Origin: an uncultured Acidobacteriota bacterium
GTDB taxonomy: Bacteria > Acidobacteriota > Vicinamibacteria > Fen-336
Assembly: GCA_963720545.1 (NCBI GenBank)
Contig: OY970399.1
Span: 1,600,001 to 1,664,000, forward strand
DNA length: 64,000 nucleotides
Reading direction: 5' to 3'
Under the pieces are notes generated by a model that searched no databases, was not told the DNA's origin, and saw only the letters and a list, made by a program, of their open reading frames with translations. This document shows positions 1 to 64,000 of the stretch, one piece after another; position 1 is the stretch's first letter, and every line of letters begins with the position of its first letter. The position numbers and the translations under genes are program-made.

Positions 1-58
1 CGCCGATGGTGAGTGCCACACCGTTCAGGAAGTCGCGGCGATCGATCTCATTCGGCAC
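1..58 (-). CDS. 5' end of a Tat-exported flavoprotein, spermidine dehydrogenase (SpdH)-like; truncated by window edge
   Basis: Not in ORF track. GTG at 58 with GGGAGAG upstream gives MPNEIDRRDFLNGVALTIG; the twin-arginine RRDFLNGVALTI matches my recollection of the SpdH N-terminus; lies in a polyamine cluster. Confidence 0.6.
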   Translation of the reverse strand, partial: MPNEIDRRDFLNGVALTIG

Positions 59-150
59 GGTGGCACTCTCCCATCAGCGAACGAATACTTCTGCAACAAG
101 GATCCCTCGCTGGGCTGCCAACGGCATGCCCAGCTCGGGACACGCGCGCG

Positions 151-1482
151 TCAAGCCATCTCGCGCGCTATTTCGTCGAAGACGCGGAGCATGGTGTCGA
201 CATCGTCCTGGGTGTGCAGGGCCGACACCGTCCACTGCTCGTCCCAGCTCTGCGCCTGCGGGATCACGCCGCGGTTGAGGTTCATGTGCCAGTAGCGCCA
301 GAACGACTTCACGTCCTGGTCGTGCCACTCGCGGTAGTTGCGGGCCGGCTTCTTGCGCCAGTAGACGCAGCCGTTGGTTCCCAGGTTGACGGCCACCCAC
401 GGCTTGCGGTGCCGCTTGATGATCTTGTTGTGGCCCTCGGCGAGCGCGTTGCCGAGCGCCGTCGCCTTCACGTACACGTCCTTGGTGAGGATCTGTTCCA
501 GCGCCACGATGCAGGCGGTGGTGGCGAGCGGATTGCTCGCGTAGGTCCCGGCGTGGAACGAGCGGTGCTGCGCGATCTCGTCCATGATCTTGCGGCTGGC
601 GCCGAAGGCGCCGAGCGGCAGGCCGCCGCCGATCGCCTTGGCGAGGCACACCATGTCGGCCTTGACGCCGTAGTACTCCTGCGCGCCGCCCCAGGCGAGC
701 TTGGCGCCGGTCTTCACCTCGTCGAAGATCAGGAGCGCGCCGTGTTCGGTGGCGAGCTCGCGCAGCTGCTGCAGGAAGCCGTCCGCCGGCGGGATCACGC
801 CGACGTTCATCATCACCGGCTCGAGGATGATCGCCGCCACCTGCTTGTCGTTCTTCTGCAGCACCTTGCGGACGCTGTCGATGTCGTTGAACTGCGCCAC
901 CACGGTGTTCTTGACTGTGCCGCCGGGAATGCCGTGGCCGACGGGCAGCGCCTTGGGCCGCTTCTTGCTGCCGGCGAGCTCGAGCGACGGCTTCACCGAG
1001 ACGAGCGCCGTGTCGTGGCCGCCGTGGTAGGCGCCTTCGAACTTCAGCACCTTGTCGCGCTTCGTGTAGGTACGTGCCAGGCGTAGCGCGTGCATCGTCG
1101 ACTCGGAACCGGAGTTCGTGAAGCGCACCTGCTCCAGCTGGAAGCGCTCGCCGATGAGCTGCGCCGCGCGCAGTTCGCGGTCGTGCGGCATGCCGTAGAG
1201 CGTGCCCTCGGACGCGGCGGCGGCCAGCGCCTTGACCATCACCGGGTTCGAATGGCCCACCATCAGCGCGCCGAAGCACATCGAGTAGTCGGTGTACTCG
1301 CGCCCGTCCACGTCCCACATCTTCGAGCCCTCGGCCCGCTGGATGTAGATGGGATACGGCTCGTAGGTGCGGAAATTGCTCGACACGCCGAGGGGCAGGA
1401 TCTTCTCCGCCTCCTGATACATCGCGCGGCTCTTCGGCGTCTGGGCCTTGTAGCGGTCCAGTTCCTGCTCGTGGGTCGTCAT
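151..1482 (-). CDS. Class III PLP aminotransferase, glutamate-1-semialdehyde aminomutase (HemL)-like
   Basis: FTNSGSE, FEGAYHG, LIFDEVKTG, LAKAIGGGLP motifs; GAGGAGG RBS. Confidence 0.85.
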   Translation of the reverse strand: MTTHEQELDRYKAQTPKSRAMYQEAEKILPLGVSSNFRTYEPYPIYIQRAEGSKMWDVDGREYTDYSMCFGALMVGHSNPVMVKALAAAASEGTLYGMPHDRELRAAQLIGERFQLEQVRFTNSGSESTMHALRLARTYTKRDKVLKFEGAYHGGHDTALVSVKPSLELAGSKKRPKALPVGHGIPGGTVKNTVVAQFNDIDSVRKVLQKNDKQVAAIILEPVMMNVGVIPPADGFLQQLRELATEHGALLIFDEVKTGAKLAWGGAQEYYGVKADMVCLAKAIGGGLPLGAFGASRKIMDEIAQHRSFHAGTYASNPLATTACIVALEQILTKDVYVKATALGNALAEGHNKIIKRHRKPWVAVNLGTNGCVYWRKKPARNYREWHDQDVKSFWRYWHMNLNRGVIPQAQSWDEQWTVSALHTQDDVDTMLRVFDEIAREMA

Positions 1483-1651
1483 GTGCGCCTCCTCAAGTAC
1501 GACAACGACGTCAACCTTGTGCCTGCCAAAACGTCCGGCCGGGCGGCCCTTTGAGCGAACTAGTGGCGTTCGTTCGTGTCGTCGCGGGGAGACGGACGGT
1601 AGGGGTGGTGCTCGAGCAGGTTGACCATGAGGTTCGCCGGTAATCCGGAGG

Positions 1652-3028
1652 TTACGCCCGTTTGCGGCGCATGAAAAGGAGCACCGGCAGGCCGAGGAAG
1701 ATGGCGCAGCCCGCGAGCATCTTCGCCTCGAACGCGAACACCGACTCGATCTGGCGCGAGGGTACGAAGGCGACGATCATGCCGAGGGCGGTGGTGAGGA
1801 GCCCGCTGCAGCCGGCGGCGGTGAGCTTCGCCTTCGAGTAGCGCAGCGGCTCGGGCGCGCCGGGGCGCCCCATGCCGATGAGCATGGCGTAGACGTAAAG
1901 GAACGGCACCAGTTGCAACACCACGGCGAGATCGAGGAGCGTGACGAAGGCCTCGTGCACGCCGGCGCCCGCGAAGGCCATGGCGATGATGACGGCGGAG
2001 CAAAGCGCGTGCGCTAGCAGCGCCATGTACGGCGTGCCGAAGCGCGGGTGGAGCCGGCCGAGCGCGGGCGGCAGGTAGCTGTCGAGGCCGGCGACGAACG
2101 GAATGCGCGCCGAGCCCGCGTACCAGGCCGAGGCGATGCCGGCGATCGACACCGCGAGCACCAGAGCCAGCGGGCCGAGGATCCACGGCACGCCCGCATC
2201 GGCCGACATGCGCTCGACCGCCTGCATGACGCCCTGCACCACGCCGATGTCGTCGCGCTTCACCGCCAGCAGCACCGAGAGCGTCGCGCCCACGTAGAGG
2301 GCGCCCGAGATGACACCGCCCCAGGCGACCGCGCCCGGCAGGATCTTCTTCGGCTCCTCGATCTCGTCGCCCATCACCGAGGCGAGCTCGAGGCCGACGA
2401 GCGCGAAGCAGATGACGCCAAACGACGAAATCATCGGCCAGTCGATGCCCGAAACCGCGAGGTCGTGCAGCGGGATGGTGGCGCCGCGCACCAGCCAGGC
2501 GTGCAGGCCAAGGCCGATGAGCACCGAACAGGCGACGGCGGTGCCGATGCCGCCGAGGTTGTTGACCCACTTGCCGACGCCGAGGCCGCGCGTGTTGAGG
2601 GCGAAGAGGAGAGCCAGGAACACGAGCGAAGCGACCAGCGTGAACACCGTGTTGTCGGCGAGGGCGCGGGTGCGCGCGCCGCCGATGAAGGTGGTGACGC
2701 CCACCAGGTAGAAGAGCACCGTGGGGACGTAGAAGACGTTGTTGGTCCAGTAGCACCAGCCGGCCATGAAGCCGTGGAAGTCGCCGAACCCCTTCTTGGC
2801 CCAGAGGTACACGCCGCCCTCGCCCGGGTAGCGCGCCGACAGCTCGATGACGGCGACGCCCTGCGGGAGGAAGAAGAGCGCGAGTGCCGCGAGCCACAAC
2901 CAAAGCGTCGCGGCGCCCTGGGCGGCGACCGTCGGCACAACGTTGAGGTTGGTGATGGCGACGACGAACAGCAGTACCAGGTCGAAGCGGCCGAGGACGC
3001 GCTTGAGGTGCGGTCCCGGCTCGCTCAC
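1652..3028 (-). CDS. APC-family amino acid/polyamine permease
   Basis: ~12 hydrophobic segments; ELSARYPGEGGVYLW and GLELAS..GDEI..P motifs; overlaps the gabT stop. Confidence 0.9.
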   Translation of the reverse strand: MSEPGPHLKRVLGRFDLVLLFVVAITNLNVVPTVAAQGAATLWLWLAALALFFLPQGVAVIELSARYPGEGGVYLWAKKGFGDFHGFMAGWCYWTNNVFYVPTVLFYLVGVTTFIGGARTRALADNTVFTLVASLVFLALLFALNTRGLGVGKWVNNLGGIGTAVACSVLIGLGLHAWLVRGATIPLHDLAVSGIDWPMISSFGVICFALVGLELASVMGDEIEEPKKILPGAVAWGGVISGALYVGATLSVLLAVKRDDIGVVQGVMQAVERMSADAGVPWILGPLALVLAVSIAGIASAWYAGSARIPFVAGLDSYLPPALGRLHPRFGTPYMALLAHALCSAVIIAMAFAGAGVHEAFVTLLDLAVVLQLVPFLYVYAMLIGMGRPGAPEPLRYSKAKLTAAGCSGLLTTALGMIVAFVPSRQIESVFAFEAKMLAGCAIFLGLPVLLFMRRKRA

Positions 3029-4380
3029 GCCGAGGCCGAGGCGATGGCGGCGCCGAGGATGTCGAGGCCCTCGTTCAGTTCGGCGTCCGAGATCACCAGC
3101 GGCATCAGGGTGCGCACCACGTTGCCGAGCGTGCCGGCGGTGACCGTCACCAGGCCGTGCTCATAGCAGTGCTTCGCGATCGCCGCGGTCTGTTCCTTCG
3201 CCGGCGCCTTGGTGGCGCGGTCGGTGACGAACTCGATGCCCCACATCGCGCCGATGCCGCGCACCTCGCCGACCAGCGCATGCTTCGCCTTCCAGGCTTC
3301 GCCGCGCGCCTTGACGATGGCGCCGATCTCGTTGGCGCGGAGCAGCAGGGCGCCGTCCTCGAACTGGTCCAGGACCGCGAGCGCGGCGGCGAGCGACACC
3401 GGGTTGCCGCCGTAGGTGCCGCCAAGGCCGCCGACGATGGCGGCGTCCATGATCTCGGCGCGCCCGGTCACCGCTGCGAGCGGGAACCCGCCGGCGATCG
3501 ACTTGGCGCTGATCAGGATGTCGGGCACGACGCCCGAGTGCTCGATGGCGAACAGCTTGCCGGTGCGGCCGAAGCCGGTCTGCACCTCGTCCACGATCAG
3601 CAGCATGCCGTGCTTCGTGGTCAGCTCGCGCAGCCTGCCGAAGTAGTCGGGCGGCGGCACCACGAAGCCGCCCTCGCCGAGCACCGGCTCGACGATGATG
3701 GCCGCGACCTTGTCGGCTTCGACGTGGCGCTTCCACATGTCCTCGAGCGCGTCCATGCAGGCCTGCGTCGGATCCTTGGCGGCTGCGCCGAGCGCCGAGC
3801 GGTACGCGTACGGAAACGGCATGCGGTAGATCTCGGGCGCGAACGGCCCGAACCCGGTCTTGTAGGGATGCACCTTCGACGTGAGGCTCATGGTGAGCAG
3901 CGTGCGCCCGTGGAACGCGTCTTCCGCCGCGACGATCGCCGGCCGGCCGGTGGCGACGCGCGCGATCTTCACCGCGTTCTCGACCGCCTCGGCACCGGAG
4001 TTCACGAACAGCGTCTTCTTGGCAAAGGCGCCCGGTACCTTGGCGTTCAGGCGTTCGGCAAGCGTCACGTAGCTCTCGTAGGGCATCACCGCGAAGGCAC
4101 TGTGGGTGAGCTTCTTCGCCTGCGCGGCTGCGGCTGCCGATACCGCGTCGTTGGTGTGGCCGACGTTCAGGCAGCCGATGCCGCCGGCGAAGTCGATGAG
4201 GCGGTTGCCGTCCACATCCTCAACGGTTGCGCCGTGCGCCGAGGCGACGAAGATCGGCGTCGCGTGGGCGGGGCCGCGCGGCACCGCGGCGTCGCGCCGC
4301 GCCATGAGGGCCCGCGAGCGGGGGCCGGGAATCTGGGTCTTGAGCGAGACGGCGGAAGCGGCGCGGGTTTCGGTGGCCAT
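3025..4380 (-). CDS. gabT: 4-aminobutyrate--2-oxoglutarate aminotransferase
   Basis: IDFAGGIG, NSGAEAVENAVKIAR, FHGRT, EPVLGEGGF, DEVQTGFGRTG, GGLGGTYGGNP. Confidence 0.88.
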   Translation of the reverse strand: MATETRAASAVSLKTQIPGPRSRALMARRDAAVPRGPAHATPIFVASAHGATVEDVDGNRLIDFAGGIGCLNVGHTNDAVSAAAAAQAKKLTHSAFAVMPYESYVTLAERLNAKVPGAFAKKTLFVNSGAEAVENAVKIARVATGRPAIVAAEDAFHGRTLLTMSLTSKVHPYKTGFGPFAPEIYRMPFPYAYRSALGAAAKDPTQACMDALEDMWKRHVEADKVAAIIVEPVLGEGGFVVPPPDYFGRLRELTTKHGMLLIVDEVQTGFGRTGKLFAIEHSGVVPDILISAKSIAGGFPLAAVTGRAEIMDAAIVGGLGGTYGGNPVSLAAALAVLDQFEDGALLLRANEIGAIVKARGEAWKAKHALVGEVRGIGAMWGIEFVTDRATKAPAKEQTAAIAKHCYEHGLVTVTAGTLGNVVRTLMPLVISDAELNEGLDILGAAIASASA

Positions 4381-4411
4381 GGTCGTTAGCGCGGTACTTT
4401 ACGCCTGTTGG

Positions 4412-5779
4412 CTAGGTCTCCAGGATGGCCGCGACCGACTCGCGAAACGCCTCGGTGTGGCGGTCGATGTCGAGCGCCGTCGCCTGCGGCGCGATGAGCG
4501 CCATGTTGTGGAACGGCGTCATCAGGATGCCGCGGTTGAGCGCGGCGAGGTGCATGTAGCGGTCGAGTTCATGGTCGACAGCGGCCGCGGCTTCGCCGCC
4601 ATTTCGCGGGGCTTGCGGGGCGAACCAGTACTCCGCCCGGCACCCCAGTTGTTTCACGATCCAGGGCAGCAAGAACTCGGCGATTGCCGCCTCGACGCCG
4701 GCCGCGAAGCGTGCGGCGAGCGGAACGGTGCGCGCGAACGCCGCTTCGGTGAGCACCGACTCGAGCGTGGCGCGCATCGCCGCGAGCGACAATGCGTTGC
4801 CGGCGAGCGTGCCGCCGGTGCCGTTCGTGTCGGAGTCGGCGGCCGGCGAGCATTCGGCGACGCGGTGCGCGACCTCGGCCGAGAGGCCGTAGACCGCCGC
4901 GGGAATGCCGCCGGCGATGGGCTTGCCGAGCACCAGCATGTCGGGCTCGAGGTTGTGGGCGCGCGTGTAGCCGCCCGGTCCGGCGCTGATGGTGTGGGTC
5001 TCGTCAATGACCAGCAGCGTGCCGGTGCGGCGTGTCAGCTCGCGCAGTCCTTCGTGGAAGCCCGGTTCCGGCAGGACGATGCCGATGTTGGTCATCGCCG
5101 GTTCGGCGAGCACGCAGGCGACGTCGCCGGGCAAAAGCGCCGCCTCGAGCGCCGCGAGGTCGTTGAACTCGACGACCTTCGTGGTGAGCGCCGGGTCGAC
5201 CGCGGGCCCGAGGTTCCCAGGACGGGCGCGTGCCTGGCCGTCCGCGCCCAGCACCACCAACGTCTCGTCCACGGTGCCGTGATAACACCAGTTGAAGACC
5301 AGCACCTTCGGCCGCCCGGTGATGCCGCGCGCCAGCCGCAGCACGAAGCGGTTGGCGTCCGTCGCGGTCAGTGCCACCTGCCAGTACGGCAAGGAGAAGC
5401 GCCGCTGCAGCTCCTCGCCCACCCACACGGCGTCGGCGGTCGGCAGCATGAATGTGGTGCCGCGGCGCAGCCTTTCGATCGCCGCGGACACCGCCGGCCA
5501 CGGTGCGTGGCCGGTCATGGCGCCGGTGTCGCCGAGGCACAGGTCTACGTAGTCATGGCCGTCCGCGCAGGTGAAGTGCGTGCCGCAGCCGCTCTCCACG
5601 AACAACGGAAAGGCGCCGGCCCAGCGCACCATCCAGTTCATCGGCACGCCGCCGAGCAGCGATCCCCGGGCGCGCTCGAAGAGCGCACTCGAGCGCGGGT
5701 GGGCGGCGGCGAACCGCGCGTCCTCGGCGGCGGTGGCCGTGGCGAGGCGTTCCCGCGAGATTGGCGTGGCGCCGCTCAA
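4412..5779 (-). CDS. Class III PLP aminotransferase (aspartate aminotransferase family)
   Basis: DLCLGDTGAMTGH, YHGTVDE, IDETHT, LGKPIAGG, GGTLAGN. Confidence 0.85.
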   Translation of the reverse strand: MSGATPISRERLATATAAEDARFAAAHPRSSALFERARGSLLGGVPMNWMVRWAGAFPLFVESGCGTHFTCADGHDYVDLCLGDTGAMTGHAPWPAVSAAIERLRRGTTFMLPTADAVWVGEELQRRFSLPYWQVALTATDANRFVLRLARGITGRPKVLVFNWCYHGTVDETLVVLGADGQARARPGNLGPAVDPALTTKVVEFNDLAALEAALLPGDVACVLAEPAMTNIGIVLPEPGFHEGLRELTRRTGTLLVIDETHTISAGPGGYTRAHNLEPDMLVLGKPIAGGIPAAVYGLSAEVAHRVAECSPAADSDTNGTGGTLAGNALSLAAMRATLESVLTEAAFARTVPLAARFAAGVEAAIAEFLLPWIVKQLGCRAEYWFAPQAPRNGGEAAAAVDHELDRYMHLAALNRGILMTPFHNMALIAPQATALDIDRHTEAFRESVAAILET

Positions 5780-5786
5780 GGCGCTT

Positions 5787-7247
5787 CTAGTACCAGCCGA
5801 TCGGCTGCTCGTTCAGGTTGATGTGCACCTGCTTCACCTGCAGGTACTCCTCGGCGCCCCACGGCCCCAGCTCGCGGCCGATGCCCGACATCTTGTAGCC
5901 GCCCCAGGGCGCCTCGACGTAGGTCGGCTGCATGTGGTTCACCCAGATGATGCCCGCCTGCAGCCGCTTCACCATGCGGAAACACTTGAAGATGTCGCGG
6001 CTCCACACCGCCGCGGCCAGGCCGAACGGCGTGTCGTTGGCGATGCGCAGCGCATCCTGCTCCTCGTCGAACGGGATCACCGACATCACCGGGCCGAAGA
6101 TCTCCTCGCGCGCGATGCGCGCGGAGTTGTCGACGTCGTAGAAGATCGTCGGCTGCACGTAGTATCCCTTTTCGAGCCCGGCCACCGTGGCCATGGCGCC
6201 GCCGGTCGCGACCTTCGCTTCCTTCTTGCCGATCGCCTGGTAGGAAGCGATCCGATCGCGCTGTTCGCGCGACACCACCGGCCCCATCTTGGTGGCGCGG
6301 TCCATCGGCTCGCCGAGCGTGATCTTCTTGGCCTTCTCGACCATTGCGTCCACCATCTTCTTGTATATGGAACGCTGCACCAGCACGCGGCTGCCGGCCG
6401 AGCAGACCTCGCCCTGGTTGATGAAGACGCCGAACAGGGCGCCGTCCACCGCAGACTCGAAGTCGGAGTCGGCGAAGAAAATGTTGGGCGACTTGCCGCC
6501 GAGCTCGAGGCTCACCTTCTTCAGCGTGTCGGCGGCGGAGCGGGCGATCATCTTGCCCACCTCGCTGCTGCCGGTGAAGGCGATCTTGTCGACGTTCTGG
6601 TGCGAGACGATCGCGGCACCCGTCTCGCCATAGCCGGTGACGATGTTGACCACACCCTTCGGCACGCCGCAGTCGGCGAAGAACCTGCCGAACTCCAGGA
6701 GCGTCAAAGGCGTCTGTTCGGCCGGCTTGATGACGACCGTGCAGCCAGCGCAGAGCGCCGGCGCGATCTTCCACGCCGCCATCAGCAGCGGGTAGTTCCA
6801 GGGAATGATCTGGCCGGCCACGCCGAGCGGCTCGCGCATCGCCAGCGAAACCGCATTGTCCGGCACGTTCAGCACCTCGCCGTGGATCTTGGTGGCAAGC
6901 CCGCCGTAGTACTCGAAGCAGGTCGCGACGTCGGTGAGGTCGTATTCCGCCTCGACGATCGGCTTGCCGCTGTTGCGGGTCTCGATCTCGGCCAGCCGCG
7001 GCAGCTCCTGGCGCATGCGTTCGGCGAGGCGCAGCAGGATGCGGCCGCGCTCCTGCGCGGTGACCTCGCGCCATTCGGTGTCGAAGGCGCGGCGCGCCGC
7101 CTGGACGGCCCGATCCACGTCGTCGGATCCAGCATCCGGTACCTTGGCCATGACCGTATCGGTCGAAGGGTTGAAAACATCGAAGGTCTTGCCCGATTTC
7201 GCGCCGACCCACTCGCCGTCGATCAACATCGCATACGTTTTGGTCAT
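5787..7247 (-). CDS. NAD-dependent aldehyde dehydrogenase (aminoaldehyde/betaine-aldehyde type)
   Basis: PWNYP, FTGS, LELGGKSP, NQGEVCSAGSR, EEIFGPV; start set at MTKTY (ATG 7247). Confidence 0.92.
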   Translation of the reverse strand: MTKTYAMLIDGEWVGAKSGKTFDVFNPSTDTVMAKVPDAGSDDVDRAVQAARRAFDTEWREVTAQERGRILLRLAERMRQELPRLAEIETRNSGKPIVEAEYDLTDVATCFEYYGGLATKIHGEVLNVPDNAVSLAMREPLGVAGQIIPWNYPLLMAAWKIAPALCAGCTVVIKPAEQTPLTLLEFGRFFADCGVPKGVVNIVTGYGETGAAIVSHQNVDKIAFTGSSEVGKMIARSAADTLKKVSLELGGKSPNIFFADSDFESAVDGALFGVFINQGEVCSAGSRVLVQRSIYKKMVDAMVEKAKKITLGEPMDRATKMGPVVSREQRDRIASYQAIGKKEAKVATGGAMATVAGLEKGYYVQPTIFYDVDNSARIAREEIFGPVMSVIPFDEEQDALRIANDTPFGLAAAVWSRDIFKCFRMVKRLQAGIIWVNHMQPTYVEAPWGGYKMSGIGRELGPWGAEEYLQVKQVHINLNEQPIGWY

Positions 7248-7323
7248 GATTTGCCGCCCCCGGTGGTTCCGGCCGGCAGGATACGACGGCACAACTTTCG
7301 CAGCAAATGGTGCAGCCGTTTGC

Positions 7324-7353
7324 TTGACAGTTCGTCGACGGCCCGATTACAGT
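7324..7353 (+). promoter_or_regulatory. Putative sigma70 promoter for the TonB-dependent receptor
   Basis: TTGACA (7324-7329), 18 bp spacer, TACAGT (7348-7353). Confidence 0.5.
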
Positions 7354-7382
7354 CCGCTCCAGTTCTGCCCGGGGGTTTACCT

Positions 7383-10115
7383 ATGAGCCGTATCCGCCCT
7401 GTTGCGATCGCCATGATCCTCCTCGCGATTGCAATCCCTTCCTTCGCCCAGCGCACGACCGGTTCCGTCCTGGGAACGGTCACGGATGAATCCGGCGCGG
7501 TGCTGCCCGGCGTCACCGTCACGCTGACAGGCGCCAACGTCGTCGGCACGCAGAGCTCGGTCACTTCCGAGCGCGGCGGCTATCGTTTCGCCGCCCTGCC
7601 GCCCGGCGATTACACCGTCATCTTCACGATGTCGGGGTTCTCGACCATGAAGCGCGACGGCGTCAAGGTGCCGCTGGGCGGCACGGTCGAAGAGAACGTC
7701 GGCATGAAGGTGAGCTCGCTGTCCGACGAGATCACGGTGAGCGGCGAGGCGCCGGTCATCAACACGGCCTCGAACCAGGTGAGCACCAACTACGACAAGG
7801 ACTGGGTGCGCAACGCGCCGATGAAGCGCTACTCGTTCTTCGACCTGATCGCGGCGGCGCCGGGCGTCAACCAGAGCACCTCCAACAACGAGCGCGCCAC
7901 TTCGTTCGGCTCGGCCACCACCGACAACTCCTACCAGCTCGACGGCACCGACTTCACGGCGCCGCTGACCGGCGCCGCGTGGCCGTTCCCGAACACCGAC
8001 GCCATCGAGGAAATCGAGATCCTGTCGCTCGGCGCGCCGGCCGAGTACGGCAACCTGCAGGGGGCGGTCTTCAACCTGGTCACCCGCCAGGGCTCGAACG
8101 CCTTCCACGGCGACCTCAACTACTATCACCAGAGCCAGGGCCTGACGAGCAGCAACACGACCCGCGAGCAAGACGACGGCTTTCCATACACCCGCGTGAA
8201 GTTCAACGACTACACGGCGCAGATCAGCGGGCCGGTCATCAAGGACAAGCTCTGGTTCTTCGCGTCCTACCAGCACCAGGCGAACTACGAGGCGCCCGCC
8301 GGCGTGCCCAAGGAGTTCCCCACCAAGCAGGATGCCGACCGCGTGTTCGGCAAGATCAACTGGCAGATCAGCGACCGCAACAAGCTGATGTTCGCCTACC
8401 ACGACGACTACTATCGGCTGCCCGGCTCGTCGAACGCGATCACCGACCCCAACTCGGTCACCGTCGAGCACGGCCACAACCCGTCGCCGAACCTCACGTT
8501 CACGTCGGTGCGTTCCGACAAGACCTACATCGAGGCGCGCGTCTCGGGGTTCTACGGGAAGGACCACGGCGACCCCATCGTCGACGGCCAGCCGCGGGTG
8601 AAGCCGCGCTTCCTCGACTTCGACACCGGCGAGACGCTGGGCGGCATCTACTCCTGGTATGACGGCACCAGCGACAAGACTGCGGCCTCGGCGAAGATCT
8701 CGCATTTTGCCGACCACTTCATGGGCGGCAGCCACGACTTCAAGTTTGGCGTTCAGTTCAACAGCGGCGGCAGCGACTACGCCACCGGTCCGAACGACTA
8801 CATCTATACGTACAGCGGCGTGCCGGCCTACGGGTACACCCAGGTTCCCTACCACAGCGCCGGAAAGATGCGCGCGCTCGGGTTCTTCTTCGACGACACC
8901 TACCGTATCGGGTCGCGCCTCACCGTCAACTTCGGCGCGCGCTACGACAACAGTAAGGCCAGCTTCGACGCCTACCCCATCCTCGACAAGCTCGGCGACG
9001 AGACCGGCGCCTCGACGGCAGCCGTAGACAAGTTGTTCACCTGGAACGTGGTCTCACCGCGCCTCGGCTTCACCTACAAGATGACCGAAGACGGCAAAAC
9101 CGTCCTCAAGGGACATTGGGGTCGGTACTACCGCGGTATCGTCACCGGCGAATTCACCGGAGTGACCCCGTCCATCACGCCGCGGTTTCTGTTCGACGGG
9201 ACTTACGACGATGCCGGCAATCCGCAGAACCTGGAACTGGTGTCGGACATCTCGAACCTGCACGTCGATCCCAGTTTCAAGGACCCGACTACCGACCAGT
9301 TCATCCTGAGCTTCGAGCGCGAGATCGCGCAGAACCTGGGCGTGTCGGTCAACTACGTCTACAAGAAGGGCAAGCACTACGGCGGATGGATCGACACCGC
9401 CGGCACCTACGAGTCCGTACCCTTCACCGACGAGACCACCGGGAAGACGCTCAACCTGCTGCGGCTGACGAGCGAAACCACCGATCGGCAGTTCCTGCTG
9501 ACCAACCCCGACCCGATGTTCACCAAGTACAACGGCGCGACCTTCCAGCTCACGAAGCGGATGTCGAATCACTGGCAGACCGTTGTGTCGCTGGTGTGGT
9601 CGCGCTCGACCGGCCGCCTCGGCTCGAGTTTGCTCGGGCCATTCTCACGCCAGAGCGGCATCAGCCCCACCTTCGGCCAGAACCCGAACGACTACATCAA
9701 CACCGACGGACGGCTCATCGAGGACCGGCCGTTCGTGTTCAAGACGCAGTTCTTCTACGAGCTGCCGAAGGGCTTCCAGGTGGGCTTCAACTTCATCCAC
9801 CAGTCGGGCCGCCCGTTCGGACGCACGATCAACCCCAGTGACTTCCTCAACATTCCGAGCACCGTGACGCTGCTCGAGCCGATCGACGGCTCGCTGCGAG
9901 TCGCGAACTCGAACGTGTTCGACATCCGCGCGCAGAAGGACATCACGCTCTCGGGCGACGTCAAGCTCGGCCTGTTCCTCGACGTCCTCAACCTGTTCAA
10001 CAACGCCGCGAACGAGAACGTCGGCAGCCGGCTGGTGTCCTCGGATGCCTTCGGCCGCGCCACCGACATCATCTACCCGCGGCGCGCCATCCTCGGGGCG
10101 AAAATCCACTTCTAG
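7383..10115 (+). CDS. TonB-dependent outer-membrane receptor (Oar-like, carboxypeptidase-regulatory-like N-domain)
   Basis: Signal peptide MSRIRP..SFAQ; GTVTDESGAVLPGVTVT; plug motif APAEYG..GAVFNLVTRQGSN; C-terminal Phe. True start is 7383, not 5571. Confidence 0.92.
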   Translation: MSRIRPVAIAMILLAIAIPSFAQRTTGSVLGTVTDESGAVLPGVTVTLTGANVVGTQSSVTSERGGYRFAALPPGDYTVIFTMSGFSTMKRDGVKVPLGGTVEENVGMKVSSLSDEITVSGEAPVINTASNQVSTNYDKDWVRNAPMKRYSFFDLIAAAPGVNQSTSNNERATSFGSATTDNSYQLDGTDFTAPLTGAAWPFPNTDAIEEIEILSLGAPAEYGNLQGAVFNLVTRQGSNAFHGDLNYYHQSQGLTSSNTTREQDDGFPYTRVKFNDYTAQISGPVIKDKLWFFASYQHQANYEAPAGVPKEFPTKQDADRVFGKINWQISDRNKLMFAYHDDYYRLPGSSNAITDPNSVTVEHGHNPSPNLTFTSVRSDKTYIEARVSGFYGKDHGDPIVDGQPRVKPRFLDFDTGETLGGIYSWYDGTSDKTAASAKISHFADHFMGGSHDFKFGVQFNSGGSDYATGPNDYIYTYSGVPAYGYTQVPYHSAGKMRALGFFFDDTYRIGSRLTVNFGARYDNSKASFDAYPILDKLGDETGASTAAVDKLFTWNVVSPRLGFTYKMTEDGKTVLKGHWGRYYRGIVTGEFTGVTPSITPRFLFDGTYDDAGNPQNLELVSDISNLHVDPSFKDPTTDQFILSFEREIAQNLGVSVNYVYKKGKHYGGWIDTAGTYESVPFTDETTGKTLNLLRLTSETTDRQFLLTNPDPMFTKYNGATFQLTKRMSNHWQTVVSLVWSRSTGRLGSSLLGPFSRQSGISPTFGQNPNDYINTDGRLIEDRPFVFKTQFFYELPKGFQVGFNFIHQSGRPFGRTINPSDFLNIPSTVTLLEPIDGSLRVANSNVFDIRAQKDITLSGDVKLGLFLDVLNLFNNAANENVGSRLVSSDAFGRATDIIYPRRAILGAKIHF

Positions 10116-10118
10116 CGC

Positions 10119-12242
10119 TTAGCGGGAACCGATCTCGCGCAGCCTTTCCCTTGCAGCCGTGAACGACGGCTGCAAGGCGAGCGTCTTGCGGAACCAAGGC
10201 TCGGCGTCTGCCGGGCGCGACTGGCGCAGCAGCGTGAGGCCCAGGTTGTAGTTGTAGAGCGGATCCTTGCCGTCGAGCTTGACGGCTTCGCGGAACACCT
10301 TCTCCGCTTCCGCCATCTGCCCCTGGCCACCCAGCACCATGCCGAGCGAGTTCCAGTAGGACGCCTGCGTGCCGTCGAGGGCGACGGCTTCGCGCAAGAG
10401 CCGGATGGCATCGCCGGGACGGTTTGCGTCGCGGTACATCTCGCCCAGCTGCACCTTGGCGAGGGCGTTCTTCGGTGCCAGCGCGACCGCCGCCTCGTAG
10501 GCGCGCACGGCGTCCTGCGGGCGCTCGAGGCGGCGGAAGATGCGCGCCTGCGCCAGCGGCAGCTGCGAGTCGGTGGGCGCGGCCTTCACGCCGCGCTCCA
10601 ATGCCGCGAGCGCGCCGGCGCTGTCCCCCATCTCGAGGCGCGCATCGGCGATGCCGACGTAGGCGGCACCGTAACCCGGCAGCCGCTCCAGCGCTTTCTC
10701 GTAGTGCGCGGCGGCGTCGCGGTAGCGCCGCGTCTGGGCCAGCGCCCGGGCCAGGTAGTAGTGCAGCTCGAAGCTCTCGATGCCGCGCTTCTGCAGCTCC
10801 GCGAAGCGCACGACGCTGTCCTGCGGCCGCTGCTCGCGCAGCGCCACGAGGCCCTCGCGCATCAGGCGGTTGACGAGCTTGTAGTCCTCGACCTTGTCCT
10901 TGGGATCGGCGCCAGTGGCGGCACCGGCTGGCACCGTACCGGCGCCGATGTAGCCGAGAGCGCCGAGCTTTTCGAGCATCTCGGGCGGGATGGCGGCCGC
11001 GGCGCCGCTGTCCTTTGCCCGCGCCTTCTCGGCCGTGAGCCATTGCGCGAGGGCGCCACGCAGCGCCGCGGCTTTGGCCGGCTGGCTCGCCGCGAGGTTT
11101 TGCAGCTCGCCGGGATCGTCCTTCAGGTCGTAGAGCTCGGCGCGCGGCGCCTGGATGTACTTGTAGCGGCCGTCGCGCAGCGTTCGCAGGTCGCTCCAGC
11201 CGAAGTGCAGCAGAGGCACCAGCGACTCGGCATAGATCGGCTCGCTGCCCGCGACCGCGCCGCCGCGCAGCGCCGGCGCCAGGCTGCGTCCCGAAAGCTT
11301 CAGCCCTGGTGGCTGCGCCATGCCGAGGAGCTCGAGAGCCGTCGGAAAGACGTCGACCGTGCGCGCGGGTGCGTCGAAGCGACGGCCGGGCACGACGCCT
11401 GGCGCACGAATCACGAGCGGCACGTGCAGGGTCGACTGGTAGACGAAGAAGCCGTGGACGCTTTCGCCGTGCTCGCCCAGGCCCTCTCCATGGTCGGAAG
11501 TGACGACGAGCGCCGTGCTGTCGGCGACCCCGAGGCGTTTCAGCGCGGCGTCGAGCCTGCCGACCAGTTCGTCCGACCAGGCCACTTCGCCGTCGTAAGG
11601 CCGCCCGGGGTAGCGCGAGGCATAAGGTTCCGGCGGTTCGTACGGGTCGTGCGGATCGTAGAGGTGCAGCCACAGGAAGAAGCGCCCCTGCGCCGCGTTC
11701 TGCTGCAGCCAGTCGATCGCCTCCGCGGTCGGCCCGTCGCCGCGCTTCTGGATGGTGTTGAGAAAGCGCGCATCGTCCTCGCCGATCTCGAAGCGGTCGG
11801 AGTAGGTCGCAAAACCCCGCGCCAGGCCCGACTGTCGCGACAGCACCACCGACGACACGAACGCGGCGGTGCGGAAGCCGGCCTGCGCCAGCGTGTCGGC
11901 GAGCGTCGGCACCGCGGCGACAAGGCCCGGGGTGACGTTGTCGCGCTGGCCGTGTTCGGCCGGGTACAGGCCGGTGAAGAGGCTCGTGTGCGACGGCCGG
12001 GTCAGCGGCACGTGCGCCGAGGCATTCGTCGCCAGGGCACCCGCGGCGGCCATGGCGTCGATATGGGGCGTCGCCACCGAAGCGCCGTAGCAGCCAAGGT
12101 GGTCGGCGCGCAGCGTGTCGATGGTGACGATGACCAGGTTCTTCGAGGTGGGCGGCGGCGGCGCGGTGCGGGTGCAGCCCGCGACGAAGAGCAGCAACGA
12201 GGCGGCGGCCAGTCCCAGTCCCCGCTTCGAGGTGGCGGCCAT
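10119..12242 (-). CDS. Sulfatase-like (alkaline-phosphatase superfamily) lipoprotein with C-terminal TPR repeats
   Basis: Lipobox VAGC; TIDTLRAD, TRPSHTSLFTG, HLYDPHDPY, SDHGE; TPR-like helical repeats. Confidence 0.85.
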   Translation of the reverse strand: MAATSKRGLGLAAASLLLFVAGCTRTAPPPPTSKNLVIVTIDTLRADHLGCYGASVATPHIDAMAAAGALATNASAHVPLTRPSHTSLFTGLYPAEHGQRDNVTPGLVAAVPTLADTLAQAGFRTAAFVSSVVLSRQSGLARGFATYSDRFEIGEDDARFLNTIQKRGDGPTAEAIDWLQQNAAQGRFFLWLHLYDPHDPYEPPEPYASRYPGRPYDGEVAWSDELVGRLDAALKRLGVADSTALVVTSDHGEGLGEHGESVHGFFVYQSTLHVPLVIRAPGVVPGRRFDAPARTVDVFPTALELLGMAQPPGLKLSGRSLAPALRGGAVAGSEPIYAESLVPLLHFGWSDLRTLRDGRYKYIQAPRAELYDLKDDPGELQNLAASQPAKAAALRGALAQWLTAEKARAKDSGAAAAIPPEMLEKLGALGYIGAGTVPAGAATGADPKDKVEDYKLVNRLMREGLVALREQRPQDSVVRFAELQKRGIESFELHYYLARALAQTRRYRDAAAHYEKALERLPGYGAAYVGIADARLEMGDSAGALAALERGVKAAPTDSQLPLAQARIFRRLERPQDAVRAYEAAVALAPKNALAKVQLGEMYRDANRPGDAIRLLREAVALDGTQASYWNSLGMVLGGQGQMAEAEKVFREAVKLDGKDPLYNYNLGLTLLRQSRPADAEPWFRKTLALQPSFTAARERLREIGSR

Positions 12243-12244
12243 GG

Positions 12245-13012
12245 CTAGAGGATGGTGCGGCGCTCGAAGTTGCGGGCGCCGACGAGAGCGAAGAACGCGG
12301 TGAAGAACACGGTGCCGCCGAGCAGCAGCGGCAGCGGCATGTGCGGCACGTTCGGCGTTACCGCGTAACGCATCGACTCGCTCATGAAGGTGAGCGGGTT
12401 CAGCAGGAACACGTACTGCAGCGGGCCCATCACGCCGAGCGAGGCCCACGGGTAGTAGGCGCAGCCGAACATCATCATCGGGCCGAGGATCACCGCGAAC
12501 AGCAGGCCGGTGAAGCGCTGCTGGATGGCCGTGCCAAGCGTCAGGCCGAAAGCGGCCGACAGCAGGCCGCCGAGGATGGCGAAGGGCGGCAGCGCCAGCC
12601 AGTTGGGGCGCACCGTGCTGCCGGCGAGGCGGTGCATGAGGAACACCATCACCGGCAGCGCCAGCACGCCGGCTAGCGTTGCGTGCACGGAGCCCGCGAG
12701 GATCTTGCCAAATGCCACCTCGCGCACGCTGATGGGCGCCAGCAGCCGCTCGTCCACCTCGCGGCTGCCGCCGAGGTCCACGACCAGCGGCATCAGCACG
12801 CTCTGTACCCCCGCCATCAGGATCGAGATCGACATGAGGCCGGGCAGCATGGCGGTGCCGAAAGCGTCGGAGACGAGCCCGAGCCGCGGCAGGATGTTGC
12901 CGAACACCAGCACGATGAGGATCGGCTGGGTCATGGTGCCGAGCAGCAGGAACGGCAGGCTCTTGCCGATCACGTAGAGGTCGCGGTAGAGGAGCGCCAG
13001 GAAGGTCTTCAA
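12245..13012 (-). CDS. ABC-2 type exporter permease
   Basis: TTG start overlapping the ATPase stop; ~6 TM segments; ERLLAPIS and LNPLTFMSESMR motifs. Confidence 0.85.
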   Translation of the reverse strand: MKTFLALLYRDLYVIGKSLPFLLLGTMTQPILIVLVFGNILPRLGLVSDAFGTAMLPGLMSISILMAGVQSVLMPLVVDLGGSREVDERLLAPISVREVAFGKILAGSVHATLAGVLALPVMVFLMHRLAGSTVRPNWLALPPFAILGGLLSAAFGLTLGTAIQQRFTGLLFAVILGPMMMFGCAYYPWASLGVMGPLQYVFLLNPLTFMSESMRYAVTPNVPHMPLPLLLGGTVFFTAFFALVGARNFERRTIL

Positions 13013-13980
13013 TCGCGCAGCTCGCGGCCGGTAAGGTGGATGTAGACGTCCTCGAGGCTCGGCGGAGTCAGGCTCACGTGGTGCAGCTCGGCGCCTTGCT
13101 CGCGTGCCGCCGCCAGGACGCGGTCGAGGATGCCCTCGCGCGACGAGAGGAAGAGGCGAATGCGCTCGAGGTCGCTGTTCTCCTCGGCGACCCCTTCGAC
13201 GCGCGCGACGCCGGCAAGCGTCCCGAGCAGGGGTGCCAGCGGCGCCTGGCCCTTGATCCACAGGTCGAGGATGTCGCCGCCGGGCAGCGAGGCCTTGAGC
13301 GCCGCGGGCGTGTCGAGGCGCAGGATCTTGCCGTGATCGACGATCGCGAGGCGCTCGCAGAGGAGATCGGCCTCTTCCATGTTGTGGGTGGTGAGGATGA
13401 TCGTCAGGCCGCCGCGGTGCAGGCGCGCGAGGGTTTCCCACAACAGGCGCCGCGCCTGCGGATCGAGGCCGGTCGTGGGCTCGTCGAGCAATAGCACCGC
13501 CGGGTCGTGCATCAGCGCGCGCGCGATCATCACCCGCTGCTGCATGCCGCCCGAGAGCGTCAGCGGCTTGGCATCGGCCTTCTCTTCCACCTGCATCTCG
13601 CGCAGCAGCCGTTCGGCGCGGCTGGCGATTTCCTGCGCGTCGAGCGCGAAGTAGCGGCCGTGAAAGGTGAGCACCTGGCGCACGCTCAGGTCGCGGTCGA
13701 GGTTTCGCACCTGCGGCACCACGGCGATCGCGCGCTTGGCGCGCCTGCCGTCCTTCACCACGTCGATGCCGTCCACCAGGATGCGGCCGCCGGTGGGCTT
13801 CACCATGGTGGTGACGCAGCCTATGGTGGTGCTCTTGCCGGCACCGTTCGGCCCCAGCAAGCCGAAGAACTCGCCGCGCGCCACCGTGAACGACACACCG
13901 CGCACCGCTTCGACTGCCGGGGTGCGGCGCCGCGCGGGATAGGTCTTGTGCAGGTCCTCGACGACCAGCGCCTGGTTCAC
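13009..13980 (-). CDS. ABC transporter ATP-binding protein (DrrA/NodI-like)
   Basis: GPNGAGKS, LSGGMQQR, LLLDEPTTGLD; GTG start overlapping the hutI stop. Confidence 0.92.
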   Translation of the reverse strand: MNQALVVEDLHKTYPARRRTPAVEAVRGVSFTVARGEFFGLLGPNGAGKSTTIGCVTTMVKPTGGRILVDGIDVVKDGRRAKRAIAVVPQVRNLDRDLSVRQVLTFHGRYFALDAQEIASRAERLLREMQVEEKADAKPLTLSGGMQQRVMIARALMHDPAVLLLDEPTTGLDPQARRLLWETLARLHRGGLTIILTTHNMEEADLLCERLAIVDHGKILRLDTPAALKASLPGGDILDLWIKGQAPLAPLLGTLAGVARVEGVAEENSDLERIRLFLSSREGILDRVLAAAREQGAELHHVSLTPPSLEDVYIHLTGRELRD

Positions 13981-15245
13981 AGCCGCCGGCCGTCCGCGAC
14001 CACCATGGTGCCGTCCTTCAGCACCCGCGAGATGGCCGGGACGCCGACCCGCACCAGGTCGAGGAGCCGATCGGAGCGCAGCACCACGAAGTCGGCGCGC
14101 TTGCCGACCTCGATGCTGCCGACGCTGTGGTGCAGGTCGAGCGAGTACGCTGCATTGATGGTCACGGCCGCGACCGCTTCCTCGAGCGAGAGCCCCATGC
14201 CGAAGCACGCCATGGCCATGGCGAACGGCAGCGACGGCGACAGGCCGCCGCCGGGGTTGGCGTCGGTCGCCACCGCCACCGGCACCGCAGCGTCGATCAG
14301 CGCGCGCGCCGGCGCGTAGCGGCCGAGGCGCAGGAAGAGCGCCGCCGACGGCAGCAGCGTCGCCACGGTGCCGGCCGCCGCCATCGCGGCGATGCCAGCC
14401 GGCGAAACGTGCAGCAAGTGGTCGGCGGAGCGCGCGCCGAGTTCGGCCGCCACTTCGGCGCCGCCGGTCCAGGCCAGCTCATCGGCGTGCACGCGCGCCT
14501 TCATGCCGTTGGCTTCGGCGCAGCGCAGGATCTGGCGCGTCTCGTCCACCGTGAAGACGCCCTCTTCGCAGAAGACGTCGCAGAAGGTGGCGAGCCGCCG
14601 CCGCGCCACTTCGGGAATCATCTCGTCGCACAGGAGGCGGATGTACCCGGCGCGGTCGCCGCGGTGCTCGACCGGCACGTCGTGCGCGCCGAGGAAGGTC
14701 GGCACCACCGTGCAGGGATGACTGCTCGCCGCATCGCGGATGGCTTCGAGCGTGCGGATCTCGGACTCGGTGGTGAGGCCGTAGCCGCTCTTGATCTCGA
14801 CGCTGGTGGTGCCGCACAGCAGCATCTCGTCTAGGCGCCTGATGAGCGTGTCGCGCAGCTCGGCGCGCGACGCGTTGCGCGTGGCCGCCACGGTGCTGAC
14901 GATGCCGCCACCGGCGGCGGCGATGTCCTGGTAGCTGCGGCCGGCAAGGCGCATGCGAATTTCGTCGTCGCGGTTGCCGAGGTAGGCGATGTGCGTGTGC
15001 GCGTCCACGAACCCCGGCAGCACCAGGGCGCCGTCCACTTCGAGCACCGAGCCCTCGGAGAGCACGTTCACGTGGCCCTCCCAGTCGCTGTCTGCGCCCA
15101 CCCAGACAATCTGTTCGTCGAGCACCGCAACGCAGGCGTTCTCGACGATGGCAAGGTCGCCCAGCGCGGCGCCGGTGCGCGGCGCCGGGCCCGCGAGCGT
15201 CGCGAGCCTGCCGATGCGGCGAATGACGAGGTCGGCGTCGATCAT
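13977..15245 (-). CDS. hutI: Imidazolonepropionase
   Basis: PGFVDAHTH, GGGIVSTV.ATR, EIKSGYGL, DVFCEEG, HADEL, ATDANPG. Confidence 0.9.
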   Translation of the reverse strand: MIDADLVIRRIGRLATLAGPAPRTGAALGDLAIVENACVAVLDEQIVWVGADSDWEGHVNVLSEGSVLEVDGALVLPGFVDAHTHIAYLGNRDDEIRMRLAGRSYQDIAAAGGGIVSTVAATRNASRAELRDTLIRRLDEMLLCGTTSVEIKSGYGLTTESEIRTLEAIRDAASSHPCTVVPTFLGAHDVPVEHRGDRAGYIRLLCDEMIPEVARRRLATFCDVFCEEGVFTVDETRQILRCAEANGMKARVHADELAWTGGAEVAAELGARSADHLLHVSPAGIAAMAAAGTVATLLPSAALFLRLGRYAPARALIDAAVPVAVATDANPGGGLSPSLPFAMAMACFGMGLSLEEAVAAVTINAAYSLDLHHSVGSIEVGKRADFVVLRSDRLLDLVRVGVPAISRVLKDGTMVVADGRRL

Positions 15246-15270
15246 CGTGAGTGGCTTGGCGCCTAGCCGA

Positions 15271-15870
15271 TCAGTAGTAGACGGTCACGCGAAATGCGCC
15301 GGAATTGTCCTGCAGGTAGTCGTCGTTCACGCCGAGGAACAAGCGGCCGCCCGCGCGCGCCCGGATCGGTGAGCGGTCGTCGCCGATGAAGAAAGGATCG
15401 CCGTCCTCGCCGATGCGGCCGATGAGGGCCGCCGCGGCACGGCTGGGAATGGGCCGGTTGGCGTTGCGCGGCGAGCCCGATTCGCCGGCCGGCCCGTCTG
15501 CGCGCTTCGGCCCCCAGCGCACTTCGCCGCGCGCGTAGAAGTAGAGCTGCTGGCCGCCGCGCACCTCGATGCCGGTTTCGGTCCAGCCCGAGGCCGCCGC
15601 CACGTTCACCTCGCGTTCGCGCGCGCCGCGCGGCGGGGTGCCGGCGTCGTCGCCCGAATATCCGCGGCCCTCGAACTCGATGCGCGCGACCTCGTCGCGC
15701 CTGAACCGCTGCACGTCGCCGCGCGAGTCCTCGAACTCGACGCGGCTGCCGTCGATTGCGACCAGCTCGCCGTCGTAGCGGCGGCCGTTTCGCAGCACCA
15801 GCACGTCGGCCTGCGCGCTCGCGCCAAGCGCCAGCAGGAGCACGCAGCAGGTCAGCGGGGAATGACGCAT
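15271..15870 (-). CDS. Secreted protein with a C-terminal LecA/PA-IL-like beta-sandwich domain
   Basis: Signal peptide; W.ETGI.V..G, ALIGRIG, GRLFLGVNDD..DNSGAF.V pattern. Confidence 0.6.
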   Translation of the reverse strand: MRHSPLTCCVLLLALGASAQADVLVLRNGRRYDGELVAIDGSRVEFEDSRGDVQRFRRDEVARIEFEGRGYSGDDAGTPPRGAREREVNVAAASGWTETGIEVRGGQQLYFYARGEVRWGPKRADGPAGESGSPRNANRPIPSRAAAALIGRIGEDGDPFFIGDDRSPIRARAGGRLFLGVNDDYLQDNSGAFRVTVYY

Positions 15871-15896
15871 GGCTGCAAGGATAATATGAGAGTCCT

Positions 15897-17282
15897 ATGG
15901 CCCAGGCGACGCGCAGCGAACTGGACAGTTTCGGCCTCATCGAGGTTCCCGCAAACCGCCTGTGGGGAGCGCAGACGCAGCGCTCCTTGCAGAACTTCAG
16001 GATCTCGACCGAGAGGCTGCCGGCCGCGCTGATCGCCGCGCTGGCGCTGGTCAAGAAGGCAGCGGCCCTCGTCAACGAGGATCTCGGCCTGCTGGACGCG
16101 AAAAAGGCGGGCGCCATCGTCGCCGCCGCCGACGAGGTGCTGGGCGAGCGCCACGCGGACGAGTTTCCGCTGGCCGTCTGGCAGACCGGTTCGGGCACGC
16201 AGAGCAACATGAACATGAACGAGGTGCTCGCCAACCGGGCCAGCGAGCTGCTGGGCGGCGAGCGCGGCGAGGCGCGTCTCGTGCACCCGAACGACGACGT
16301 CAACAAGAGCCAGTCGTCGAACGACGTCTTCCCCACCGCCATGAGCGTCGCCGCGGCCCGCGCCGTGGGCGACGCCGTCATCCCTGCCGTACGCCGGCTG
16401 CGCGACGTGCTCGCGCAGAAGTCGGCGGAGTTCGTCTCGGTGGTGAAGATCGGCCGCACCCACTTGCAGGACGCGACGCCTTTGACACTCGGCCAGGAAT
16501 TCTCCGGATACGTGAGCCAGCTCGACCACGCGATCGCGCATCTCGAGGCGTCGCTGCCGCACCTCTACGAGCTGGCCCTTGGCGGCACCGCGGTCGGCAC
16601 CGGCCTCAACGCGCATCCCGAGTACGCCGCGCGGGTGGCGGCGCGCATCGCCGACCTGAGCGGCCTGCCGTTCGTCACTGCGCCCAACAAGTTCGAGGCG
16701 TTGGCGGCCAACGACGCCATGGTGCACGCCCACGGCGCCCTCAAGACACTGGCGGCGGCGCTCAACAAGATCGCGAACGACGTCCGCTGGCTCGCCTCCG
16801 GCCCGCGCTGCGGCATCGGCGAGATCACGATCCCGGAGAACGAGCCGGGCAGCTCGATCATGCCGGGCAAGGTCAACCCGACGCAGTCCGAAGCCGTGAC
16901 CATGCTGTGCGCGCAGGTGTTCGGCAACGACGCCGCCATCAACATCGGCGGCGCCTCGGGCAACTTCGAGCTGAACGTGTTCAAGCCGCTCATCGCCCAC
17001 AACTTCCTGATGAGCTGCCGCCTGCTCGCCGACGGCTGCGACTCGTTCCGCGAGAACTGCGCGGCGGGCATCGAACCAAATGCCGCGCGCATCGCCCAGA
17101 ACCTGCAGAACTCCCTGATGCTCGTCACCGCCCTCAACCCCCACATCGGCTACGACAAGGCCGCCAAGATCGCGAAGCACGCCCACACCACCGGCAAGAC
17201 CTTGCGCGAAGCCGCCGTCGAGCTCGGCTACGTGAGTGCCGCCGACTTCGATCGCTGGGTCCGCCCCGAAGAGATGGTGTAA
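15897..17282 (+). CDS. fumC: Class II fumarate hydratase
   Basis: [31 protein letters not shown]. Confidence 0.97.
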
Positions 17283-17289
17283 CGAGCCC

Positions 17290-17445
17290 GAATTCCTGAG
17301 CCGCGTATGTCGTTGGACGCGCGGTGAAGGATCCGCCAGCCCTTGCGCAACTCGTTCCGGAACGAGTCGCCCCACCATTCTGGCCAGCCGCATCAGGATT
17401 GATGCGGTTCGCTCCTCGACATGGTGGACTGCGTCCGGACGCAGT
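17290..17445. repeat. Palindrome-rich intergenic element (REP-like plus two 18-bp perfect palindromes)
   Basis: CCTGAG-CCGCG..CGCGG-TGAAGGATC; ACTCGTTCCGGAACGAGT (17350-17367); hairpin 17388-17407; ACTGCGTCCGGACGCAGT (17428-17445). Confidence 0.55.
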
Positions 17446-17473
17446 TGAGGTGGCGGGCGTGTTGTAATTGGCC

Positions 17474-18064
17474 ATGCCGACGGCGACGAAGAAGGCGATC
17501 GACAGCGTCGTGTTTCCCAGCGCGGCGCATTGGGATGCGTGGCTTGCGAAGAACCACGACAAGGCGCCCGGCGTGTGGGTCAGGATGGCAAAGAAAGCGT
17601 CCGGCAAGGCGTCGGTCGGATATCCCGACGTACTCGATATCGCGATCTCGTGGGGGTGGATCGATGCGCTACGGCGCGCGCACGACGAGCACTGGTACCT
17701 GCAGCGGTTCACGCCGCGGGCGAAGCGCAGCCCGTGGTCGAAGATCAACTGCGCCAAGGCGCTGGCCATGATCCGCGCGCAGCGCATGCAGGCGCCGGGG
17801 CTCGCCGAGGTCGAGAGGGCGCGGAAGGACGGGCGCTGGCAGAAGGCTTACGCCGGACAGAAAAAGTCGGCGGTGCCCGCCGATCTCGCGTCGGCGCTAG
17901 CGAAGAACAGGAAGGCGGCTGCCTTCTTCGCCACCCTCGATTCGAAGAACCGCTATGCGGTGCTGTACCGCATCCAATCGGTGAAGAAGGCGCAGACGCG
18001 CGCGGCGAAGATCGCCTTGTTTGTCGCAATGCTGGCGCGCGGCGAGCGCCTCCACGCGACGTAG
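17474..18064 (+). CDS. YdeI/OmpD-associated family protein
   Basis: WDAWLAKNH, WGWID, QRFTPR..RSPWSKIN, VPADL..AL..N..A..FF. Confidence 0.88.
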   Translation: MPTATKKAIDSVVFPSAAHWDAWLAKNHDKAPGVWVRMAKKASGKASVGYPDVLDIAISWGWIDALRRAHDEHWYLQRFTPRAKRSPWSKINCAKALAMIRAQRMQAPGLAEVERARKDGRWQKAYAGQKKSAVPADLASALAKNRKAAAFFATLDSKNRYAVLYRIQSVKKAQTRAAKIALFVAMLARGERLHAT

Positions 18065-18070
18065 GCGCCG

Positions 18071-18520
18071 CTAGAACACCTTCTTGCTGTCGATGAGGAT
18101 GGTGACCGGCCCGTGGTTCACGAGGCTCACGTCCATCATCGCCTGGAAGATGCCCTCGGCCGTGCGCAAGCCGTGCGCGCGGACCGCCGCGACGAACTTG
18201 AGGTAGAGGACGCGGGCTTCCTCCGGCGGGGCCGACTCGATGAAGCCGGGGCGGCGGCCGCGGCGCACGTCGCCGTAGAGTGTGAACTGCGAGACGGCCA
18301 ACACCTCGCCCGCGGCGTCCAGCACAGAGCGGTTCATGGCGCCCGCGTCGTCCGGAAAGATCCGCAGGTTCGCGACCTTGTCCGCCACGTAGGCGACGTC
18401 CGTCTCGGTGTCGCCGCGGCCCACGCCCAACAGCACCAGGAGGCCCGCGCCGATCTCGCCCACCACGGCACCGTCCACCCGGACCGACGCCTGATGGACC
18501 CGCTGCACCACGGCTCGCAT
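18071..18520 (-). CDS. dtd: D-aminoacyl-tRNA deacylase
   Basis: [20 protein letters not shown]. Confidence 0.95.
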
Positions 18521-18591
18521 GGCAACGGATTGTAATAGCATGGCGCGCAAGGCCCGGATTTCACCGTTCGGGGCCAGGGAGGAGCCAATCC

Positions 18592-18858
18592 GTGACGTAC
18601 GTCATCGCCGAGCCCTGCATTGACACCAAGGACACCGCCTGCGTCGAGGTGTGCCCGGTCGATTGCATCCACCCCAAGAAGGACGAGGCGGACTTCGCCA
18701 CCGAGAACAAGCTCTACATCGATCCCGAGACCTGCATCGACTGCGGCGCCTGCGTGCCGGTGTGCCCGGTGCAGGCGATCTTCCCGCAGGACGAAGTGCC
18801 CGATAAGTGGAAGCACTTCACGCAGATCGACGTCGACTGGTACGAAAAGAAAAAGTAG
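18592..18858 (+). CDS. Dicluster (7Fe-type) ferredoxin
   Basis: [19 protein letters not shown] and [22 protein letters not shown]. Confidence 0.93.
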
Positions 18859-18864
18859 GGGGCC

Positions 18865-19308
18865 ATGGACAAGAACCTGCGTCTCGCGCGTTTGTTTTTC
18901 GTCCTGCTCCTCATCGTCACGGCCGGGCGCTGGATCCTCGGCTTCCGCCACGTCCCCTACGCCGAAGGCACCGACAAGTTCAGCATCGTGACGCTGACGA
19001 TCTTCGGCGCCATCTTCTACGGCGCCTTCGTGCGCCGCTGGCAGGGCTACTCGCTGGTGCAGGCCGCGCTGCTCGGCGCGCTGCTCGGGTTCTCCGGGCA
19101 GGTCCTGGTGTTCCTCTCGACCGCCATCACTTACGGGCTCGGCATCGACAGCTACTTCTCGTTTCCGCGCGCGCTGAACGTCGACGCCCCGATCGGCTTC
19201 GCCGACGCCATGCTGCGGCGCGCCGGCGGGATGTTCTTCAACACTCTGTCGGGCGGCATCGTCGGCGCCATCGGCTGGGCGTTCGGCGGCCTGCTTCCCG
19301 AGAAGTAG
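18865..19308 (+). CDS. Hypothetical membrane protein (~4 TM)
   Basis: Hydrophobic segments, host-like codon use, 6 bp after the ferredoxin. Confidence 0.75.
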   Translation: MDKNLRLARLFFVLLLIVTAGRWILGFRHVPYAEGTDKFSIVTLTIFGAIFYGAFVRRWQGYSLVQAALLGALLGFSGQVLVFLSTAITYGLGIDSYFSFPRALNVDAPIGFADAMLRRAGGMFFNTLSGGIVGAIGWAFGGLLPEK

Positions 19309-19315
19309 GCGGCGG

Positions 19316-20170
19316 CTACTTCTTCGGCCGCAGCGCGGCCATCATCTCTTTCGCGGCGGCGCGGTCCAAATGCGCGAACCCGGCGAACTGCTGGCCCGAG
19401 AAGAGCGACTCGGCGCCGTCGAGCGTGACGATGTCGCCCGTCTGGTAGGGGCTCGCATCGCTCATCATGTAGGCGGCGAGGTTGGCGAGCTCGTCGTGGC
19501 GGCCGAAGCGTCGTGACGGCACCCGGCGCAGAGCCTGCTTCTCCACCTCTGCTCCCGGCATCAGCCGCGAGAAGGCGCCGTCCGTCGGGAATGGCCCGGG
19601 TGCGATGCCGTTGAGCCTGATGCCGTACGCCGCCCACTCGACCGCGAGCGAACGCATCATCGCCGCAACGCCTGCCTTGGCGGCCGCCGACGGCAGCACG
19701 AACGCCGAGCCAGTGGCGACGTACGACGTGAGCATCGAGAGCACTTCCCCGCCCGCCTTGCGCGCGATCAAGCGGCGGCCCAGCTCGCGAGTGCAGTAGA
19801 ACGACCCGTAGAGAACGATCTGCACCACCGAGTTGAAGGCGTTGTCCGACAGGTCTTCGGACGGGCTCAGGAAGTTGCCGGCGGCGTTGTTGATCACCTG
19901 GTTCGCTGCCCCCAGCTCGCCTTCGAGCGCGTCGAACGCGGCGACGATCGCGGCCGAATCGCGGACGTCGCAGACCGCACTCGCGGCAGTGCCGCCGGCC
20001 TGGCGAATTGCCGCGACCGTCTCCGCGAGCGGTGCCGCGCGCCTGCCGAGGATGCCGACCTTCGCGCCGAGCCCGGCAAAGCGCATGGCCACGGAGCGGC
20101 CCAGGCCGGTGCCGCCGCCACTGATGATGGTGGTCTTGGCGGCGAGCAGGTCGGGGCGGAACGGCTCCAT
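19316..20170 (-). CDS. SDR oxidoreductase, 2,4-dienoyl-CoA reductase-like
   Basis: SGGGTGLG, INNAAGNF, SAAAKAGV, LAVEW, IAPGPFPT. Confidence 0.88.
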   Translation of the reverse strand: MEPFRPDLLAAKTTIISGGGTGLGRSVAMRFAGLGAKVGILGRRAAPLAETVAAIRQAGGTAASAVCDVRDSAAIVAAFDALEGELGAANQVINNAAGNFLSPSEDLSDNAFNSVVQIVLYGSFYCTRELGRRLIARKAGGEVLSMLTSYVATGSAFVLPSAAAKAGVAAMMRSLAVEWAAYGIRLNGIAPGPFPTDGAFSRLMPGAEVEKQALRRVPSRRFGRHDELANLAAYMMSDASPYQTGDIVTLDGAESLFSGQQFAGFAHLDRAAAKEMMAALRPKK

Positions 20171-20180
20171 GCCGCGGATG

Positions 20181-20528
20181 CTAGCCGCCGGAACGCTTCG
20201 ACGCGAAGCCGCGCGCGGCGAGCGCTCGCTCCACGGTGTCGCGGTGGTCGCCCTGGATCTCGATGATGCCGTCCTTCACCGTGCCGCCGGCACCGCACGC
20301 CGCCTTCAGCTCGCGGCCAAGCGCGTCGATGGCGTCGCGGTGGCCGCGGATTCCGCTCACGAGCGTGACCACACGGCCGGAACCGCGGCGGTCGAGGCGC
20401 AGCCGTGCCTGCGAGGCGCGCGGGTCGAGCGCGCGCGAGCCGGCCGGCGCAGGACGCGGTGCGCGCGGCGCGTCGGTCGAATACGCGAGCGCTGTTTCAG
20501 CGCCGCCCACGGGGGTTTTTCTCCGCAT
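20181..20528 (-). CDS. yciH: SUI1/eIF1-like translation initiation factor
   Basis: AYSTD, RGSGRVVTLV.G, LKAACGAGGTVKDGIIEIQGDHR; start at ATG 20528. Confidence 0.88.
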   Translation of the reverse strand: MRRKTPVGGAETALAYSTDAPRAPRPAPAGSRALDPRASQARLRLDRRGSGRVVTLVSGIRGHRDAIDALGRELKAACGAGGTVKDGIIEIQGDHRDTVERALAARGFASKRSGG

Positions 20529-20585
20529 TGAGGTCAATGTTAAAGTTCCGCCTGCAGATCTTTTCCTAACGCAAGCGAGGATCCT

Positions 20586-20843
20586 ACGACGAACCGCGGA
20601 CGAGCAAGCCAGGCGAAAAGAAGGCGGGAGATCGCTCGCCAGGAAAAGGCCCGGGACAAGGCCGCCGATCGCGCCACCCGCCGCGACACCCGAGTCACCC
20701 GCGAGCGCCCCGCCGGTGAAGACCCGGACATCGCCGGGATCCGCCCCGGACCGCAGCCGCTTCCCGAGGAGTTCGCCGACCTGCGTGACCTTGGCGACCT
20801 GAACGCCGAGGAAGGCGAAGAAGAAGAAAAAGAAGAGGCGTAG
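20586..20843 (+). CDS. Small basic-then-acidic protein (~85 aa) with no canonical start codon (ACG)
   Basis: Not in ORF track. Frame reads TNRGRASQAKRRREIARQEKARDKAADR...GEDPDIAGIRPGPQPLPEEF...EEEEKEEA*; GAGGA at 20577-20581 precedes ACG ACG; in-frame TAA at 20541 and no ATG/GTG/TTG anywhere in the frame. Confidence 0.65.
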   Translation, partial: TTNRGRASQAKRRREIARQEKARDKAADRATRRDTRVTRERPAGEDPDIAGIRPGPQPLPEEFADLRDLGDLNAEEGEEEEKEEA

Positions 20844-20854
20844 GCCCGCGGCAG

Positions 20855-21739
20855 CTACGGCGTCAGCACCTCGACGCCGTCCTTCGAGATGAAGATGGTC
20901 TTCTCGGCCTGCGCCACCGGCCGGCGCCCCCGTTCCACGAGCGGCGGGTAGACCTGCAGGTCGCCGGCGCGCTCCAGGCTCTTGAGCGTCGCGTCCACCT
21001 CGGCGCGCGCGAACTCGGAGAGCTGGCGGCGGGCGAACGGCAGGCCGCGAAACGCCTGGATCGCGGTGACGAGCGCGTTGCCCTTGCGGTTGGGCGGGCC
21101 GACATGGCGGAAGACCTCGGCCTTGCCCTCTTCGGTGATGAGCCCCTTGCCGTCGGTCGCGAACGGCTCGATCGCCACCACCATCCCGGCCACGAGCCTC
21201 GTGGTCGAACCGTCGGCGACGTTGGGAATGGAGGGCGAGGTGTGCACGGTGTAGCGGCCGACGCCGTGGCCGCACAGGTTGCGCACAGGGGTCAGGCCGT
21301 GCGAGCGGATCGTCAGCTCGATGGCGGCGGCGACGTTGTTGATGCGCACGTTCGGCCCGGCGGTGCTGATGGCGGCATCGAGCGCGTCGACGGCGGCGTC
21401 GACGAACTTCTGGCGTTCCGGCACGCCGCCGACGTTGACGGTGAGCGCGGTGTCGACCACGTAGCCGTCCACGTGCACCCCGAGGTCGAGCTTGGCCAGG
21501 TCGCCCTGCTGGTAAGCGGTCTCGTCTTCCGGAGACGGACAGTAGTGGGCGGCAATGTGGTTGACCGAAGACTGCGTCGGGAACGCCGGCAGGCCGCCGA
21601 GGCGCGTCATCTCGTCGTCCACGAACTGGCAGACATCGCGGATGGTGGCGCCGGGCACGATGCGCGCGGCGCCGTCGCGGCGCACCTGCGAGGCGATGCG
21701 ACCCGCTTCACGCAGGCATTCCAGGGCTTCACGAGTCAT
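20855..21739 (-). CDS. map: Methionine aminopeptidase, type II (archaeal-like)
   Basis: NHIAAHY, KLDLGVHVDGYVVDTA, NLCGHG, AIEPFAT, insertion GLPFARRQL..YPPLVE, AQAEKT. Confidence 0.85.
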   Translation of the reverse strand: MTREALECLREAGRIASQVRRDGAARIVPGATIRDVCQFVDDEMTRLGGLPAFPTQSSVNHIAAHYCPSPEDETAYQQGDLAKLDLGVHVDGYVVDTALTVNVGGVPERQKFVDAAVDALDAAISTAGPNVRINNVAAAIELTIRSHGLTPVRNLCGHGVGRYTVHTSPSIPNVADGSTTRLVAGMVVAIEPFATDGKGLITEEGKAEVFRHVGPPNRKGNALVTAIQAFRGLPFARRQLSEFARAEVDATLKSLERAGDLQVYPPLVERGRRPVAQAEKTIFISKDGVEVLTP

Positions 21740-21830
21740 GGGAGGCAGAGAGGATAGCAAACAAAAGGTCGCGCCCGGGCCGCGGAAATGTCCGCGGACC
21801 CGGGCGTGATGGCACGCGTCGCTGCAGCGG

Positions 21831-22031
21831 CTACGCCTTGGAGACGTTCGCGGCGCGCGGACCCTTCGGGCTGTCGACCACCTCGAAGCGCACTCGCTCA
21901 CCCTCGTTCAGGGTGCGAAACCCGTCGGCGCGGATTTCAGAGTGGTGCACGAACACGTCCGGACCACCTTCACGCGAGAGGAAGCCGAATCCCTTGGCTT
22001 CGTTGAACCATTTCACCGTACCTTCGATCAT
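21831..22031 (-). CDS. Cold-shock protein
   Basis: [38 protein letters not shown]. Confidence 0.96.
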
Positions 22032-22151
22032 GAACGTGCGGCCTCCTCAGACCTGTGCCAGCACTGCGCCACCAGACGCGTCCCAGCACGAGTCCCGCCA
22101 CCGCGGCGGGCATCAGTTGGTACGCCGGTGTAACGGCTGCTGGCGAAGCGA

Positions 22152-22180
22152 AAGATAGAAGGGCGCATGACACCTGTCAA
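22152..22180 (-). promoter_or_regulatory. Sigma70 promoter of csp, giving a ~115-nt 5' UTR
   Basis: TTGACA (22180-22175), 17 bp spacer, TATCTT (22157-22152). Confidence 0.7.
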
Positions 22181-22235
22181 CATACGTTGTTCGAGGCGGT
22201 AGGCTCGGCAAACGTTCGAGGAGGAACTGCGAAAG

Positions 22236-23375
22236 ATGACGACGAATAGCCGCGCGGCGCTCGCACTCTTCGCCCTGCAACTTGCCGCATCCGCGGCGGC
22301 CGCGGCCGAACCGCGGGCGCGCGACCTCGGCATCCCGTTCGAGCGCTCGACTCCGGGCGCGCTGAATGCGATCACCGATGTGCCGGGCGTCGGCGTCGGC
22401 CAGGTCACGCTCATCGAAGGCACTGACGTGCGCACCGGCGTCACCGCCGTGGTGCCGCGGCTCTTCAAGGACAAGCCGCCCGCGCAATGCTTCGGCGCGT
22501 CGTTCAGCCTCAACGGCAACGGCGAGATGACCGGGCTGCCCTGGGTGGACGAGTCGGGCCTCGTCGAGGGGCCCATCCTCATCACCAACACCAACAGCGT
22601 GGGCATCGTGCGCGACGCGGTGATCAAGTACGCGGCGCGCAAGTTCGGCCCCGACGGCCTCTGGTCGCTGCCGATCGTAGCCGAGACCTGGGACGGGCCG
22701 CTCAACGACATTTACGGCCACCACGTGAAGGAAGAGCACGCGCTCATGGCCATCGACCGCGCAGCGGGCGGGCCGGTTGCCGAAGGCGCGGTCGGCGGCG
22801 GCACCGGCATGGTGTGCTACGAGTTCAAGGGCGGGATCGGCACCGCCTCGCGCATCGTCAAGGTGCGCAACGACAGCTACACCGTCGGCGTGCTGGTGCA
22901 GGCAAACTTCGGCCGCCGGCCGCAGCTGCTGATTGCCGGCATCCCCGTGGGGCTCGAGATTCCCGAGGGCGTCTTCCGCGAGAAGGAGGCGGGCTCCATC
23001 ATCATCGTGGTCGCGACCGACGCGCCGCTGCTGCCGCACCAGATGAAGCGCCTTGCGCGCCGCGCGGGCCTCGGCGTGGCGCGCACCGGCGGCGTCGCCG
23101 GCAATGGTTCGGGCGACATTTTCATCGCCTTCTCCACCGCCAACCCCAAGGCGGCCGACACCGGCGCAGTAGTGCCGCTCGAGATGCTGCCGCTCGGCGA
23201 TATGGATGGCCTGTTCGAGGCGGTCGCGAGCGCCACGCAGGAGTCGATCATGAACGCTCTGGTCGCGGGAAAAACGATGGACGGCTACAAGGGCAGCCAC
23301 ATCATCGGCCTGCCGCACGACCGCGTGGTCGAGATCCTGAAGAGGCACAATCGGCTGGCGCCGCCCCAGCCGTAA
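22236..23375 (+). CDS. Secreted P1-family (DmpA-like) aminopeptidase
   Basis: Signal peptide; RARDLGI, NAITDVPGVGVG, EGAVGGGTGM, G|SII autocleavage site, ATDAPL, GSGDIFIAFST. Confidence 0.9.
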   Translation: MTTNSRAALALFALQLAASAAAAAEPRARDLGIPFERSTPGALNAITDVPGVGVGQVTLIEGTDVRTGVTAVVPRLFKDKPPAQCFGASFSLNGNGEMTGLPWVDESGLVEGPILITNTNSVGIVRDAVIKYAARKFGPDGLWSLPIVAETWDGPLNDIYGHHVKEEHALMAIDRAAGGPVAEGAVGGGTGMVCYEFKGGIGTASRIVKVRNDSYTVGVLVQANFGRRPQLLIAGIPVGLEIPEGVFREKEAGSIIIVVATDAPLLPHQMKRLARRAGLGVARTGGVAGNGSGDIFIAFSTANPKAADTGAVVPLEMLPLGDMDGLFEAVASATQESIMNALVAGKTMDGYKGSHIIGLPHDRVVEILKRHNRLAPPQP

Positions 23376-23406
23376 GAACCAAGGCGCAGCGGCGGGCGTC
23401 CAACCA

Positions 23407-25839
23407 ATGACCATGGCGCTCGACAACTTTCGCCGCGACCTCGCCTACGCCGCCAGGAGCCTCGCCCGCGCGCGCGGGCACAGCGCCGCCATCATCATCG
23501 TGCTCGGCCTCGGCATCGCTGCCTGCGCCGCGGTGTTCAGCGTGGTGAACGCCGTGCTCCTCAAGCCGCTACCCTACGCCGATCCCGAACGCGTGGTCGT
23601 GCTGCTGCACGGCGGCCGCAGTCCGGTGGCGCCCGCCAACTACCTCGACTGGAAGCGCGAGCTGCGAACGTTTTCGGCAGTGGGCGCGGCCGAGGTGTGG
23701 GGGCCTAGCCTGACCGGGTCCGACCATGCCGAGCGCATCAGCGCGGTGCGCGTCAGCGCCGGGCTGCTGCCGATGATCGGTGTGACCCCGCTCGTGGGCC
23801 GGCTGTTCACCGCGGACGAGGACGAGGCCGGCCGCGAGCACGTGGTGGTGCTGGAGCATTCGTTCTGGCAGAGCCGTTTCGCGTCCGACCCGGCGGTTGT
23901 CGGCCGCACCATCACCCTCGACGGCGAGGGCTACGCCGTGGTCGGCGTCGCTCCCCCCGGCTTCGGCTTTCCGCACTTCTGGGCCGACGGCGCGCAGTTG
24001 TGGAGCCCGTTGCCGCTTGCCAGCCGCGCCGGCAGCCGCCGCGGCGAGAGCCTGCGGGTGTTCGCGCGCCTCGCGCCGGGCGCGACACTGCCCCAGGCCC
24101 GCGCCGAGGTCGCGGCGGTGACCAGCCGCCTCGAGGCGCAGTTCCCGGGCACGAACCGCGACGTGCAGGTGGTGCCGGTGCTCGATATGGTCGTGGGCGA
24201 CGTGCGGCCGGCGATCCTGGTGCTGTTCGGCGCGGTCGGCTTCGTGCTGCTCATCGCCTGCGCCAACGTCGCGCACATGCTGCTGGCGCGTGCGACCGCA
24301 AGGCAGCGCGAGATGGCGATGCGCCTGGCGCTCGGCGCGAGCCGCGCGCGCCTGGTTGCGCAACTGGGCGCCGAGAGCCTGCTGCTCGCGGGCGCCGGCG
24401 GAATCCTCGGGATCGTGCTCGCACGGTTCGGCGTGCGCGCGCTCCTGGCTCTGGCACCGCCTGGCCTGCCGCGCGTCGCAGGCGTCGCGCTCGATGGCGG
24501 CGCGCTCTTCTTCACGGCCTCGGTGACGCTCGCCACCGGTATCGTGTTCGGCCTGGCGCCGGCGTTCCACGCGACCAGGCGCGACGTGACCCTGTCGCTG
24601 CGCGGCGCCCGCGGCACGACCGACGGCGCCGGGCGTGCCAGCCTGCGGGGCCTGCTGGTTGGCTCCGAGCTGGCACTGGCGGTGGTTCTCCTGATTGGCG
24701 CCGGCCTGATGGTGCGCTCCTTCGTGGCGCTGCGCGCGATCGATACCGGCTTCAACCCGCAGGGCGTGATGACGATGGTGGTCGCGACCGCGGGCAGCGG
24801 CGCCGCCGAGCCCGCACGCCGTCCGCGCTTCTTCCAGGAAGTGGTCCGCGACATTGCCGCGCTCCCGGGTGTCGAGGCGGCGAGCGCCATCAATCACTTG
24901 CCGATCGCGGGTGACGTGTGGGGATGGGCCTACCGGGTCGAGGGCCGCAACGAACCCACGCCCGACAACCAGCCGCGCGCCACCTATCGCGTGGTCCTGC
25001 CGCGCTATTTCGCGGCGATGCAGGTGCAGGTGCTGCGTGGTCGCGACCTCGACGACCGCGACGTGGCGTCGGCCCCCGGCGTGGTGGTGGTCAACGAGGC
25101 CCTGGCCGCACGCCAATGGCCGGGCGAAGACGCGGTCGGCAAGCGGATCGCCATGGCCGGCAAGGACGCACCGTGGCTCGCCGTTGTCGGCGTCGTGAAG
25201 AACACCGTGCGCGGCCGCCTGGCGGCCCCGCCCGATGACGAGGTCTACCTTCCCTACCTCCAGGCGACACCCTATCTCGAGGAACAGGATTCGCACTTCG
25301 GCTACCTGACGCTCGTGGCACGCACCAGCGGCGATACCGCGGCGCTGGCGCCGGCCATGCGCCGCGTTGTCTGGCGCCACGAGCCGAACGCGCCGGTCGC
25401 CGAGGTGGCGGCGATGGCGGCAGTCGTGAACAAGGCCACGGCCGCGCCGCGTTTCTACCTGGTGCTGCTCGGTGCCTTCTCGGCGGTCGCGCTGCTGCTC
25501 GCGGCTGTCGGCATCTACGCGGTCATGAGCTACGCGGTGGCGCGGCGCACCAACGAGATCGGCATTCGCATGGCGCTCGGCGCGGCCCGGGCGCAAGTGC
25601 TGCGGCTGGTCCTTCGCCAGGGCGCCATCGTCGGCATCGGCGGCGCCGTCGCGGGTCTCGTCGGCGCGCTTCTGCTCACCCGCCTCATGGGCTCGATGCT
25701 CTACGGCGTCGGCGCACGCGACCCGCTCACCTTCGGCGCGGTCGCGGCGCTGCTCACCGCTGTGGCTCTCGGCGCGAGCTACCTGCCGGCGCGACGCGCC
25801 GCGCGGCTCGAGCCGCTGCGCGCGCTGCGCGAGGATTAG
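23407..25839 (+). CDS. Duplicated orphan ABC permease (MacB-PCD/FtsX x2, ADOP-type)
   Basis: LLIACANVA..LLARA..R.RE.A.R.ALGA; RRTNEIGIRMALGA; YLPARRAARLEP..ALR; no adjacent ATPase. Confidence 0.9.
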   Translation: MTMALDNFRRDLAYAARSLARARGHSAAIIIVLGLGIAACAAVFSVVNAVLLKPLPYADPERVVVLLHGGRSPVAPANYLDWKRELRTFSAVGAAEVWGPSLTGSDHAERISAVRVSAGLLPMIGVTPLVGRLFTADEDEAGREHVVVLEHSFWQSRFASDPAVVGRTITLDGEGYAVVGVAPPGFGFPHFWADGAQLWSPLPLASRAGSRRGESLRVFARLAPGATLPQARAEVAAVTSRLEAQFPGTNRDVQVVPVLDMVVGDVRPAILVLFGAVGFVLLIACANVAHMLLARATARQREMAMRLALGASRARLVAQLGAESLLLAGAGGILGIVLARFGVRALLALAPPGLPRVAGVALDGGALFFTASVTLATGIVFGLAPAFHATRRDVTLSLRGARGTTDGAGRASLRGLLVGSELALAVVLLIGAGLMVRSFVALRAIDTGFNPQGVMTMVVATAGSGAAEPARRPRFFQEVVRDIAALPGVEAASAINHLPIAGDVWGWAYRVEGRNEPTPDNQPRATYRVVLPRYFAAMQVQVLRGRDLDDRDVASAPGVVVVNEALAARQWPGEDAVGKRIAMAGKDAPWLAVVGVVKNTVRGRLAAPPDDEVYLPYLQATPYLEEQDSHFGYLTLVARTSGDTAALAPAMRRVVWRHEPNAPVAEVAAMAAVVNKATAAPRFYLVLLGAFSAVALLLAAVGIYAVMSYAVARRTNEIGIRMALGAARAQVLRLVLRQGAIVGIGGAVAGLVGALLLTRLMGSMLYGVGARDPLTFGAVAALLTAVALGASYLPARRAARLEPLRALRED

Positions 25840-25846
25840 CCGCGCC

Positions 25847-26884
25847 CTAGTGGCTGCGCTGCGACATCAGCGCGTAGCCGATCTGCTTGTAGAGGACGCG
25901 CGCGCCGACGTTGCCGTCCCACTGGTCCCGCCCCTGCGGGTCGGGTGCCACTTCATTGAGGTCGAAGCCGACGATGCGCCTGCCGCTCTCGACGATGCTG
26001 CGCAGGATCGACGACGCCTCGGAAAACGACAGGCCGCCGAGCACCGGCGTGCCGGTGTGCGGGCACAGCGCCGGATCGAGCCCGTCGATGTCGAACGACA
26101 CGTAGACGACCGAGGGCAGGTCGGCGACGATGCCGCGCGCGATGCTCGTCCAGGTGTCGCCGTCCAGCAGGCGGCGGCGCATGTCGGCATCGAAGTAGGT
26201 GCGGATCCGCCCGTGGCTCGCCTCAATGAGGTCGTTCTCCTCCTCGCAGTAGTCGCGCACGCCCACCTGCACCAGCCGCGACACCGCCGGCAGCCGCGTC
26301 GCCACGTTGTGCATGATCGAGGCGTGCGACCAGGTGAAGCCCTCGTAGGCGTTGCGCAGGTCGGCATGCGCGTCGATATGCAGGACGCCGACGCCAGGAT
26401 GGTGCTCGGCCACGGCGCGGATCGCGCCGAAGGGCGTCGAGTGGTCGCCGCCGACGATGCCGATGAGCTTGCCCTGGTCGAGCCAGTGCGCAGCCTGCTT
26501 GTAGACCCAGGCGTTCATCTGTTCGGAGAGAGCGTTCACGGCGGCCGCGGCCTTCAGCAGTTCCGGCTGGCCGGCGCCGACACCGCCGGCTTCCAGCACC
26601 GGCGCCGCGAGGCGCCGCGCCTCATCGCTCCAGGCACGCACTTCGGCCGAAATCTCCACCATTGCGATGCCGGCCTCGTAGGGCTTGCCGGTCTCGCGAT
26701 CCAGCAGGTCCACCTGGCGGCTCGCCTCGAGGATCGCCGCCGGACCATCGGCCGTGCCCGACCCGTAGGAAACCGTTGCCTCCCAGGGAACCGGGATGAG
26801 CACCACCTTCGCCTGTTCCGGGGTGAACGGCAGCCCGTAGATGCCGTCGGCTGCCGCGGCGGCGTTGGGATCGATTGCGTGCAT
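25847..26884 (-). CDS. speB: Agmatinase/ureohydrolase family protein
   Basis: GGDHS, HIDAHADLR, SFDIDGLDP..P.TGTPV.GG, DLNEV. Confidence 0.85.
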   Translation of the reverse strand: MHAIDPNAAAAADGIYGLPFTPEQAKVVLIPVPWEATVSYGSGTADGPAAILEASRQVDLLDRETGKPYEAGIAMVEISAEVRAWSDEARRLAAPVLEAGGVGAGQPELLKAAAAVNALSEQMNAWVYKQAAHWLDQGKLIGIVGGDHSTPFGAIRAVAEHHPGVGVLHIDAHADLRNAYEGFTWSHASIMHNVATRLPAVSRLVQVGVRDYCEEENDLIEASHGRIRTYFDADMRRRLLDGDTWTSIARGIVADLPSVVYVSFDIDGLDPALCPHTGTPVLGGLSFSEASSILRSIVESGRRIVGFDLNEVAPDPQGRDQWDGNVGARVLYKQIGYALMSQRSH

Positions 26885-26908
26885 GTCTAGATCCTAGTTG
26901 AGGCGCGG

Positions 26909-29338
26909 CTACTGAATATAGCCGAGGGCCCGCAGGCGCTCGAGGTCCTCGCTGCTGACGGCGCCCGCGGACGCGTCGGGCTTGAGCCGCGCGGCGTTCG
27001 CCATCTTTCGCCATGCTCGCAGCTCGGCGGCAAGGCGCGCGACGATTTCGGGGTGCTGCGCAGTGAGCGGGTGCGCGTCGCGTGGATCGGCGTGGTGATC
27101 GTAGAGTTCGAACTCGGGCGCGCCGTTCGCTCGTTTGGTGTTGTGAATGAGCTTCCAGCCGTCGGCGACGATAGCGAAGGACTCCGTGTCGCGAGGTGGC
27201 GGCGCGCCCGCGAGCATCGTGGTGGCGTTCTTCTCGGAGATCGCCGGCCGCGGCAGCCAGCGGCCGGTCGATGCGTTTGCCGCACCCGGAGCGGCCAGCA
27301 ACGCGCCGAGGCTGCGGCCTTGCAGGCCAGCCGGCGCTGCCAGCCGGCTCGCCGCGAGCAGCGTCGGCATGATGTCGATCGTCTCCACCGTCTCCTCCAC
27401 CACGCGCGGCCGCACGCCGGCGCCCCAGAGAATGAGCGGCACGTTGTCGAGCTCGCCATAGACGCTCTGGCCGTGGAACATCCGGCCGTGGTCGAGAAAC
27501 TCTTCACCGTGATCGCCGGTGAAGACGAGCAGCACCTTGCGGTCGAGGCCGAGCGTCCGCAGCCTCTCGACGAGCCGCCCGATCTCGGCGTCGAGCCCGC
27601 GGATCGAGCCGTCGTACAAGTCCCGGTCGTAGCCGACATAGGCGTTGGGTTCGATCCCGGCGCGGAGCAGTTCTTCGCGGGTGGGCATCATCGCGCCCAG
27701 GTTCCGCAGCAGCGGATCGGCGATGAAGCGCTTCACGCGCACCCCGTCCTGCGCATGCTGGGGCGCGCGCGCGGCATCGGCCCACACGGTGTCATACGGC
27801 GCTTCGGGACGGTAAGGGTCGTGCGGGTCTGCCACGTGCAGGAACACGAAAAAGGGCACGTCGCGGTGCGCGCCGAGCCACGGAAGCACGCGGTCGACGT
27901 ATTCTCGCGACGTCTTGCTCGAGTCGGGATTCGGCAGCGAGCCGCTCTCGTGGACTTCCTCGAAGCCCTGGTGGAGGTTCGTGAACTTCCCGGTGAAAAG
28001 GATCGAGGAAAACGCGATGGTCGCGTAACCGGCAGCGCGATACGACTCGGCCAGAGTCTGCGCGGACGCCGGCAGGCGGTCGGCGAAGTCGAAGACGCCG
28101 TGGGAGGCGGGATACAGCGACGTCATGAGCGACGGCGTCGCCACTTTGGTCCAGCTCGCCTGGCCGATGCAGTCGCGGAACAGCGTGCCCTCCGCCGCCA
28201 GCCGGTCGATATTCGGCGAAGTCTCGCGCTTGTAGCCGTAGACGCCGAGGTGATCGCGGCGCAGCGTGTCGGCCCAGATGAGGATGACGCCCTGGGGCTG
28301 CTCGGCCGCACCCGCCGCGGCCCGCGAGCGCACAACGGGAGAGCCCCAGAAGCCGATCGTTCCCGGTTTCTCGGCAGCGAGGGCAAGAGACAGCTCCACT
28401 TCGCGCCCGGCGTAGGCCGCGAGGTCCAGCGAGATGTCCTCCCAGCGGTACGGCCGCGTCAGCGTCCGCGCAAGGAGCAACGCAGGGCCGGCGCCGCCAT
28501 CCGCGGGCGAGGCCGACAGCGAGAACGCGACCGGCCCGCCCTCCAGCGTACCGATGGCGAGGTCAAGCCAGGGGCGCGCCGGCAGCGTGACGCGCCACCG
28601 CACGGTTTCCGGCGCCCGGGCGACGACCGTCTCCCGATAGATCTCGGCGAGTCCTTGAAAGCCCACTCCCGACGGCACGGACGCAAGGTGCTCGCGGCGG
28701 AACACCAGCCGCAGGGATTCGATCTCGAACGTGGCGCCCTGCTTGTCGGTCGGCTGGATGAAGATGTGCCGCGCCCGCGACGCCTGTATCGACAGTGGCG
28801 ACGTCAGTGTGTAGGTCCGCAGCTCGTCGCCGGCGACGAGCGGCGTGGTGAAGTCGGCCGGGAAATTCCGCGCGTAGTCGAGCACCGAGTCTTTGTCGAG
28901 GCGCTCTGCCGCCGACAAGGACACCTTGAGATTGCCGCCGGCCGAAGCACGCAGCCGGACCTCGATGTGGTGCACGACATCGCTGTCGTCCAGGCCAGCC
29001 GTGCGCTCGAAATGGACGATGGGCATGTTCCCGCTCGCGCGCCCCCGGAGCCGGCCGGCGCCTATGGCAAGGTCCGCAACATCATGAAACGCCTGCCAAC
29101 CGCGGGTCGCGGCGAGCTCGGGCGGGATCCTGTCTTCGCGGCTGTCGCCGGCAAAGAGCCATTCGGTGCGCGGCGGGGGCGGGCCAGAGGGAAGCCGGTT
29201 CGACACCGCATCGGCCGTGTAGACGTCGACGAGGCGCTGCGCCGGCGGCGCCTGATGCCGTCTGCAGTTCGCGAAGCCGACCGCCAGACCGAGAACGACG
29301 ACTGCCAGCGCCAGCCTGCGCGCCGGATCTGTGCCCAT
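26909..29338 (-). CDS. Sulfatase-like lipoprotein with N-terminal beta-rich domains
   Basis: Signal ending FANC; ADTLRRDHLG.YGY.R.TSPNID, WTKVATPSLMTS, DPHDPY, GDHGEEF.DHG. Confidence 0.82.
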   Translation of the reverse strand: MGTDPARRLALAVVVLGLAVGFANCRRHQAPPAQRLVDVYTADAVSNRLPSGPPPPRTEWLFAGDSREDRIPPELAATRGWQAFHDVADLAIGAGRLRGRASGNMPIVHFERTAGLDDSDVVHHIEVRLRASAGGNLKVSLSAAERLDKDSVLDYARNFPADFTTPLVAGDELRTYTLTSPLSIQASRARHIFIQPTDKQGATFEIESLRLVFRREHLASVPSGVGFQGLAEIYRETVVARAPETVRWRVTLPARPWLDLAIGTLEGGPVAFSLSASPADGGAGPALLLARTLTRPYRWEDISLDLAAYAGREVELSLALAAEKPGTIGFWGSPVVRSRAAAGAAEQPQGVILIWADTLRRDHLGVYGYKRETSPNIDRLAAEGTLFRDCIGQASWTKVATPSLMTSLYPASHGVFDFADRLPASAQTLAESYRAAGYATIAFSSILFTGKFTNLHQGFEEVHESGSLPNPDSSKTSREYVDRVLPWLGAHRDVPFFVFLHVADPHDPYRPEAPYDTVWADAARAPQHAQDGVRVKRFIADPLLRNLGAMMPTREELLRAGIEPNAYVGYDRDLYDGSIRGLDAEIGRLVERLRTLGLDRKVLLVFTGDHGEEFLDHGRMFHGQSVYGELDNVPLILWGAGVRPRVVEETVETIDIMPTLLAASRLAAPAGLQGRSLGALLAAPGAANASTGRWLPRPAISEKNATTMLAGAPPPRDTESFAIVADGWKLIHNTKRANGAPEFELYDHHADPRDAHPLTAQHPEIVARLAAELRAWRKMANAARLKPDASAGAVSSEDLERLRALGYIQ

Positions 29339-29380
29339 GGGTGCCTGTTGCGCGGCAGTCTATGGCAGCCGCGGCCGCTC

Positions 29381-29425
29381 TTGCAGTATGCATTTATCTG
29401 CAGTACTCTTGCATTTCAATGCAGT
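29381..29425 (+). promoter_or_regulatory. arg operon promoter overlapped by tandem ARG boxes
   Basis: tATGCATttatCTGCAGt (29387-29404) and cTTGCATttcaATGCAGt (29408-29425), 3 bp apart; -35 TTGCAG (29381-29386), 17 bp, -10 TACTCT (29404-29409). Confidence 0.85.
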
Positions 29426-29888
29426 CAAAGATCACCCGGCAGCGGGCCATCCTCGAGCTCGTGGCGCTCGGACAGGTTGCCACCCAGGCGGAGCTGAAGC
29501 TGCGCCTCAAGGAACGCGGCATCGCAGTCGACCAGGCGACCCTGTCGCGCGACGCCCGGGAGCTGAACCTCGTCAAGGTGGGCGACGCGGCGGGGGGCTA
29601 TCGCTATGCGACGGTCGAGCAGGTGTCGCACACCGCCGGCGGCAAGGCGAGCGTGGTGCTGGCGCGGCTGGTGCGCGGCGCCGACTGCTCGGGAAACGTG
29701 GTGGTGGTGCGCACCGCGGTCGGCGACGCGCAGCCGGTGGCGCTCGCCATCGACCACCTCGGCTGGCCGGAGGTCGTCGGCACCCTCGCCGGCGACGACA
29801 CCATCCTCATCGTGGTGCGCGAAGGCGTGGCGGCGCGCAAGGTCGTGAAGAAGGTTCTCGGTTTCTCGCACGGAAAGAAGGACGCGGC

Positions 29889-29892
<4 letters not shown>
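29419..29892 (+). CDS. argR: Arginine repressor
   Basis: RQRAILELV, TQAEL, QATLSRD, VVGTLAGDDTILIV. Confidence 0.95.
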
Positions 29893-31088
<1,196 letters not shown>

Positions 31089-31090
31089 GC

Positions 31091-32476
31091 ATGCCGAGCC
31101 TGCTGCGCGAGCGGTTCGCGACCGGCGCCGACCCCTTCACCGAGAGCTTCGTCGCATCGGTTGTCGACGACGCCCGCCTGGTGCGCTTCGACATCGAAGG
31201 CTCCATCGCCCATGCGGCGATGCTGGAGAAGTGCCACCTGCTGACGCGGCGCGAGGGCGCACGCCTGCGCGCCGCGCTGGCGCGCATCCTCGCCGACTGG
31301 GAGGCCGGCCGCTTCGTCCTCGACCCGGCCGACGAAGACGTGCACATGAACGTCGAGCAGCGCCTGGGCCGCTCGGTGTCGCACAAGCTGGCCGCGAAGC
31401 TGCACACGGCGCGCAGCCGCAACGATCAGGTGGCGCTCGACCTGCGCCTCTGGGTCCGGGCCGAGGGCGCGCTGCTCCAGGCTTCGGTGCGGGCGTTGCT
31501 GCGCGCGCTCACGACCCGCGCCGCGCGCGAGGCCGGCACGCTGCTGCCGGGGGTCACCCACCTGCAGCACGCGCAGGTGGTGAGCCTCGGGCACGTCCTG
31601 CTGGCCCATCACGACCGCATCGCGCGCGACCAGGCACGGCTGCGCGACGCGCTGGGCCGCGCCGAAGTGTCGCCGCTGGGCGCCGGGGCGCTCGCCGGCA
31701 CCTCGCTGCCGATCGCGCCGCGCCTCACGGCGCGCGCGCTCGGCTTCCCTGCCACCTTCACGAACTCGATCGATGCGGTCAGCGACCGCGACTTTGCCGT
31801 CGAGTTCGTCTCGGCCTGCGCGCTGCTCGCCACACATCTGTCGTCGCTGGCCGAAGACTTCATCCTCTGGTCGACACCGGAATTCGGCTTCATCGAGCTG
31901 CCCGACGCGCTCACCACCTCTTCCTCGATGCTGCCGCAGAAGAAGAACCCGGACACGGTGGAGCTGGTACGCGCCAAGGCGGCGGTGGTAACCGGCGCCC
32001 TGGTGACGCTCCTCGGCACACTCAAGGGACTGCCGATCGGCTACAACCGCGACCTGCAGGAAACCAAGCCGCCGCTGTTCGCGGCGGCCGATGCCGTGCG
32101 CGGCGCGGTTGCGGCCATGACCGCCGCCGTCGCCGGCATGCGCGTCGATCGCGCCCGCATGGCGGCCGCCGCCGCCGATCCGGCGCTGGTGGCGATCGAC
32201 CTCGTCGAACACCTGGTGACGAACGGCGTGCCGTTTCGCCGCGCGCACGGCATCGTCGCGCGCGTCGTGCGCGACTGCGCTGCCGCGTCGCGGCCGCTGC
32301 TGTCGCTGAATGCCGCCGAATGGCGCCGCTACTCTCCAGCCCTCACCCCCGCAGTCGCCGCACGCCTTACGCCCGCGGCCTCCGCCGGCAAGCGCCGTTC
32401 CCCGGGCGGCACCGCGCCGTCTCTGGTGGCGGCGCGGGCCCGGAGCTTGATGAAGCACGCAAGGAGGTCCGCATGA
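31091..32476 (+). CDS. argH: Argininosuccinate lyase
   Basis: EDVHMNVE, LHTARSRNDQV, SSMLPQKKNPD, YNRDLQE. Confidence 0.96.
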   Translation: MPSLLRERFATGADPFTESFVASVVDDARLVRFDIEGSIAHAAMLEKCHLLTRREGARLRAALARILADWEAGRFVLDPADEDVHMNVEQRLGRSVSHKLAAKLHTARSRNDQVALDLRLWVRAEGALLQASVRALLRALTTRAAREAGTLLPGVTHLQHAQVVSLGHVLLAHHDRIARDQARLRDALGRAEVSPLGAGALAGTSLPIAPRLTARALGFPATFTNSIDAVSDRDFAVEFVSACALLATHLSSLAEDFILWSTPEFGFIELPDALTTSSSMLPQKKNPDTVELVRAKAAVVTGALVTLLGTLKGLPIGYNRDLQETKPPLFAAADAVRGAVAAMTAAVAGMRVDRARMAAAAADPALVAIDLVEHLVTNGVPFRRAHGIVARVVRDCAAASRPLLSLNAAEWRRYSPALTPAVAARLTPAASAGKRRSPGGTAPSLVAARARSLMKHARRSA

Positions 32477-33501
32477 AGTCGCAGACGCCGTCGCCGATCC
32501 TGGTTCCCGTCACCTATTTCGCCTCGGTCACCACGCCGCTCCGCCTCACGAACCCGGTCGAGCTCGATGGCGAAGCGAACGTGACGCCGGGACAGGTCGT
32601 CGTGGTGCGCGCCCTCGGCGAGAACCCGAAGTATCCGGAGCTCGAGCTGTGCGACGGCAGCCGGGTGGTGGTGCGCGCCGGCGACGTCATCGCCACCACG
32701 GTCGGCAGCCGCCAGGCGCTGCGCGGCTTCGTCGGCGAGTCGCCGAAGCGGGTCGCCACAGGCGACGTGCTCGGCCTCCTCAACCTCGGCGGCGTCGTCG
32801 GCCGGCCGATCTCGGGCAGCGCCGAAGTGGGCATGCCGGTGCCGGTGGAAGTGCTCGGCGTGTCGCGCCTGCACCTCGCCGATGTCGCCTTGCCCCGGCC
32901 GCGCTCGCTCGCCTCGATCCCGCCCATCGTCCTGGTCGCCGGCTCGTGCATGAACGTCGGCAAGACGGTCACCACCGAGAAGCTGATCGCCGGCCTCACG
33001 GCGCGCGGGCTCAAGGTCGGTGGCGCGAAGATCACCGGCGTCGGCTGCCTCAAGGACCAGATCCGCATGCTGGCCGCCGGCGCCGTGAAGGCGTACACAT
33101 TCCTCGACTGCGGCGTGCCTTCGACCGTCGACAGCGACGACGTCGCCGGCATCGCGCGCGCGATCGCGGCGGCGCTGCAAGGCGCCGACGCCATCGTCAT
33201 GGAGATGGGCGACGGCATCGTCGGCCACTACCGCGTCGACCGGCTGTTCGACGACAAGGAGCTGATGGCGCGCATCGACTCGCTGGTGTTCGTAGCCAGC
33301 GACCTGACCGCGGCCTGGGGCGGCAAGGAATTCCTGGCACGCCGCGGCGTGACGATCACGGCCGTCACCGGTGCGGCCACCGACAACGACTCCGGCGTGA
33401 ACTTCATCGAGCGCGAACTCGGCATCCCCGCCGCCAACTCGGTGCGCCAGACCGAGAAGCTGCTCAACACGCTGTCGCTGTCGCTCTCGATCGCCGTTTG
33501 A
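32473..33501 (+). CDS. DUF1611-like P-loop protein inside the arg operon; candidate N-acyl-glutamate synthase
   Basis: AGGAGG RBS, ATGA overlap with argH; VAGSCMNVGKT P-loop, GAKITGVG..KD, FLDCGVPST, EMGDG. Confidence 0.7.
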   Translation: MKSQTPSPILVPVTYFASVTTPLRLTNPVELDGEANVTPGQVVVVRALGENPKYPELELCDGSRVVVRAGDVIATTVGSRQALRGFVGESPKRVATGDVLGLLNLGGVVGRPISGSAEVGMPVPVEVLGVSRLHLADVALPRPRSLASIPPIVLVAGSCMNVGKTVTTEKLIAGLTARGLKVGGAKITGVGCLKDQIRMLAAGAVKAYTFLDCGVPSTVDSDDVAGIARAIAAALQGADAIVMEMGDGIVGHYRVDRLFDDKELMARIDSLVFVASDLTAAWGGKEFLARRGVTITAVTGAATDNDSGVNFIERELGIPAANSVRQTEKLLNTLSLSLSIAV

Positions 33502-33503
33502 GC

Positions 33504-34481
33504 GTGGTTCGTACTGTCGTCTGCGGTGCGTCCGGTTACATTGGCGGCGAAGCCGCGCGCCTGCTGCTCGCCCATCCCGACTTCGAGCTCGTTGGCGTCT
33601 GCGGCAGCGAGACGGCTGGCCAGCGCCTCGACGCGGTGATCCCGGCGCTGCGCGGCTTCACCGACCTGGTGGTGGCGCAGGACGTGCCGCCCGCCGATGC
33701 CTACGTGCTTGCGATGGGCCACGGCGAAGCGATGCGCCTCGCGCCGACCCTTGGAGGCAGGATCGTCGACCTCTCCGGGGACTTCCGCCTGCAGGACCCG
33801 GCGGCCTACGAGCGCTACTACAAGCGCCCGCACGGCGCCACGGAACTGCTGCCGCAGTTCGCCTATGGCGTCCCCGAGATCAACGCGGCTGCGATCCGCG
33901 AGTCGCGCCACGTGGCGGCCGGCGGCTGCTTCGCCACCGCCGCCATCCTGTCGCTGTGGCCGCTGCGCCGCCTCACGGTGGGCACGGCGATCGTCGACGG
34001 CAAGACCGGGTCCTCCGGCAGCGGCGTGCGGCCGGGAGAGAAGACCCATCATCCGTTTCGCGACGGGGCCTTCTTTCCCTACGAGCCATTCCACCACCGA
34101 CACGTGCCCGAGATCGAGCAGGCGACCGGCGTCAAGGTCCTGTTCCAGCCGCACTCGACGCCGCTGGTGCGCGGCGTGTTCACCACCAGCTACATCACGC
34201 TCGCCGAAGCGGCCACCACCGACATGCTGCTCGACCTGTTCAGTGCCGCCTACACGGGCTCGCGCTTCGTGCGCGTGGGCAAGGGCGCGGTGAACGTCAC
34301 CAACGTCCGCGGCTCGAACTTCATCGACATCGGCGTCGTCTCCGAGGGGCGCACGGCGATCGTGTTCGCGGCCCTGGACAACCTCGTCAAGGGCGGCGCA
34401 GGCCAGGGGATCCAGTGCCTGAACCTGATGTTCGGCTTCGACGAGACGCGCGGCCTGTTGCAGGCGCCGGCGCGGCCATAA
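33504..34481 (+). CDS. argC: N-acetyl-gamma-glutamyl-phosphate reductase
   Basis: GASGYIGGE, IVDLSGDFRL, YGVPE, GGCFAT, DNLVKGGAGQ. Confidence 0.95.
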   Translation: MVRTVVCGASGYIGGEAARLLLAHPDFELVGVCGSETAGQRLDAVIPALRGFTDLVVAQDVPPADAYVLAMGHGEAMRLAPTLGGRIVDLSGDFRLQDPAAYERYYKRPHGATELLPQFAYGVPEINAAAIRESRHVAAGGCFATAAILSLWPLRRLTVGTAIVDGKTGSSGSGVRPGEKTHHPFRDGAFFPYEPFHHRHVPEIEQATGVKVLFQPHSTPLVRGVFTTSYITLAEAATTDMLLDLFSAAYTGSRFVRVGKGAVNVTNVRGSNFIDIGVVSEGRTAIVFAALDNLVKGGAGQGIQCLNLMFGFDETRGLLQAPARP

Positions 34482-34514
34482 AAAAGCATAGAGAAGGGAA
34501 CCGCGAAGCAAGAC

Positions 34515-35651
34515 ATGGGACTGCTGAAGACGTTCAAGACGCTGCCGCTCGAAGTGGAGCGCGGCGCCGACGTGTGGGTCTGGGACTCCGCCGGGCGGCG
34601 CTACCTCGACCTCTACGCCGGCCACGCCGTCTGCTCCACCGGCCACTGCCATCCGAAGGTGGTGGCCGCGATCCAGCGGCAGGCGGCGACACTCATCTTC
34701 TATTCGAACGTCGCCGGGTCGCGGCTGCGGGACGCGGCCGCCGAGCAGCTGCTCGCGCATGCGCCGCACTTTTCTTCGGTGCTGTTCGCGAACTCGGGCG
34801 CCGAGGCCAACGAGAACGCGCTCAAGATGGTGCGGCGCCTCACCGGCCGCGAGCAGGTCATCGCCATGGACGGCGGCTTTCACGGCCGCACCGCCGGCGC
34901 CATGTCGGTGACCGGCGTCGCAAAGTACCGCGCGACCTCGCAGCCCCTGCTCCCCGGCGTCACCTTCGTGCCATTCGGCGCAACGCCGCGGGTGGGCACC
35001 GACGTGGCGGCGGTCATCGTCGAGCCGGTGCAGTCGATGGCGGGTATGAAGACTGCGCCGCCGTCCTGGTTTCGCGAGCTGCGCGCTGCCTGCGACGCGG
35101 CGGGCGCGCTCCTCATCTTCGACGAAGTGCAGACCGGCATCGGCCGCACCGGCACCATGTTCTTCTCCGGCCGCGACGGCGTGAACGCGGACCTCGTCAC
35201 GCTCGCGAAGGGCATCGGCAGCGGCTTTCCCCTGTCGGCGGTGCTGGCGACGGCGCCGGTGGCGGCGAGCGTGCAGTACGGCGAGTACGGCGCCACCTAC
35301 GGCGCCGGCCCGCTCGCGATGGCGGCGATGCAGGCGACTCTCGAGGTCGTGGACGGGCTGCTGCCGTCGGTGCGCGAAGTCGGCCGCTATCTTGCCGGGC
35401 GCTGTGCCGCCGTTCCCGGCGTCGCCGAGGTGCGCGGGCTCGGTCTCCTCCTCGGGCTGAAGCTGCAGGGCGGCGCGGATGCCGGTGCGGCGCAGCGCGC
35501 GCTCCTCGCTGCCGGCTTCATCACCGGCACCGCGGACGAGCCCTCGGTGCTGCGGCTGCTGCCGCCCTTGACCCTCACGCGCGAGCACGTCGATGCGTTC
35601 GTGCCGGCTCTCGAATCGGTCCTGCAGGCGTGGGCGGCGCCTGTTTCCTGA
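34515..35651 (+). CDS. argD: Acetyl/succinylornithine aminotransferase
   Basis: NSGAEANENALK, FHGRT, DEVQTGIGRTG, LAKGIGSGFP; operon context. Confidence 0.88.
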   Translation: MGLLKTFKTLPLEVERGADVWVWDSAGRRYLDLYAGHAVCSTGHCHPKVVAAIQRQAATLIFYSNVAGSRLRDAAAEQLLAHAPHFSSVLFANSGAEANENALKMVRRLTGREQVIAMDGGFHGRTAGAMSVTGVAKYRATSQPLLPGVTFVPFGATPRVGTDVAAVIVEPVQSMAGMKTAPPSWFRELRAACDAAGALLIFDEVQTGIGRTGTMFFSGRDGVNADLVTLAKGIGSGFPLSAVLATAPVAASVQYGEYGATYGAGPLAMAAMQATLEVVDGLLPSVREVGRYLAGRCAAVPGVAEVRGLGLLLGLKLQGGADAGAAQRALLAAGFITGTADEPSVLRLLPPLTLTREHVDAFVPALESVLQAWAAPVS

Positions 35652-36655
35652 TGGCCGTGCCGCGCGACTTCATCAGCACGCTCGACTGGTCGAAGCCGCA
35701 GCTGACGGCGCTGCTGCGCGACGCGGCGGCCCTGAAGAAGTCGCGGCGCAGCGGCAACGCCAGGGCACGGCCGCTCGCCGGCAAGAGCATGGCGCTCCTC
35801 TTCTTCAACCCGTCGTTGCGCACCCGCGTCTCGTTCCAGGTGGCGCTCGCCGAACTTGGCGCAACTGCCGTCGCCTCGACCGTCGGCGCCGATTCCTGGA
35901 CGCTCGAGCATCGCGCCGGCGCCGTCATGGACCAGGACCGCACCGAGCACGTCAAGGATGCCGCCGCGGTGCTCTCGCGCTACGTCGACGCGATCGGCGT
36001 GCGTTCGTTTCCCGGGCTGCAGTCGCTCGCTGACGACATGGCCGATCCGGTGATCGCCGCTTTCCGCAGCTACGCGTCGGTGCCCGTCGTCAACCTCGAG
36101 TCCGCGTTGTGGCATCCGTGCCAGGCCCTGGCCGACGCCATGACCGCGGCCGAGCGGCTGGGCCGTGGGGCCTTCGACCCCGGCGTGCTCAAAGGGGCGC
36201 GGGTGACGCTCACGTGGGCCTATCACCCCAGGGCGCTGCCCACAGCGGTCGGCAACTCGTTCGCGGCCATCATGTCGCAGCTGGGCGCCGACCTCACGAT
36301 CGCGCATCCGCCGGAGTTCCCGCTTCCCGAACAGGTGCTTCGGGCGCTGCCGCGGGCGCCGCGCATCGTGCACAGCAAGCAGGACGGACTCGCGGGCGCG
36401 CAGATCGTGTGCGCGAAGTCGTGGGGTGCGCTTGGCTACTACGGGCGCTGGGCTGCGGAAGCAAAGCTGCGCAACACCTTGCGCAGCTGGATTTGCGACA
36501 CCGTGCCTGCCAAGGCGACCTTCCTCCATTGCCTGCCGGTGCGCCGCAACGTGGAAGTGGCCGACGCCGTGCTCGACGGTCGCGGCAGCGCCATATATGA
36601 CGAGGCCGAGAACCGGCTGCACGTGCAGAAGGCGATCCTCAAGAGGCTCTTGTGA
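35651..36655 (+). CDS. argF: N-acyl-ornithine carbamoyltransferase (AOTCase/SOTCase family, ArgF')
   Basis: FFNPSLRTR, MDQDRTEH, HPCQ, LTWAYHP, HCLPVRRNVE: family-specific motifs distinct from ordinary OTCase. Confidence 0.9.
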   Translation: MAVPRDFISTLDWSKPQLTALLRDAAALKKSRRSGNARARPLAGKSMALLFFNPSLRTRVSFQVALAELGATAVASTVGADSWTLEHRAGAVMDQDRTEHVKDAAAVLSRYVDAIGVRSFPGLQSLADDMADPVIAAFRSYASVPVVNLESALWHPCQALADAMTAAERLGRGAFDPGVLKGARVTLTWAYHPRALPTAVGNSFAAIMSQLGADLTIAHPPEFPLPEQVLRALPRAPRIVHSKQDGLAGAQIVCAKSWGALGYYGRWAAEAKLRNTLRSWICDTVPAKATFLHCLPVRRNVEVADAVLDGRGSAIYDEAENRLHVQKAILKRLL

Positions 36656-37542
36656 AGTCCGGCGACCTCGACACATTGCGCGAAGCGCTGCCCTACATCA
36701 ACCGCTTTCGCGGCACCACCTTCGTGGTGAAGATCGGCGGCGAGATCGCCGACCAGGCGGAGACGCTCGCGCCCTTCTGCCAGGAAGCGGCGCTGCTCGC
36801 GCGCGTCGGCATCCGCATGGTGGTGATCCACGGCGGCGGCAAGCAGGCGAGCGAACTGCAGCAGCGGCTCGGCATCGAGCCACGCATGGTGCAAGGCCGG
36901 CGCGTCACCGACTCGGACACGCTCGACATCGTGATGATGGCGTTCGCGGGCAAGGTCAACACCGAGATCCTCTCGTCCTTCCGCAAGTCAGGCGTCGACG
37001 CGGTCGGCCTCTCCGGCATCGACGGCGGCATCGTCCATGCCGTGCGCCGGCCGCCGAAGCAGGTGCGCGATGAAAAGACCGGTATCGACGAGATGGTCGA
37101 CTACGGCCACGTCGGCGACATCGAGAGAGTGGACCCGCGCCTGCTGACGGCGCTGCTCGACCAGGATTTCGTGCCGGTGATCGCCTCGCTCGGCGGCGAC
37201 GACGACGGCGCCATCTTCAACATCAACGCCGACACTGTGGCGGCGAAGATCGCCGGCGCGCTGCGCGCCGAAAAACTCATCCTGGTGACCGACGTCGAGG
37301 GCATCCTCGACGGCGGCGGAGCCCTCATCTCGCGCGCCACACCCGAAGAGGTCGACAGCGCCATCCGGGGCGGCGTCATCCGCGGCGGCATGGTGCCGAA
37401 GGCGCAGTCGGCCGTAGGCGCGCTCGGCGAGGGGGTCGGCACCGTGCACATCATCAGCGGCAAGCGCCCCTCGACGCTCCTGGGCGAAGTGTTCACCGAA
37501 AAGGGCTCGGGCACCATGATCACGCGCACGGCGCTTCGGTGA
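36652..37542 (+). CDS. argB: Acetylglutamate kinase
   Basis: EALPYI..F.G.TFVVKIGG, HGGG, GRRVTD, NINADT.A, GGMVPK; no fused GNAT domain. Confidence 0.95.
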   Translation: MKSGDLDTLREALPYINRFRGTTFVVKIGGEIADQAETLAPFCQEAALLARVGIRMVVIHGGGKQASELQQRLGIEPRMVQGRRVTDSDTLDIVMMAFAGKVNTEILSSFRKSGVDAVGLSGIDGGIVHAVRRPPKQVRDEKTGIDEMVDYGHVGDIERVDPRLLTALLDQDFVPVIASLGGDDDGAIFNINADTVAAKIAGALRAEKLILVTDVEGILDGGGALISRATPEEVDSAIRGGVIRGGMVPKAQSAVGALGEGVGTVHIISGKRPSTLLGEVFTEKGSGTMITRTALR

Positions 37543-37578
37543 CGATAACGCGGCTCGTCTTGTGGTATCTGTTGCGTC

Positions 37579-38604
37579 ATGGCTCGACCGCGAGACCGGA
37601 CGCAGCGCCGCACCGTTGACGCAGCTTCGGCCGCGCTCCTGGCACTCGCCGCGGCGGCGCTCGCCGCCCTCGGTAGCGCCGCCGCGGGCAGCGTCGCCTA
37701 CAGCGCGCCGGCCGCACCCGGCTTCGGCATGCTGCACCTCGGCCCCGAACGGCTCGTGATCTCCTATCCCGACGCGCAGGGCACGGTGAAGGGGCACCTC
37801 GTCGCACGCATCAACCGCGACCGGCAGCTGCACGGCGTGCCGCCGCTGCGCTACGACGCGCGACTGGCGCTCACCGGCGACCGCTTCACCCACGACCAGG
37901 CGCTCGCGGCCTCGAACGGCCACTGGGACCCGGCGGGCCGCCCGCCTTACGTGCGCTGGGGCCTCGCCGGCGGCGTCGACTTCCACTCGCAGAACGCCGG
38001 CTCCTATTCGAACAGCGGCGGCATCGTCCCGGACGCGATCGAGGCGATCGCGCTGCAGATCCACGAGAGCATGATGGACGAGAGGCCGCCCGACGACGGC
38101 CACCGCCAGACCATCCTCAATCCCCTGCTGACCCACGTGGGTATCGGCCTGGCGCAGGTCGGCGGCGAGTTCCGCATCACCGAGGAGTTCAGCCGCGTCG
38201 CCTTCGAGTGGCTCGAGGTTCCCGATCGGCCGCTGCGGCCAGGCACCATCGCCGCCTTCTCGGGCAAGCCGCTCGCCGGCTTGGAGGTCGGCGTTGTCGA
38301 AATCGCGTTCGAGCCGCCGCCGCGCAAGCTCACGACGCGCGAGTTGAACAGCCGCGGCAGTTACTCGTACCCGCGCGCCTACAAGACGCTCTACCCGAAG
38401 CTGCGTAACGGCGGGTTCTATCGCAGCGGCGAAGCCGGCGAGTTCGACATCAGGCAGGACGGCGCCTTCTCGCTGCAGTTTCGCTGCGACCAGGGCCCCG
38501 GCTACTACTTCGTCCTCTGTTACGTGCGCAAGCGCGGCGAGCGGAACCCGCAAATGTTCCCGGCCACCGCGGCCATGGTCACCGTGGTCGCAAATAAGGG
38601 CTGA
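37579..38604 (+). CDS. Secreted CAP/SCP-domain protein
   Basis: Signal peptide; INRDR..HG.PPL.YD, MMDE.PPDDGHRQTILNP..THVGIG. Confidence 0.8.
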   Translation: MARPRDRTQRRTVDAASAALLALAAAALAALGSAAAGSVAYSAPAAPGFGMLHLGPERLVISYPDAQGTVKGHLVARINRDRQLHGVPPLRYDARLALTGDRFTHDQALAASNGHWDPAGRPPYVRWGLAGGVDFHSQNAGSYSNSGGIVPDAIEAIALQIHESMMDERPPDDGHRQTILNPLLTHVGIGLAQVGGEFRITEEFSRVAFEWLEVPDRPLRPGTIAAFSGKPLAGLEVGVVEIAFEPPPRKLTTRELNSRGSYSYPRAYKTLYPKLRNGGFYRSGEAGEFDIRQDGAFSLQFRCDQGPGYYFVLCYVRKRGERNPQMFPATAAMVTVVANKG

Positions 38605-38663
38605 GGCTGCTAGGCTTTTCTGCAGCGCCGCGGGCGTTCGATTCTCGTAACCCACTCACTTAT

Positions 38664-40735
38664 ATGACATTAGCTCAAGAACGCATCGACGCTGCTGCCG
38701 CCTCCTTGCGCCCGCCGAAGGCTCAGGAAAGACCGCACCAGGACACCTTCCACGGCGAAGTGCGCGACGACGACTACTTCTGGCTGCGCGACAAGGACGA
38801 TCCGGCGGTGCGCGAATACCTCGAGGCCGAGAACGCCTACGCCGACGGCATCATGGCCGGCACCGGCGAGCAGCAGGAGCGGCTCTACAAGGAGATGCTG
38901 TCGCACATCAAGGAAACCGATCTCTCGGTTCCCTACCGCGACGGCGGCCACTTCTACTACTCGCGCACCGAGGAGGGCTTGCAGTATCCGATCTACTGCC
39001 GCAAGCAGGGTTCGCTCGACGCGGCCGAAGAAGTGGTCCTCGACCTCAACGCGCTCGCCGCAGGCCAGCCGTTCATGGCGCTCGGCGCCTACGACGTCAG
39101 CAACGACGGCACGCTGCTCGCCTACTCGCTCGACAACACCGGCTTCCGCGAGTACACGCTCTACGTGATGGACCTGCGCACCCGCGCGCTCATCGGCGAA
39201 CCGATCCCGCGCACGGGTTCGGTTGCGTGGGCGCAGGACGGCAAGACGCTCTTCTACACCGTCGACGACAGCGCCAAGCGTCCGTACCGGCTGTACCGCC
39301 ATGTGCTCGGCACCGCAAGCCACGACCTGGTGCACGAGGAGAACGACGAGCTCTTCCGCATCGGCGTGGGCCAGACGCGCAGCCGCAAGTACATCCTGAT
39401 GTTTGCCGGCAGCCACACCACCAGCGAATGGTCGTACCTCGACGCGTCGGCGCCGCAGGGCGAGTTCCGTCTGGTGAGCCCGCGTCAGCACCAGCACGAA
39501 TACGACGTCGAGCATCACGGCGAGCGCTTCTTCATCCGCACCAACGACAGCGGCCGCAACTACCGACTGGTGGAGGCGCCGGTCGCGACTCCCGGCCGCG
39601 AACACTGGAAGGAAGTGGTGGCGCACCGGCCCGCGGTGATGCTCGAGGGCATCGAGTGCTTCGCGGGGTTCTACGCGCTGCTGGAGCGCGAGGACGGCGT
39701 GCCGCACGTGCGCATCACCGACATCGCCAGCGGCAAGTGGCACCGCATGGCGTTCCCGGAACCGGCGTATTCGGTGTTCCCCGCCGCCAACGTCGAGTGG
39801 CAGACCAGCCTGTTCCGCTACTCGTACCAGTCGCTCGTGACGCCGAACTCGATCTACGACTACGACGTCGCCGCGCGCAGCGCGACGCTCCTGAAGCAAA
39901 TCGAGGTACCGGGCGGCTTCGACGCCGCGAACTACGTGTCGGAGCGGCTGAGCGCGCGCGCCGCGGACGGCGTCGAAGTGCCGATCTCGCTCGTCTACCG
40001 CCGCGACCGGCGGCCCGCGGGCGGCGCGATGCCGCTTTACCTCAACGGCTACGGCTCCTACGGCTTTTCGCTGCCGGTCGCGTTCTCGGCGACGCGCCTG
40101 GTGCTGCTCGACCGCGGCGTCGCCTTTGCCATGGCGCACATCCGCGGCGGCGGCGAGATGGGCAAGCCGTGGCACGACGACGGCCGGATGCTGCGCAAGA
40201 TGAACACGTTCACCGACTTCATCGCGGTTGCCGAGCACCTGATCGCGGCGGGCTACACGACGCCCGGGACGCTGGCGATCGAAGGCGGCAGCGCCGGCGG
40301 CTTGCTGATGGGCGCCGTCTGCAACCTGCGCCCGGACCTCTTCCACGTGGTCGTCTCCAAGGTGCCGTTCGTGGACGTCATCAACACCATGATGGACGGC
40401 TCGCTGCCGCTGACGGCCGGCGAGTGGGAAGAGTGGGGCGACCCGCACAAGCCCGACGAGTACGCCTGCATCCGCCGCTATTGCCCGTACTCGAACCTCG
40501 AGGGCAAGGCGTATCCGCGCATGCTGGTGAAGACGGCGCTGAACGACAGCCAGGTGATGTTCTGGGAGCCGGCAAAGTACGTGGCGCGAATGCGGGCGCT
40601 GCGCCATGACCCGAACCTGCTGCTGCTCAAGACCAACATGAACGCCGGCCACGGCGGCTCTTCCGGCCGCTACGACTACCTGCGCGAGATCGCGTTCGAC
40701 TACGCCTTCGTCCTCAACCAACTGGGAATTGAGCC

Positions 40736-40739
<4 letters not shown>
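38664..40739 (+). CDS. ptrB: Oligopeptidase B (S9A)
   Basis: DDYFWLRD, HIRGGGEMG, GGSAGGLL, DSQV, AGHGG.SGR. Confidence 0.93.
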
Positions 40740-42260
<1,521 letters not shown>

Positions 42261-42283
<23 letters not shown>

Positions 42284-42908
42284 CGGACGGACGCACGATC
42301 ATCGCGGCGATCGATGCCGCGATGCCGCCGACCGCGACGGTGAAGGCGATCCACAGCGTCAACTGCGGAAGCACGCCGATCAGCACCCAGCGCATCACAG
42401 GGCTCATCGCCATCAATTGCTCGGCCGCGGGACCGGTTCCGACGACGTCGTAATGGGTGCCCCAGGAGCCCATGATCGCGAAGAACATGACGATGACGAC
42501 GGGGATGCGCGCAGCGAATGCGTACTTGAACAGCGTCGAGAACAGCGCCGGCCAGGTGCGCGACGCGATCCAGAGGGACACTGCGGAGCCGACGACGAAG
42601 GCGCCGAGAAGGCCCGTCGGCATGCCGAAAGCTTTCAAGAGCCCGAACATGATGGCGGCGAAGGCTAGGAGCGCCGCAACGTAGATGCCCAGAGACTTGG
42701 CCGCCGAATCCGGCCCCTTGCCTTCGCCTGCGAGCTGCGCGCCAAACCACGCGCCGAACACGAGCACCAGCCATGAGATGCCGACGAGGGCGAAGCCGCC
42801 GCCGGCGCTGCGGTTGAACAAGGCAGGCGACCAGCCCTGCAGTTCACCGACGAGCCGCAGGATGGTGACCGCCAGAGTGATCAGCGCGGGAACAAGGATA
42901 CGTCCCAT
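42261..42908 (-). CDS. Hypothetical membrane protein (~6 TM)
   Basis: Hydrophobic segments; AAGGAG RBS. Confidence 0.75.
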
Positions 42909-43076
42909 GAGTTGTCTCCTTTGTCTTTACGGCGGGACGACAATACACCGGACCGCGGCCCGAAGGCGCGCGTGCCGCGGCCGGAAACCGCGGCAGCGGT
43001 GTAGTACACTCGCAACCGGAAAAAACCACCACGTTTTTTTCGTCGCCCGCTGCGCTAAACCAGCGACGGAGGCCTC

Positions 43077-44093
43077 GTGACCCCCAATCCAAAACAGCGG
43101 AAAAAAGTCGCCGCGCGGACCGCCGCCGGGCCGGTGTCGACGTTCATCGAGCGCCACTACCGGCACTTCAACGCGGCGACGCTGCTCGACGCGGCGCGCG
43201 CCTATGCGTCGCACGTCGATCGCGGTGGGGCCATGTTCATGACCCTGGCCGGGGCCATGAGCACCGCCGAACTCGGCCTGTCGCTTGCCGAGATGATCCG
43301 CAAGGGCAAGGTGCACGCCATCTGCTGCACCGGCGCCAACCTCGAAGAGGACGTCTTCAACCTGGTGGCGCACGACTACTACGTGCGCGTGCCCCACTAC
43401 CGCGACCTCACGCCCGGGGACGAGCAGGCCCTCCTCGACCGCCACCTGAACCGCGTCACCGACACCTGCATCCCCGAGGCGGAGGCCATGCGCCGCGTCG
43501 AGAAGGTGATGATCGACGAGTGGCGCGCCGCAGAGAAGCGCGGCGAACGGCTGTTCGCGCACCAGTTCCTGTACCGCGCGCTCAAGCGCCGCGAGCTGAT
43601 CCGCCACTTCCAGGTGCCGACCGAAAGCAGCTGGCTGCACGCGGCGATGGAGAAGAACCTGCCGATTTTCGTGCCCGGCTGGGAAGACTCGACGCTTGGC
43701 AACATGTACGCCGCCGAGTGCATGAATGGCGAGCTGAGCGGCGCGCACACAGTGAAGACCGGCGTCGAGACCATGATCGAGCTGGCCGGCTGGTACACGA
43801 AGGCGTCGAAGCGCCAGTCGATCGGCTTCTTCCAGATCGGCGGCGGCATCGCCGGCGACTTCCCCATCTGCGTCGTGCCGATGCTGCGCCAGGACCTGCG
43901 CCGCGACGTGCCGCTGTGGGGTTACTTCTGCCAGATCAGCGACTCGACCACCAGCTACGGCTCGTACTCGGGCGCCTCTCCCAACGAGAAGATCACCTGG
44001 GAGAAGCTCGCCATCGACACGCCCAAGTTCATCGTCGAGTCCGATGCCACGATCGTGGCGCCGCTGATGTTCGCGCACGTCCTCGGCTGGTGA
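43077..44093 (+). CDS. Deoxyhypusine-synthase-like protein
   Basis: LAGAMSTAELG, CTGANLEED, IGGGIAGDF, SYGSYSGA.PNEKITWEK, ESDATIVAP. Confidence 0.9.
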   Translation: MTPNPKQRKKVAARTAAGPVSTFIERHYRHFNAATLLDAARAYASHVDRGGAMFMTLAGAMSTAELGLSLAEMIRKGKVHAICCTGANLEEDVFNLVAHDYYVRVPHYRDLTPGDEQALLDRHLNRVTDTCIPEAEAMRRVEKVMIDEWRAAEKRGERLFAHQFLYRALKRRELIRHFQVPTESSWLHAAMEKNLPIFVPGWEDSTLGNMYAAECMNGELSGAHTVKTGVETMIELAGWYTKASKRQSIGFFQIGGGIAGDFPICVVPMLRQDLRRDVPLWGYFCQISDSTTSYGSYSGASPNEKITWEKLAIDTPKFIVESDATIVAPLMFAHVLGW

Positions 44094-45070
44094 ACGAGCC
44101 GGTCCTCGTCACCGGCGGCGCCGGCTTCATCGGCAGCGCGCTGGTGCACGGCCTCAACGCGCGCGGTGCCGAGCGCATCCGGGTGGCCGACTTCCCGGGC
44201 GACCCGCTGAAGGAGCGCAACCTCGCGCCGCTGCGCATCGACGGCTTCATCGACGCGCACGAGCTGCCCGCCCTGCTGGAGCGCGGCGCTCTCGACGACG
44301 TCCGCACGGTGCTGCACATGGGTGCCTGCTCGTCCACCACGGAGACGGATGCCCGGTACCTGATGCGGAACAATTTTGCCTACACGGTGAGCCTCGCCGA
44401 GTGGGCGCTGCGGCGCGGCGTTCGTTTTGTGTACGCGTCGTCCGCCGCCACGTACGGGGCACTCGAAGGCGACCTCTCCGACAGCGCCGACCTAGGCGAG
44501 TTGCGACCGCTGAATCTCTACGGCTATTCGAAGCAGCTGTTCGACCAGCTGGCCGCCGCGCGCGGCCTGTTCGACTCGATCACCGGCCTCAAGTACTTCA
44601 ACATCTTCGGCCCCAACGAAGCTCACAAGGGCGACATGCGCAGCATGGCCAGCAAGGCGTTCGAGCAGGTCATGGCCAACGGCCGGGTGCGCCTTTTCAG
44701 GAGCCACCGCTCCGAGTTCCGGGACGGCGAGCAGCTGCGCGACTTCCTCTACATCAAGGATGCGGTGGCGATGACCCTGCATGTCGCCGAGCGCCCGCAG
44801 GCGACCGGGCTCATCAACGTCGGCTCCGGTGAGGCGCACACCTGGCTCGAACTGGTGCGGCCTGTTTTCGCGGCCCTGGGACGGCCGGTGGACATCGAGT
44901 TCATCGACATGCCCGAGGCGCTGCGCGGCAAGTATCAATACAAGACGCGTGCGGTCCTCGACCGCCTGCGTGCCTCCGGCTACGATGCGCCGGTGACTCC
45001 GCTCCCCGACGCCGTACGCGAGTACGTGGCGTCTTACCTCGAACCCGATCGCCGGCTCGGCGAACGCTAG
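44090..45070 (+). CDS. hldD: ADP-L-glycero-D-manno-heptose 6-epimerase
   Basis: [57 protein letters not shown]. Confidence 0.93.
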
Positions 45071-45084
45071 AGACAGCAGGCAAC

Positions 45085-46095
45085 TTGGAAAAGAACGTCA
45101 CTCCCGAACACATCATGCAGGTGGGCCTCGGCTTCTGGGGGTCGAAGGTGCTCCTGAGCGCCGTCGGCATGGAACTCTTCACCGTGCTCGCGGATAAGCC
45201 CCTGGACGGCGAGGCATTGCGCACGCGGCTGGGCCTGCATCCGCGCGCGGCGCGCGACTTCTTCGACGCGCTCGTGGCGCTTGGCTTTCTCGAGCGCGAG
45301 CAAGGCGCGTACCGCAACACCGCTGCGACCGGCCTGTTCCTCGACAAGGGCAAGCCGTCCTACATCGGCGGAATGCTCGAGATGGCGAACGAACGCCTGT
45401 TCCGCTTCTGGCACGACCTCCCCGAGGCGCTGCACACCGGCCTGCCGCAAAACGAGGTGAAGCAAGGCGGCGCCTTCTTCGCCGCGCTCTACGCCGAGCC
45501 CGCGCGGCTGCGCGGCTTCCTCTCCGCGATGACCGGCATCAGCCAGCCCGCGAACCAGGCGATCGCCGCGAAGTTCCCCTTCAAGGACCACAAGACGTTC
45601 GTCGATGCCGGAACCGCGCAGGGCGACCTCGCTGCGCAAGTGGCGCTCGCCCACCCGCACCTGCAAGGCACCGGCTTCGACCTGCCGCAGGTCGCATCGA
45701 TCTTCGAAGAGTACGTGAACCAGCTGGGCCTCTCCGGCAGGGTCAAGTTCACGGCCGGCGACTTCTTCAAGGACCCGCTGCCGAAGACGGACGTGGTGAT
45801 GATGGGCCACATCCTGCACGACTGGGACCTCGCGGAGAAGAAGGCGCTCATCCGCAAGGCGTGGGATGCCCTGCCCGCGGGCGGCGCGCTCATCGTCTAC
45901 GAGTCGATCATCGACGACGAGCGCCGCAAGAACGCCTTCGGCCTGCTGATGAGCCTCAACATGCTCATCGAAACTCCGGGCGGCTTCGACTACAGCGGCG
46001 CCGACTGCAGCGGCTGGATGAAGGAGTGCGGCTTCCGCGAGACGCGCGTCGAGCACCTGGTCGGGCCCGACTCGATGGTGGTCGGCATCAAGTAG
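45085..46095 (+). CDS. SAM-dependent O-methyltransferase (dimerisation domain + Methyltransf_2)
   Basis: [45 protein letters not shown]. Confidence 0.88.
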
Positions 46096-46099
46096 GCGG

Positions 46100-46909
46100 T
46101 CACTTCGCTGCGAGAGCGTCGGCGCCCGCCGCCACGCTCAGCATCGATATGGAGCCGCCATCGACGCCCTCGACCGGAAAGGAAATGGCGTCGCCGGCTT
46201 GCTGCGTGCCGGCCACGTACAGTAGCGGCAGGTAGTGCTCGGGAGTCGGCACCGCAAGCTGCGCGTCGCTGCCGAGCTTCTCGTAAGCGACGAGCGGACG
46301 GTGGTCGCCGGCGAGCAGCAGGCTCCGGGCCTCGGCCTCGAAGCGCACCGCCCAGTCGTACGGCTCGGGTGCGTGACGCCCCCATGCGTACGCATGCAGG
46401 TTGTGCACCAGGTTGCCGCTGCCGACGATCAGCACGCCTTCGGCGCGGAGCGGCGCGAGCTTCCTTCCGATTTCGTAATGGAACGGCGCCGGCTGCGACT
46501 CATCGATGCTGAGCTGCACCACCGGCACGTCGGCCGCGGGGTAGACGTGGCGGAGCACCGACCACGTGCCATGGTCGAGCCCCCACGAGTCGTCGCGCGC
46601 GACCGCAAGCGGTGCGAGGAGTTGCTGCACTCGCTGCGCCAGTTGCGGATCGCCCGGCGCCGGGTACCGCACCGCGAATAACTCCGGCGGGAACCCGCCG
46701 AAGTCGTGGATGGTGCGCGGCGCGGTGCTGACGGTGACGGCTGTCGACGGAACGAACCAGTGCGCCGAGACCGAGAGGATCGCTCTCGGCCGCGGCGTCA
46801 CCGCGCCGATCCGGCGCCAGCCCTCGGTGTAGGCGTTCGTCGCCAGCGCGTTCATCGGGTTGCCGTGGCCGAAGAAGATCGCCGGCAGGTTGTGCGCGTC
46901 GTCCGTCAT
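46100..46909 (-). CDS. ygiD: 4,5-DOPA extradiol dioxygenase (LigB family)
   Basis: FFGHGNPMNAL, SAHW, TIHDFGGFP, WGLDHGTW, GSGNLVHNL, PTPEHYLPL. Confidence 0.92.
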   Translation of the reverse strand: MTDDAHNLPAIFFGHGNPMNALATNAYTEGWRRIGAVTPRPRAILSVSAHWFVPSTAVTVSTAPRTIHDFGGFPPELFAVRYPAPGDPQLAQRVQQLLAPLAVARDDSWGLDHGTWSVLRHVYPAADVPVVQLSIDESQPAPFHYEIGRKLAPLRAEGVLIVGSGNLVHNLHAYAWGRHAPEPYDWAVRFEAEARSLLLAGDHRPLVAYEKLGSDAQLAVPTPEHYLPLLYVAGTQQAGDAISFPVEGVDGGSISMLSVAAGADALAAK

Positions 46910-46924
46910 GCGTATCGCAGTATG

Positions 46925-47455
46925 TCACCGTCCCAGTGCAGCGCGGATCGCTGCCAGGTGATGGTAGCTGTGGCGCACGGCGTGATCCTCGAGAAAGAAC
47001 TGGCACGTCAGGGGCGCGTCGGCGTTCAGCGACACGGCGGCCGCGCTGTCGAGCTGCTGGTCCGATAGCGAACGGATCGCCGCCGCGGCGGCGGCGCTGT
47101 TTCGGTACAGCAAGTCGAGCGCGGCATCCGGGCCCACCGACTCGTGCTTGCGTGCGTGCTCGGCGTTCATCGCGTGCACCGCCGCCCAACTGACGCCGGC
47201 GATCGGGTTGCCGCCCGCCAGGCTCAGGGCCAGCTGGATCTCCAGCGGATACATCGTGGCGACGTGGTGTACCACGACGCCTACCGGGCGCCCATCGCCG
47301 GGCAAGCGCTTTTGCCACTGGGCATCGTCAAGCGATTCAGCAAGCTCAGCGAGCGCGCGAGCGCCGCGCTCCAGCCGTTCGGCCAGCGCCTCGGCGCGCG
47401 AACTTGAAATTTCCTTGTCACCCTGTTGCTGCACGACATCCAAAACGGTGGTCAT
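46925..47455 (-). CDS. DinB-like four-helix protein
   Basis: GVVVHHVA..YP.E and HAVRHSYHH metal-type His motifs; AAAGGA RBS. Confidence 0.72.
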   Translation of the reverse strand: MTTVLDVVQQQGDKEISSSRAEALAERLERGARALAELAESLDDAQWQKRLPGDGRPVGVVVHHVATMYPLEIQLALSLAGGNPIAGVSWAAVHAMNAEHARKHESVGPDAALDLLYRNSAAAAAAIRSLSDQQLDSAAAVSLNADAPLTCQFFLEDHAVRHSYHHLAAIRAALGR

Positions 47456-47625
47456 CAACTTGTCCTTTCGGGCCGCCGAAAGCGGCACTGAGAACCACTA
47501 CGTTTGGTTTCGTCGGATTGCTGACAGCCCAGCGTTTTTTTGCACGGCCTGAGAAAGGACTCAGAAATCGATCAGTAGGCCAGCTTTGGCATGCATCATG
47601 GAGTAGAGAGGCAAGGCAATGAACA

Positions 47626-48753
47626 ATGCGGATCCTGAGATGGAGCGGCGTGCCGTTGGTCGGGCTCGCGGCAATCGGCGGGGTGTGGCTCCTCTCCCTG
47701 CCGCAAGCAGCCGCGACCACGGCCGCGACGCCAATCTCGCCGCAGGAGGCAGAGACAATTCTCGAAGCGCTCAAGCCGCCAAAGCGCGCGCGGCCGGTTA
47801 TTGCAATCGTTGGCATCAACGACGCCACGGAAGTGACCGACTACCTCATGCCTTTTGGGGTGCTGCGGCGCGCGGATGTCGCCGACGTGACGCTGCTGGC
47901 AACGGGGCCGGGGCCGGTGAAGCTATTTCCGGTGCTCACGGTCGAACCGGAGGCGACTGTGGCGGCGTTCGATGCACAAAGCCCGCAGGGCGCCGATTAC
48001 GTGATCGTCCCAGCCATGAGCCGCGACAACGATCCGGTAGTCCTCGCATGGCTCAAGAGCCAGGCTGCGAATGGCGCGACCATCATCGGCGTGTGCGCCG
48101 GCGCCAAGGTCGTCGCCGCAGCCAGGCTGCTGGACGGCAAACGGGCGACAACCCACTGGTATTACCTCGACGAGTTGCGCAGGAAGCATCCTGCGGTTCA
48201 CTACATCGCCGATCGGCGACTGGTGGTAGACAAAGGAGTCGCCACCACCACTGGAATCAGCGCGTCATTACCCGTGGCGCTGACCTTGATTGAAGCGATC
48301 GCGGGGCGCGCGAAGGCCGAGGCTGTCGGCCGCAGCATCGGCGTTCCGCGATGGGATGCACGGCACAATAGCGGCGCCTTCCGGTTCACGCGACCATTCG
48401 CCATGGCCGCCATCGGCAATACCGCAGCCTTTTGGAATCGCGAGCGTCTCGGCATCGAGCTGACGCCCGGCATCGACGAAGTCTCGCTCGCACTGGCCGC
48501 CGATGCCTGGACACGCACGTACCGGTCGCACGCCATCACGTTCTCTCCCACCGCTGGCGCTCAGCGGTCGCGCAACGGCGTCGGCGTCCTGCCCGACAAG
48601 ATCATGGCGAACTGGCCCGCGCAAACACTGCTTCCAGCCATTGGCGAGCGCCAACCGGCCCTCGTCCTCGACGACACACTTCAGGCCATCGGCGCCCGCT
48701 ACGGCGCGCGCACCGCGGACTTCGTCGCAATGCAGCTCGAATACCCGCGATAA
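47626..48753 (+). CDS. DJ-1/PfpI family protein (secreted or membrane-anchored)
   Basis: EVTDYLMP, YVIVPA, GVCAGA, LLDGKRATTHW, TTTGISAS. Confidence 0.85.
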   Translation: MRILRWSGVPLVGLAAIGGVWLLSLPQAAATTAATPISPQEAETILEALKPPKRARPVIAIVGINDATEVTDYLMPFGVLRRADVADVTLLATGPGPVKLFPVLTVEPEATVAAFDAQSPQGADYVIVPAMSRDNDPVVLAWLKSQAANGATIIGVCAGAKVVAAARLLDGKRATTHWYYLDELRRKHPAVHYIADRRLVVDKGVATTTGISASLPVALTLIEAIAGRAKAEAVGRSIGVPRWDARHNSGAFRFTRPFAMAAIGNTAAFWNRERLGIELTPGIDEVSLALAADAWTRTYRSHAITFSPTAGAQRSRNGVGVLPDKIMANWPAQTLLPAIGERQPALVLDDTLQAIGARYGARTADFVAMQLEYPR

Positions 48754-48759
48754 TCGCGC

Positions 48760-48903
48760 ATGCGGATCGCCGGCGCCGGTCATGCGGTTTTCGCGGCGAC
48801 GATGATCACGCTGGCAATCCTTGGACTGGTCACGGGGGATTTCGCGCCGATATGGCAGCCAGTGCCCAAAGGGCTGCCTGCGCGCGAGACGCTCGCCTAT
48901 TTG
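48760..48903 (+). pseudogene. 5' remnant of a DoxX-like membrane gene
   Basis: First 48 codons are 38/48 identical to the protein at 50930; similarity then stops where the convergent gene ends. Confidence 0.75.
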
Positions 48904-50618
48904 ATCAGCGTGTTCCTGCTCCGGCAGGGCGTGCCCCGGAGGGGCGACGCGGCCCCTTGCGGCAACGAGTACGGCTCCTGGGGTGCTGCCGCTGTGAGCT
49001 CTTTCATTTTTTCCGGGCTCCGAACCTTCAGAAGGTATCCCGGCACCCGACGGAGCGGCGAGAAGTACGCGGCCATACTCGCGCGCAGGCTCCAGGCCGC
49101 TTTCGGGTTGACAGCGAAGAAACCAACCCGCTCGCCGTTCGGCGGCACTTCGACCTCACCGACCTTGATCCACTCGCTTGGCACCAGAGGAACAACCCAG
49201 CTCCATCCGAGCGAGACGATTGCGATCGTGGGCCGGTTTTTCGCCGTCCAGGTCAGCACGTCCCTGCTTGTGTAGTGGCCCGTGCGCCGCATAATCTCGA
49301 GCGGTTCTATGTCGCCCAGAGCAGCAAGGTCCAGTATCCTGGCCTGGGTGTAGTAGGTGACCGCGCCAAGATCGTTGACGATCACAGCCTCGCCAGGATA
49401 GTAGGTTCGGATGAACAGCGCCGTTTGATACTGCTCGAGATAGGTATTTCGCATTCCGCGGATCTCGGCGGCCGCAGTAAGGCCCTCCCGGACGTCGGCA
49501 ACGATCCCCACCAGCGAAGCCACGAGAAGCGCCGGCACGAAGTGTTGGGCGAGAACTCCCGGCGTGCGCCACTCGGCCAGCACGACGGTCGTCACAAAGA
49601 TCCCAAACGCGACAAGATAGCCGTCGTACCGGTACGCCCAGTACATTGGTGAGAAGACGTAGTGCCCGTGCGCCACGATCATCACGGCGAGGAGGAGCGG
49701 AAACAGGACTTGCGGCCGCCAGAAGTCACGGTACGAATACCACTGCACGAGCGCGCTGATCAAACCGATTGCAAGGAGGATCGGCAGCGCGCGGTTATTT
49801 TGCAGAAACGCCAGATCTTCGGCGCCGAAGGGCTTGATGAGGGCCGAAACCGTCGACACCGACTGGCCGGCGGCTTTGAGCATCAACGAGTTTGGCAGGA
49901 AAAACCCGCCGTTCGCCACGGAGATCGCGCCAAAGGCCACAACCGGGACAAGCGCAGCGGCGCCGATCGAGACTCCCCGGAAGAACTGGCGACGGGCAAG
50001 GAAGCCGAGGCAAGCTGGACCAACGAGGAAGAATCCCTCGTACCGCGCCGCGCCAAGCAGCGCGCCCAAGACGCACAACCCGATTGTCCGGCGGCGCTGG
50101 GCCAGCGGATCCTCGGGCCGGCTCGTCAATGCTTCGACCGCTGCCGCCGCAAACCAGATCGTCACCAGAAGGTGAAGAATGTGTTCCATCCCCATCAGCA
50201 CCATTCCGGTCATGGGAACCGCGACCACGAGTCCGAGCAGCGCCGCCGCTCGCAGGACCGGCAACGCGCCGAAACGGAGCAGGTAGCGGTTGGTTACCGC
50301 CAGCGTCACCACGACAAGGGCAATGTTGAGGACGAGCGGTATCGCGTCGTGCACGTGGAACGCCCGATCGGCCATGCCGAGGACGAATGTCCACAGCAAC
50401 GACGAAGACGATGAAGAGAAATGAAAGGGAGTGCAGCCCCAGATACCGTGGCTTGCGAAGTTCTTGGCCACGGCCATGTGAATGTAGGCATCATCAAGGG
50501 CGTAGATGAGATGGCCGTCCGTACACCGCATCGCGGCACGCAGGGCGGCGGCGAGGGATACCAGGAACCCCGTCACTGGGAGCAGCAACGGAGACCGCCA
50601 CAGGCGACGCAAACGCAT
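48897..50618 (-). CDS. Multi-pass membrane protein, probable GT-C-fold glycosyltransferase
   Basis: N-terminal TM then [29 protein letters not shown]...K, periplasmic C-domain DLGAV.Y...ILDL..L. Confidence 0.7.
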
Positions 50619-50882
50619 CGCGCTCGGTTTGCCTGTGAGATCGAAGAACGCGGCGCTCAACCTTGGCGTCTCCACCGTTCACACAGCCTTCGCCGCCTCG
50701 ACGTTCGGCGCGTGGGTTCGAGCGCGACGGAAAGCCCGTCGGAGGGTAACACGACGCGAGTCGGCTGCGCCCCAGCGCCGGACGCTGGTTCGGGCGCCGG
50801 CAAGCCTTTGAAACAAGAGCATCAAGCTGCGCCGGGCTTAATCGGCAGACGAATCCGTGGGAATTGTCGCGGCCCCGGGTGA

Positions 50883-50906
50883 AATTGGCTCCTCAGGTAG
50901 GATTCG
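50883..50906 (-). repeat. att-like copy of the tRNA-Asn 3' end
   Basis: AATTGGCTCCTCAGGTAGGATTCG matches 57959-57982 at 23/24. Confidence 0.85.
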
Positions 50907-50929
50907 GCGGGCTGCCGGAGGAGAGGACG

Positions 50930-51694
50930 ATGCGCCTTGCAAGCGTTGGTCATGCGGTTTTTGCGGCGACCCTGATCGCCCTCGGAATCCTGGGCTTGGT
51001 CAAAGGCGATTTCGCCCCGATATGGCAGCCGGTACCCACGGGAGCACCCGCACGCGAGGCCCTCGCCTATCTCTGTGTCGCTATCTCTCTGGCTTGCGGC
51101 ATTGGCCTCTTCCTCAGGCGTACCTCCGCCGCCGCTTCCCGCGTGTTGTGGATCTATCTGGCGCTCTGGTTGTTGCTCTTCAAGGTGCGCTTCATCCTGC
51201 GCGCTCCCTTGGTCGAAGGTTCGTATCAAACGAACGGCGAGACCGCAGTGATCGTGGCCGGCGCCTGGGTCCTCTACGCCTGGTTCGCGAACCCGTGGGA
51301 CAGGCGATGGCTGGGCTTCGCCGTCGGCGACAGGGGTGTTCGCAAGGCGCGTGTGCTCTATGGCCTCGCCATGATCGCCTTCGGCTTGTCGCACTTCGTA
51401 TACCTGAACCTGACCGCGCCGCTGGTCCCGAGGTGGCTGCCAGCGCCCGTGTTCTGGGCGTACTTCACCGGTGGCGCTTTCCTGGCCGCGGGTGCGGCGG
51501 TGCTCACGGGTGTGTGTGCGCGCTTGGCAGTCGCGCTCACGACACTGCAGATCGGCCTCTTCACCTTGCTGATCTGGGTACCGCTTGTCCTGGCCGGAAA
51601 CATCAGCCCGGGCCAATGGGGCGAGTTCGTGGTCTCGTGGACGATCACGGCCGGCAGCTGGGTAGTCGCCGACTCCTACCGCCGCAATCCTTAG
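50930..51694 (+). CDS. DoxX-like membrane protein
   Basis: GGAGGAG RBS; ~7 TM; FGLSHF.Y...TA.LVP.WLP..FWAYFTG. Confidence 0.78.
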   Translation: MRLASVGHAVFAATLIALGILGLVKGDFAPIWQPVPTGAPAREALAYLCVAISLACGIGLFLRRTSAAASRVLWIYLALWLLLFKVRFILRAPLVEGSYQTNGETAVIVAGAWVLYAWFANPWDRRWLGFAVGDRGVRKARVLYGLAMIAFGLSHFVYLNLTAPLVPRWLPAPVFWAYFTGGAFLAAGAAVLTGVCARLAVALTTLQIGLFTLLIWVPLVLAGNISPGQWGEFVVSWTITAGSWVVADSYRRNP

Positions 51695-51713
51695 GATGCA
51701 GGACCGAATAGAC

Positions 51714-51748
51714 TTGACAAACCTGTACGGACGACTTAATTTGTCCGT
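51714..51748 (+). promoter_or_regulatory. Promoter with an overlapping inverted-repeat operator for the HTH regulator
   Basis: TTGACA (51714-51719), 17 bp, TAATTT (51737-51742); ACGGAC-N10-GTCCGT (51727-51748). Confidence 0.6.
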
Positions 51749-51769
51749 CCAAAGCCAATAACCGTCCAC

Positions 51770-52405
51770 ATGAACGCGGACCGCCTCGACATCATCGACG
51801 ACCCCGCCCGCGCCCGGGTGGCGCTGCAGCCGATACGGTTGCGGCTCCTCCATCTGCTCGAGCGGCCGCAATCGGCGCCGCAAGTCGCGAAAGCCATGGG
51901 CATGCCCCGCCAGCGGGTGCTGTATCACCTGCGGACGCTCGAGGCGCAGCGGCTGGTGGAGGCGCAAGAGCACGGCAGCGTCGGCCGCCGCATCGATCGC
52001 TCCTACGTCCGCACCGCGACGTCGTACGCCATCGCGCCGAAGACGCTGGGAGGCGTCGCCGTCGATGCGCGGACGGTCGCCGACGCGTTTTCTTCCGCCT
52101 ACCTGTCGGCGGTGGCGGGCCGGGCGCTGAACGACCTCGCCGCGCTCGGCCGAGCCGCCGCCGCTCGCGGCAAGCGCGTGCCGACGCTCACGCTCGAAAC
52201 CGAAGTGCGGTTTGCAACGCCGGCCGATCAGCGACGGTTCGCCGACGAGCTCACCACTGCTCTCGCCACCCTGGCCGCGAAGTACCACCACCCCGACGCG
52301 ACAAAGGGCCGCACGTTCCGGGTGTTCGCGTGCGGCTACCCCGCCGTGCCGTCACGCGCGGCCGAACCCGAAGGCGGCCGTGAGGCCGACATGGAGGCGA
52401 AGTGA
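51770..52405 (+). CDS. ArsR-like winged-HTH transcriptional regulator
   Basis: LQPIRLRLLHLL..PQSA..VA..MG.PRQRV.YHLR.LE..LV. Confidence 0.85.
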   Translation: MNADRLDIIDDPARARVALQPIRLRLLHLLERPQSAPQVAKAMGMPRQRVLYHLRTLEAQRLVEAQEHGSVGRRIDRSYVRTATSYAIAPKTLGGVAVDARTVADAFSSAYLSAVAGRALNDLAALGRAAAARGKRVPTLTLETEVRFATPADQRRFADELTTALATLAAKYHHPDATKGRTFRVFACGYPAVPSRAAEPEGGREADMEAK

Positions 52406-53214
52406 CCAACGACCGCAAGCCCACCGACCGAGGATCGACCTGACCATCGACATCGACGCCACACTCGAGGAGGTGTGGCAGGCGCTGACGACCGGCGAGG
52501 GCATCGCCCGCTGGTTTGCGCCGCTACGCCGCCGTGACGCCGGGCGAAGGCGGCAGCGTCAGCGTCGGCTGGGACCCGAAGGAGATGTGGAGCGCAGCCG
52601 ATCACGGTGTGGGAGCCGCAGCGGCGGATGCAGACCGCCGGTGAGATGCCGGCGGCCGACGGCCGCATGGTGCGCCTCGCCGTCGACTATCACCTGGAAG
52701 TCCAGGGCGGCCGAGTGCGGGTCCGCCTGGTGCACTCGGGCTTCGACGACAGGCTCCTGGGACGACTACATCGACGGGCTCGACGCCGGCTGGACCTTCT
52801 TCCTGTTCAACCTGAAGCACGCGCTCGAACGCCATCGCGGCGTCGATCGCCAGCAGCTGTCCGCACGCTTCCGCACCACCGCGCGCGCCGGCGAGGACCA
52901 TCCGGTCTTCGGCGCGAAGGGCTTGCGCGTGCAACCTGCAGTTGGCGAGCTACGGCCGGGCGACGCCTGTCGCCTCTCACTTGGCGGCGTCGAGGTCGAC
53001 GCCACCGTGGCCGTGCGGCACGCAGCGCGCACCATCGCCTTCGTCGTACCGGCGTGGAACGATGCGCTACTGTTCGTCGAACGCGAAGGGATGAAGGAGA
53101 CGCACCACGTGGGCGTCTGGCTGTCGCTCTACGGAGTGCCCGAGACGACCGCGGCGCCGCTGCGGCAGGGACTGGCCGACTTGCGAGTCGGCGCTCGAGG
53201 CGCCGAAAGAATGA
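52402..53214 (+). pseudogene. SRPBCC/AHSA1-domain gene broken by about five frameshifts
   Basis: Coherent segments (IDATLEEVWQALTTGEGIARWF; YAAVTPGEGG; ITVWEP; VRLVHSGF; WDDY..GW.FFL.NLKHALE; ESALEAPKE*) fall in alternating frames. Confidence 0.75.
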
Positions 53215-53479
53215 AGCTTGAGGTTCTCCGGCCGGAATTGACGGCGGCGATCAATTGCGCGTCCGGAACTCGAAGTTCGCGTAGCGCTCCGCGATCAGCG
53301 CGTCGTTGTACGCCTAACCGGTCGACGTCAGACGATTGGCGTGGTCAGCAGCGCCGAGGATATCCACGGTGTCGTTCCACGCGCCTGCCACCAACCGCGC
53401 TGCGGATGCGTGGGCACGCTTAAATACTTGATTCTCGCCGCAACCGCGACGCCTGACGTTCGATTCGACACGTCGCCGC

Positions 53480-54094
53480 TCAGTTCATTCGCTGGAATCG
53501 GCAGTAGACGAGGGACTGTGCGACACCCCATGGGGTCGTGTGGACGTGCGGAACGAACTCGAGGAGCTGCAAGTCGGGTCCGAGTTCTTCTGCCAGCGTG
53601 GCTGGTGAATAGCGCTGCACCGGCAGGCCACTGCATCGGTCTGGCCCATCCAAGGCGAATGTCGCGAATATCGCCGTTCCCCTTTGTTTGAGGATCGCCA
53701 AGAGTCGCGAACGATAACGATGCCGATCCTCAGGAGCCGTCAAGAAATGGAACACTGCGCGGTCGTGCCAAATGTCCATCGGCTTCAAAGACCAATCTGA
53801 GGTGACATCCGCTTCAATCCAAATCGGCACGGAGGCGGCACTGCCGAGGCGCGAGCGCGCGCGTTTCAGCGCGGATCCGGAGACGTCGAGGACGGCCAGA
53901 CAATCGAGGCCACGAGCCGCCAGCTGGTCGACGAGACGCGAGTCGCCTCCGCCGACATCGATGACGCAGGTGTCGGTGGCAAGTCCTGCGGATTCCATCA
54001 TGCGCAGAGACACCTCCGGGAACGCCTCGAACCAGCTCACCTGCTGTTCGCCCTTGTTGCTGTAGACCGATTCCCAATGCCGCTGTCGATGCAT
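53480..54094 (-). CDS. Class I SAM-dependent methyltransferase
   Basis: HWESVY..K...VSW, IDVGGGDSRLVD, WHDRAVFHFL, GP.RCSGLPV. Confidence 0.88.
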   Translation of the reverse strand: MHRQRHWESVYSNKGEQQVSWFEAFPEVSLRMMESAGLATDTCVIDVGGGDSRLVDQLAARGLDCLAVLDVSGSALKRARSRLGSAASVPIWIEADVTSDWSLKPMDIWHDRAVFHFLTAPEDRHRYRSRLLAILKQRGTAIFATFALDGPDRCSGLPVQRYSPATLAEELGPDLQLLEFVPHVHTTPWGVAQSLVYCRFQRMN

Positions 54095-54232
54095 GTGCGT
54101 CTCCCAATGCCGGACTCGTCAGCAGCTCGATCCTACGCGCAGTCTGCCGGACCATGACCGACTTGGCTGTGGAGACGAAGCAGGACCGCTAACCGCGACA
54201 ATTCGGCGCTTGCCTACACCTGGTCTAGGAGC

Positions 54233-54877
54233 CTACCGTCCCACCACCAAGTGCATCGCCGCCTCGGTGGAGACGTGCTCCTTCACTCTGTAGCCGAGCG
54301 CGGGAAGGTCCATGCCTTCGAGCAGGGGCTCGCCTTGGCCGAGCAGGATCGGTGAGATGGCGACATGCATCTCGTCGAGTAGTCCGGCCCGCAGATACTG
54401 GCGGATGGTGGCTGCTCCGCCGCCGATTCGCACATCCTTACCTCGAGCTGCCGCTCGCGCCTCGCCCAGCGCCGCCTCGATCCCCTCGGTGACGAAATGG
54501 AAGACGGTGCCGCCCTCCATCTCCAGCGCCGGGCGCGGATGGTGGGTCAGGACGAAGACCGGCACATGGTACGGTGGATTGGCGCCCCACCAACCCTTCC
54601 ACTCATAGTCCGGCCAGGGTCCGCGCACAGGTCCGAACATGTTGCGGCCCATGATCCAGGCGCCGAGATTCTCGAACGAGCGCGCCGCGAAGTCGTTGTC
54701 GATGCCGGTCGTCCCGCCGTCTCGCCTCTGGACGTCCCGCTGGAAGGTGCGGGTCGGAAGAACCCACTGGTGCAGTTGTTCGCCGCCTCGGCCCAGCGGT
54801 TGGTCACGGCCCTGGTTGGGGCCGGCGCCGAAGCCGTCGGTCGACACGCTAAAGGCATTCACGCGAAGTTTGGACAC
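54233..54877 (-). CDS. Dihydrofolate-reductase-family (RibD C-terminal) protein
   Basis: S.DGFGAGP, IMGRNMFGP, VFVLTH, GGAATIRQYL, P.LLG.GE. Confidence 0.88.
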   Translation of the reverse strand: MSKLRVNAFSVSTDGFGAGPNQGRDQPLGRGGEQLHQWVLPTRTFQRDVQRRDGGTTGIDNDFAARSFENLGAWIMGRNMFGPVRGPWPDYEWKGWWGANPPYHVPVFVLTHHPRPALEMEGGTVFHFVTEGIEAALGEARAAARGKDVRIGGGAATIRQYLRAGLLDEMHVAISPILLGQGEPLLEGMDLPALGYRVKEHVSTEAAMHLVVGR

Positions 54878-54912
54878 GGGCGTCTCCTTGACTGTCCCTG
54901 CATGGAACTATC

Positions 54913-56169
54913 TCACTGCCGAACCTCCTCCGGCGGTCGGGACTCCACGAACTGCCCGAAGAGCACGATGTCGTAGACGATCTTGAGCGTTCCCGCGAGG
55001 AAGAACGGGAGACTCCACAAGGCGGGCCGGGCAAACATGAGGCCCACGAGGAACGGACTGATTGAAGCGCCGACGGTGCGAGCGACGCTGGTAAAGCCTC
55101 CGGCCGCCGCCCGTTCCTCCGGTGCCACGACGGCCATGACGTACGACTGTCTGGCCGGCACGTCCATCTGGCTGATGCTGAACCGGAGAAGGAGCACGGC
55201 GACCGCCCACCACAACGACGGCATCAGCGGAACCAGAATCAGCAGGACGTTCGACGGCAGGTGCGTGAAGACCATCGTCTTGATCAAGCCGATGCGCGCC
55301 GCAAGACGCGATGCGAGCAAGGCTGAGAGGCCGGCGAAAACGTTGGCCCAAAAAAAGATCGCGCCAAGTGCAGCGACATCGACGCCAAACCGCAGGTGGA
55401 ACCAATAGGCCGCGAACGCCTGGACGACGAAGCCACCTCCGAACGAGTCGAGCGCAAACAGCGCCGACAGCTTCATCACGACGCCACGCGAACGATCGAG
55501 TCCTGAGAGCCCGCTGATCATCGTTGCCCTCGACCTCGCGTCCCCGTACGGCCCCGCCTCGGTTCGGTGCGACAGTCCTGCAAAGGTCACGGCGAGCACA
55601 ACGCCCAACACCGCGTACAAAATGACCACGGCCCGATAGCTGTTGAGCGGCAGCATGGCCGCTGCCTGCAAGACGCTGGTGATGACTCCGGCCGACAGCG
55701 CCCCGAGCGCGGTCGCGAAGGACCCCGTGAGCGTATACCAGGCAAACACTTCCGTTCTGTTGCGATCAGTGACCACCTGGGAGAGTGCCGCTTGCTCAAT
55801 CGGCAGGAACGGTCCCACCTCGTGTCCACTTGGACTCAGTACGCCGATTGTCCCCGCAAGCAGAAGCACCCACAGACTTGCCGTCGACGCGAACACGAGT
55901 CCCGCGCCCGTCATGAGTAGCGCGCCAACGATGAGCATGCGTCGACGCCCCATTCGGTCCGCGCGAGTCGTGATCGCCAGGGAAATAACGGTGTCACCAA
56001 GCAGCGTCAGCGTGAGCAGCACCCCGACTTGCTGTTCGCTGAGACCAAGGCGTACCAGGTAGAACACAAGCACGACCGACAACGACCCGTACGCGAAGAG
56101 CCGGATGAACCGCGTCGCAAAGAGCAACTGGGTGTCACGGGCCAAATGCGGGAGAACTGGTCTCAACAT
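54913..56169 (-). CDS. MFS transporter
   Basis: ~12 TM; ADRMGRRR motif A; SQMDVPARQSY; start could be 56199. Confidence 0.88.
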   Translation of the reverse strand: MLRPVLPHLARDTQLLFATRFIRLFAYGSLSVVLVFYLVRLGLSEQQVGVLLTLTLLGDTVISLAITTRADRMGRRRMLIVGALLMTGAGLVFASTASLWVLLLAGTIGVLSPSGHEVGPFLPIEQAALSQVVTDRNRTEVFAWYTLTGSFATALGALSAGVITSVLQAAAMLPLNSYRAVVILYAVLGVVLAVTFAGLSHRTEAGPYGDARSRATMISGLSGLDRSRGVVMKLSALFALDSFGGGFVVQAFAAYWFHLRFGVDVAALGAIFFWANVFAGLSALLASRLAARIGLIKTMVFTHLPSNVLLILVPLMPSLWWAVAVLLLRFSISQMDVPARQSYVMAVVAPEERAAAGGFTSVARTVGASISPFLVGLMFARPALWSLPFFLAGTLKIVYDIVLFGQFVESRPPEEVRQ

Positions 56170-56215
56170 GTCCTCAGCAATTTCGCCGGTCGATGGCACA
56201 AATCGACGTCGTAGT

Positions 56216-56629
56216 TCACCCGCCCGTGGATTGACGCCACCCTTCGTGCTCGAGGAGCCTCTCGACCCGCTGTCGTATCTCGTCCCGAATTTCCCTGACT
56301 CGAGCGAGCGGTTTGCCCTTGGGATCCTCCAGCGGCCAGTCCTCGCGCTCCAGGCCAGGCACGACCGGACACTGATCGCCGCAGCCCATGGTAATCAGCA
56401 TCTGAGCGCCCTGCGCCAGGGCCGGCGTCAGTTTGGATGTCGAGGCTTCTGACAGATCGACGCCGACCTCGGACATGGCGACGACTACTTCCGGATGGAC
56501 GCGCGGCCCCGGCTCCGTGCCGGCGGAGATCGCGCGCGCCCGGGTCGGCTCGGATAACAGATTGAACCACGCAGCGGCCATCTGAGATCGGCCGGCATTG
56601 TGGACGCAGGCGAAGAGCACCGTCTTCAC
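56216..56629 (-). CDS. arsC: Arsenate reductase (LMW-PTPase type)
   Basis: CVHNAGRSQMA, ITMGCGDQCP, DW.LEDP; GTG start overlapping the arsR stop. Confidence 0.92.
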   Translation of the reverse strand: MKTVLFACVHNAGRSQMAAAWFNLLSEPTRARAISAGTEPGPRVHPEVVVAMSEVGVDLSEASTSKLTPALAQGAQMLITMGCGDQCPVVPGLEREDWPLEDPKGKPLARVREIRDEIRQRVERLLEHEGWRQSTGG

Positions 56630-57048
56630 GACGGGGAGATACGAGGTGCACAGCACGTTCCGCCCGCGGGACTGTTGAGGACGTACAGCTGCCCGAATGA
56701 ACGTTGAAACTGCTTCCGGTCCTGCGTCGTGGCTGGCAACTGCTGCAACGCGTCGACTGCAGCCGCGACCACGCGGCGCATCACGGGATTCAGCGATCTC
56801 GACACCTGGTAGTGCATCCACACCCCGTCGCGGCGGGCGGTGACGACACCGCCCTTGCGCAGATACGCAAGATGGCGAGAGACCGTCGGTTGCGGGAGGC
56901 CAAGGCTGTCGTGCAGGTGGCAGACGCACACCTCGTTGTTCCCCAGAAGGGCGAGGATACGCAGGCGCGTAGTGTCGGCGAGAGCCTTGAACAGGCTCTC
57001 CATCTCGTCGACGGCGGCCCGGGATCTGGATTTCGTTGCGTGCTTCAT
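56626..57048 (-). CDS. arsR: As(III)-responsive ArsR/SmtB repressor
   Basis: FKALAD.TRLRIL, EVCVC, QPTVSRHLAYL; C-terminal CC. Confidence 0.9.
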   Translation of the reverse strand: MKHATKSRSRAAVDEMESLFKALADTTRLRILALLGNNEVCVCHLHDSLGLPQPTVSRHLAYLRKGGVVTARRDGVWMHYQVSRSLNPVMRRVVAAAVDALQQLPATTQDRKQFQRSFGQLYVLNSPAGGTCCAPRISPS

Positions 57049-57101
57049 ATATTTGCCTTGACGAATGTACCATCAGTTAATATATTCCCAAAGGCGAATA
57101 T
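57049..57101. promoter_or_regulatory. Paired ArsR-type operators between arsR and arsM
   Basis: Imperfect palindromes ATATTTGCCTTGACGAATGT (57049-57068) and ATATTCCCAAAGGCGAATAT (57082-57101). Confidence 0.65.
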
Positions 57102-57115
57102 CAAAGGAGTAGCCC

Positions 57116-57940
57116 ATGGACGCCGTCAAGGCAGCGGTGCAACAGAAGTATGGCGAGGCAGCGCAGCAGGCCCGTAGCGGAGCGAGGGCAGGTTGTGGAT
57201 GCGGGACGACCTGTGGGCCCGATCCGATCACTTCGAATCTCTACGACGACGCGCAGGCAGCGGGCGTGCCCGCTGAGGCTTTGCTTGCTTCCCTGGGCTG
57301 CGGCAACCCAACTGCGCTGGCGGAGCTGCAACCCGGCGAGGTCGTCCTCGATCTCGGCTCTGGCGGTGGCATCGACGTGCTCCTGTCGGCCAGGCGCGTG
57401 GGCCCGAACGGAAAGGCCTATGGCCTGGACATGACAGACGAAATGCTCGCGCTGGCCCGCGAGAACCTGGCCAAGTCTGGCCTCACGAACGTCGAGTTTC
57501 TCAAGGGCGAGATCGAGCACATCCCGCTTCCCGACAACTCCGTCGATGTGATCATCTCGAATTGCGTGATCAATCTTTCCGCCGACAAGGACCGCGTGCT
57601 CGCGGAGGCGTTCCGCGTTCTAAGGCCAGGCGGTCGTTTCGCCGTGTCGGATGTGGTCGTCAGAGGGGACGACATGCCCGCGGAAGTGCGCCGAAGCATG
57701 GAGCTCTGGGTCGGCTGCGTCGCGGGTGCGCTCGAAGAATCGACCTACCGGAGCAAGTTGTCGAGAGCCGGCTTCGAAGCGGTCGAACTCGAGCCAACGC
57801 GCATCTATCGTGCGGCTGACGCAAAACAGTTTCTTGAAGCGGCAGGATTGTCGGACGACGCAACACTCGCGCAAGTCGACGGCCGGATCATGAGTGCCTT
57901 CGTGCGCGCCCACAAACCGGCTGCGAGCGCCTTGCTCTAA
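57116..57940 (+). CDS. arsM: Arsenite S-adenosylmethionine methyltransferase
   Basis: [42 protein letters not shown]. Confidence 0.93.
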
Positions 57941-57961
57941 GTTCCTTCCTGAGAGAGGAAT

Positions 57962-58036
57962 TGGCTCCTCAGATAGGATTCGAACCTATAACCCTCCGGT
58001 TAACAGCCGGATGCTCTACCATTGAGCTACTGAGGA
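57962..58036 (-). tRNA. tRNA-Asn (GTT)
   Basis: TCCTCAG acceptor stem, D-arm GCTCAATGGTAGAGC, anticodon arm TCCGG-CTGTTAA-CCGGA, T-arm ATAGG-TTCGAAT-CCTAT, encoded CCA. Confidence 0.97.
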
Positions 58037-58091
58037 ACGGCGTTTCGGCGCAACTGCGGAAACGCCAGTATATTAGCGGGCCCGAAGGCGG

Positions 58092-59063
58092 TCAACGAGC
58101 GCGGTCGAGACCTGCCGCGGGGCTCATCGACTGGTGCAGGATGGCCGGCAGCGCGGGTGCCGCGGTTTGCGATTCCCGTCCCGCCACCGTCAGCGGGTCC
58201 CGTTCCAGCGTGATCCCGTGCTCCTGCGCCCAGCGGGTCCACAGGTCCTTGAACGAGTCGCTCAGGCGGTCGATGACGAGCGGCAGGTAGTGGGCGAGGT
58301 CGTTCTGCGGCGTCACCTGCGACGGAGTGGTGACCTTTGCGATCTGCTCGCCGGCTTTCTCAGCTGGTTCGGTCTTCGCGATCGGCGTCTTCTCGGGAAC
58401 GAGCTGCTGGCGGGTCAGGTCGCCGAATACCTTCGTCGCCGCCTGGACGCGTTCGTCGAGCGAACGATTCGGGTCGAGCAGGACGCGCAGCGCGTCGGGG
58501 GACACTCTCGCATCCGTGATGTAGGGGCGCATCTCGGCGGTGGCTTTCTCGGGGTTGCCGGTCTGCGCCATCGTCGACTGGGCGCGGGCAAAGCCTTCGC
58601 TGAGCGCCGCCCGGGCGCCCGATAGGTAAAGCTCGGCGAGGGAATTCGGATCCTGCGGCAGCCTGCCTTCGCTCGCGGCGCGCTGTATTGCGGACAGACC
58701 GCCCATCTGCGAGATCTGGGACAGTTGCTGAGCGATCCTCGGATCGGCGAAGACGGCGGCGCTTGAAGCCTGCGGACCGGCTTGCGACGGGACCTCGGCC
58801 TTGCCGGGCACGGGGACCTGGCCCCTGGGGTTGAGGCGCTCGAGCAGGCTCTTGATGACGGGTGAAGCCGCATTGAACAGCTGGATCGCGGCGGCGGCGT
58901 AGCGCAGCGGCGGGACGAACCTGGGAATGGTCCTGGTGATGAGGCCCACGCCGAGCTTGCCGACCATGCCGGAGATGAAGCCGCCAAGGACGTTTTTCTC
59001 TTTCTTGTCGAGATCGGGCCTGGCGAGGCTTGCGGCTATCGAAGAGACGGTATTCGCGCTCAT
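58092..59063 (-). CDS. Hypothetical (orphan-looking) protein
   Basis: GGAGG RBS before MSANTV; Gln/Ala/Pro-rich and probably helical; no family recognised. Confidence 0.65.
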   Translation of the reverse strand: MSANTVSSIAASLARPDLDKKEKNVLGGFISGMVGKLGVGLITRTIPRFVPPLRYAAAAIQLFNAASPVIKSLLERLNPRGQVPVPGKAEVPSQAGPQASSAAVFADPRIAQQLSQISQMGGLSAIQRAASEGRLPQDPNSLAELYLSGARAALSEGFARAQSTMAQTGNPEKATAEMRPYITDARVSPDALRVLLDPNRSLDERVQAATKVFGDLTRQQLVPEKTPIAKTEPAEKAGEQIAKVTTPSQVTPQNDLAHYLPLVIDRLSDSFKDLWTRWAQEHGITLERDPLTVAGRESQTAAPALPAILHQSMSPAAGLDRAR

Positions 59064-59263
59064 GGGAAAACCTCCAATGCACATGGAGGCAAGCCCCGGG
59101 CCCGCCATCGCCCGCTCGTTAAATGCCCTCAACAAAGGCCTTTGTCAGGTTTTTTTGGGCGCGCGTGTGCGCGAGCCGCACAGTTCTGCGGGGCGCTCGC
59201 GGCCGCCCGCACCACCGCTGCGGCGACTTGACGAGGCACGGGGGCAGAACGCACTATGCGCGG

Positions 59264-61303
59264 ATGTCTCTGCCTCCTGAAATCGAATCCCTCCGCGACC
59301 GCCTGGACGCCGTCGACCAGGCGCTTCTCGACGCCCTTACCGAGCGCACCCGCATCGTCCGCGAAGTGGGACGTTTCAAGGCCGAAAGCGGCGCCAACCT
59401 GCGCGACCTGCCGCGCGAAGAGGAGATCCTGACGCGCCTGGTGGCGCGCGCCGAAGAGGCCGGCCTCGACCGCTTCTTCGTGGCGCGACTCTACAAGGAG
59501 ATCCTGGGCCATTCGATGCGGCTGCAGGAAGCGGCGCTCGGCACCGCCGCGGTGCACGAAGGCCCGGCCCTGCGCGTTGGTTACCAGGGCAGCGAAGGCG
59601 CCTGGTCGCACCTGGCCGCGCAGCGACATTTCGGAGCGCACGACGGCGATGTGTCGCACGTTGGCTTCGACTCGTTCGAGGAGATGCTGCAAGCGGTGCG
59701 CGACGGCGAGGTGGAGCGCGCGCTGTTGCCGGTCGAGAACACGATCTCCGGCTCGATCCCGGCATCCTTCGACCTGCTCGCGGCTCTCGAACTGTCGATC
59801 GTCGGCGAGGAGGTGCAGGAGGTGCAGCACTGCCTGCTGGCACTCGAAGACGTGCCCCTGTCGCGGCTGCGGCGCATCTCGTCGCATCCGGTCGCGCTGG
59901 CGCAGTGCGGCAAGTTCCTGGCGACGCTCGGCAACTGCCACGTCGAGGCGTTCACCGACACCGCGATGGCCGCGCGCCGCGTGCGCGACGAGGCCGACCC
60001 CACGCAGGCCGCGATCGCGAGCGAGGAGGCCGGCCGCATCCACGGGCTCACCGTCATCCGCCGCGGCATCGCCGACCAGCGCGAGAACTTCACGCGCATG
60101 CTGGTGGTGGCGGTGCGGCCGCAGCCCGTCGACCTGCGCGTGCCGTGCAAGACGACGCTGCTCTTCACCACCCGCCACGAGGAAGGCGCCCTCGTCACAT
60201 GCCTCAGCATCCTCGCGGCGCATCACCTCAGCATGACCCGGCTCGAGTCGCGGCCGCGCCCGCACAACCCCTGGGAATACCAGTTCCATCTCGACTTCGA
60301 AGGCAATGTCGCCGACCCGGAAGTGGCGGAGGCGCTGCGCGAGATGGCGACGCAGAGCGGCTACGTGCGCGTCCTCGGGTCGTACCCGGCGCGCACCACC
60401 GCGAGCGTTCGCGCCGCCGAGCCGCGCCCGGCTGTCAGCCCGGCCAAGCGTAGCGCGCAGAAGCCGGTGATCGAGGTTGGCGCTCCCGCGGCGGCGCCCG
60501 CGTCAGGAGGAAGCGCGCCGCCAATGGCCTCGCGCACCTACCGGCGCGAGGACACGGTCATCCCGGTCGGCACGGCCCTCATTGGCGGGCCGGTGCCGGT
60601 GATCATCGCCGGACCGTGCGCGGTGGAGTCGGAGGAACAGATCCAGGCGTGCGCGCGCGTCGTGAAGGCGATGGGCGCGCAGATCCTGCGCGGCGGCTGC
60701 TTCAAGCCGCGCACCTCGCCGTACTCGTTCCAGGGCCACGGCTTCGAGGCGCTCGCCTGGCTCGCCGACGCCGGGGCCGAGGCGGGCCTGCCGATCGTCA
60801 CCGAGGTGATGCATCCGCAGGACGTCGGCCCGGTGGCCGAGCGCGCCCACATCCTGCAGATCGGCGCACGCAACATGCAGAACTTCTCGCTGCTGAAGGA
60901 AGTGGGCAAGGTGGACCGGCCGGTGATGCTGAAGCGCGGCATGATGGCGTCGATTGAGGAATGGCTGTCGGCGTCGGAATACATCCTGAGCCACGGCAAC
61001 CAGATGGTGTTCCTGTGCGAGCGCGGCATCCGCACCTTCGAAACCGCGACCCGCAACACCCTCGACCTCAGCGCCGTGCCGGTGCTGCGCGAGCGCACCC
61101 ACCTGCCGGTGATCGTGGACCCGTCGCACGCGGTCGGCGTGCGCCGCTTCATCCCGCCGATGGCCGAGGCGGCGCTCGCGAGCGGCGCGCAGGGCGTAAT
61201 GCTCGAGATCCATCCCGACCCGGAGAAGGCGCTGTCCGACGGTCCGCAGGCCCTGACGTTCGAAATGTTCGAACAGCTCATGGCGCGGATCGGCGGCGCG
61301 TGA
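59264..61303 (+). CDS. Fused chorismate mutase / prephenate dehydratase (+ACT) / DAHP synthase I-beta
   Basis: Aro[95 protein letters not shown]. Confidence 0.92.
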
Positions 61304-62499
61304 GCCGGGAGTTGGCCGTCAACCCGCGCCTCGCGCGGGTGCCGCCCTACATCCCCGAGCGGCTGAGGGCGCTGCTCGCGGGCATCGTTCCCAAACCGGA
61401 TCCCGCAAAGCCACCGGTGGTACTCGCGGCCGGCGAGCCGCGGCACGAGTCGCCCGCCGCTGTGCGTGCCGCCCTGCACGAAGCGTCGGCGCGGTTGCAG
61501 GACTATCCGGACGCCCGTGGCGAGGCTGCGCTGCGTGAAGCGATCGCCGGCTGGCTCGGGCGGCGGTTCGCGCCGCTGCGGCTCGATCCCGCGAGCGAAG
61601 TGCTGCCGACGCTTGGCAGCCGTGAGGCCATCTTCGACATCGTGCAGTGCCTCGTCGATCCCGCTGCCGAATCGGTCGCCGTCATCCCCAACCCGCTCTA
61701 CCCTATCTACGAGGGGGCTGCGATCCTTGCCGGCGCCGTGCCGTATTTCGCGGCCGACGTGCTGGCCGTCGCACCGGACGTGCTGGAACGAGCGGCGCTC
61801 CTGTTCGTCTGTTCGCCGAGCAACCCCACCGGACGCGTGCTCGGGCAGGACGAGTGGGCGCGGCTCTTCGAGCAGTCCGATCGTCACGGCTTCGTGCTGG
61901 TGGCCGACGAGTGCTACTCGGAGATCTATCCGGACGAGTCAAGGCCGCCGGTGGGCGCGCTGCAGGCCGCGGCACGGCTGGGTCGCGGCTTGCGCAACAT
62001 CGTGAGCCTCGGCAGCTTGTCGAAGCGCTCCAGCGTTCCCGGCCTGCGGTCGGGCTATGCCGCGGGCGACCCTACGGTGCTGGCCGCGTTCCTCCACTAC
62101 CGCACCTACAGCGGCAGCGCGATGGGTCCGCCGGCGCAGGCGGCAAGCATCGCCGCGTTCGACGACGACGCGTACGTGGTTGCGAACCGCGAAGCCTACC
62201 GGCGCAAGCTCGTCGCGTTCCACGCGATCGTCGCTCCGGTGGCGGCACTGCCGATGCCCGAAGGCGGCTTTTATTTCTGGATGCCGACGCCAGGCGACGA
62301 CCTCACCTTCGTGCAGCGGCTCTATGCCGAAGAGAACGTCAAGGTGCTGCCCGGTTCCTTCTTCGGTCGAGACGGCAGCGGTGCTGCTGGCGGTGCCAAC
62401 CCCGGTTCCGGACGCGTCCGCATCTCGATGACCGCGCCGTACGACGAATGCGTCGAGGGTGCGAAACGCATCGCGGCGCTGCTGGGCCGCTGGCGCTAA
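61300..62499 (+). CDS. dapC: Succinyldiaminopimelate aminotransferase (class I PLP)
   Basis: [51 protein letters not shown]. Confidence 0.82.
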
Positions 62500-62562
62500 A
62501 GCTCTCCAGGTCAACAGTTTGAATCCAGAGTAGTGAGAGGGCGCCTGAGCTAGTCTTGCGCC

Positions 62563-64000
62563 ATGAGGCTGCGCCTTGTGGCAGGCATTGCGTGCGCGCT
62601 GGCCGGACTCGCGGCACTCGGCGCAGGCACACCAGCGACGCCGCGCACCGCCTCGCCACTCGCGCCGGAGATCGCGCGCCTCCGCGCGGTACTCGATGCC
62701 GCGCCGCAGAGCGACGAAGTGAAAGAGACGGCTCCCGGGCTGCGCGACGCGCTCGACCGCGCCGCGGCTCACGAACGCGCGGGGCGGTTCCTCGCCGCGG
62801 TGGACACGCTCGAGTACGCACGCAGCACCATCCTCGCCCTCGACACCATGGCGCGGCAGACGCCTGCCGACGGCGGCGACCTCGACCGCTTCACTGCGGC
62901 GTGGCAGGCGGCGGGACCCGGCCTCGAGAAGGACGCGCGCACGTGGGCCGGACAGTCGTGGGCGGGAGTTCCGGCAGCCGTGCGCGCGGTTGCCGAGAGC
63001 GCCTTTGGCCGCTCACAACACCTCTACCAGGCAGCCGACTCCTACGCGCGTGTGACCTCGCCGGCCGCCGGCTACTACTACATGGGCGAAGCGCAGGGCA
63101 CCATGACTTCCGCACTCTTCGTACGCGGGCTCGGTGCACCGCGAAGCGGCGCCGCGGCTCCGGCCGCGCGCAGCCTCAAGGGCGAGCGCACATCGCTCGC
63201 GAAACGCATCGAGGCGATCTACAAGCCGCCGCTGGCGATCGACCGCCATCCCGACTTCATCCGCACCAACTCCGCGCTCAAGCTGGCCGGCGAGCTCGAC
63301 GATGCCGGCCTGCGCTACGGCGCGCTCCTCGCCTACCTCAAGGCGGAGCGCGGGCTCGGCGAGCTGCTCCTGCCGGTGCCGCAGGCGGGCGAGCGCGGTG
63401 CGATCGAGGCGCGGCTCAAGGAAGCTCACGAGCGCCATGCCACGGCGCAACGCGACGACAGCATCGCGCTCGTCCTCATCGAGGCGGCGCAAGGCGGCAT
63501 CGAGAGCGCGCGTGACGATGCGGCGCGCGGTACGGCGCTGCGCACCGCGAGCGCCGTGCTCGACCAGGCGCTGCCGGCGTATCGGGCGACTCTCGAGGAT
63601 TCGGTCCCGGAAAAGCTCACTGCGGCGACGGCCGCGCCCGCGGTCAGGGTCACGCTGGTGCGCTGGCCGTACACCTGAAACCTGTCCGATCCGGCAAGTT
63701 TGCTGGCCAGGGAAGTCGCCGACCGTTATCAGGGCCGTGTCGAGTTCGTCAGCGAGAACTTCGGCGAATCGGAACTCGCCCGCAGGTTCGGGGTTACCCG
63801 CTACCCGGCCATCTTCGTCGACGACGTGCTCGTCGCCCGGCCCATCGACTTCGGCTTCTTCGCGAAAGGCGAGACCGCCGGCCGCTATACGCCGTTTCGC
63901 GACCCGAAGAGCCACGCGCGCTTCCAGGCCGATCTCGCACGCATGATCGACCTGGTGCTCGCGGGCCGCAAGGAAGATCTGCGCGCCGAGCGCACGGGTG
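62563..64000 (+). CDS. Secreted probable selenoprotein: helical N-domain plus thioredoxin-fold domain with UxxS; truncated by window edge
   Basis: Signal peptide; the frame stays open and coding-like for 107 codons after TGA 63676: VTLVRWPYT-U-NLSDPASLLAREVADRYQGRVEFVSENFGESELARRFGVTRYPAIFVDD. Confidence 0.8.
63679..63711 (+). promoter_or_regulatory. Bacterial SECIS-like hairpin
   Basis: Upper stem CCGGCA/TGCTGG (63691-63706) with loop AGTT; loop G-T at +23/+24 counting from the T of TGA; lower stem CCTG/CAGG. Confidence 0.75.

Follow-up and report, generated by a model that had tools for sequence, protein, structure and literature searches.

A P-loop protein of the arginine operon in an uncultured Acidobacteriota bacterium as a predicted N-succinyl-L-glutamate synthase

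Described first-step enzymes and the arg operon

The closest described counterpart of the protein analysed here, termed X, is Steroidobacter ACG33_RS14135 (A0A127FCT3), which the GapMind preprint (10.1101/2024.10.14.618325) predicts to be an alternative ArgA; the passages of the preprint available to us give no experiment, and no bench test of the predicted role was found in the accessible parts of the literature. Both are hypothetical proteins of arg clusters that lack ArgA, some of which contain argE, and a weak Foldseek match to PDB entry 7XRJ gives an rmsd of 5.6 and an E value of 1.4e-7 for ACG33_RS14135, and of 5.3 and 3.9e-6 for X. The linked ArgF' proteins never carry Glu92, with position 92 being A/P/S/V/I/T in 97% of cases plus two Gln in the preprint passages, and in 51 of 53 plus two Gln at the X loci. 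Judged from context, Foldseek and these ArgF' traits rather than from alignment, X and ACG33_RS14135 most likely form one family, and X is probably a member of a family whose functional role is already published as a prediction, as the preliminary description of this DNA had suspected. The preprint passages contain no mention of exclusion of ArgJ, of the P-loop and an ATP-dependent route, of a split from non-arg paralogues, or of carriers lacking ArgF'.

Two further enzymes invite comparison. The Bacteroidetes ArgA2 (BT3761) is described as an N-succinylglutamate synthase (PMC9026213, seen in part), and X shares with it the proposed product and the pairing with a succinyl-type ArgF', but ArgA2 has a GNAT fold and is unrelated to X. 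DgcN, which acts on D-glutamate, is named as an N-acetyltransferase in the title of 7XRJ, whereas X stands in a biosynthetic context where the substrate would be L-glutamate, and has a beta-rich N-terminal domain.

The window, a 64,000-nucleotide stretch of contig OY970399.1, holds the gene order argR-G-H-X-C-D-F'-B, entirely on the plus strand (Table 1). The tight coupling noted in the preliminary description is confirmed by the overlap of the X start codon with the argH stop codon (ATGA) and by the 2 bp that separate the X stop codon from the argC GTG, and ArgB is, as that description held, without a GNAT fusion. The GC content of X by codon position (0.69/0.48/0.94) is of coding type. Two matches to an ARG-box-like pattern are found 21 bp apart, the spacing of tandem ARG boxes, against 0.14 expected in a scan of the window, a figure that is optimistic in that the pattern was defined post hoc from the site itself. 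Elsewhere in the window, tblastn with ArgD detects three class-III aminotransferase homologues clustered on the minus strand (490–5611), while 3' of argB lie a CAP-domain protein (37579–38604, Pfam) and, by eye, an oligopeptidase B-like gene and a PaaZ-like aldehyde dehydrogenase gene (38664–40739 and 40736–42283).

Table 1. Positions of the arg operon features in the window
Feature	Positions	Strand	Basis or remark
ARG-box-like palindrome 1, TGCATTTATCTGCA	29389..29402		Pattern match; likely ArgR operator (predicted)
ARG-box-like palindrome 2, TGCATTTCAATGCA	29410..29423		Pattern match; overlaps the likely argR start
argR, arginine repressor	29419..29892	+	Pfam PF01316 and PF02863; start read from sequence
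argG, argininosuccinate synthase	29889..31088	+	TIGR00032, 492 bits against a cut-off of 268
argH, argininosuccinate lyase, 461 aa, without GNAT fusion	31091..32476	+	TIGR00838, 496 against 279.5
X, two-domain protein, predicted N-succinyl-L-glutamate synthase	32473..33501	+	342 aa, ATG to TGA
argC, N-acylglutamyl-phosphate reductase	33504..34481	+	TIGR01850, 317 against 234; GTG start
argD, N-acylornithine aminotransferase	34515..35651	+	Class-III aminotransferase; NF002874/TIGR00707 best, just under cut-offs; assigned by context
argF', N-acylornithine transcarbamylase, succinyl-type residues	35651..36655	+	NF003384, 358 against 288
argB, N-acylglutamate kinase, 296 aa, kinase domain only	36652..37542	+	TIGR00761, 230 against 151

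The genome carrying the window (4.09 Mb in one contig, 94.8% complete) was searched with profiles for the usual suppliers of N-acylglutamate. ArgJ (PF01960) has no match, the sole TIGR01890 match is the kinase part of ArgB, and all 13 GNAT ORFs stay below the ArgA cut-offs, the best scoring 43 bits against the 180 of NF005921, so the reported absence of argA and argJ holds for this genome as far as ArgJ and a recognisable ArgA are concerned. The genome has neither a second copy of X nor a PF07755 match, and it encodes CarB, which rules out X as a substitute for carbamoyl-phosphate synthetase.

Linkage to arg genes and distribution relative to ArgJ and ArgA

X lies immediately 5' of argC at all 41 phylum loci fetched, across several operon rearrangements, these loci being 40 of the 108 high-scoring ones, chosen to span families rather than at random, and one frameshifted locus. 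The same position is seen at five of five loci from named genomes and at 15 of 18 metagenome loci, the other three of which stop at a contig edge beside other arg genes. Two genomes of 1.1–1.2 Mb (G364 and G436) retain X within a full arg cluster. An M20 gene scoring best as ArgE/DapE, below cut-off and from partial sequences, accompanies X at 17 of the 41 loci, and ArgE/DapE-family hydrolases are encoded outside the operon in the genome studied here, which rules out X as the deacylase. At least four of five Blastocatellia-type loci (L001–L005) have a hydrophobic ORF of ~93–142 aa between argG and argH, and at L092 (G133) a second argC-B-D set (11307–14645) lies immediately 5' of the X-type operon.

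The distribution of X was compared with that of ArgJ in a phylum sample of 401 genomes, in which a match of at least 360 bits was taken as full-scoring; the tallies include the unpublished genome G082, and the picture is the same without it. The X family is matched in 124 genomes and ArgJ in 131, with both present in 6 against 40 expected by chance, and those 6 hold only a lower-scoring paralogue outside the arg clusters. ArgJ is found in 0 of 108 genomes with a full-scoring X and in 125 of 277 without any X match, counts that ignore kinship, thereby overstating the number of events, and that do not constitute a statistical test. Among 61 near relatives, X occurs only in this genome, G015 and G056, all without ArgJ, and ArgJ is present in 52 of the 58 others. 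For ArgA, a scan with the two profiles TIGR01890 and NF005840 gave no score over cut-off in any of 78 X genomes, which were taken from 111 by dropping redundant genera. The sole exception is G306, in which an intact X operon coexists with a frameshift-split argA-like gene (L141, 7058–8322, in at least three frames). The anti-correlation of X with argA/argJ, proposed earlier as a check on its role, is seen in these genomes, G306 excepted for argA.

X excludes both usual suppliers of N-acylglutamate, coexists with a deacylase and is kept in genomes of 1.1–1.2 Mb, and by elimination it is therefore proposed to supply N-acylglutamate itself. On these grounds X is very probably a first-step synthase of the arginine pathway of some kind, and probably the first enzyme here, forming N-succinyl-L-glutamate. 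Arg operons of this kind can persist without X, as in G057 and G059 (94–95% complete, single contig), in which argR-C-D-F'-B and argG-H are present, X and ArgJ are missing and no ArgA was detected (L040, L041, L139, L140); either a further first enzyme of another kind or uptake of an acylated precursor would account for them.

These two genomes, the 13 GNAT ORFs noted above and the retention of X beside argC through operon rearrangements would also be compatible with a non-catalytic or regulatory NTPase, for instance a partner of ArgC or ArgB, with a promiscuous GNAT supplying N-acylglutamate, and the fold matches of X do take in SRP GTPases and the HypB/UreG chaperones. A regulator, however, is not expected to exclude ArgJ and ArgA, and X is kept in the 1.1–1.2 Mb genomes, with only two NF005840 first-look candidates in G364, making such a role improbable. 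The strict exclusion between X and ArgJ could instead reflect an ArgJ-like transacylase that returns the acyl moiety of N-acylcitrulline or N-acylornithine to glutamate and replaces ArgA and ArgE together, and at 24 of the 41 loci, this one included, no M20 match falls within the cluster. We consider this very improbable, as the remaining 17 loci do hold an ArgE-like gene beside X, no conserved nucleophile of the kind found in ArgJ was seen, C159 being present in only 47 of 50 arg-linked sequences, and a P-loop is not needed for such chemistry. A first-step synthase thus remains our preferred reading.

Domains, fold and family of X

X consists of an N-terminal domain (residues ~8–140), nearly all beta strand in the predicted model and with no clear structural match found, and a P-loop domain of SIMIBI type (~148–335), in which the GSCMNVGKT motif read earlier from the translation does occupy residues 157–165. 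No Pfam or NCBIfam profile matches X over its cut-off, the GNAT and ArgJ profiles among them, and a search against PDB sequences gives no match at E ≤ 10. Residues K164, T165, K186, D195, D212 and the E244-G-D-G motif are invariant in all 50 arg-linked sequences.

The label DUF1611-like given in the preliminary description stands for the fold of the C-terminal P-loop domain, but not for the protein as a whole. The structural match to 7XRJ is remote. The P-loop domain is equally close to BioD, and comparison of the predicted structure places BioD and CTP synthase level, with DgcN no closer. X has no match to PF07755 (gathering threshold 25 bits) at E ≤ 0.1, some relatives matching weakly (best E 1.3e-5). 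DUF1611_N (PF17396) is matched by none of 115 family members at E ≤ 0.01, and the DgcN equivalog NF041892 (480 bits) by no sequence among 42 from the arg clade at E ≤ 0.001. Control DUF1611 proteins from two X-bearing genomes, in contrast, score 107–148 bits with NF041892 and find 7XRJ, 2G0T and 2OBN at E values of 1e-28 to 1e-42. The DUF1611_N domain is Rossmann-like, and the N-terminal domain of X is beta-rich. With only the P-loop domain in common, membership of X in DUF1611/DgcN is rejected. At one locus (L131, 1429–3551) a true DUF1611 gene adjoins a gene whose product, by eye, resembles PLP enzymes of threonine-synthase type more than a racemase.

In enzymes of BioD type, ATP first serves to activate an acid, after which a C–N bond is made. 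Like these ligases, X has the Walker-A Lys/Thr, a second Lys and acidic residues of Mg type, with D212 and E244 matched by motif only; it differs from BioD, the synthetase domain of CTP synthase and formyltetrahydrofolate synthetase in its additional 140-residue N-terminal domain. The best match of the arg-clade profile among PDB sequences is BioD, weakly so (E 0.006), with K186 aligned to Lys37 of E. coli BioD; the similarity spans only ~35–48 residues, and in a profile alignment of the X family to two BioD proteins the P-loops did not align. X is not itself a dethiobiotin synthetase, scoring 16.8 against 83.3 bits with TIGR00347 and standing in an arg rather than a bio context.

The X family comprises 1080 representatives at 50% identity (E ≤ 0.001), and one search returned more than 7,400 proteins at E ≤ 1e-30. 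Relatives with a recorded source are annotated as 'hypothetical proteins' and come from Planctomycetota, Acidobacteriota, Gemmatimonadota and others, with no Steroidobacter name among the matches listed; names near a locus of the same phylum make Acidobacteriota the most likely phylum of the window. Atlas neighbours are mostly hypothetical proteins of Pseudomonadota and Acidobacteriota. In a tree of 173 sequences all 50 arg-linked members fall in one group and all 19 from non-arg loci outside it, with unplaced representatives between the two and the support of the joining node not resolved. The non-arg paralogues often adjoin ATP-grasp ligases, PGA_cap, M20 peptidases or ABC transporters, as judged from 62 of 211 candidate ORFs picked by strand and position. 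A sister clade (L093–L112) with the Walker motif GxSMxxGKT adjoins YheC/D- and Ddl-like ATP-grasp genes, PGA_cap, M36/M20 peptidases and ABC transporters, and its members beside ATP-grasp and capsule genes are possibly uncharacterised amide ligases. One family member (P0165, KAE8149165.1) is recorded from the fungus Aspergillus avenaceus, by transfer or contamination, and two longer homologues, P0174 (626 aa) and P0240 (503 aa), may be fusions.

Acyl group and proposed reaction

The acyl group was read from ArgF'. According to the part of PMC4581275 available, the acetyl enzyme has Glu92/Asn185/Lys302, and the succinyl enzyme A/S/P/V/Q, P and V/I/E at these positions. Aligned to the X. campestris AOTCase, the ArgF' of this operon has T/P/E, its Thr92 not being among the residues of the rule as given there. 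In X-linked ArgF' proteins Glu92 occurs in 0 of 53, Pro185 in all 52 parsed, and E, V or I at position 302 in 47 of 50, with Lys302 kept in three. The pathway intermediates are likely succinylated because residues 92, 185 and 302 are of succinyl type, and the product of X here is likely N-succinyl-L-glutamate.

That X instead makes N-acetylglutamate in this genome, or accepts both acyl groups, is made unlikely by the 0 of 53 for Glu92, the 52 of 52 for Pro185 and the T/P/E of the operon's own ArgF'. It would nevertheless fit the three ArgF' proteins that keep Lys302, the Thr at position 92 and the greater similarity of the ArgF' of this operon to the X. campestris AOTCase (E 1e-78) than to the B. 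fragilis SOTCase (E 2e-45). It would also fit the 16 of 78 X genomes that lack ArgF' and use only an ordinary-type ornithine transcarbamylase, a context seen in G141 and G165, and because of these 16 the succinyl reading does not span the whole X family. At L081, L084, L085, L087, L088 and L090, with L142 and L143, X-argC-D-B clusters occur in genomes that carry an argF of ordinary type in their argR-G-H cluster.

With N-succinyl-L-glutamate as the favoured product, X would succinylate L-glutamate on its amino group, and the N-succinylglutamate formed would feed ArgB, ArgC, ArgD and the succinyl-type ArgF'. The succinyl group is likely removed by an ArgE-like hydrolase whose gene lies elsewhere in the genome. 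An ATP-dependent ligase is suggested by the alignment of the invariant K186 to BioD Lys37; Lys15 and Lys37 are listed only as pocket residues in the part of PMC9932657 available. The P-loop would bind ATP-Mg, a free carboxylate would be activated as an acyl-phosphate held by K164 and K186, and glutamate would attack this acyl-phosphate (succinate + ATP + Glu -> N-succinyl-Glu + ADP + Pi). We consider such a BioD-like succinate:glutamate ligase possible, at somewhat under an even chance, and propose more tentatively that X belongs to the BioD/CTP-synthase class, works as an ATP-driven ligase independent of CoA, carries an N-terminal domain whose fold is unclassified, and re-attaches the succinate freed by the ArgE-like hydrolase in the last part of the pathway.

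Transfer from succinyl-CoA to L-glutamate by a DgcN-like enzyme, in which the P-loop would hold the CoA pyrophosphate, is nearly as likely as the ATP route and is the reading implied by the available passages of the GapMind preprint and by the preliminary description. DgcN also keeps the P-loop lysine and, by eye, has an Arg at the position of K186, so residues of the K164/K186 type are also compatible with acyl-CoA as the donor. On the other side, X resembles DgcN in fold no more closely than it does BioD or CTP synthase, has no NF041892 match and a different N-terminal domain, and shows the full set of nucleotide- and Mg-type residues as invariant.

The earlier reading of X as a non-GNAT N-acyl-L-glutamate synthase is accordingly retained for the first-step role, which linkage and ArgJ exclusion support, but not for the DUF1611 kinship, and the product is now likely succinyl; complementation of E. 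coli argA may consequently give a false negative for X. The exclusion of ArgJ, the 16 X genomes without ArgF' and the invariant Lys aligned to BioD Lys37 are new here, and they sharpen the question of mechanism (ATP and succinate versus succinyl-CoA) and the boundary between arg-linked members and paralogues. If the role of X is confirmed, the first-step gap in arginine synthesis would be closed for a large family, present in 108 of the 401 genomes sampled from an abundant phylum, and a non-GNAT route to N-acylglutamate would be added. Should X prove to be an ATP-dependent ligase, it would represent a third first-step chemistry, after acyl-CoA transfer by GNAT enzymes and transacetylation by ArgJ, in roughly one in four of the phylum genomes sampled.

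Follow-up and report, generated by a model that had tools for sequence, protein, structure and literature searches.

An apparent stop codon read as selenocysteine almost certainly joins two apparent genes into one exported redox protein of uncultured soil bacteria

Reading frame across the TGA at 63676

Does the TGA at positions 63676 to 63678, close to the end of this stretch of DNA, terminate a gene, or does it specify an amino acid within a longer one? The window, that is, the whole 64,000-nucleotide stretch analysed, corresponds to positions C1:1600001-1664000 of a 4.09-Mb genome with a GC content of 68.7%. On the plus strand, a frame opens with the ATG at 62563 and encounters the TGA as its codon 372; past this codon, the same frame is free of stops through the window end and reaches a TAG at genome position C1:1664429, 431 nt beyond the window and 250 codons after the TGA. 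The read-through gene (62563..64000, continuing to genome position C1:1664431) encodes a product of 622 amino acids, the first 479 codons of which lie inside the window. The apparent stop is almost certainly read as selenocysteine (Sec), which makes the 2 apparent genes a single exported redox protein, belonging to a family that is common among uncultured bacteria of soil.

The first-pass annotation, made from the letters of the window, had claimed that the frame stays open to the window end with host-like codon use and that standard gene callers would split the gene. The open frame was borne out, the downstream part passes the coding filter (GC3 ≥ 0.80, GC2 ≤ 0.58) that 13 hairpin-bearing TGA sites pass genome-wide, and 85 of the 93 database proteins carrying the N-terminal helical domain of the product stop at the TGA. 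The amino acids quoted on either side of this codon likewise agree with the sequence. The statement that there is no obvious restart was too strong, with an in-frame TTG at 63700, inside the downstream hairpin, offering gene callers a possible start and most database relatives of the Sec-containing domain starting just past the TGA. The family is systematically misannotated as 2 hypothetical proteins.

Conservation of the TGA and of its hairpin

Homologues of the locus were collected from 61 related genomes, 21 of which carry the motif, a GTDB scan, 1 metagenome locus and a 401-genome sample of the phylum (22 carriers). The GTDB scan yielded 149 confirmed loci, of which the best 79 were retained; among these 79, 70 bear titles of Acidobacteriota or its classes, the other titles including Eisenbacteria (3), delta proteobacteria (2), Planctomycetota (1) and Kofleriaceae (1). 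The 123 pooled loci correspond to 115 distinct sites. Separately, 5 duplicate loci and 2 TGG matches representing unrelated open reading frames were discarded, and 1 partial family match (L038) showed no motif. The codon at the site is TGA in 114 of the 115 sites and TGC in the remaining one (L060), which is a Cys homologue at the DNA level; TAA, TAG and TGG were found in none. Among 135 representatives of the Sec domain from protein databases, 7 span the site recognizably, with 6 carrying Cys and 1 Arg as judged from the protein records alone. Records with Cys at the site include P0004 and P0005, and those with neither Sec nor Cys are P0068 (Arg) and the distant P0092 (Asp), again on the basis of protein records alone. 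DNA contigs assembled from sequencing runs cover the gene only in pieces and contribute no decisive evidence. A Thermoanaerobaculia contig carries 2 tandem copies of the selenoprotein gene (L084:147 and L084:1933).

The first-pass annotation had placed a hairpin just downstream of the TGA, and it is present on the plus strand at 63691..63706 (TGA at 63676..63678), with a 7-bp stem and an invariant GU loop at 63698-63699. With the U of UGA taken as nucleotide 1, the hairpin occupies nucleotides 16 to 31 and the loop G and U are nucleotides 23 and 24. It is kept at every TGA site: 6 of the pairs and the GU loop are retained in 114/114 sites and the pair at the base in 104/114. At the closing position, 67 of these sites have A-U, 46 G-C and 1 G-U, and none is unpaired; on a FastTree tree covering 112 of the 115 sites and built solely from residues beyond the hairpin, this closing pair changes between A-U and G-C approximately 13 times, with at least 4 changes forced by starred (well-supported) branches, so that the check for covariation was positive. 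Codon choice over the hairpin is equally constrained. Codon +6 is GCA in 95/95 TGA genes, compared to 4.4% of the Ala codons downstream, codon +7 is AGT in 54/54 genes with Ser at this position, compared to 1.4% of the downstream Ser codons, and codon +9 is CTG in all 95. In the TGC homologue, the residues P-A-S-L are kept with ordinary codons and the hairpin is lost (−0.6 versus −7.7 kcal/mol). The folding energy of the hairpin shows no excess over shuffled sequences (z of 0.65, −0.22 and 0.36); the evidence for the predicted element comes from its conservation and covariation rather than from energy. With its 16 nt frozen, its compensatory changes recurring and its loss in the Cys form, the hairpin amounts to an unusually clean natural SECIS experiment.

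The bacterial SECIS model given in the accessible part of PMC13188914 has a loop of 3 to 9 nt, a stem of 4 to 16 bp and a G in the first 2 loop positions, with a spacing of 16 to 37 nt and a minimum free energy of −7.5 kcal/mol or below. Counted in this way, the hairpin falls within those limits, with a 6-bp stem, a 4-nt loop the ends of which can pair, G as the second loop nucleotide, a spacing of 18 nt and −7.7 kcal/mol for the 24-nt piece. The likeness to the Escherichia coli fdhF SECIS put forward in the first-pass annotation holds in part. According to the accessible part of PMC8659212, the fdhF element shares the stem within nucleotides 15 to 31 after UGA and the apical-loop G23 and U24, but has a bulged U17, termed essential in E. 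coli, whereas nucleotide 17 is a paired C in 114/114 sites of the present family. The U17-less hairpin provides a direct test of what the SelB of this phylum reads. A genome-wide pattern for this particular hairpin following TGA matched 4 sites, of which only the one at 63676 has long frames on both sides, and an Rfam scan of positions 62000-64000 returned 6 matches, all far below their gathering scores.

The genome encodes SelA, SelB and SelD, each above the profile cut-off, as well as tRNA-Sec (selC), so that all 4 genes that the first-pass annotation had proposed to look for are present. The tRNA-Trp has the anticodon CCA, and the sole tRNA with UCA is tRNA-Sec. In the phylum sample, selB occurs in 22/22 carriers of the family versus 297/401 genomes overall; the corresponding P value of 0.0011 assumes independent genomes, which their kinship violates, and the 22-carrier tallies include the unpublished genome G082. 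Among the 61 close genomes, carriers have selB in 21/21 and selA in 20/21 cases versus 52/61 and 50/61 overall, a co-occurrence that says little because selB is so common in this set. Across the phylum sample, the 297 genomes with selB far outnumber the 22 carriers of the family. The SelD of the genome (C1:2243183-2244100) has Cys rather than Sec in its N-terminal motif. A second selenoprotein gene, from a catalogued, deiodinase-like family, is located at C1:400134-403619 (PF00837, 114.5 bits, above cut-off), with the TGA at genome position 401754 in the motif S-C-T-U-P-P-F and a 7-bp hairpin downstream. A molybdopterin-enzyme locus with stops (L229) was rejected as a further candidate, as it has no Sec-His site and looks frameshifted.

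Taken with the 114 TGA and 1 TGC codons, the covarying hairpin and the complete Sec machinery, these sequence patterns leave very little doubt that SelB binds the hairpin at 63691-63706 and inserts selenocysteine at UGA372, so that the 622-residue protein is made. The first-pass annotation had proposed this decoding of the UGA. The homologue search it suggested recovered both the conserved TGA and a Cys form, and none of the findings it had named as speaking against Sec turned up: neither TAA, TAG nor a Trp codon occurs at any of the 115 sites, the Sec machinery is complete and, where relatives have separate genes, the break lies before the TGA and not at it. That the TGA is instead a true stop between 2 genes, with a restart at TTG 63700, or else a recent nonsense lesion or assembly error, is very improbable. 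The TTG itself, the unremarkable folding energy and the annotation of 2 genes by gene callers would fit such a stop, but the lack of TAA or TAG among the 115 sites, the TGC in an intact homologue, the SECIS-type freezing of codons, the covariation and the co-occurrence with selB all argue against it, and a stop at this point would sever the first beta-strand from its domain. Reading of UGA as Trp or Cys, through an alternative code or leaky read-through, has next to no probability, given that TGG occurs at 0/115 sites, that the tRNA complement offers a UCA anticodon solely on tRNA-Sec and that the hairpin is kept only with TGA, even if the Cys homologues indicate that Cys is tolerated.

Domain architecture of the protein and its relatives

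The AlphaFold2 model of the whole protein, built from 32 homologues (mean pLDDT 86, pTM 0.80), begins with a disordered signal-like segment, matching a probable signal peptide at approximately residues 1-22 (62563..62628, plus strand) with a basic N-terminus and the sole hydrophobic stretch of the sequence; hydropathy peaks at 1.95 over residues 3-21, with no other 19-residue window exceeding 1.5. Many relatives have similar N-termini, signal-like as judged by eye. From these sequence features, the protein is very likely exported to the cell envelope.

The signal peptide is followed by an all-helical domain (residues 33-344, 62659..63594, plus strand) comprising 13 helices, which was modelled on its own from 70 sequences with a pLDDT of 96.5. 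Its invariant residues are Y173, H229, F232, I233 and D298, it has no conserved Cys, and it displays a weak internal two-fold repeat over its approximately 310 residues (HHalign of the halves, P 0.004, probability 7.8%). No Pfam family was matched in more than 3 of the 70 members, and Foldseek returned nothing at E ≤ 0.001. The best VIA matches (Z of 10.8, 10.3 and 10.0 over 69-94 residues) are within the chance range for helical matches and were rejected; they are three-helix bundles, one of them being the periplasmic insert of the Myxococcus TatC. The helical domain thus matches no known fold or family among those compared, which does not make its fold new.

The Sec domain, at residues 361-476 (63643..63990, plus strand), was modelled with a thioredoxin-like topology, beta-alpha-beta-alpha-beta-beta-alpha. 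It contains the motif W-P-Y-T-U-N-L-S-D-P, and an invariant proline, P415, follows Tyr at the cis-Pro position. HHalign relates the domain to both protein-disulfide-oxidoreductase domains of TIGR02187 (P 4.7e-5 and 4.8e-4), and all 7 PDB sequence matches at E ≤ 1 are thioredoxin-fold proteins, the best with an E value of 0.2. The claim of a thioredoxin fold running across the TGA thus agrees with the modelled topology, the invariant P415 and the HHalign result. The domain is divergent, with 37 invariant columns among 19 sequences and no profile of Pfam 2025 or NCBIfam 20.0 reaching its cut-off; the AhpC/TSA, GPx and deiodinase profiles did not match. Matches of the Sec-domain profile to endoplasmin (E 0.012) were discarded as a short motif coincidence that disappeared with a wider profile.

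The first-pass annotation had described a helical domain fused to a U-x-x-S thioredoxin domain. This fusion stands, and extension of the contig beyond the window added a third domain that had been missed, at residues 483-621 (C1:1664009-1664431, outside the window, plus strand), which resembles TlpA, ResA and DsbE and bears the motif W-C520-P-P-C523. This CPPC domain scores 44.8 bits with the Pfam Redoxin profile (cut-off 26.6) and aligns with 3gl3 by VIA over 138 residues (Z 20.3, rmsd 1.9); the structure searches with the whole protein were taken up by matches to residues 481-622. A W-x-x-W-C-x-x-C domain is present in frame at 112 of the 115 family sites.

Split and permuted architectures of the family had also escaped the first-pass annotation. 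The helical domain is found within the locus in 22/22 sampled carriers: 15 have it fused in front and 5 as a neighbouring gene upstream, 1 has it fused after the CPPC domain, and in the last it is out of frame, in what looks like a frameshift. In the 5 carriers of the adjacent-gene form, the Sec protein has its own signal peptide. In one genus (g27), 11/11 loci are split, 10 of them with an ATGA overlap, and the N-terminus of the second gene product has a twin-arginine-like pattern, recognized by script in 10 of the 11 and by eye in the other, on the basis of sequence pattern; one of the 10 script-matched signals has an internal stop, and the NCBIfam Tat models did not match any of 3 g27 N-termini at E ≤ 0.01. 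The break in split forms is 38-46 codons before the TGA and never at it. Programmed frameshifting in g27 was considered and rejected, there being no shared slippery sequence and the second gene having its own start and signal. Permuted forms (P0061, P0119 and P0139) and forms lacking the CPPC domain (P0023, P0054, P0140 and P0153) are present in the databases, along with short signal-bearing Cys-domain proteins with neither partner domain in the protein (P0040 and P0044). When a permuted homologue served as query for a metagenome scan, most matches were generic TlpA genes. The existence of fused, split and permuted forms opens the function of the helical partner to testing. In one database protein, P0063, the thioredoxin-like domain, here in a Cys form, follows an ECF sigma factor; the fusion may serve redox sensing or be an artefact of assembly.

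Relation to known selenoproteins and candidate function

By the sequence tests applied, the gene is that of a bacterial selenoprotein and would work like an exported thioredoxin-family oxidoreductase. The best profile match of the Sec domain is TIGR02187, the protein-disulfide oxidoreductase (AhpF-N-terminal-domain homologue, UxxC), yet with 16.8-20.4 bits against a cut-off of 185, at an E value of 0.024 in 2 of 19 members. Both have tandem thioredoxin folds with Sec first (in the present protein, probably so) in a CxxC-type site, and TIGR02187 loci of the same clade have a SECIS at the same distance, with the stem at nucleotides 15-31 and a GU loop. However, TIGR02187 has its UxxC in the C-terminal domain, whereas in the present protein the Sec domain, with a probable U-x-x-S site, precedes a TlpA-like second domain, and a signal peptide and helical partner are added. 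The window's genome was found to contain no TIGR02187 protein; in relatives, 25 of 30 TIGR02187 loci (L234-L263) have a TGA at the active-site Cys.

The exported thiol-disulfide reductases TlpA, ResA and DsbE (CcmG; PF08534) share the fold and the W-C-P-P-C of residues 483-621, but here this is the C-terminal domain of a larger protein, with Sec outside it, and it stays below the NCBIfam cut-offs (ResA 51.6/170, TlpA 51/230, DsbE 31.6/123). Selenoproteins of the TlpA/redoxin type, namely NF041054 (WAxxUGC), UGC-TlpA, thiol-disulfide-isomerase-like UxxC and Prx-like UxxS (cd02970), also combine a thioredoxin fold with Sec at a CxxC-derived site; going by the domain identifiers in the accessible part of PMC13188914, their Sec is in the TlpA- or Prx-like domain itself, whereas in the present protein the TlpA-like domain keeps 2 Cys and Sec resides in a separate, divergent domain. 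NF041054 scores 31.9 against a cut-off of 300, matching the CPPC domain only. The protein falls outside TIGR02187, NF041054 and all other profiles tested.

The family was not matched in Table 1 of 119 selenoprotein families (PMC13188914, 2026), where, in the part accessible, U-x-x-S appears for a rhodanese form, arsenate reductase and a Prx-like family only, and it is not described in the accessible parts of PMC12013277, PMC8659212 and PMC13326102. The literature searched contains no description of it, although BSepDB or supplementary lists could include it under a different name. Judged against these partly accessible sources, it is apparently uncatalogued, a new family and architecture within the thioredoxin-fold selenoproteins. 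A phylum that ranks among the most abundant in soil gains an apparently uncatalogued selenoprotein family. Almost entirely in the Sec form at the DNA sites analysed (114/115), this family is tied to a domain without a known fold match and is predicted to be exported.

The Sec site with its Ser at the probable resolving position (S375, 63685..63687, plus strand), named U-x-x-S in the first-pass annotation, was recovered. Position +3 is Ser at 114 of the 115 sites and Cys at one (L226, a natural U-T-L-C variant), and U-x-x-S with Sec as the nucleophile is therefore probably the correct register on sequence grounds. A gapless alignment places U on the Sec or first Cys of TIGR02187, whereas of 2 other alignments one places U on the second Cys and the other D-P-A-S on CxxC; because of these 2 and a poorly modelled Sec loop (residues 371-375, pLDDT < 50), the register as annotated is favoured rather than settled.

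A monothiol Sec site has to be resolved from outside, most obviously by the fused CPPC domain, and we therefore favour a self-recycling thiol-repair reductase or isomerase of the envelope, with the helical partner selecting the client; we give this reading an even chance. The U372 selenolate would attack an oxidized client cysteine (a wrong disulfide, sulfenic acid or mixed disulfide) bound or presented by the helical domain. With no resolving Cys at the site, the Se-S adduct would be released by the neighbouring C520/C523 domain, which might in turn be re-reduced from the cytoplasm through CcdA/DsbD; the genome has one CcdA/DsbD gene, 1.3 Mb from the selenoprotein gene. The pKa of Sec is far below that of Cys, and Sec would keep the nucleophile ionized at low envelope pH. 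If translation ended at the UGA, the secreted product would consist of the helical domain and lack both redox domains. These steps derive from domain content and general knowledge of thioredoxin-fold relays. As some database forms lack the CPPC domain or both partners, an internal relay is not obligatory.

More tentatively, U372 might be oxidized by H2O2 or an organic peroxide, in the manner of GPx or 1-Cys peroxiredoxins, or reduce a small substrate in a pocket shared with H229, Y173 and D298 of the helical domain, with CPPC as a built-in reductant. A monothiol Sec site fused to its reductant is in keeping with peroxidases, the helical domain has invariant polar residues, the alignment that sets U on the second Cys does so as in peroxiredoxins, and the U-bearing loop exceeds that of thioredoxin in length or mobility. 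However, the Sec domain lacks any AhpC/TSA, GPx or deiodinase match, its closest profiles are protein-disulfide oxidoreductases and PDI, and a small-molecule peroxidase has no obvious need for a 310-residue partner. It is unlikely that the helical His, Tyr and Asp form one composite active site with Sec (in trans in split forms), constituting new envelope selenoprotein chemistry, with UGA read-through serving as a selenium-dependent switch that decides whether the secreted helical protein or the complete enzyme is made; for a putative contact between the 2 domains, the fused model gives a pTM of 0.80. Still less likely is a chaperone or maturation factor for metals or cofactors in the envelope (Cu, Hg or heme-protein assembly), in which Sec would ligate the metal, CPPC keep the ligands reduced and the helical domain dock on the client. 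TlpA, ResA and CcmG relatives serve cytochrome c and CuA assembly, and the kinship of the CPPC domain to them (from general knowledge and PDB titles), the invariant His and the twin-arginine-like signals of g27, suggestive of export in a folded or loaded state, would suit this role, but the neighbour clusters listed show no conserved ccm, sco, cox or metal-resistance linkage, only one His is invariant and most members have ordinary signal peptides. The thiol-repair reading keeps our preference over the peroxide or small-molecule reductase and the chaperone.

No conserved gene neighbourhood was found, the largest neighbour cluster being present at 12 of 73 loci. In the window, a dapC-like transaminase gene (61300-62499) lies directly upstream of the selenoprotein gene, preceded by a 679-aa open reading frame (59264-61303, plus strand) fusing chorismate mutase, prephenate dehydratase and DAHP synthase domains. 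An open reading frame of approximately 320 aa (58092-59063, minus strand), without an NCBIfam match, lies between this fusion gene and a tRNA-Asn gene (57962-58036, minus strand). The tRNA gene ends an arsenic-resistance-like cluster (54900-58036) in which an arsenite methyltransferase (57116-57940) scores above cut-off and ArsR-, ArsC- and MFS-like open reading frames were judged by eye; this cluster is possibly an island integrated at tRNA-Asn.
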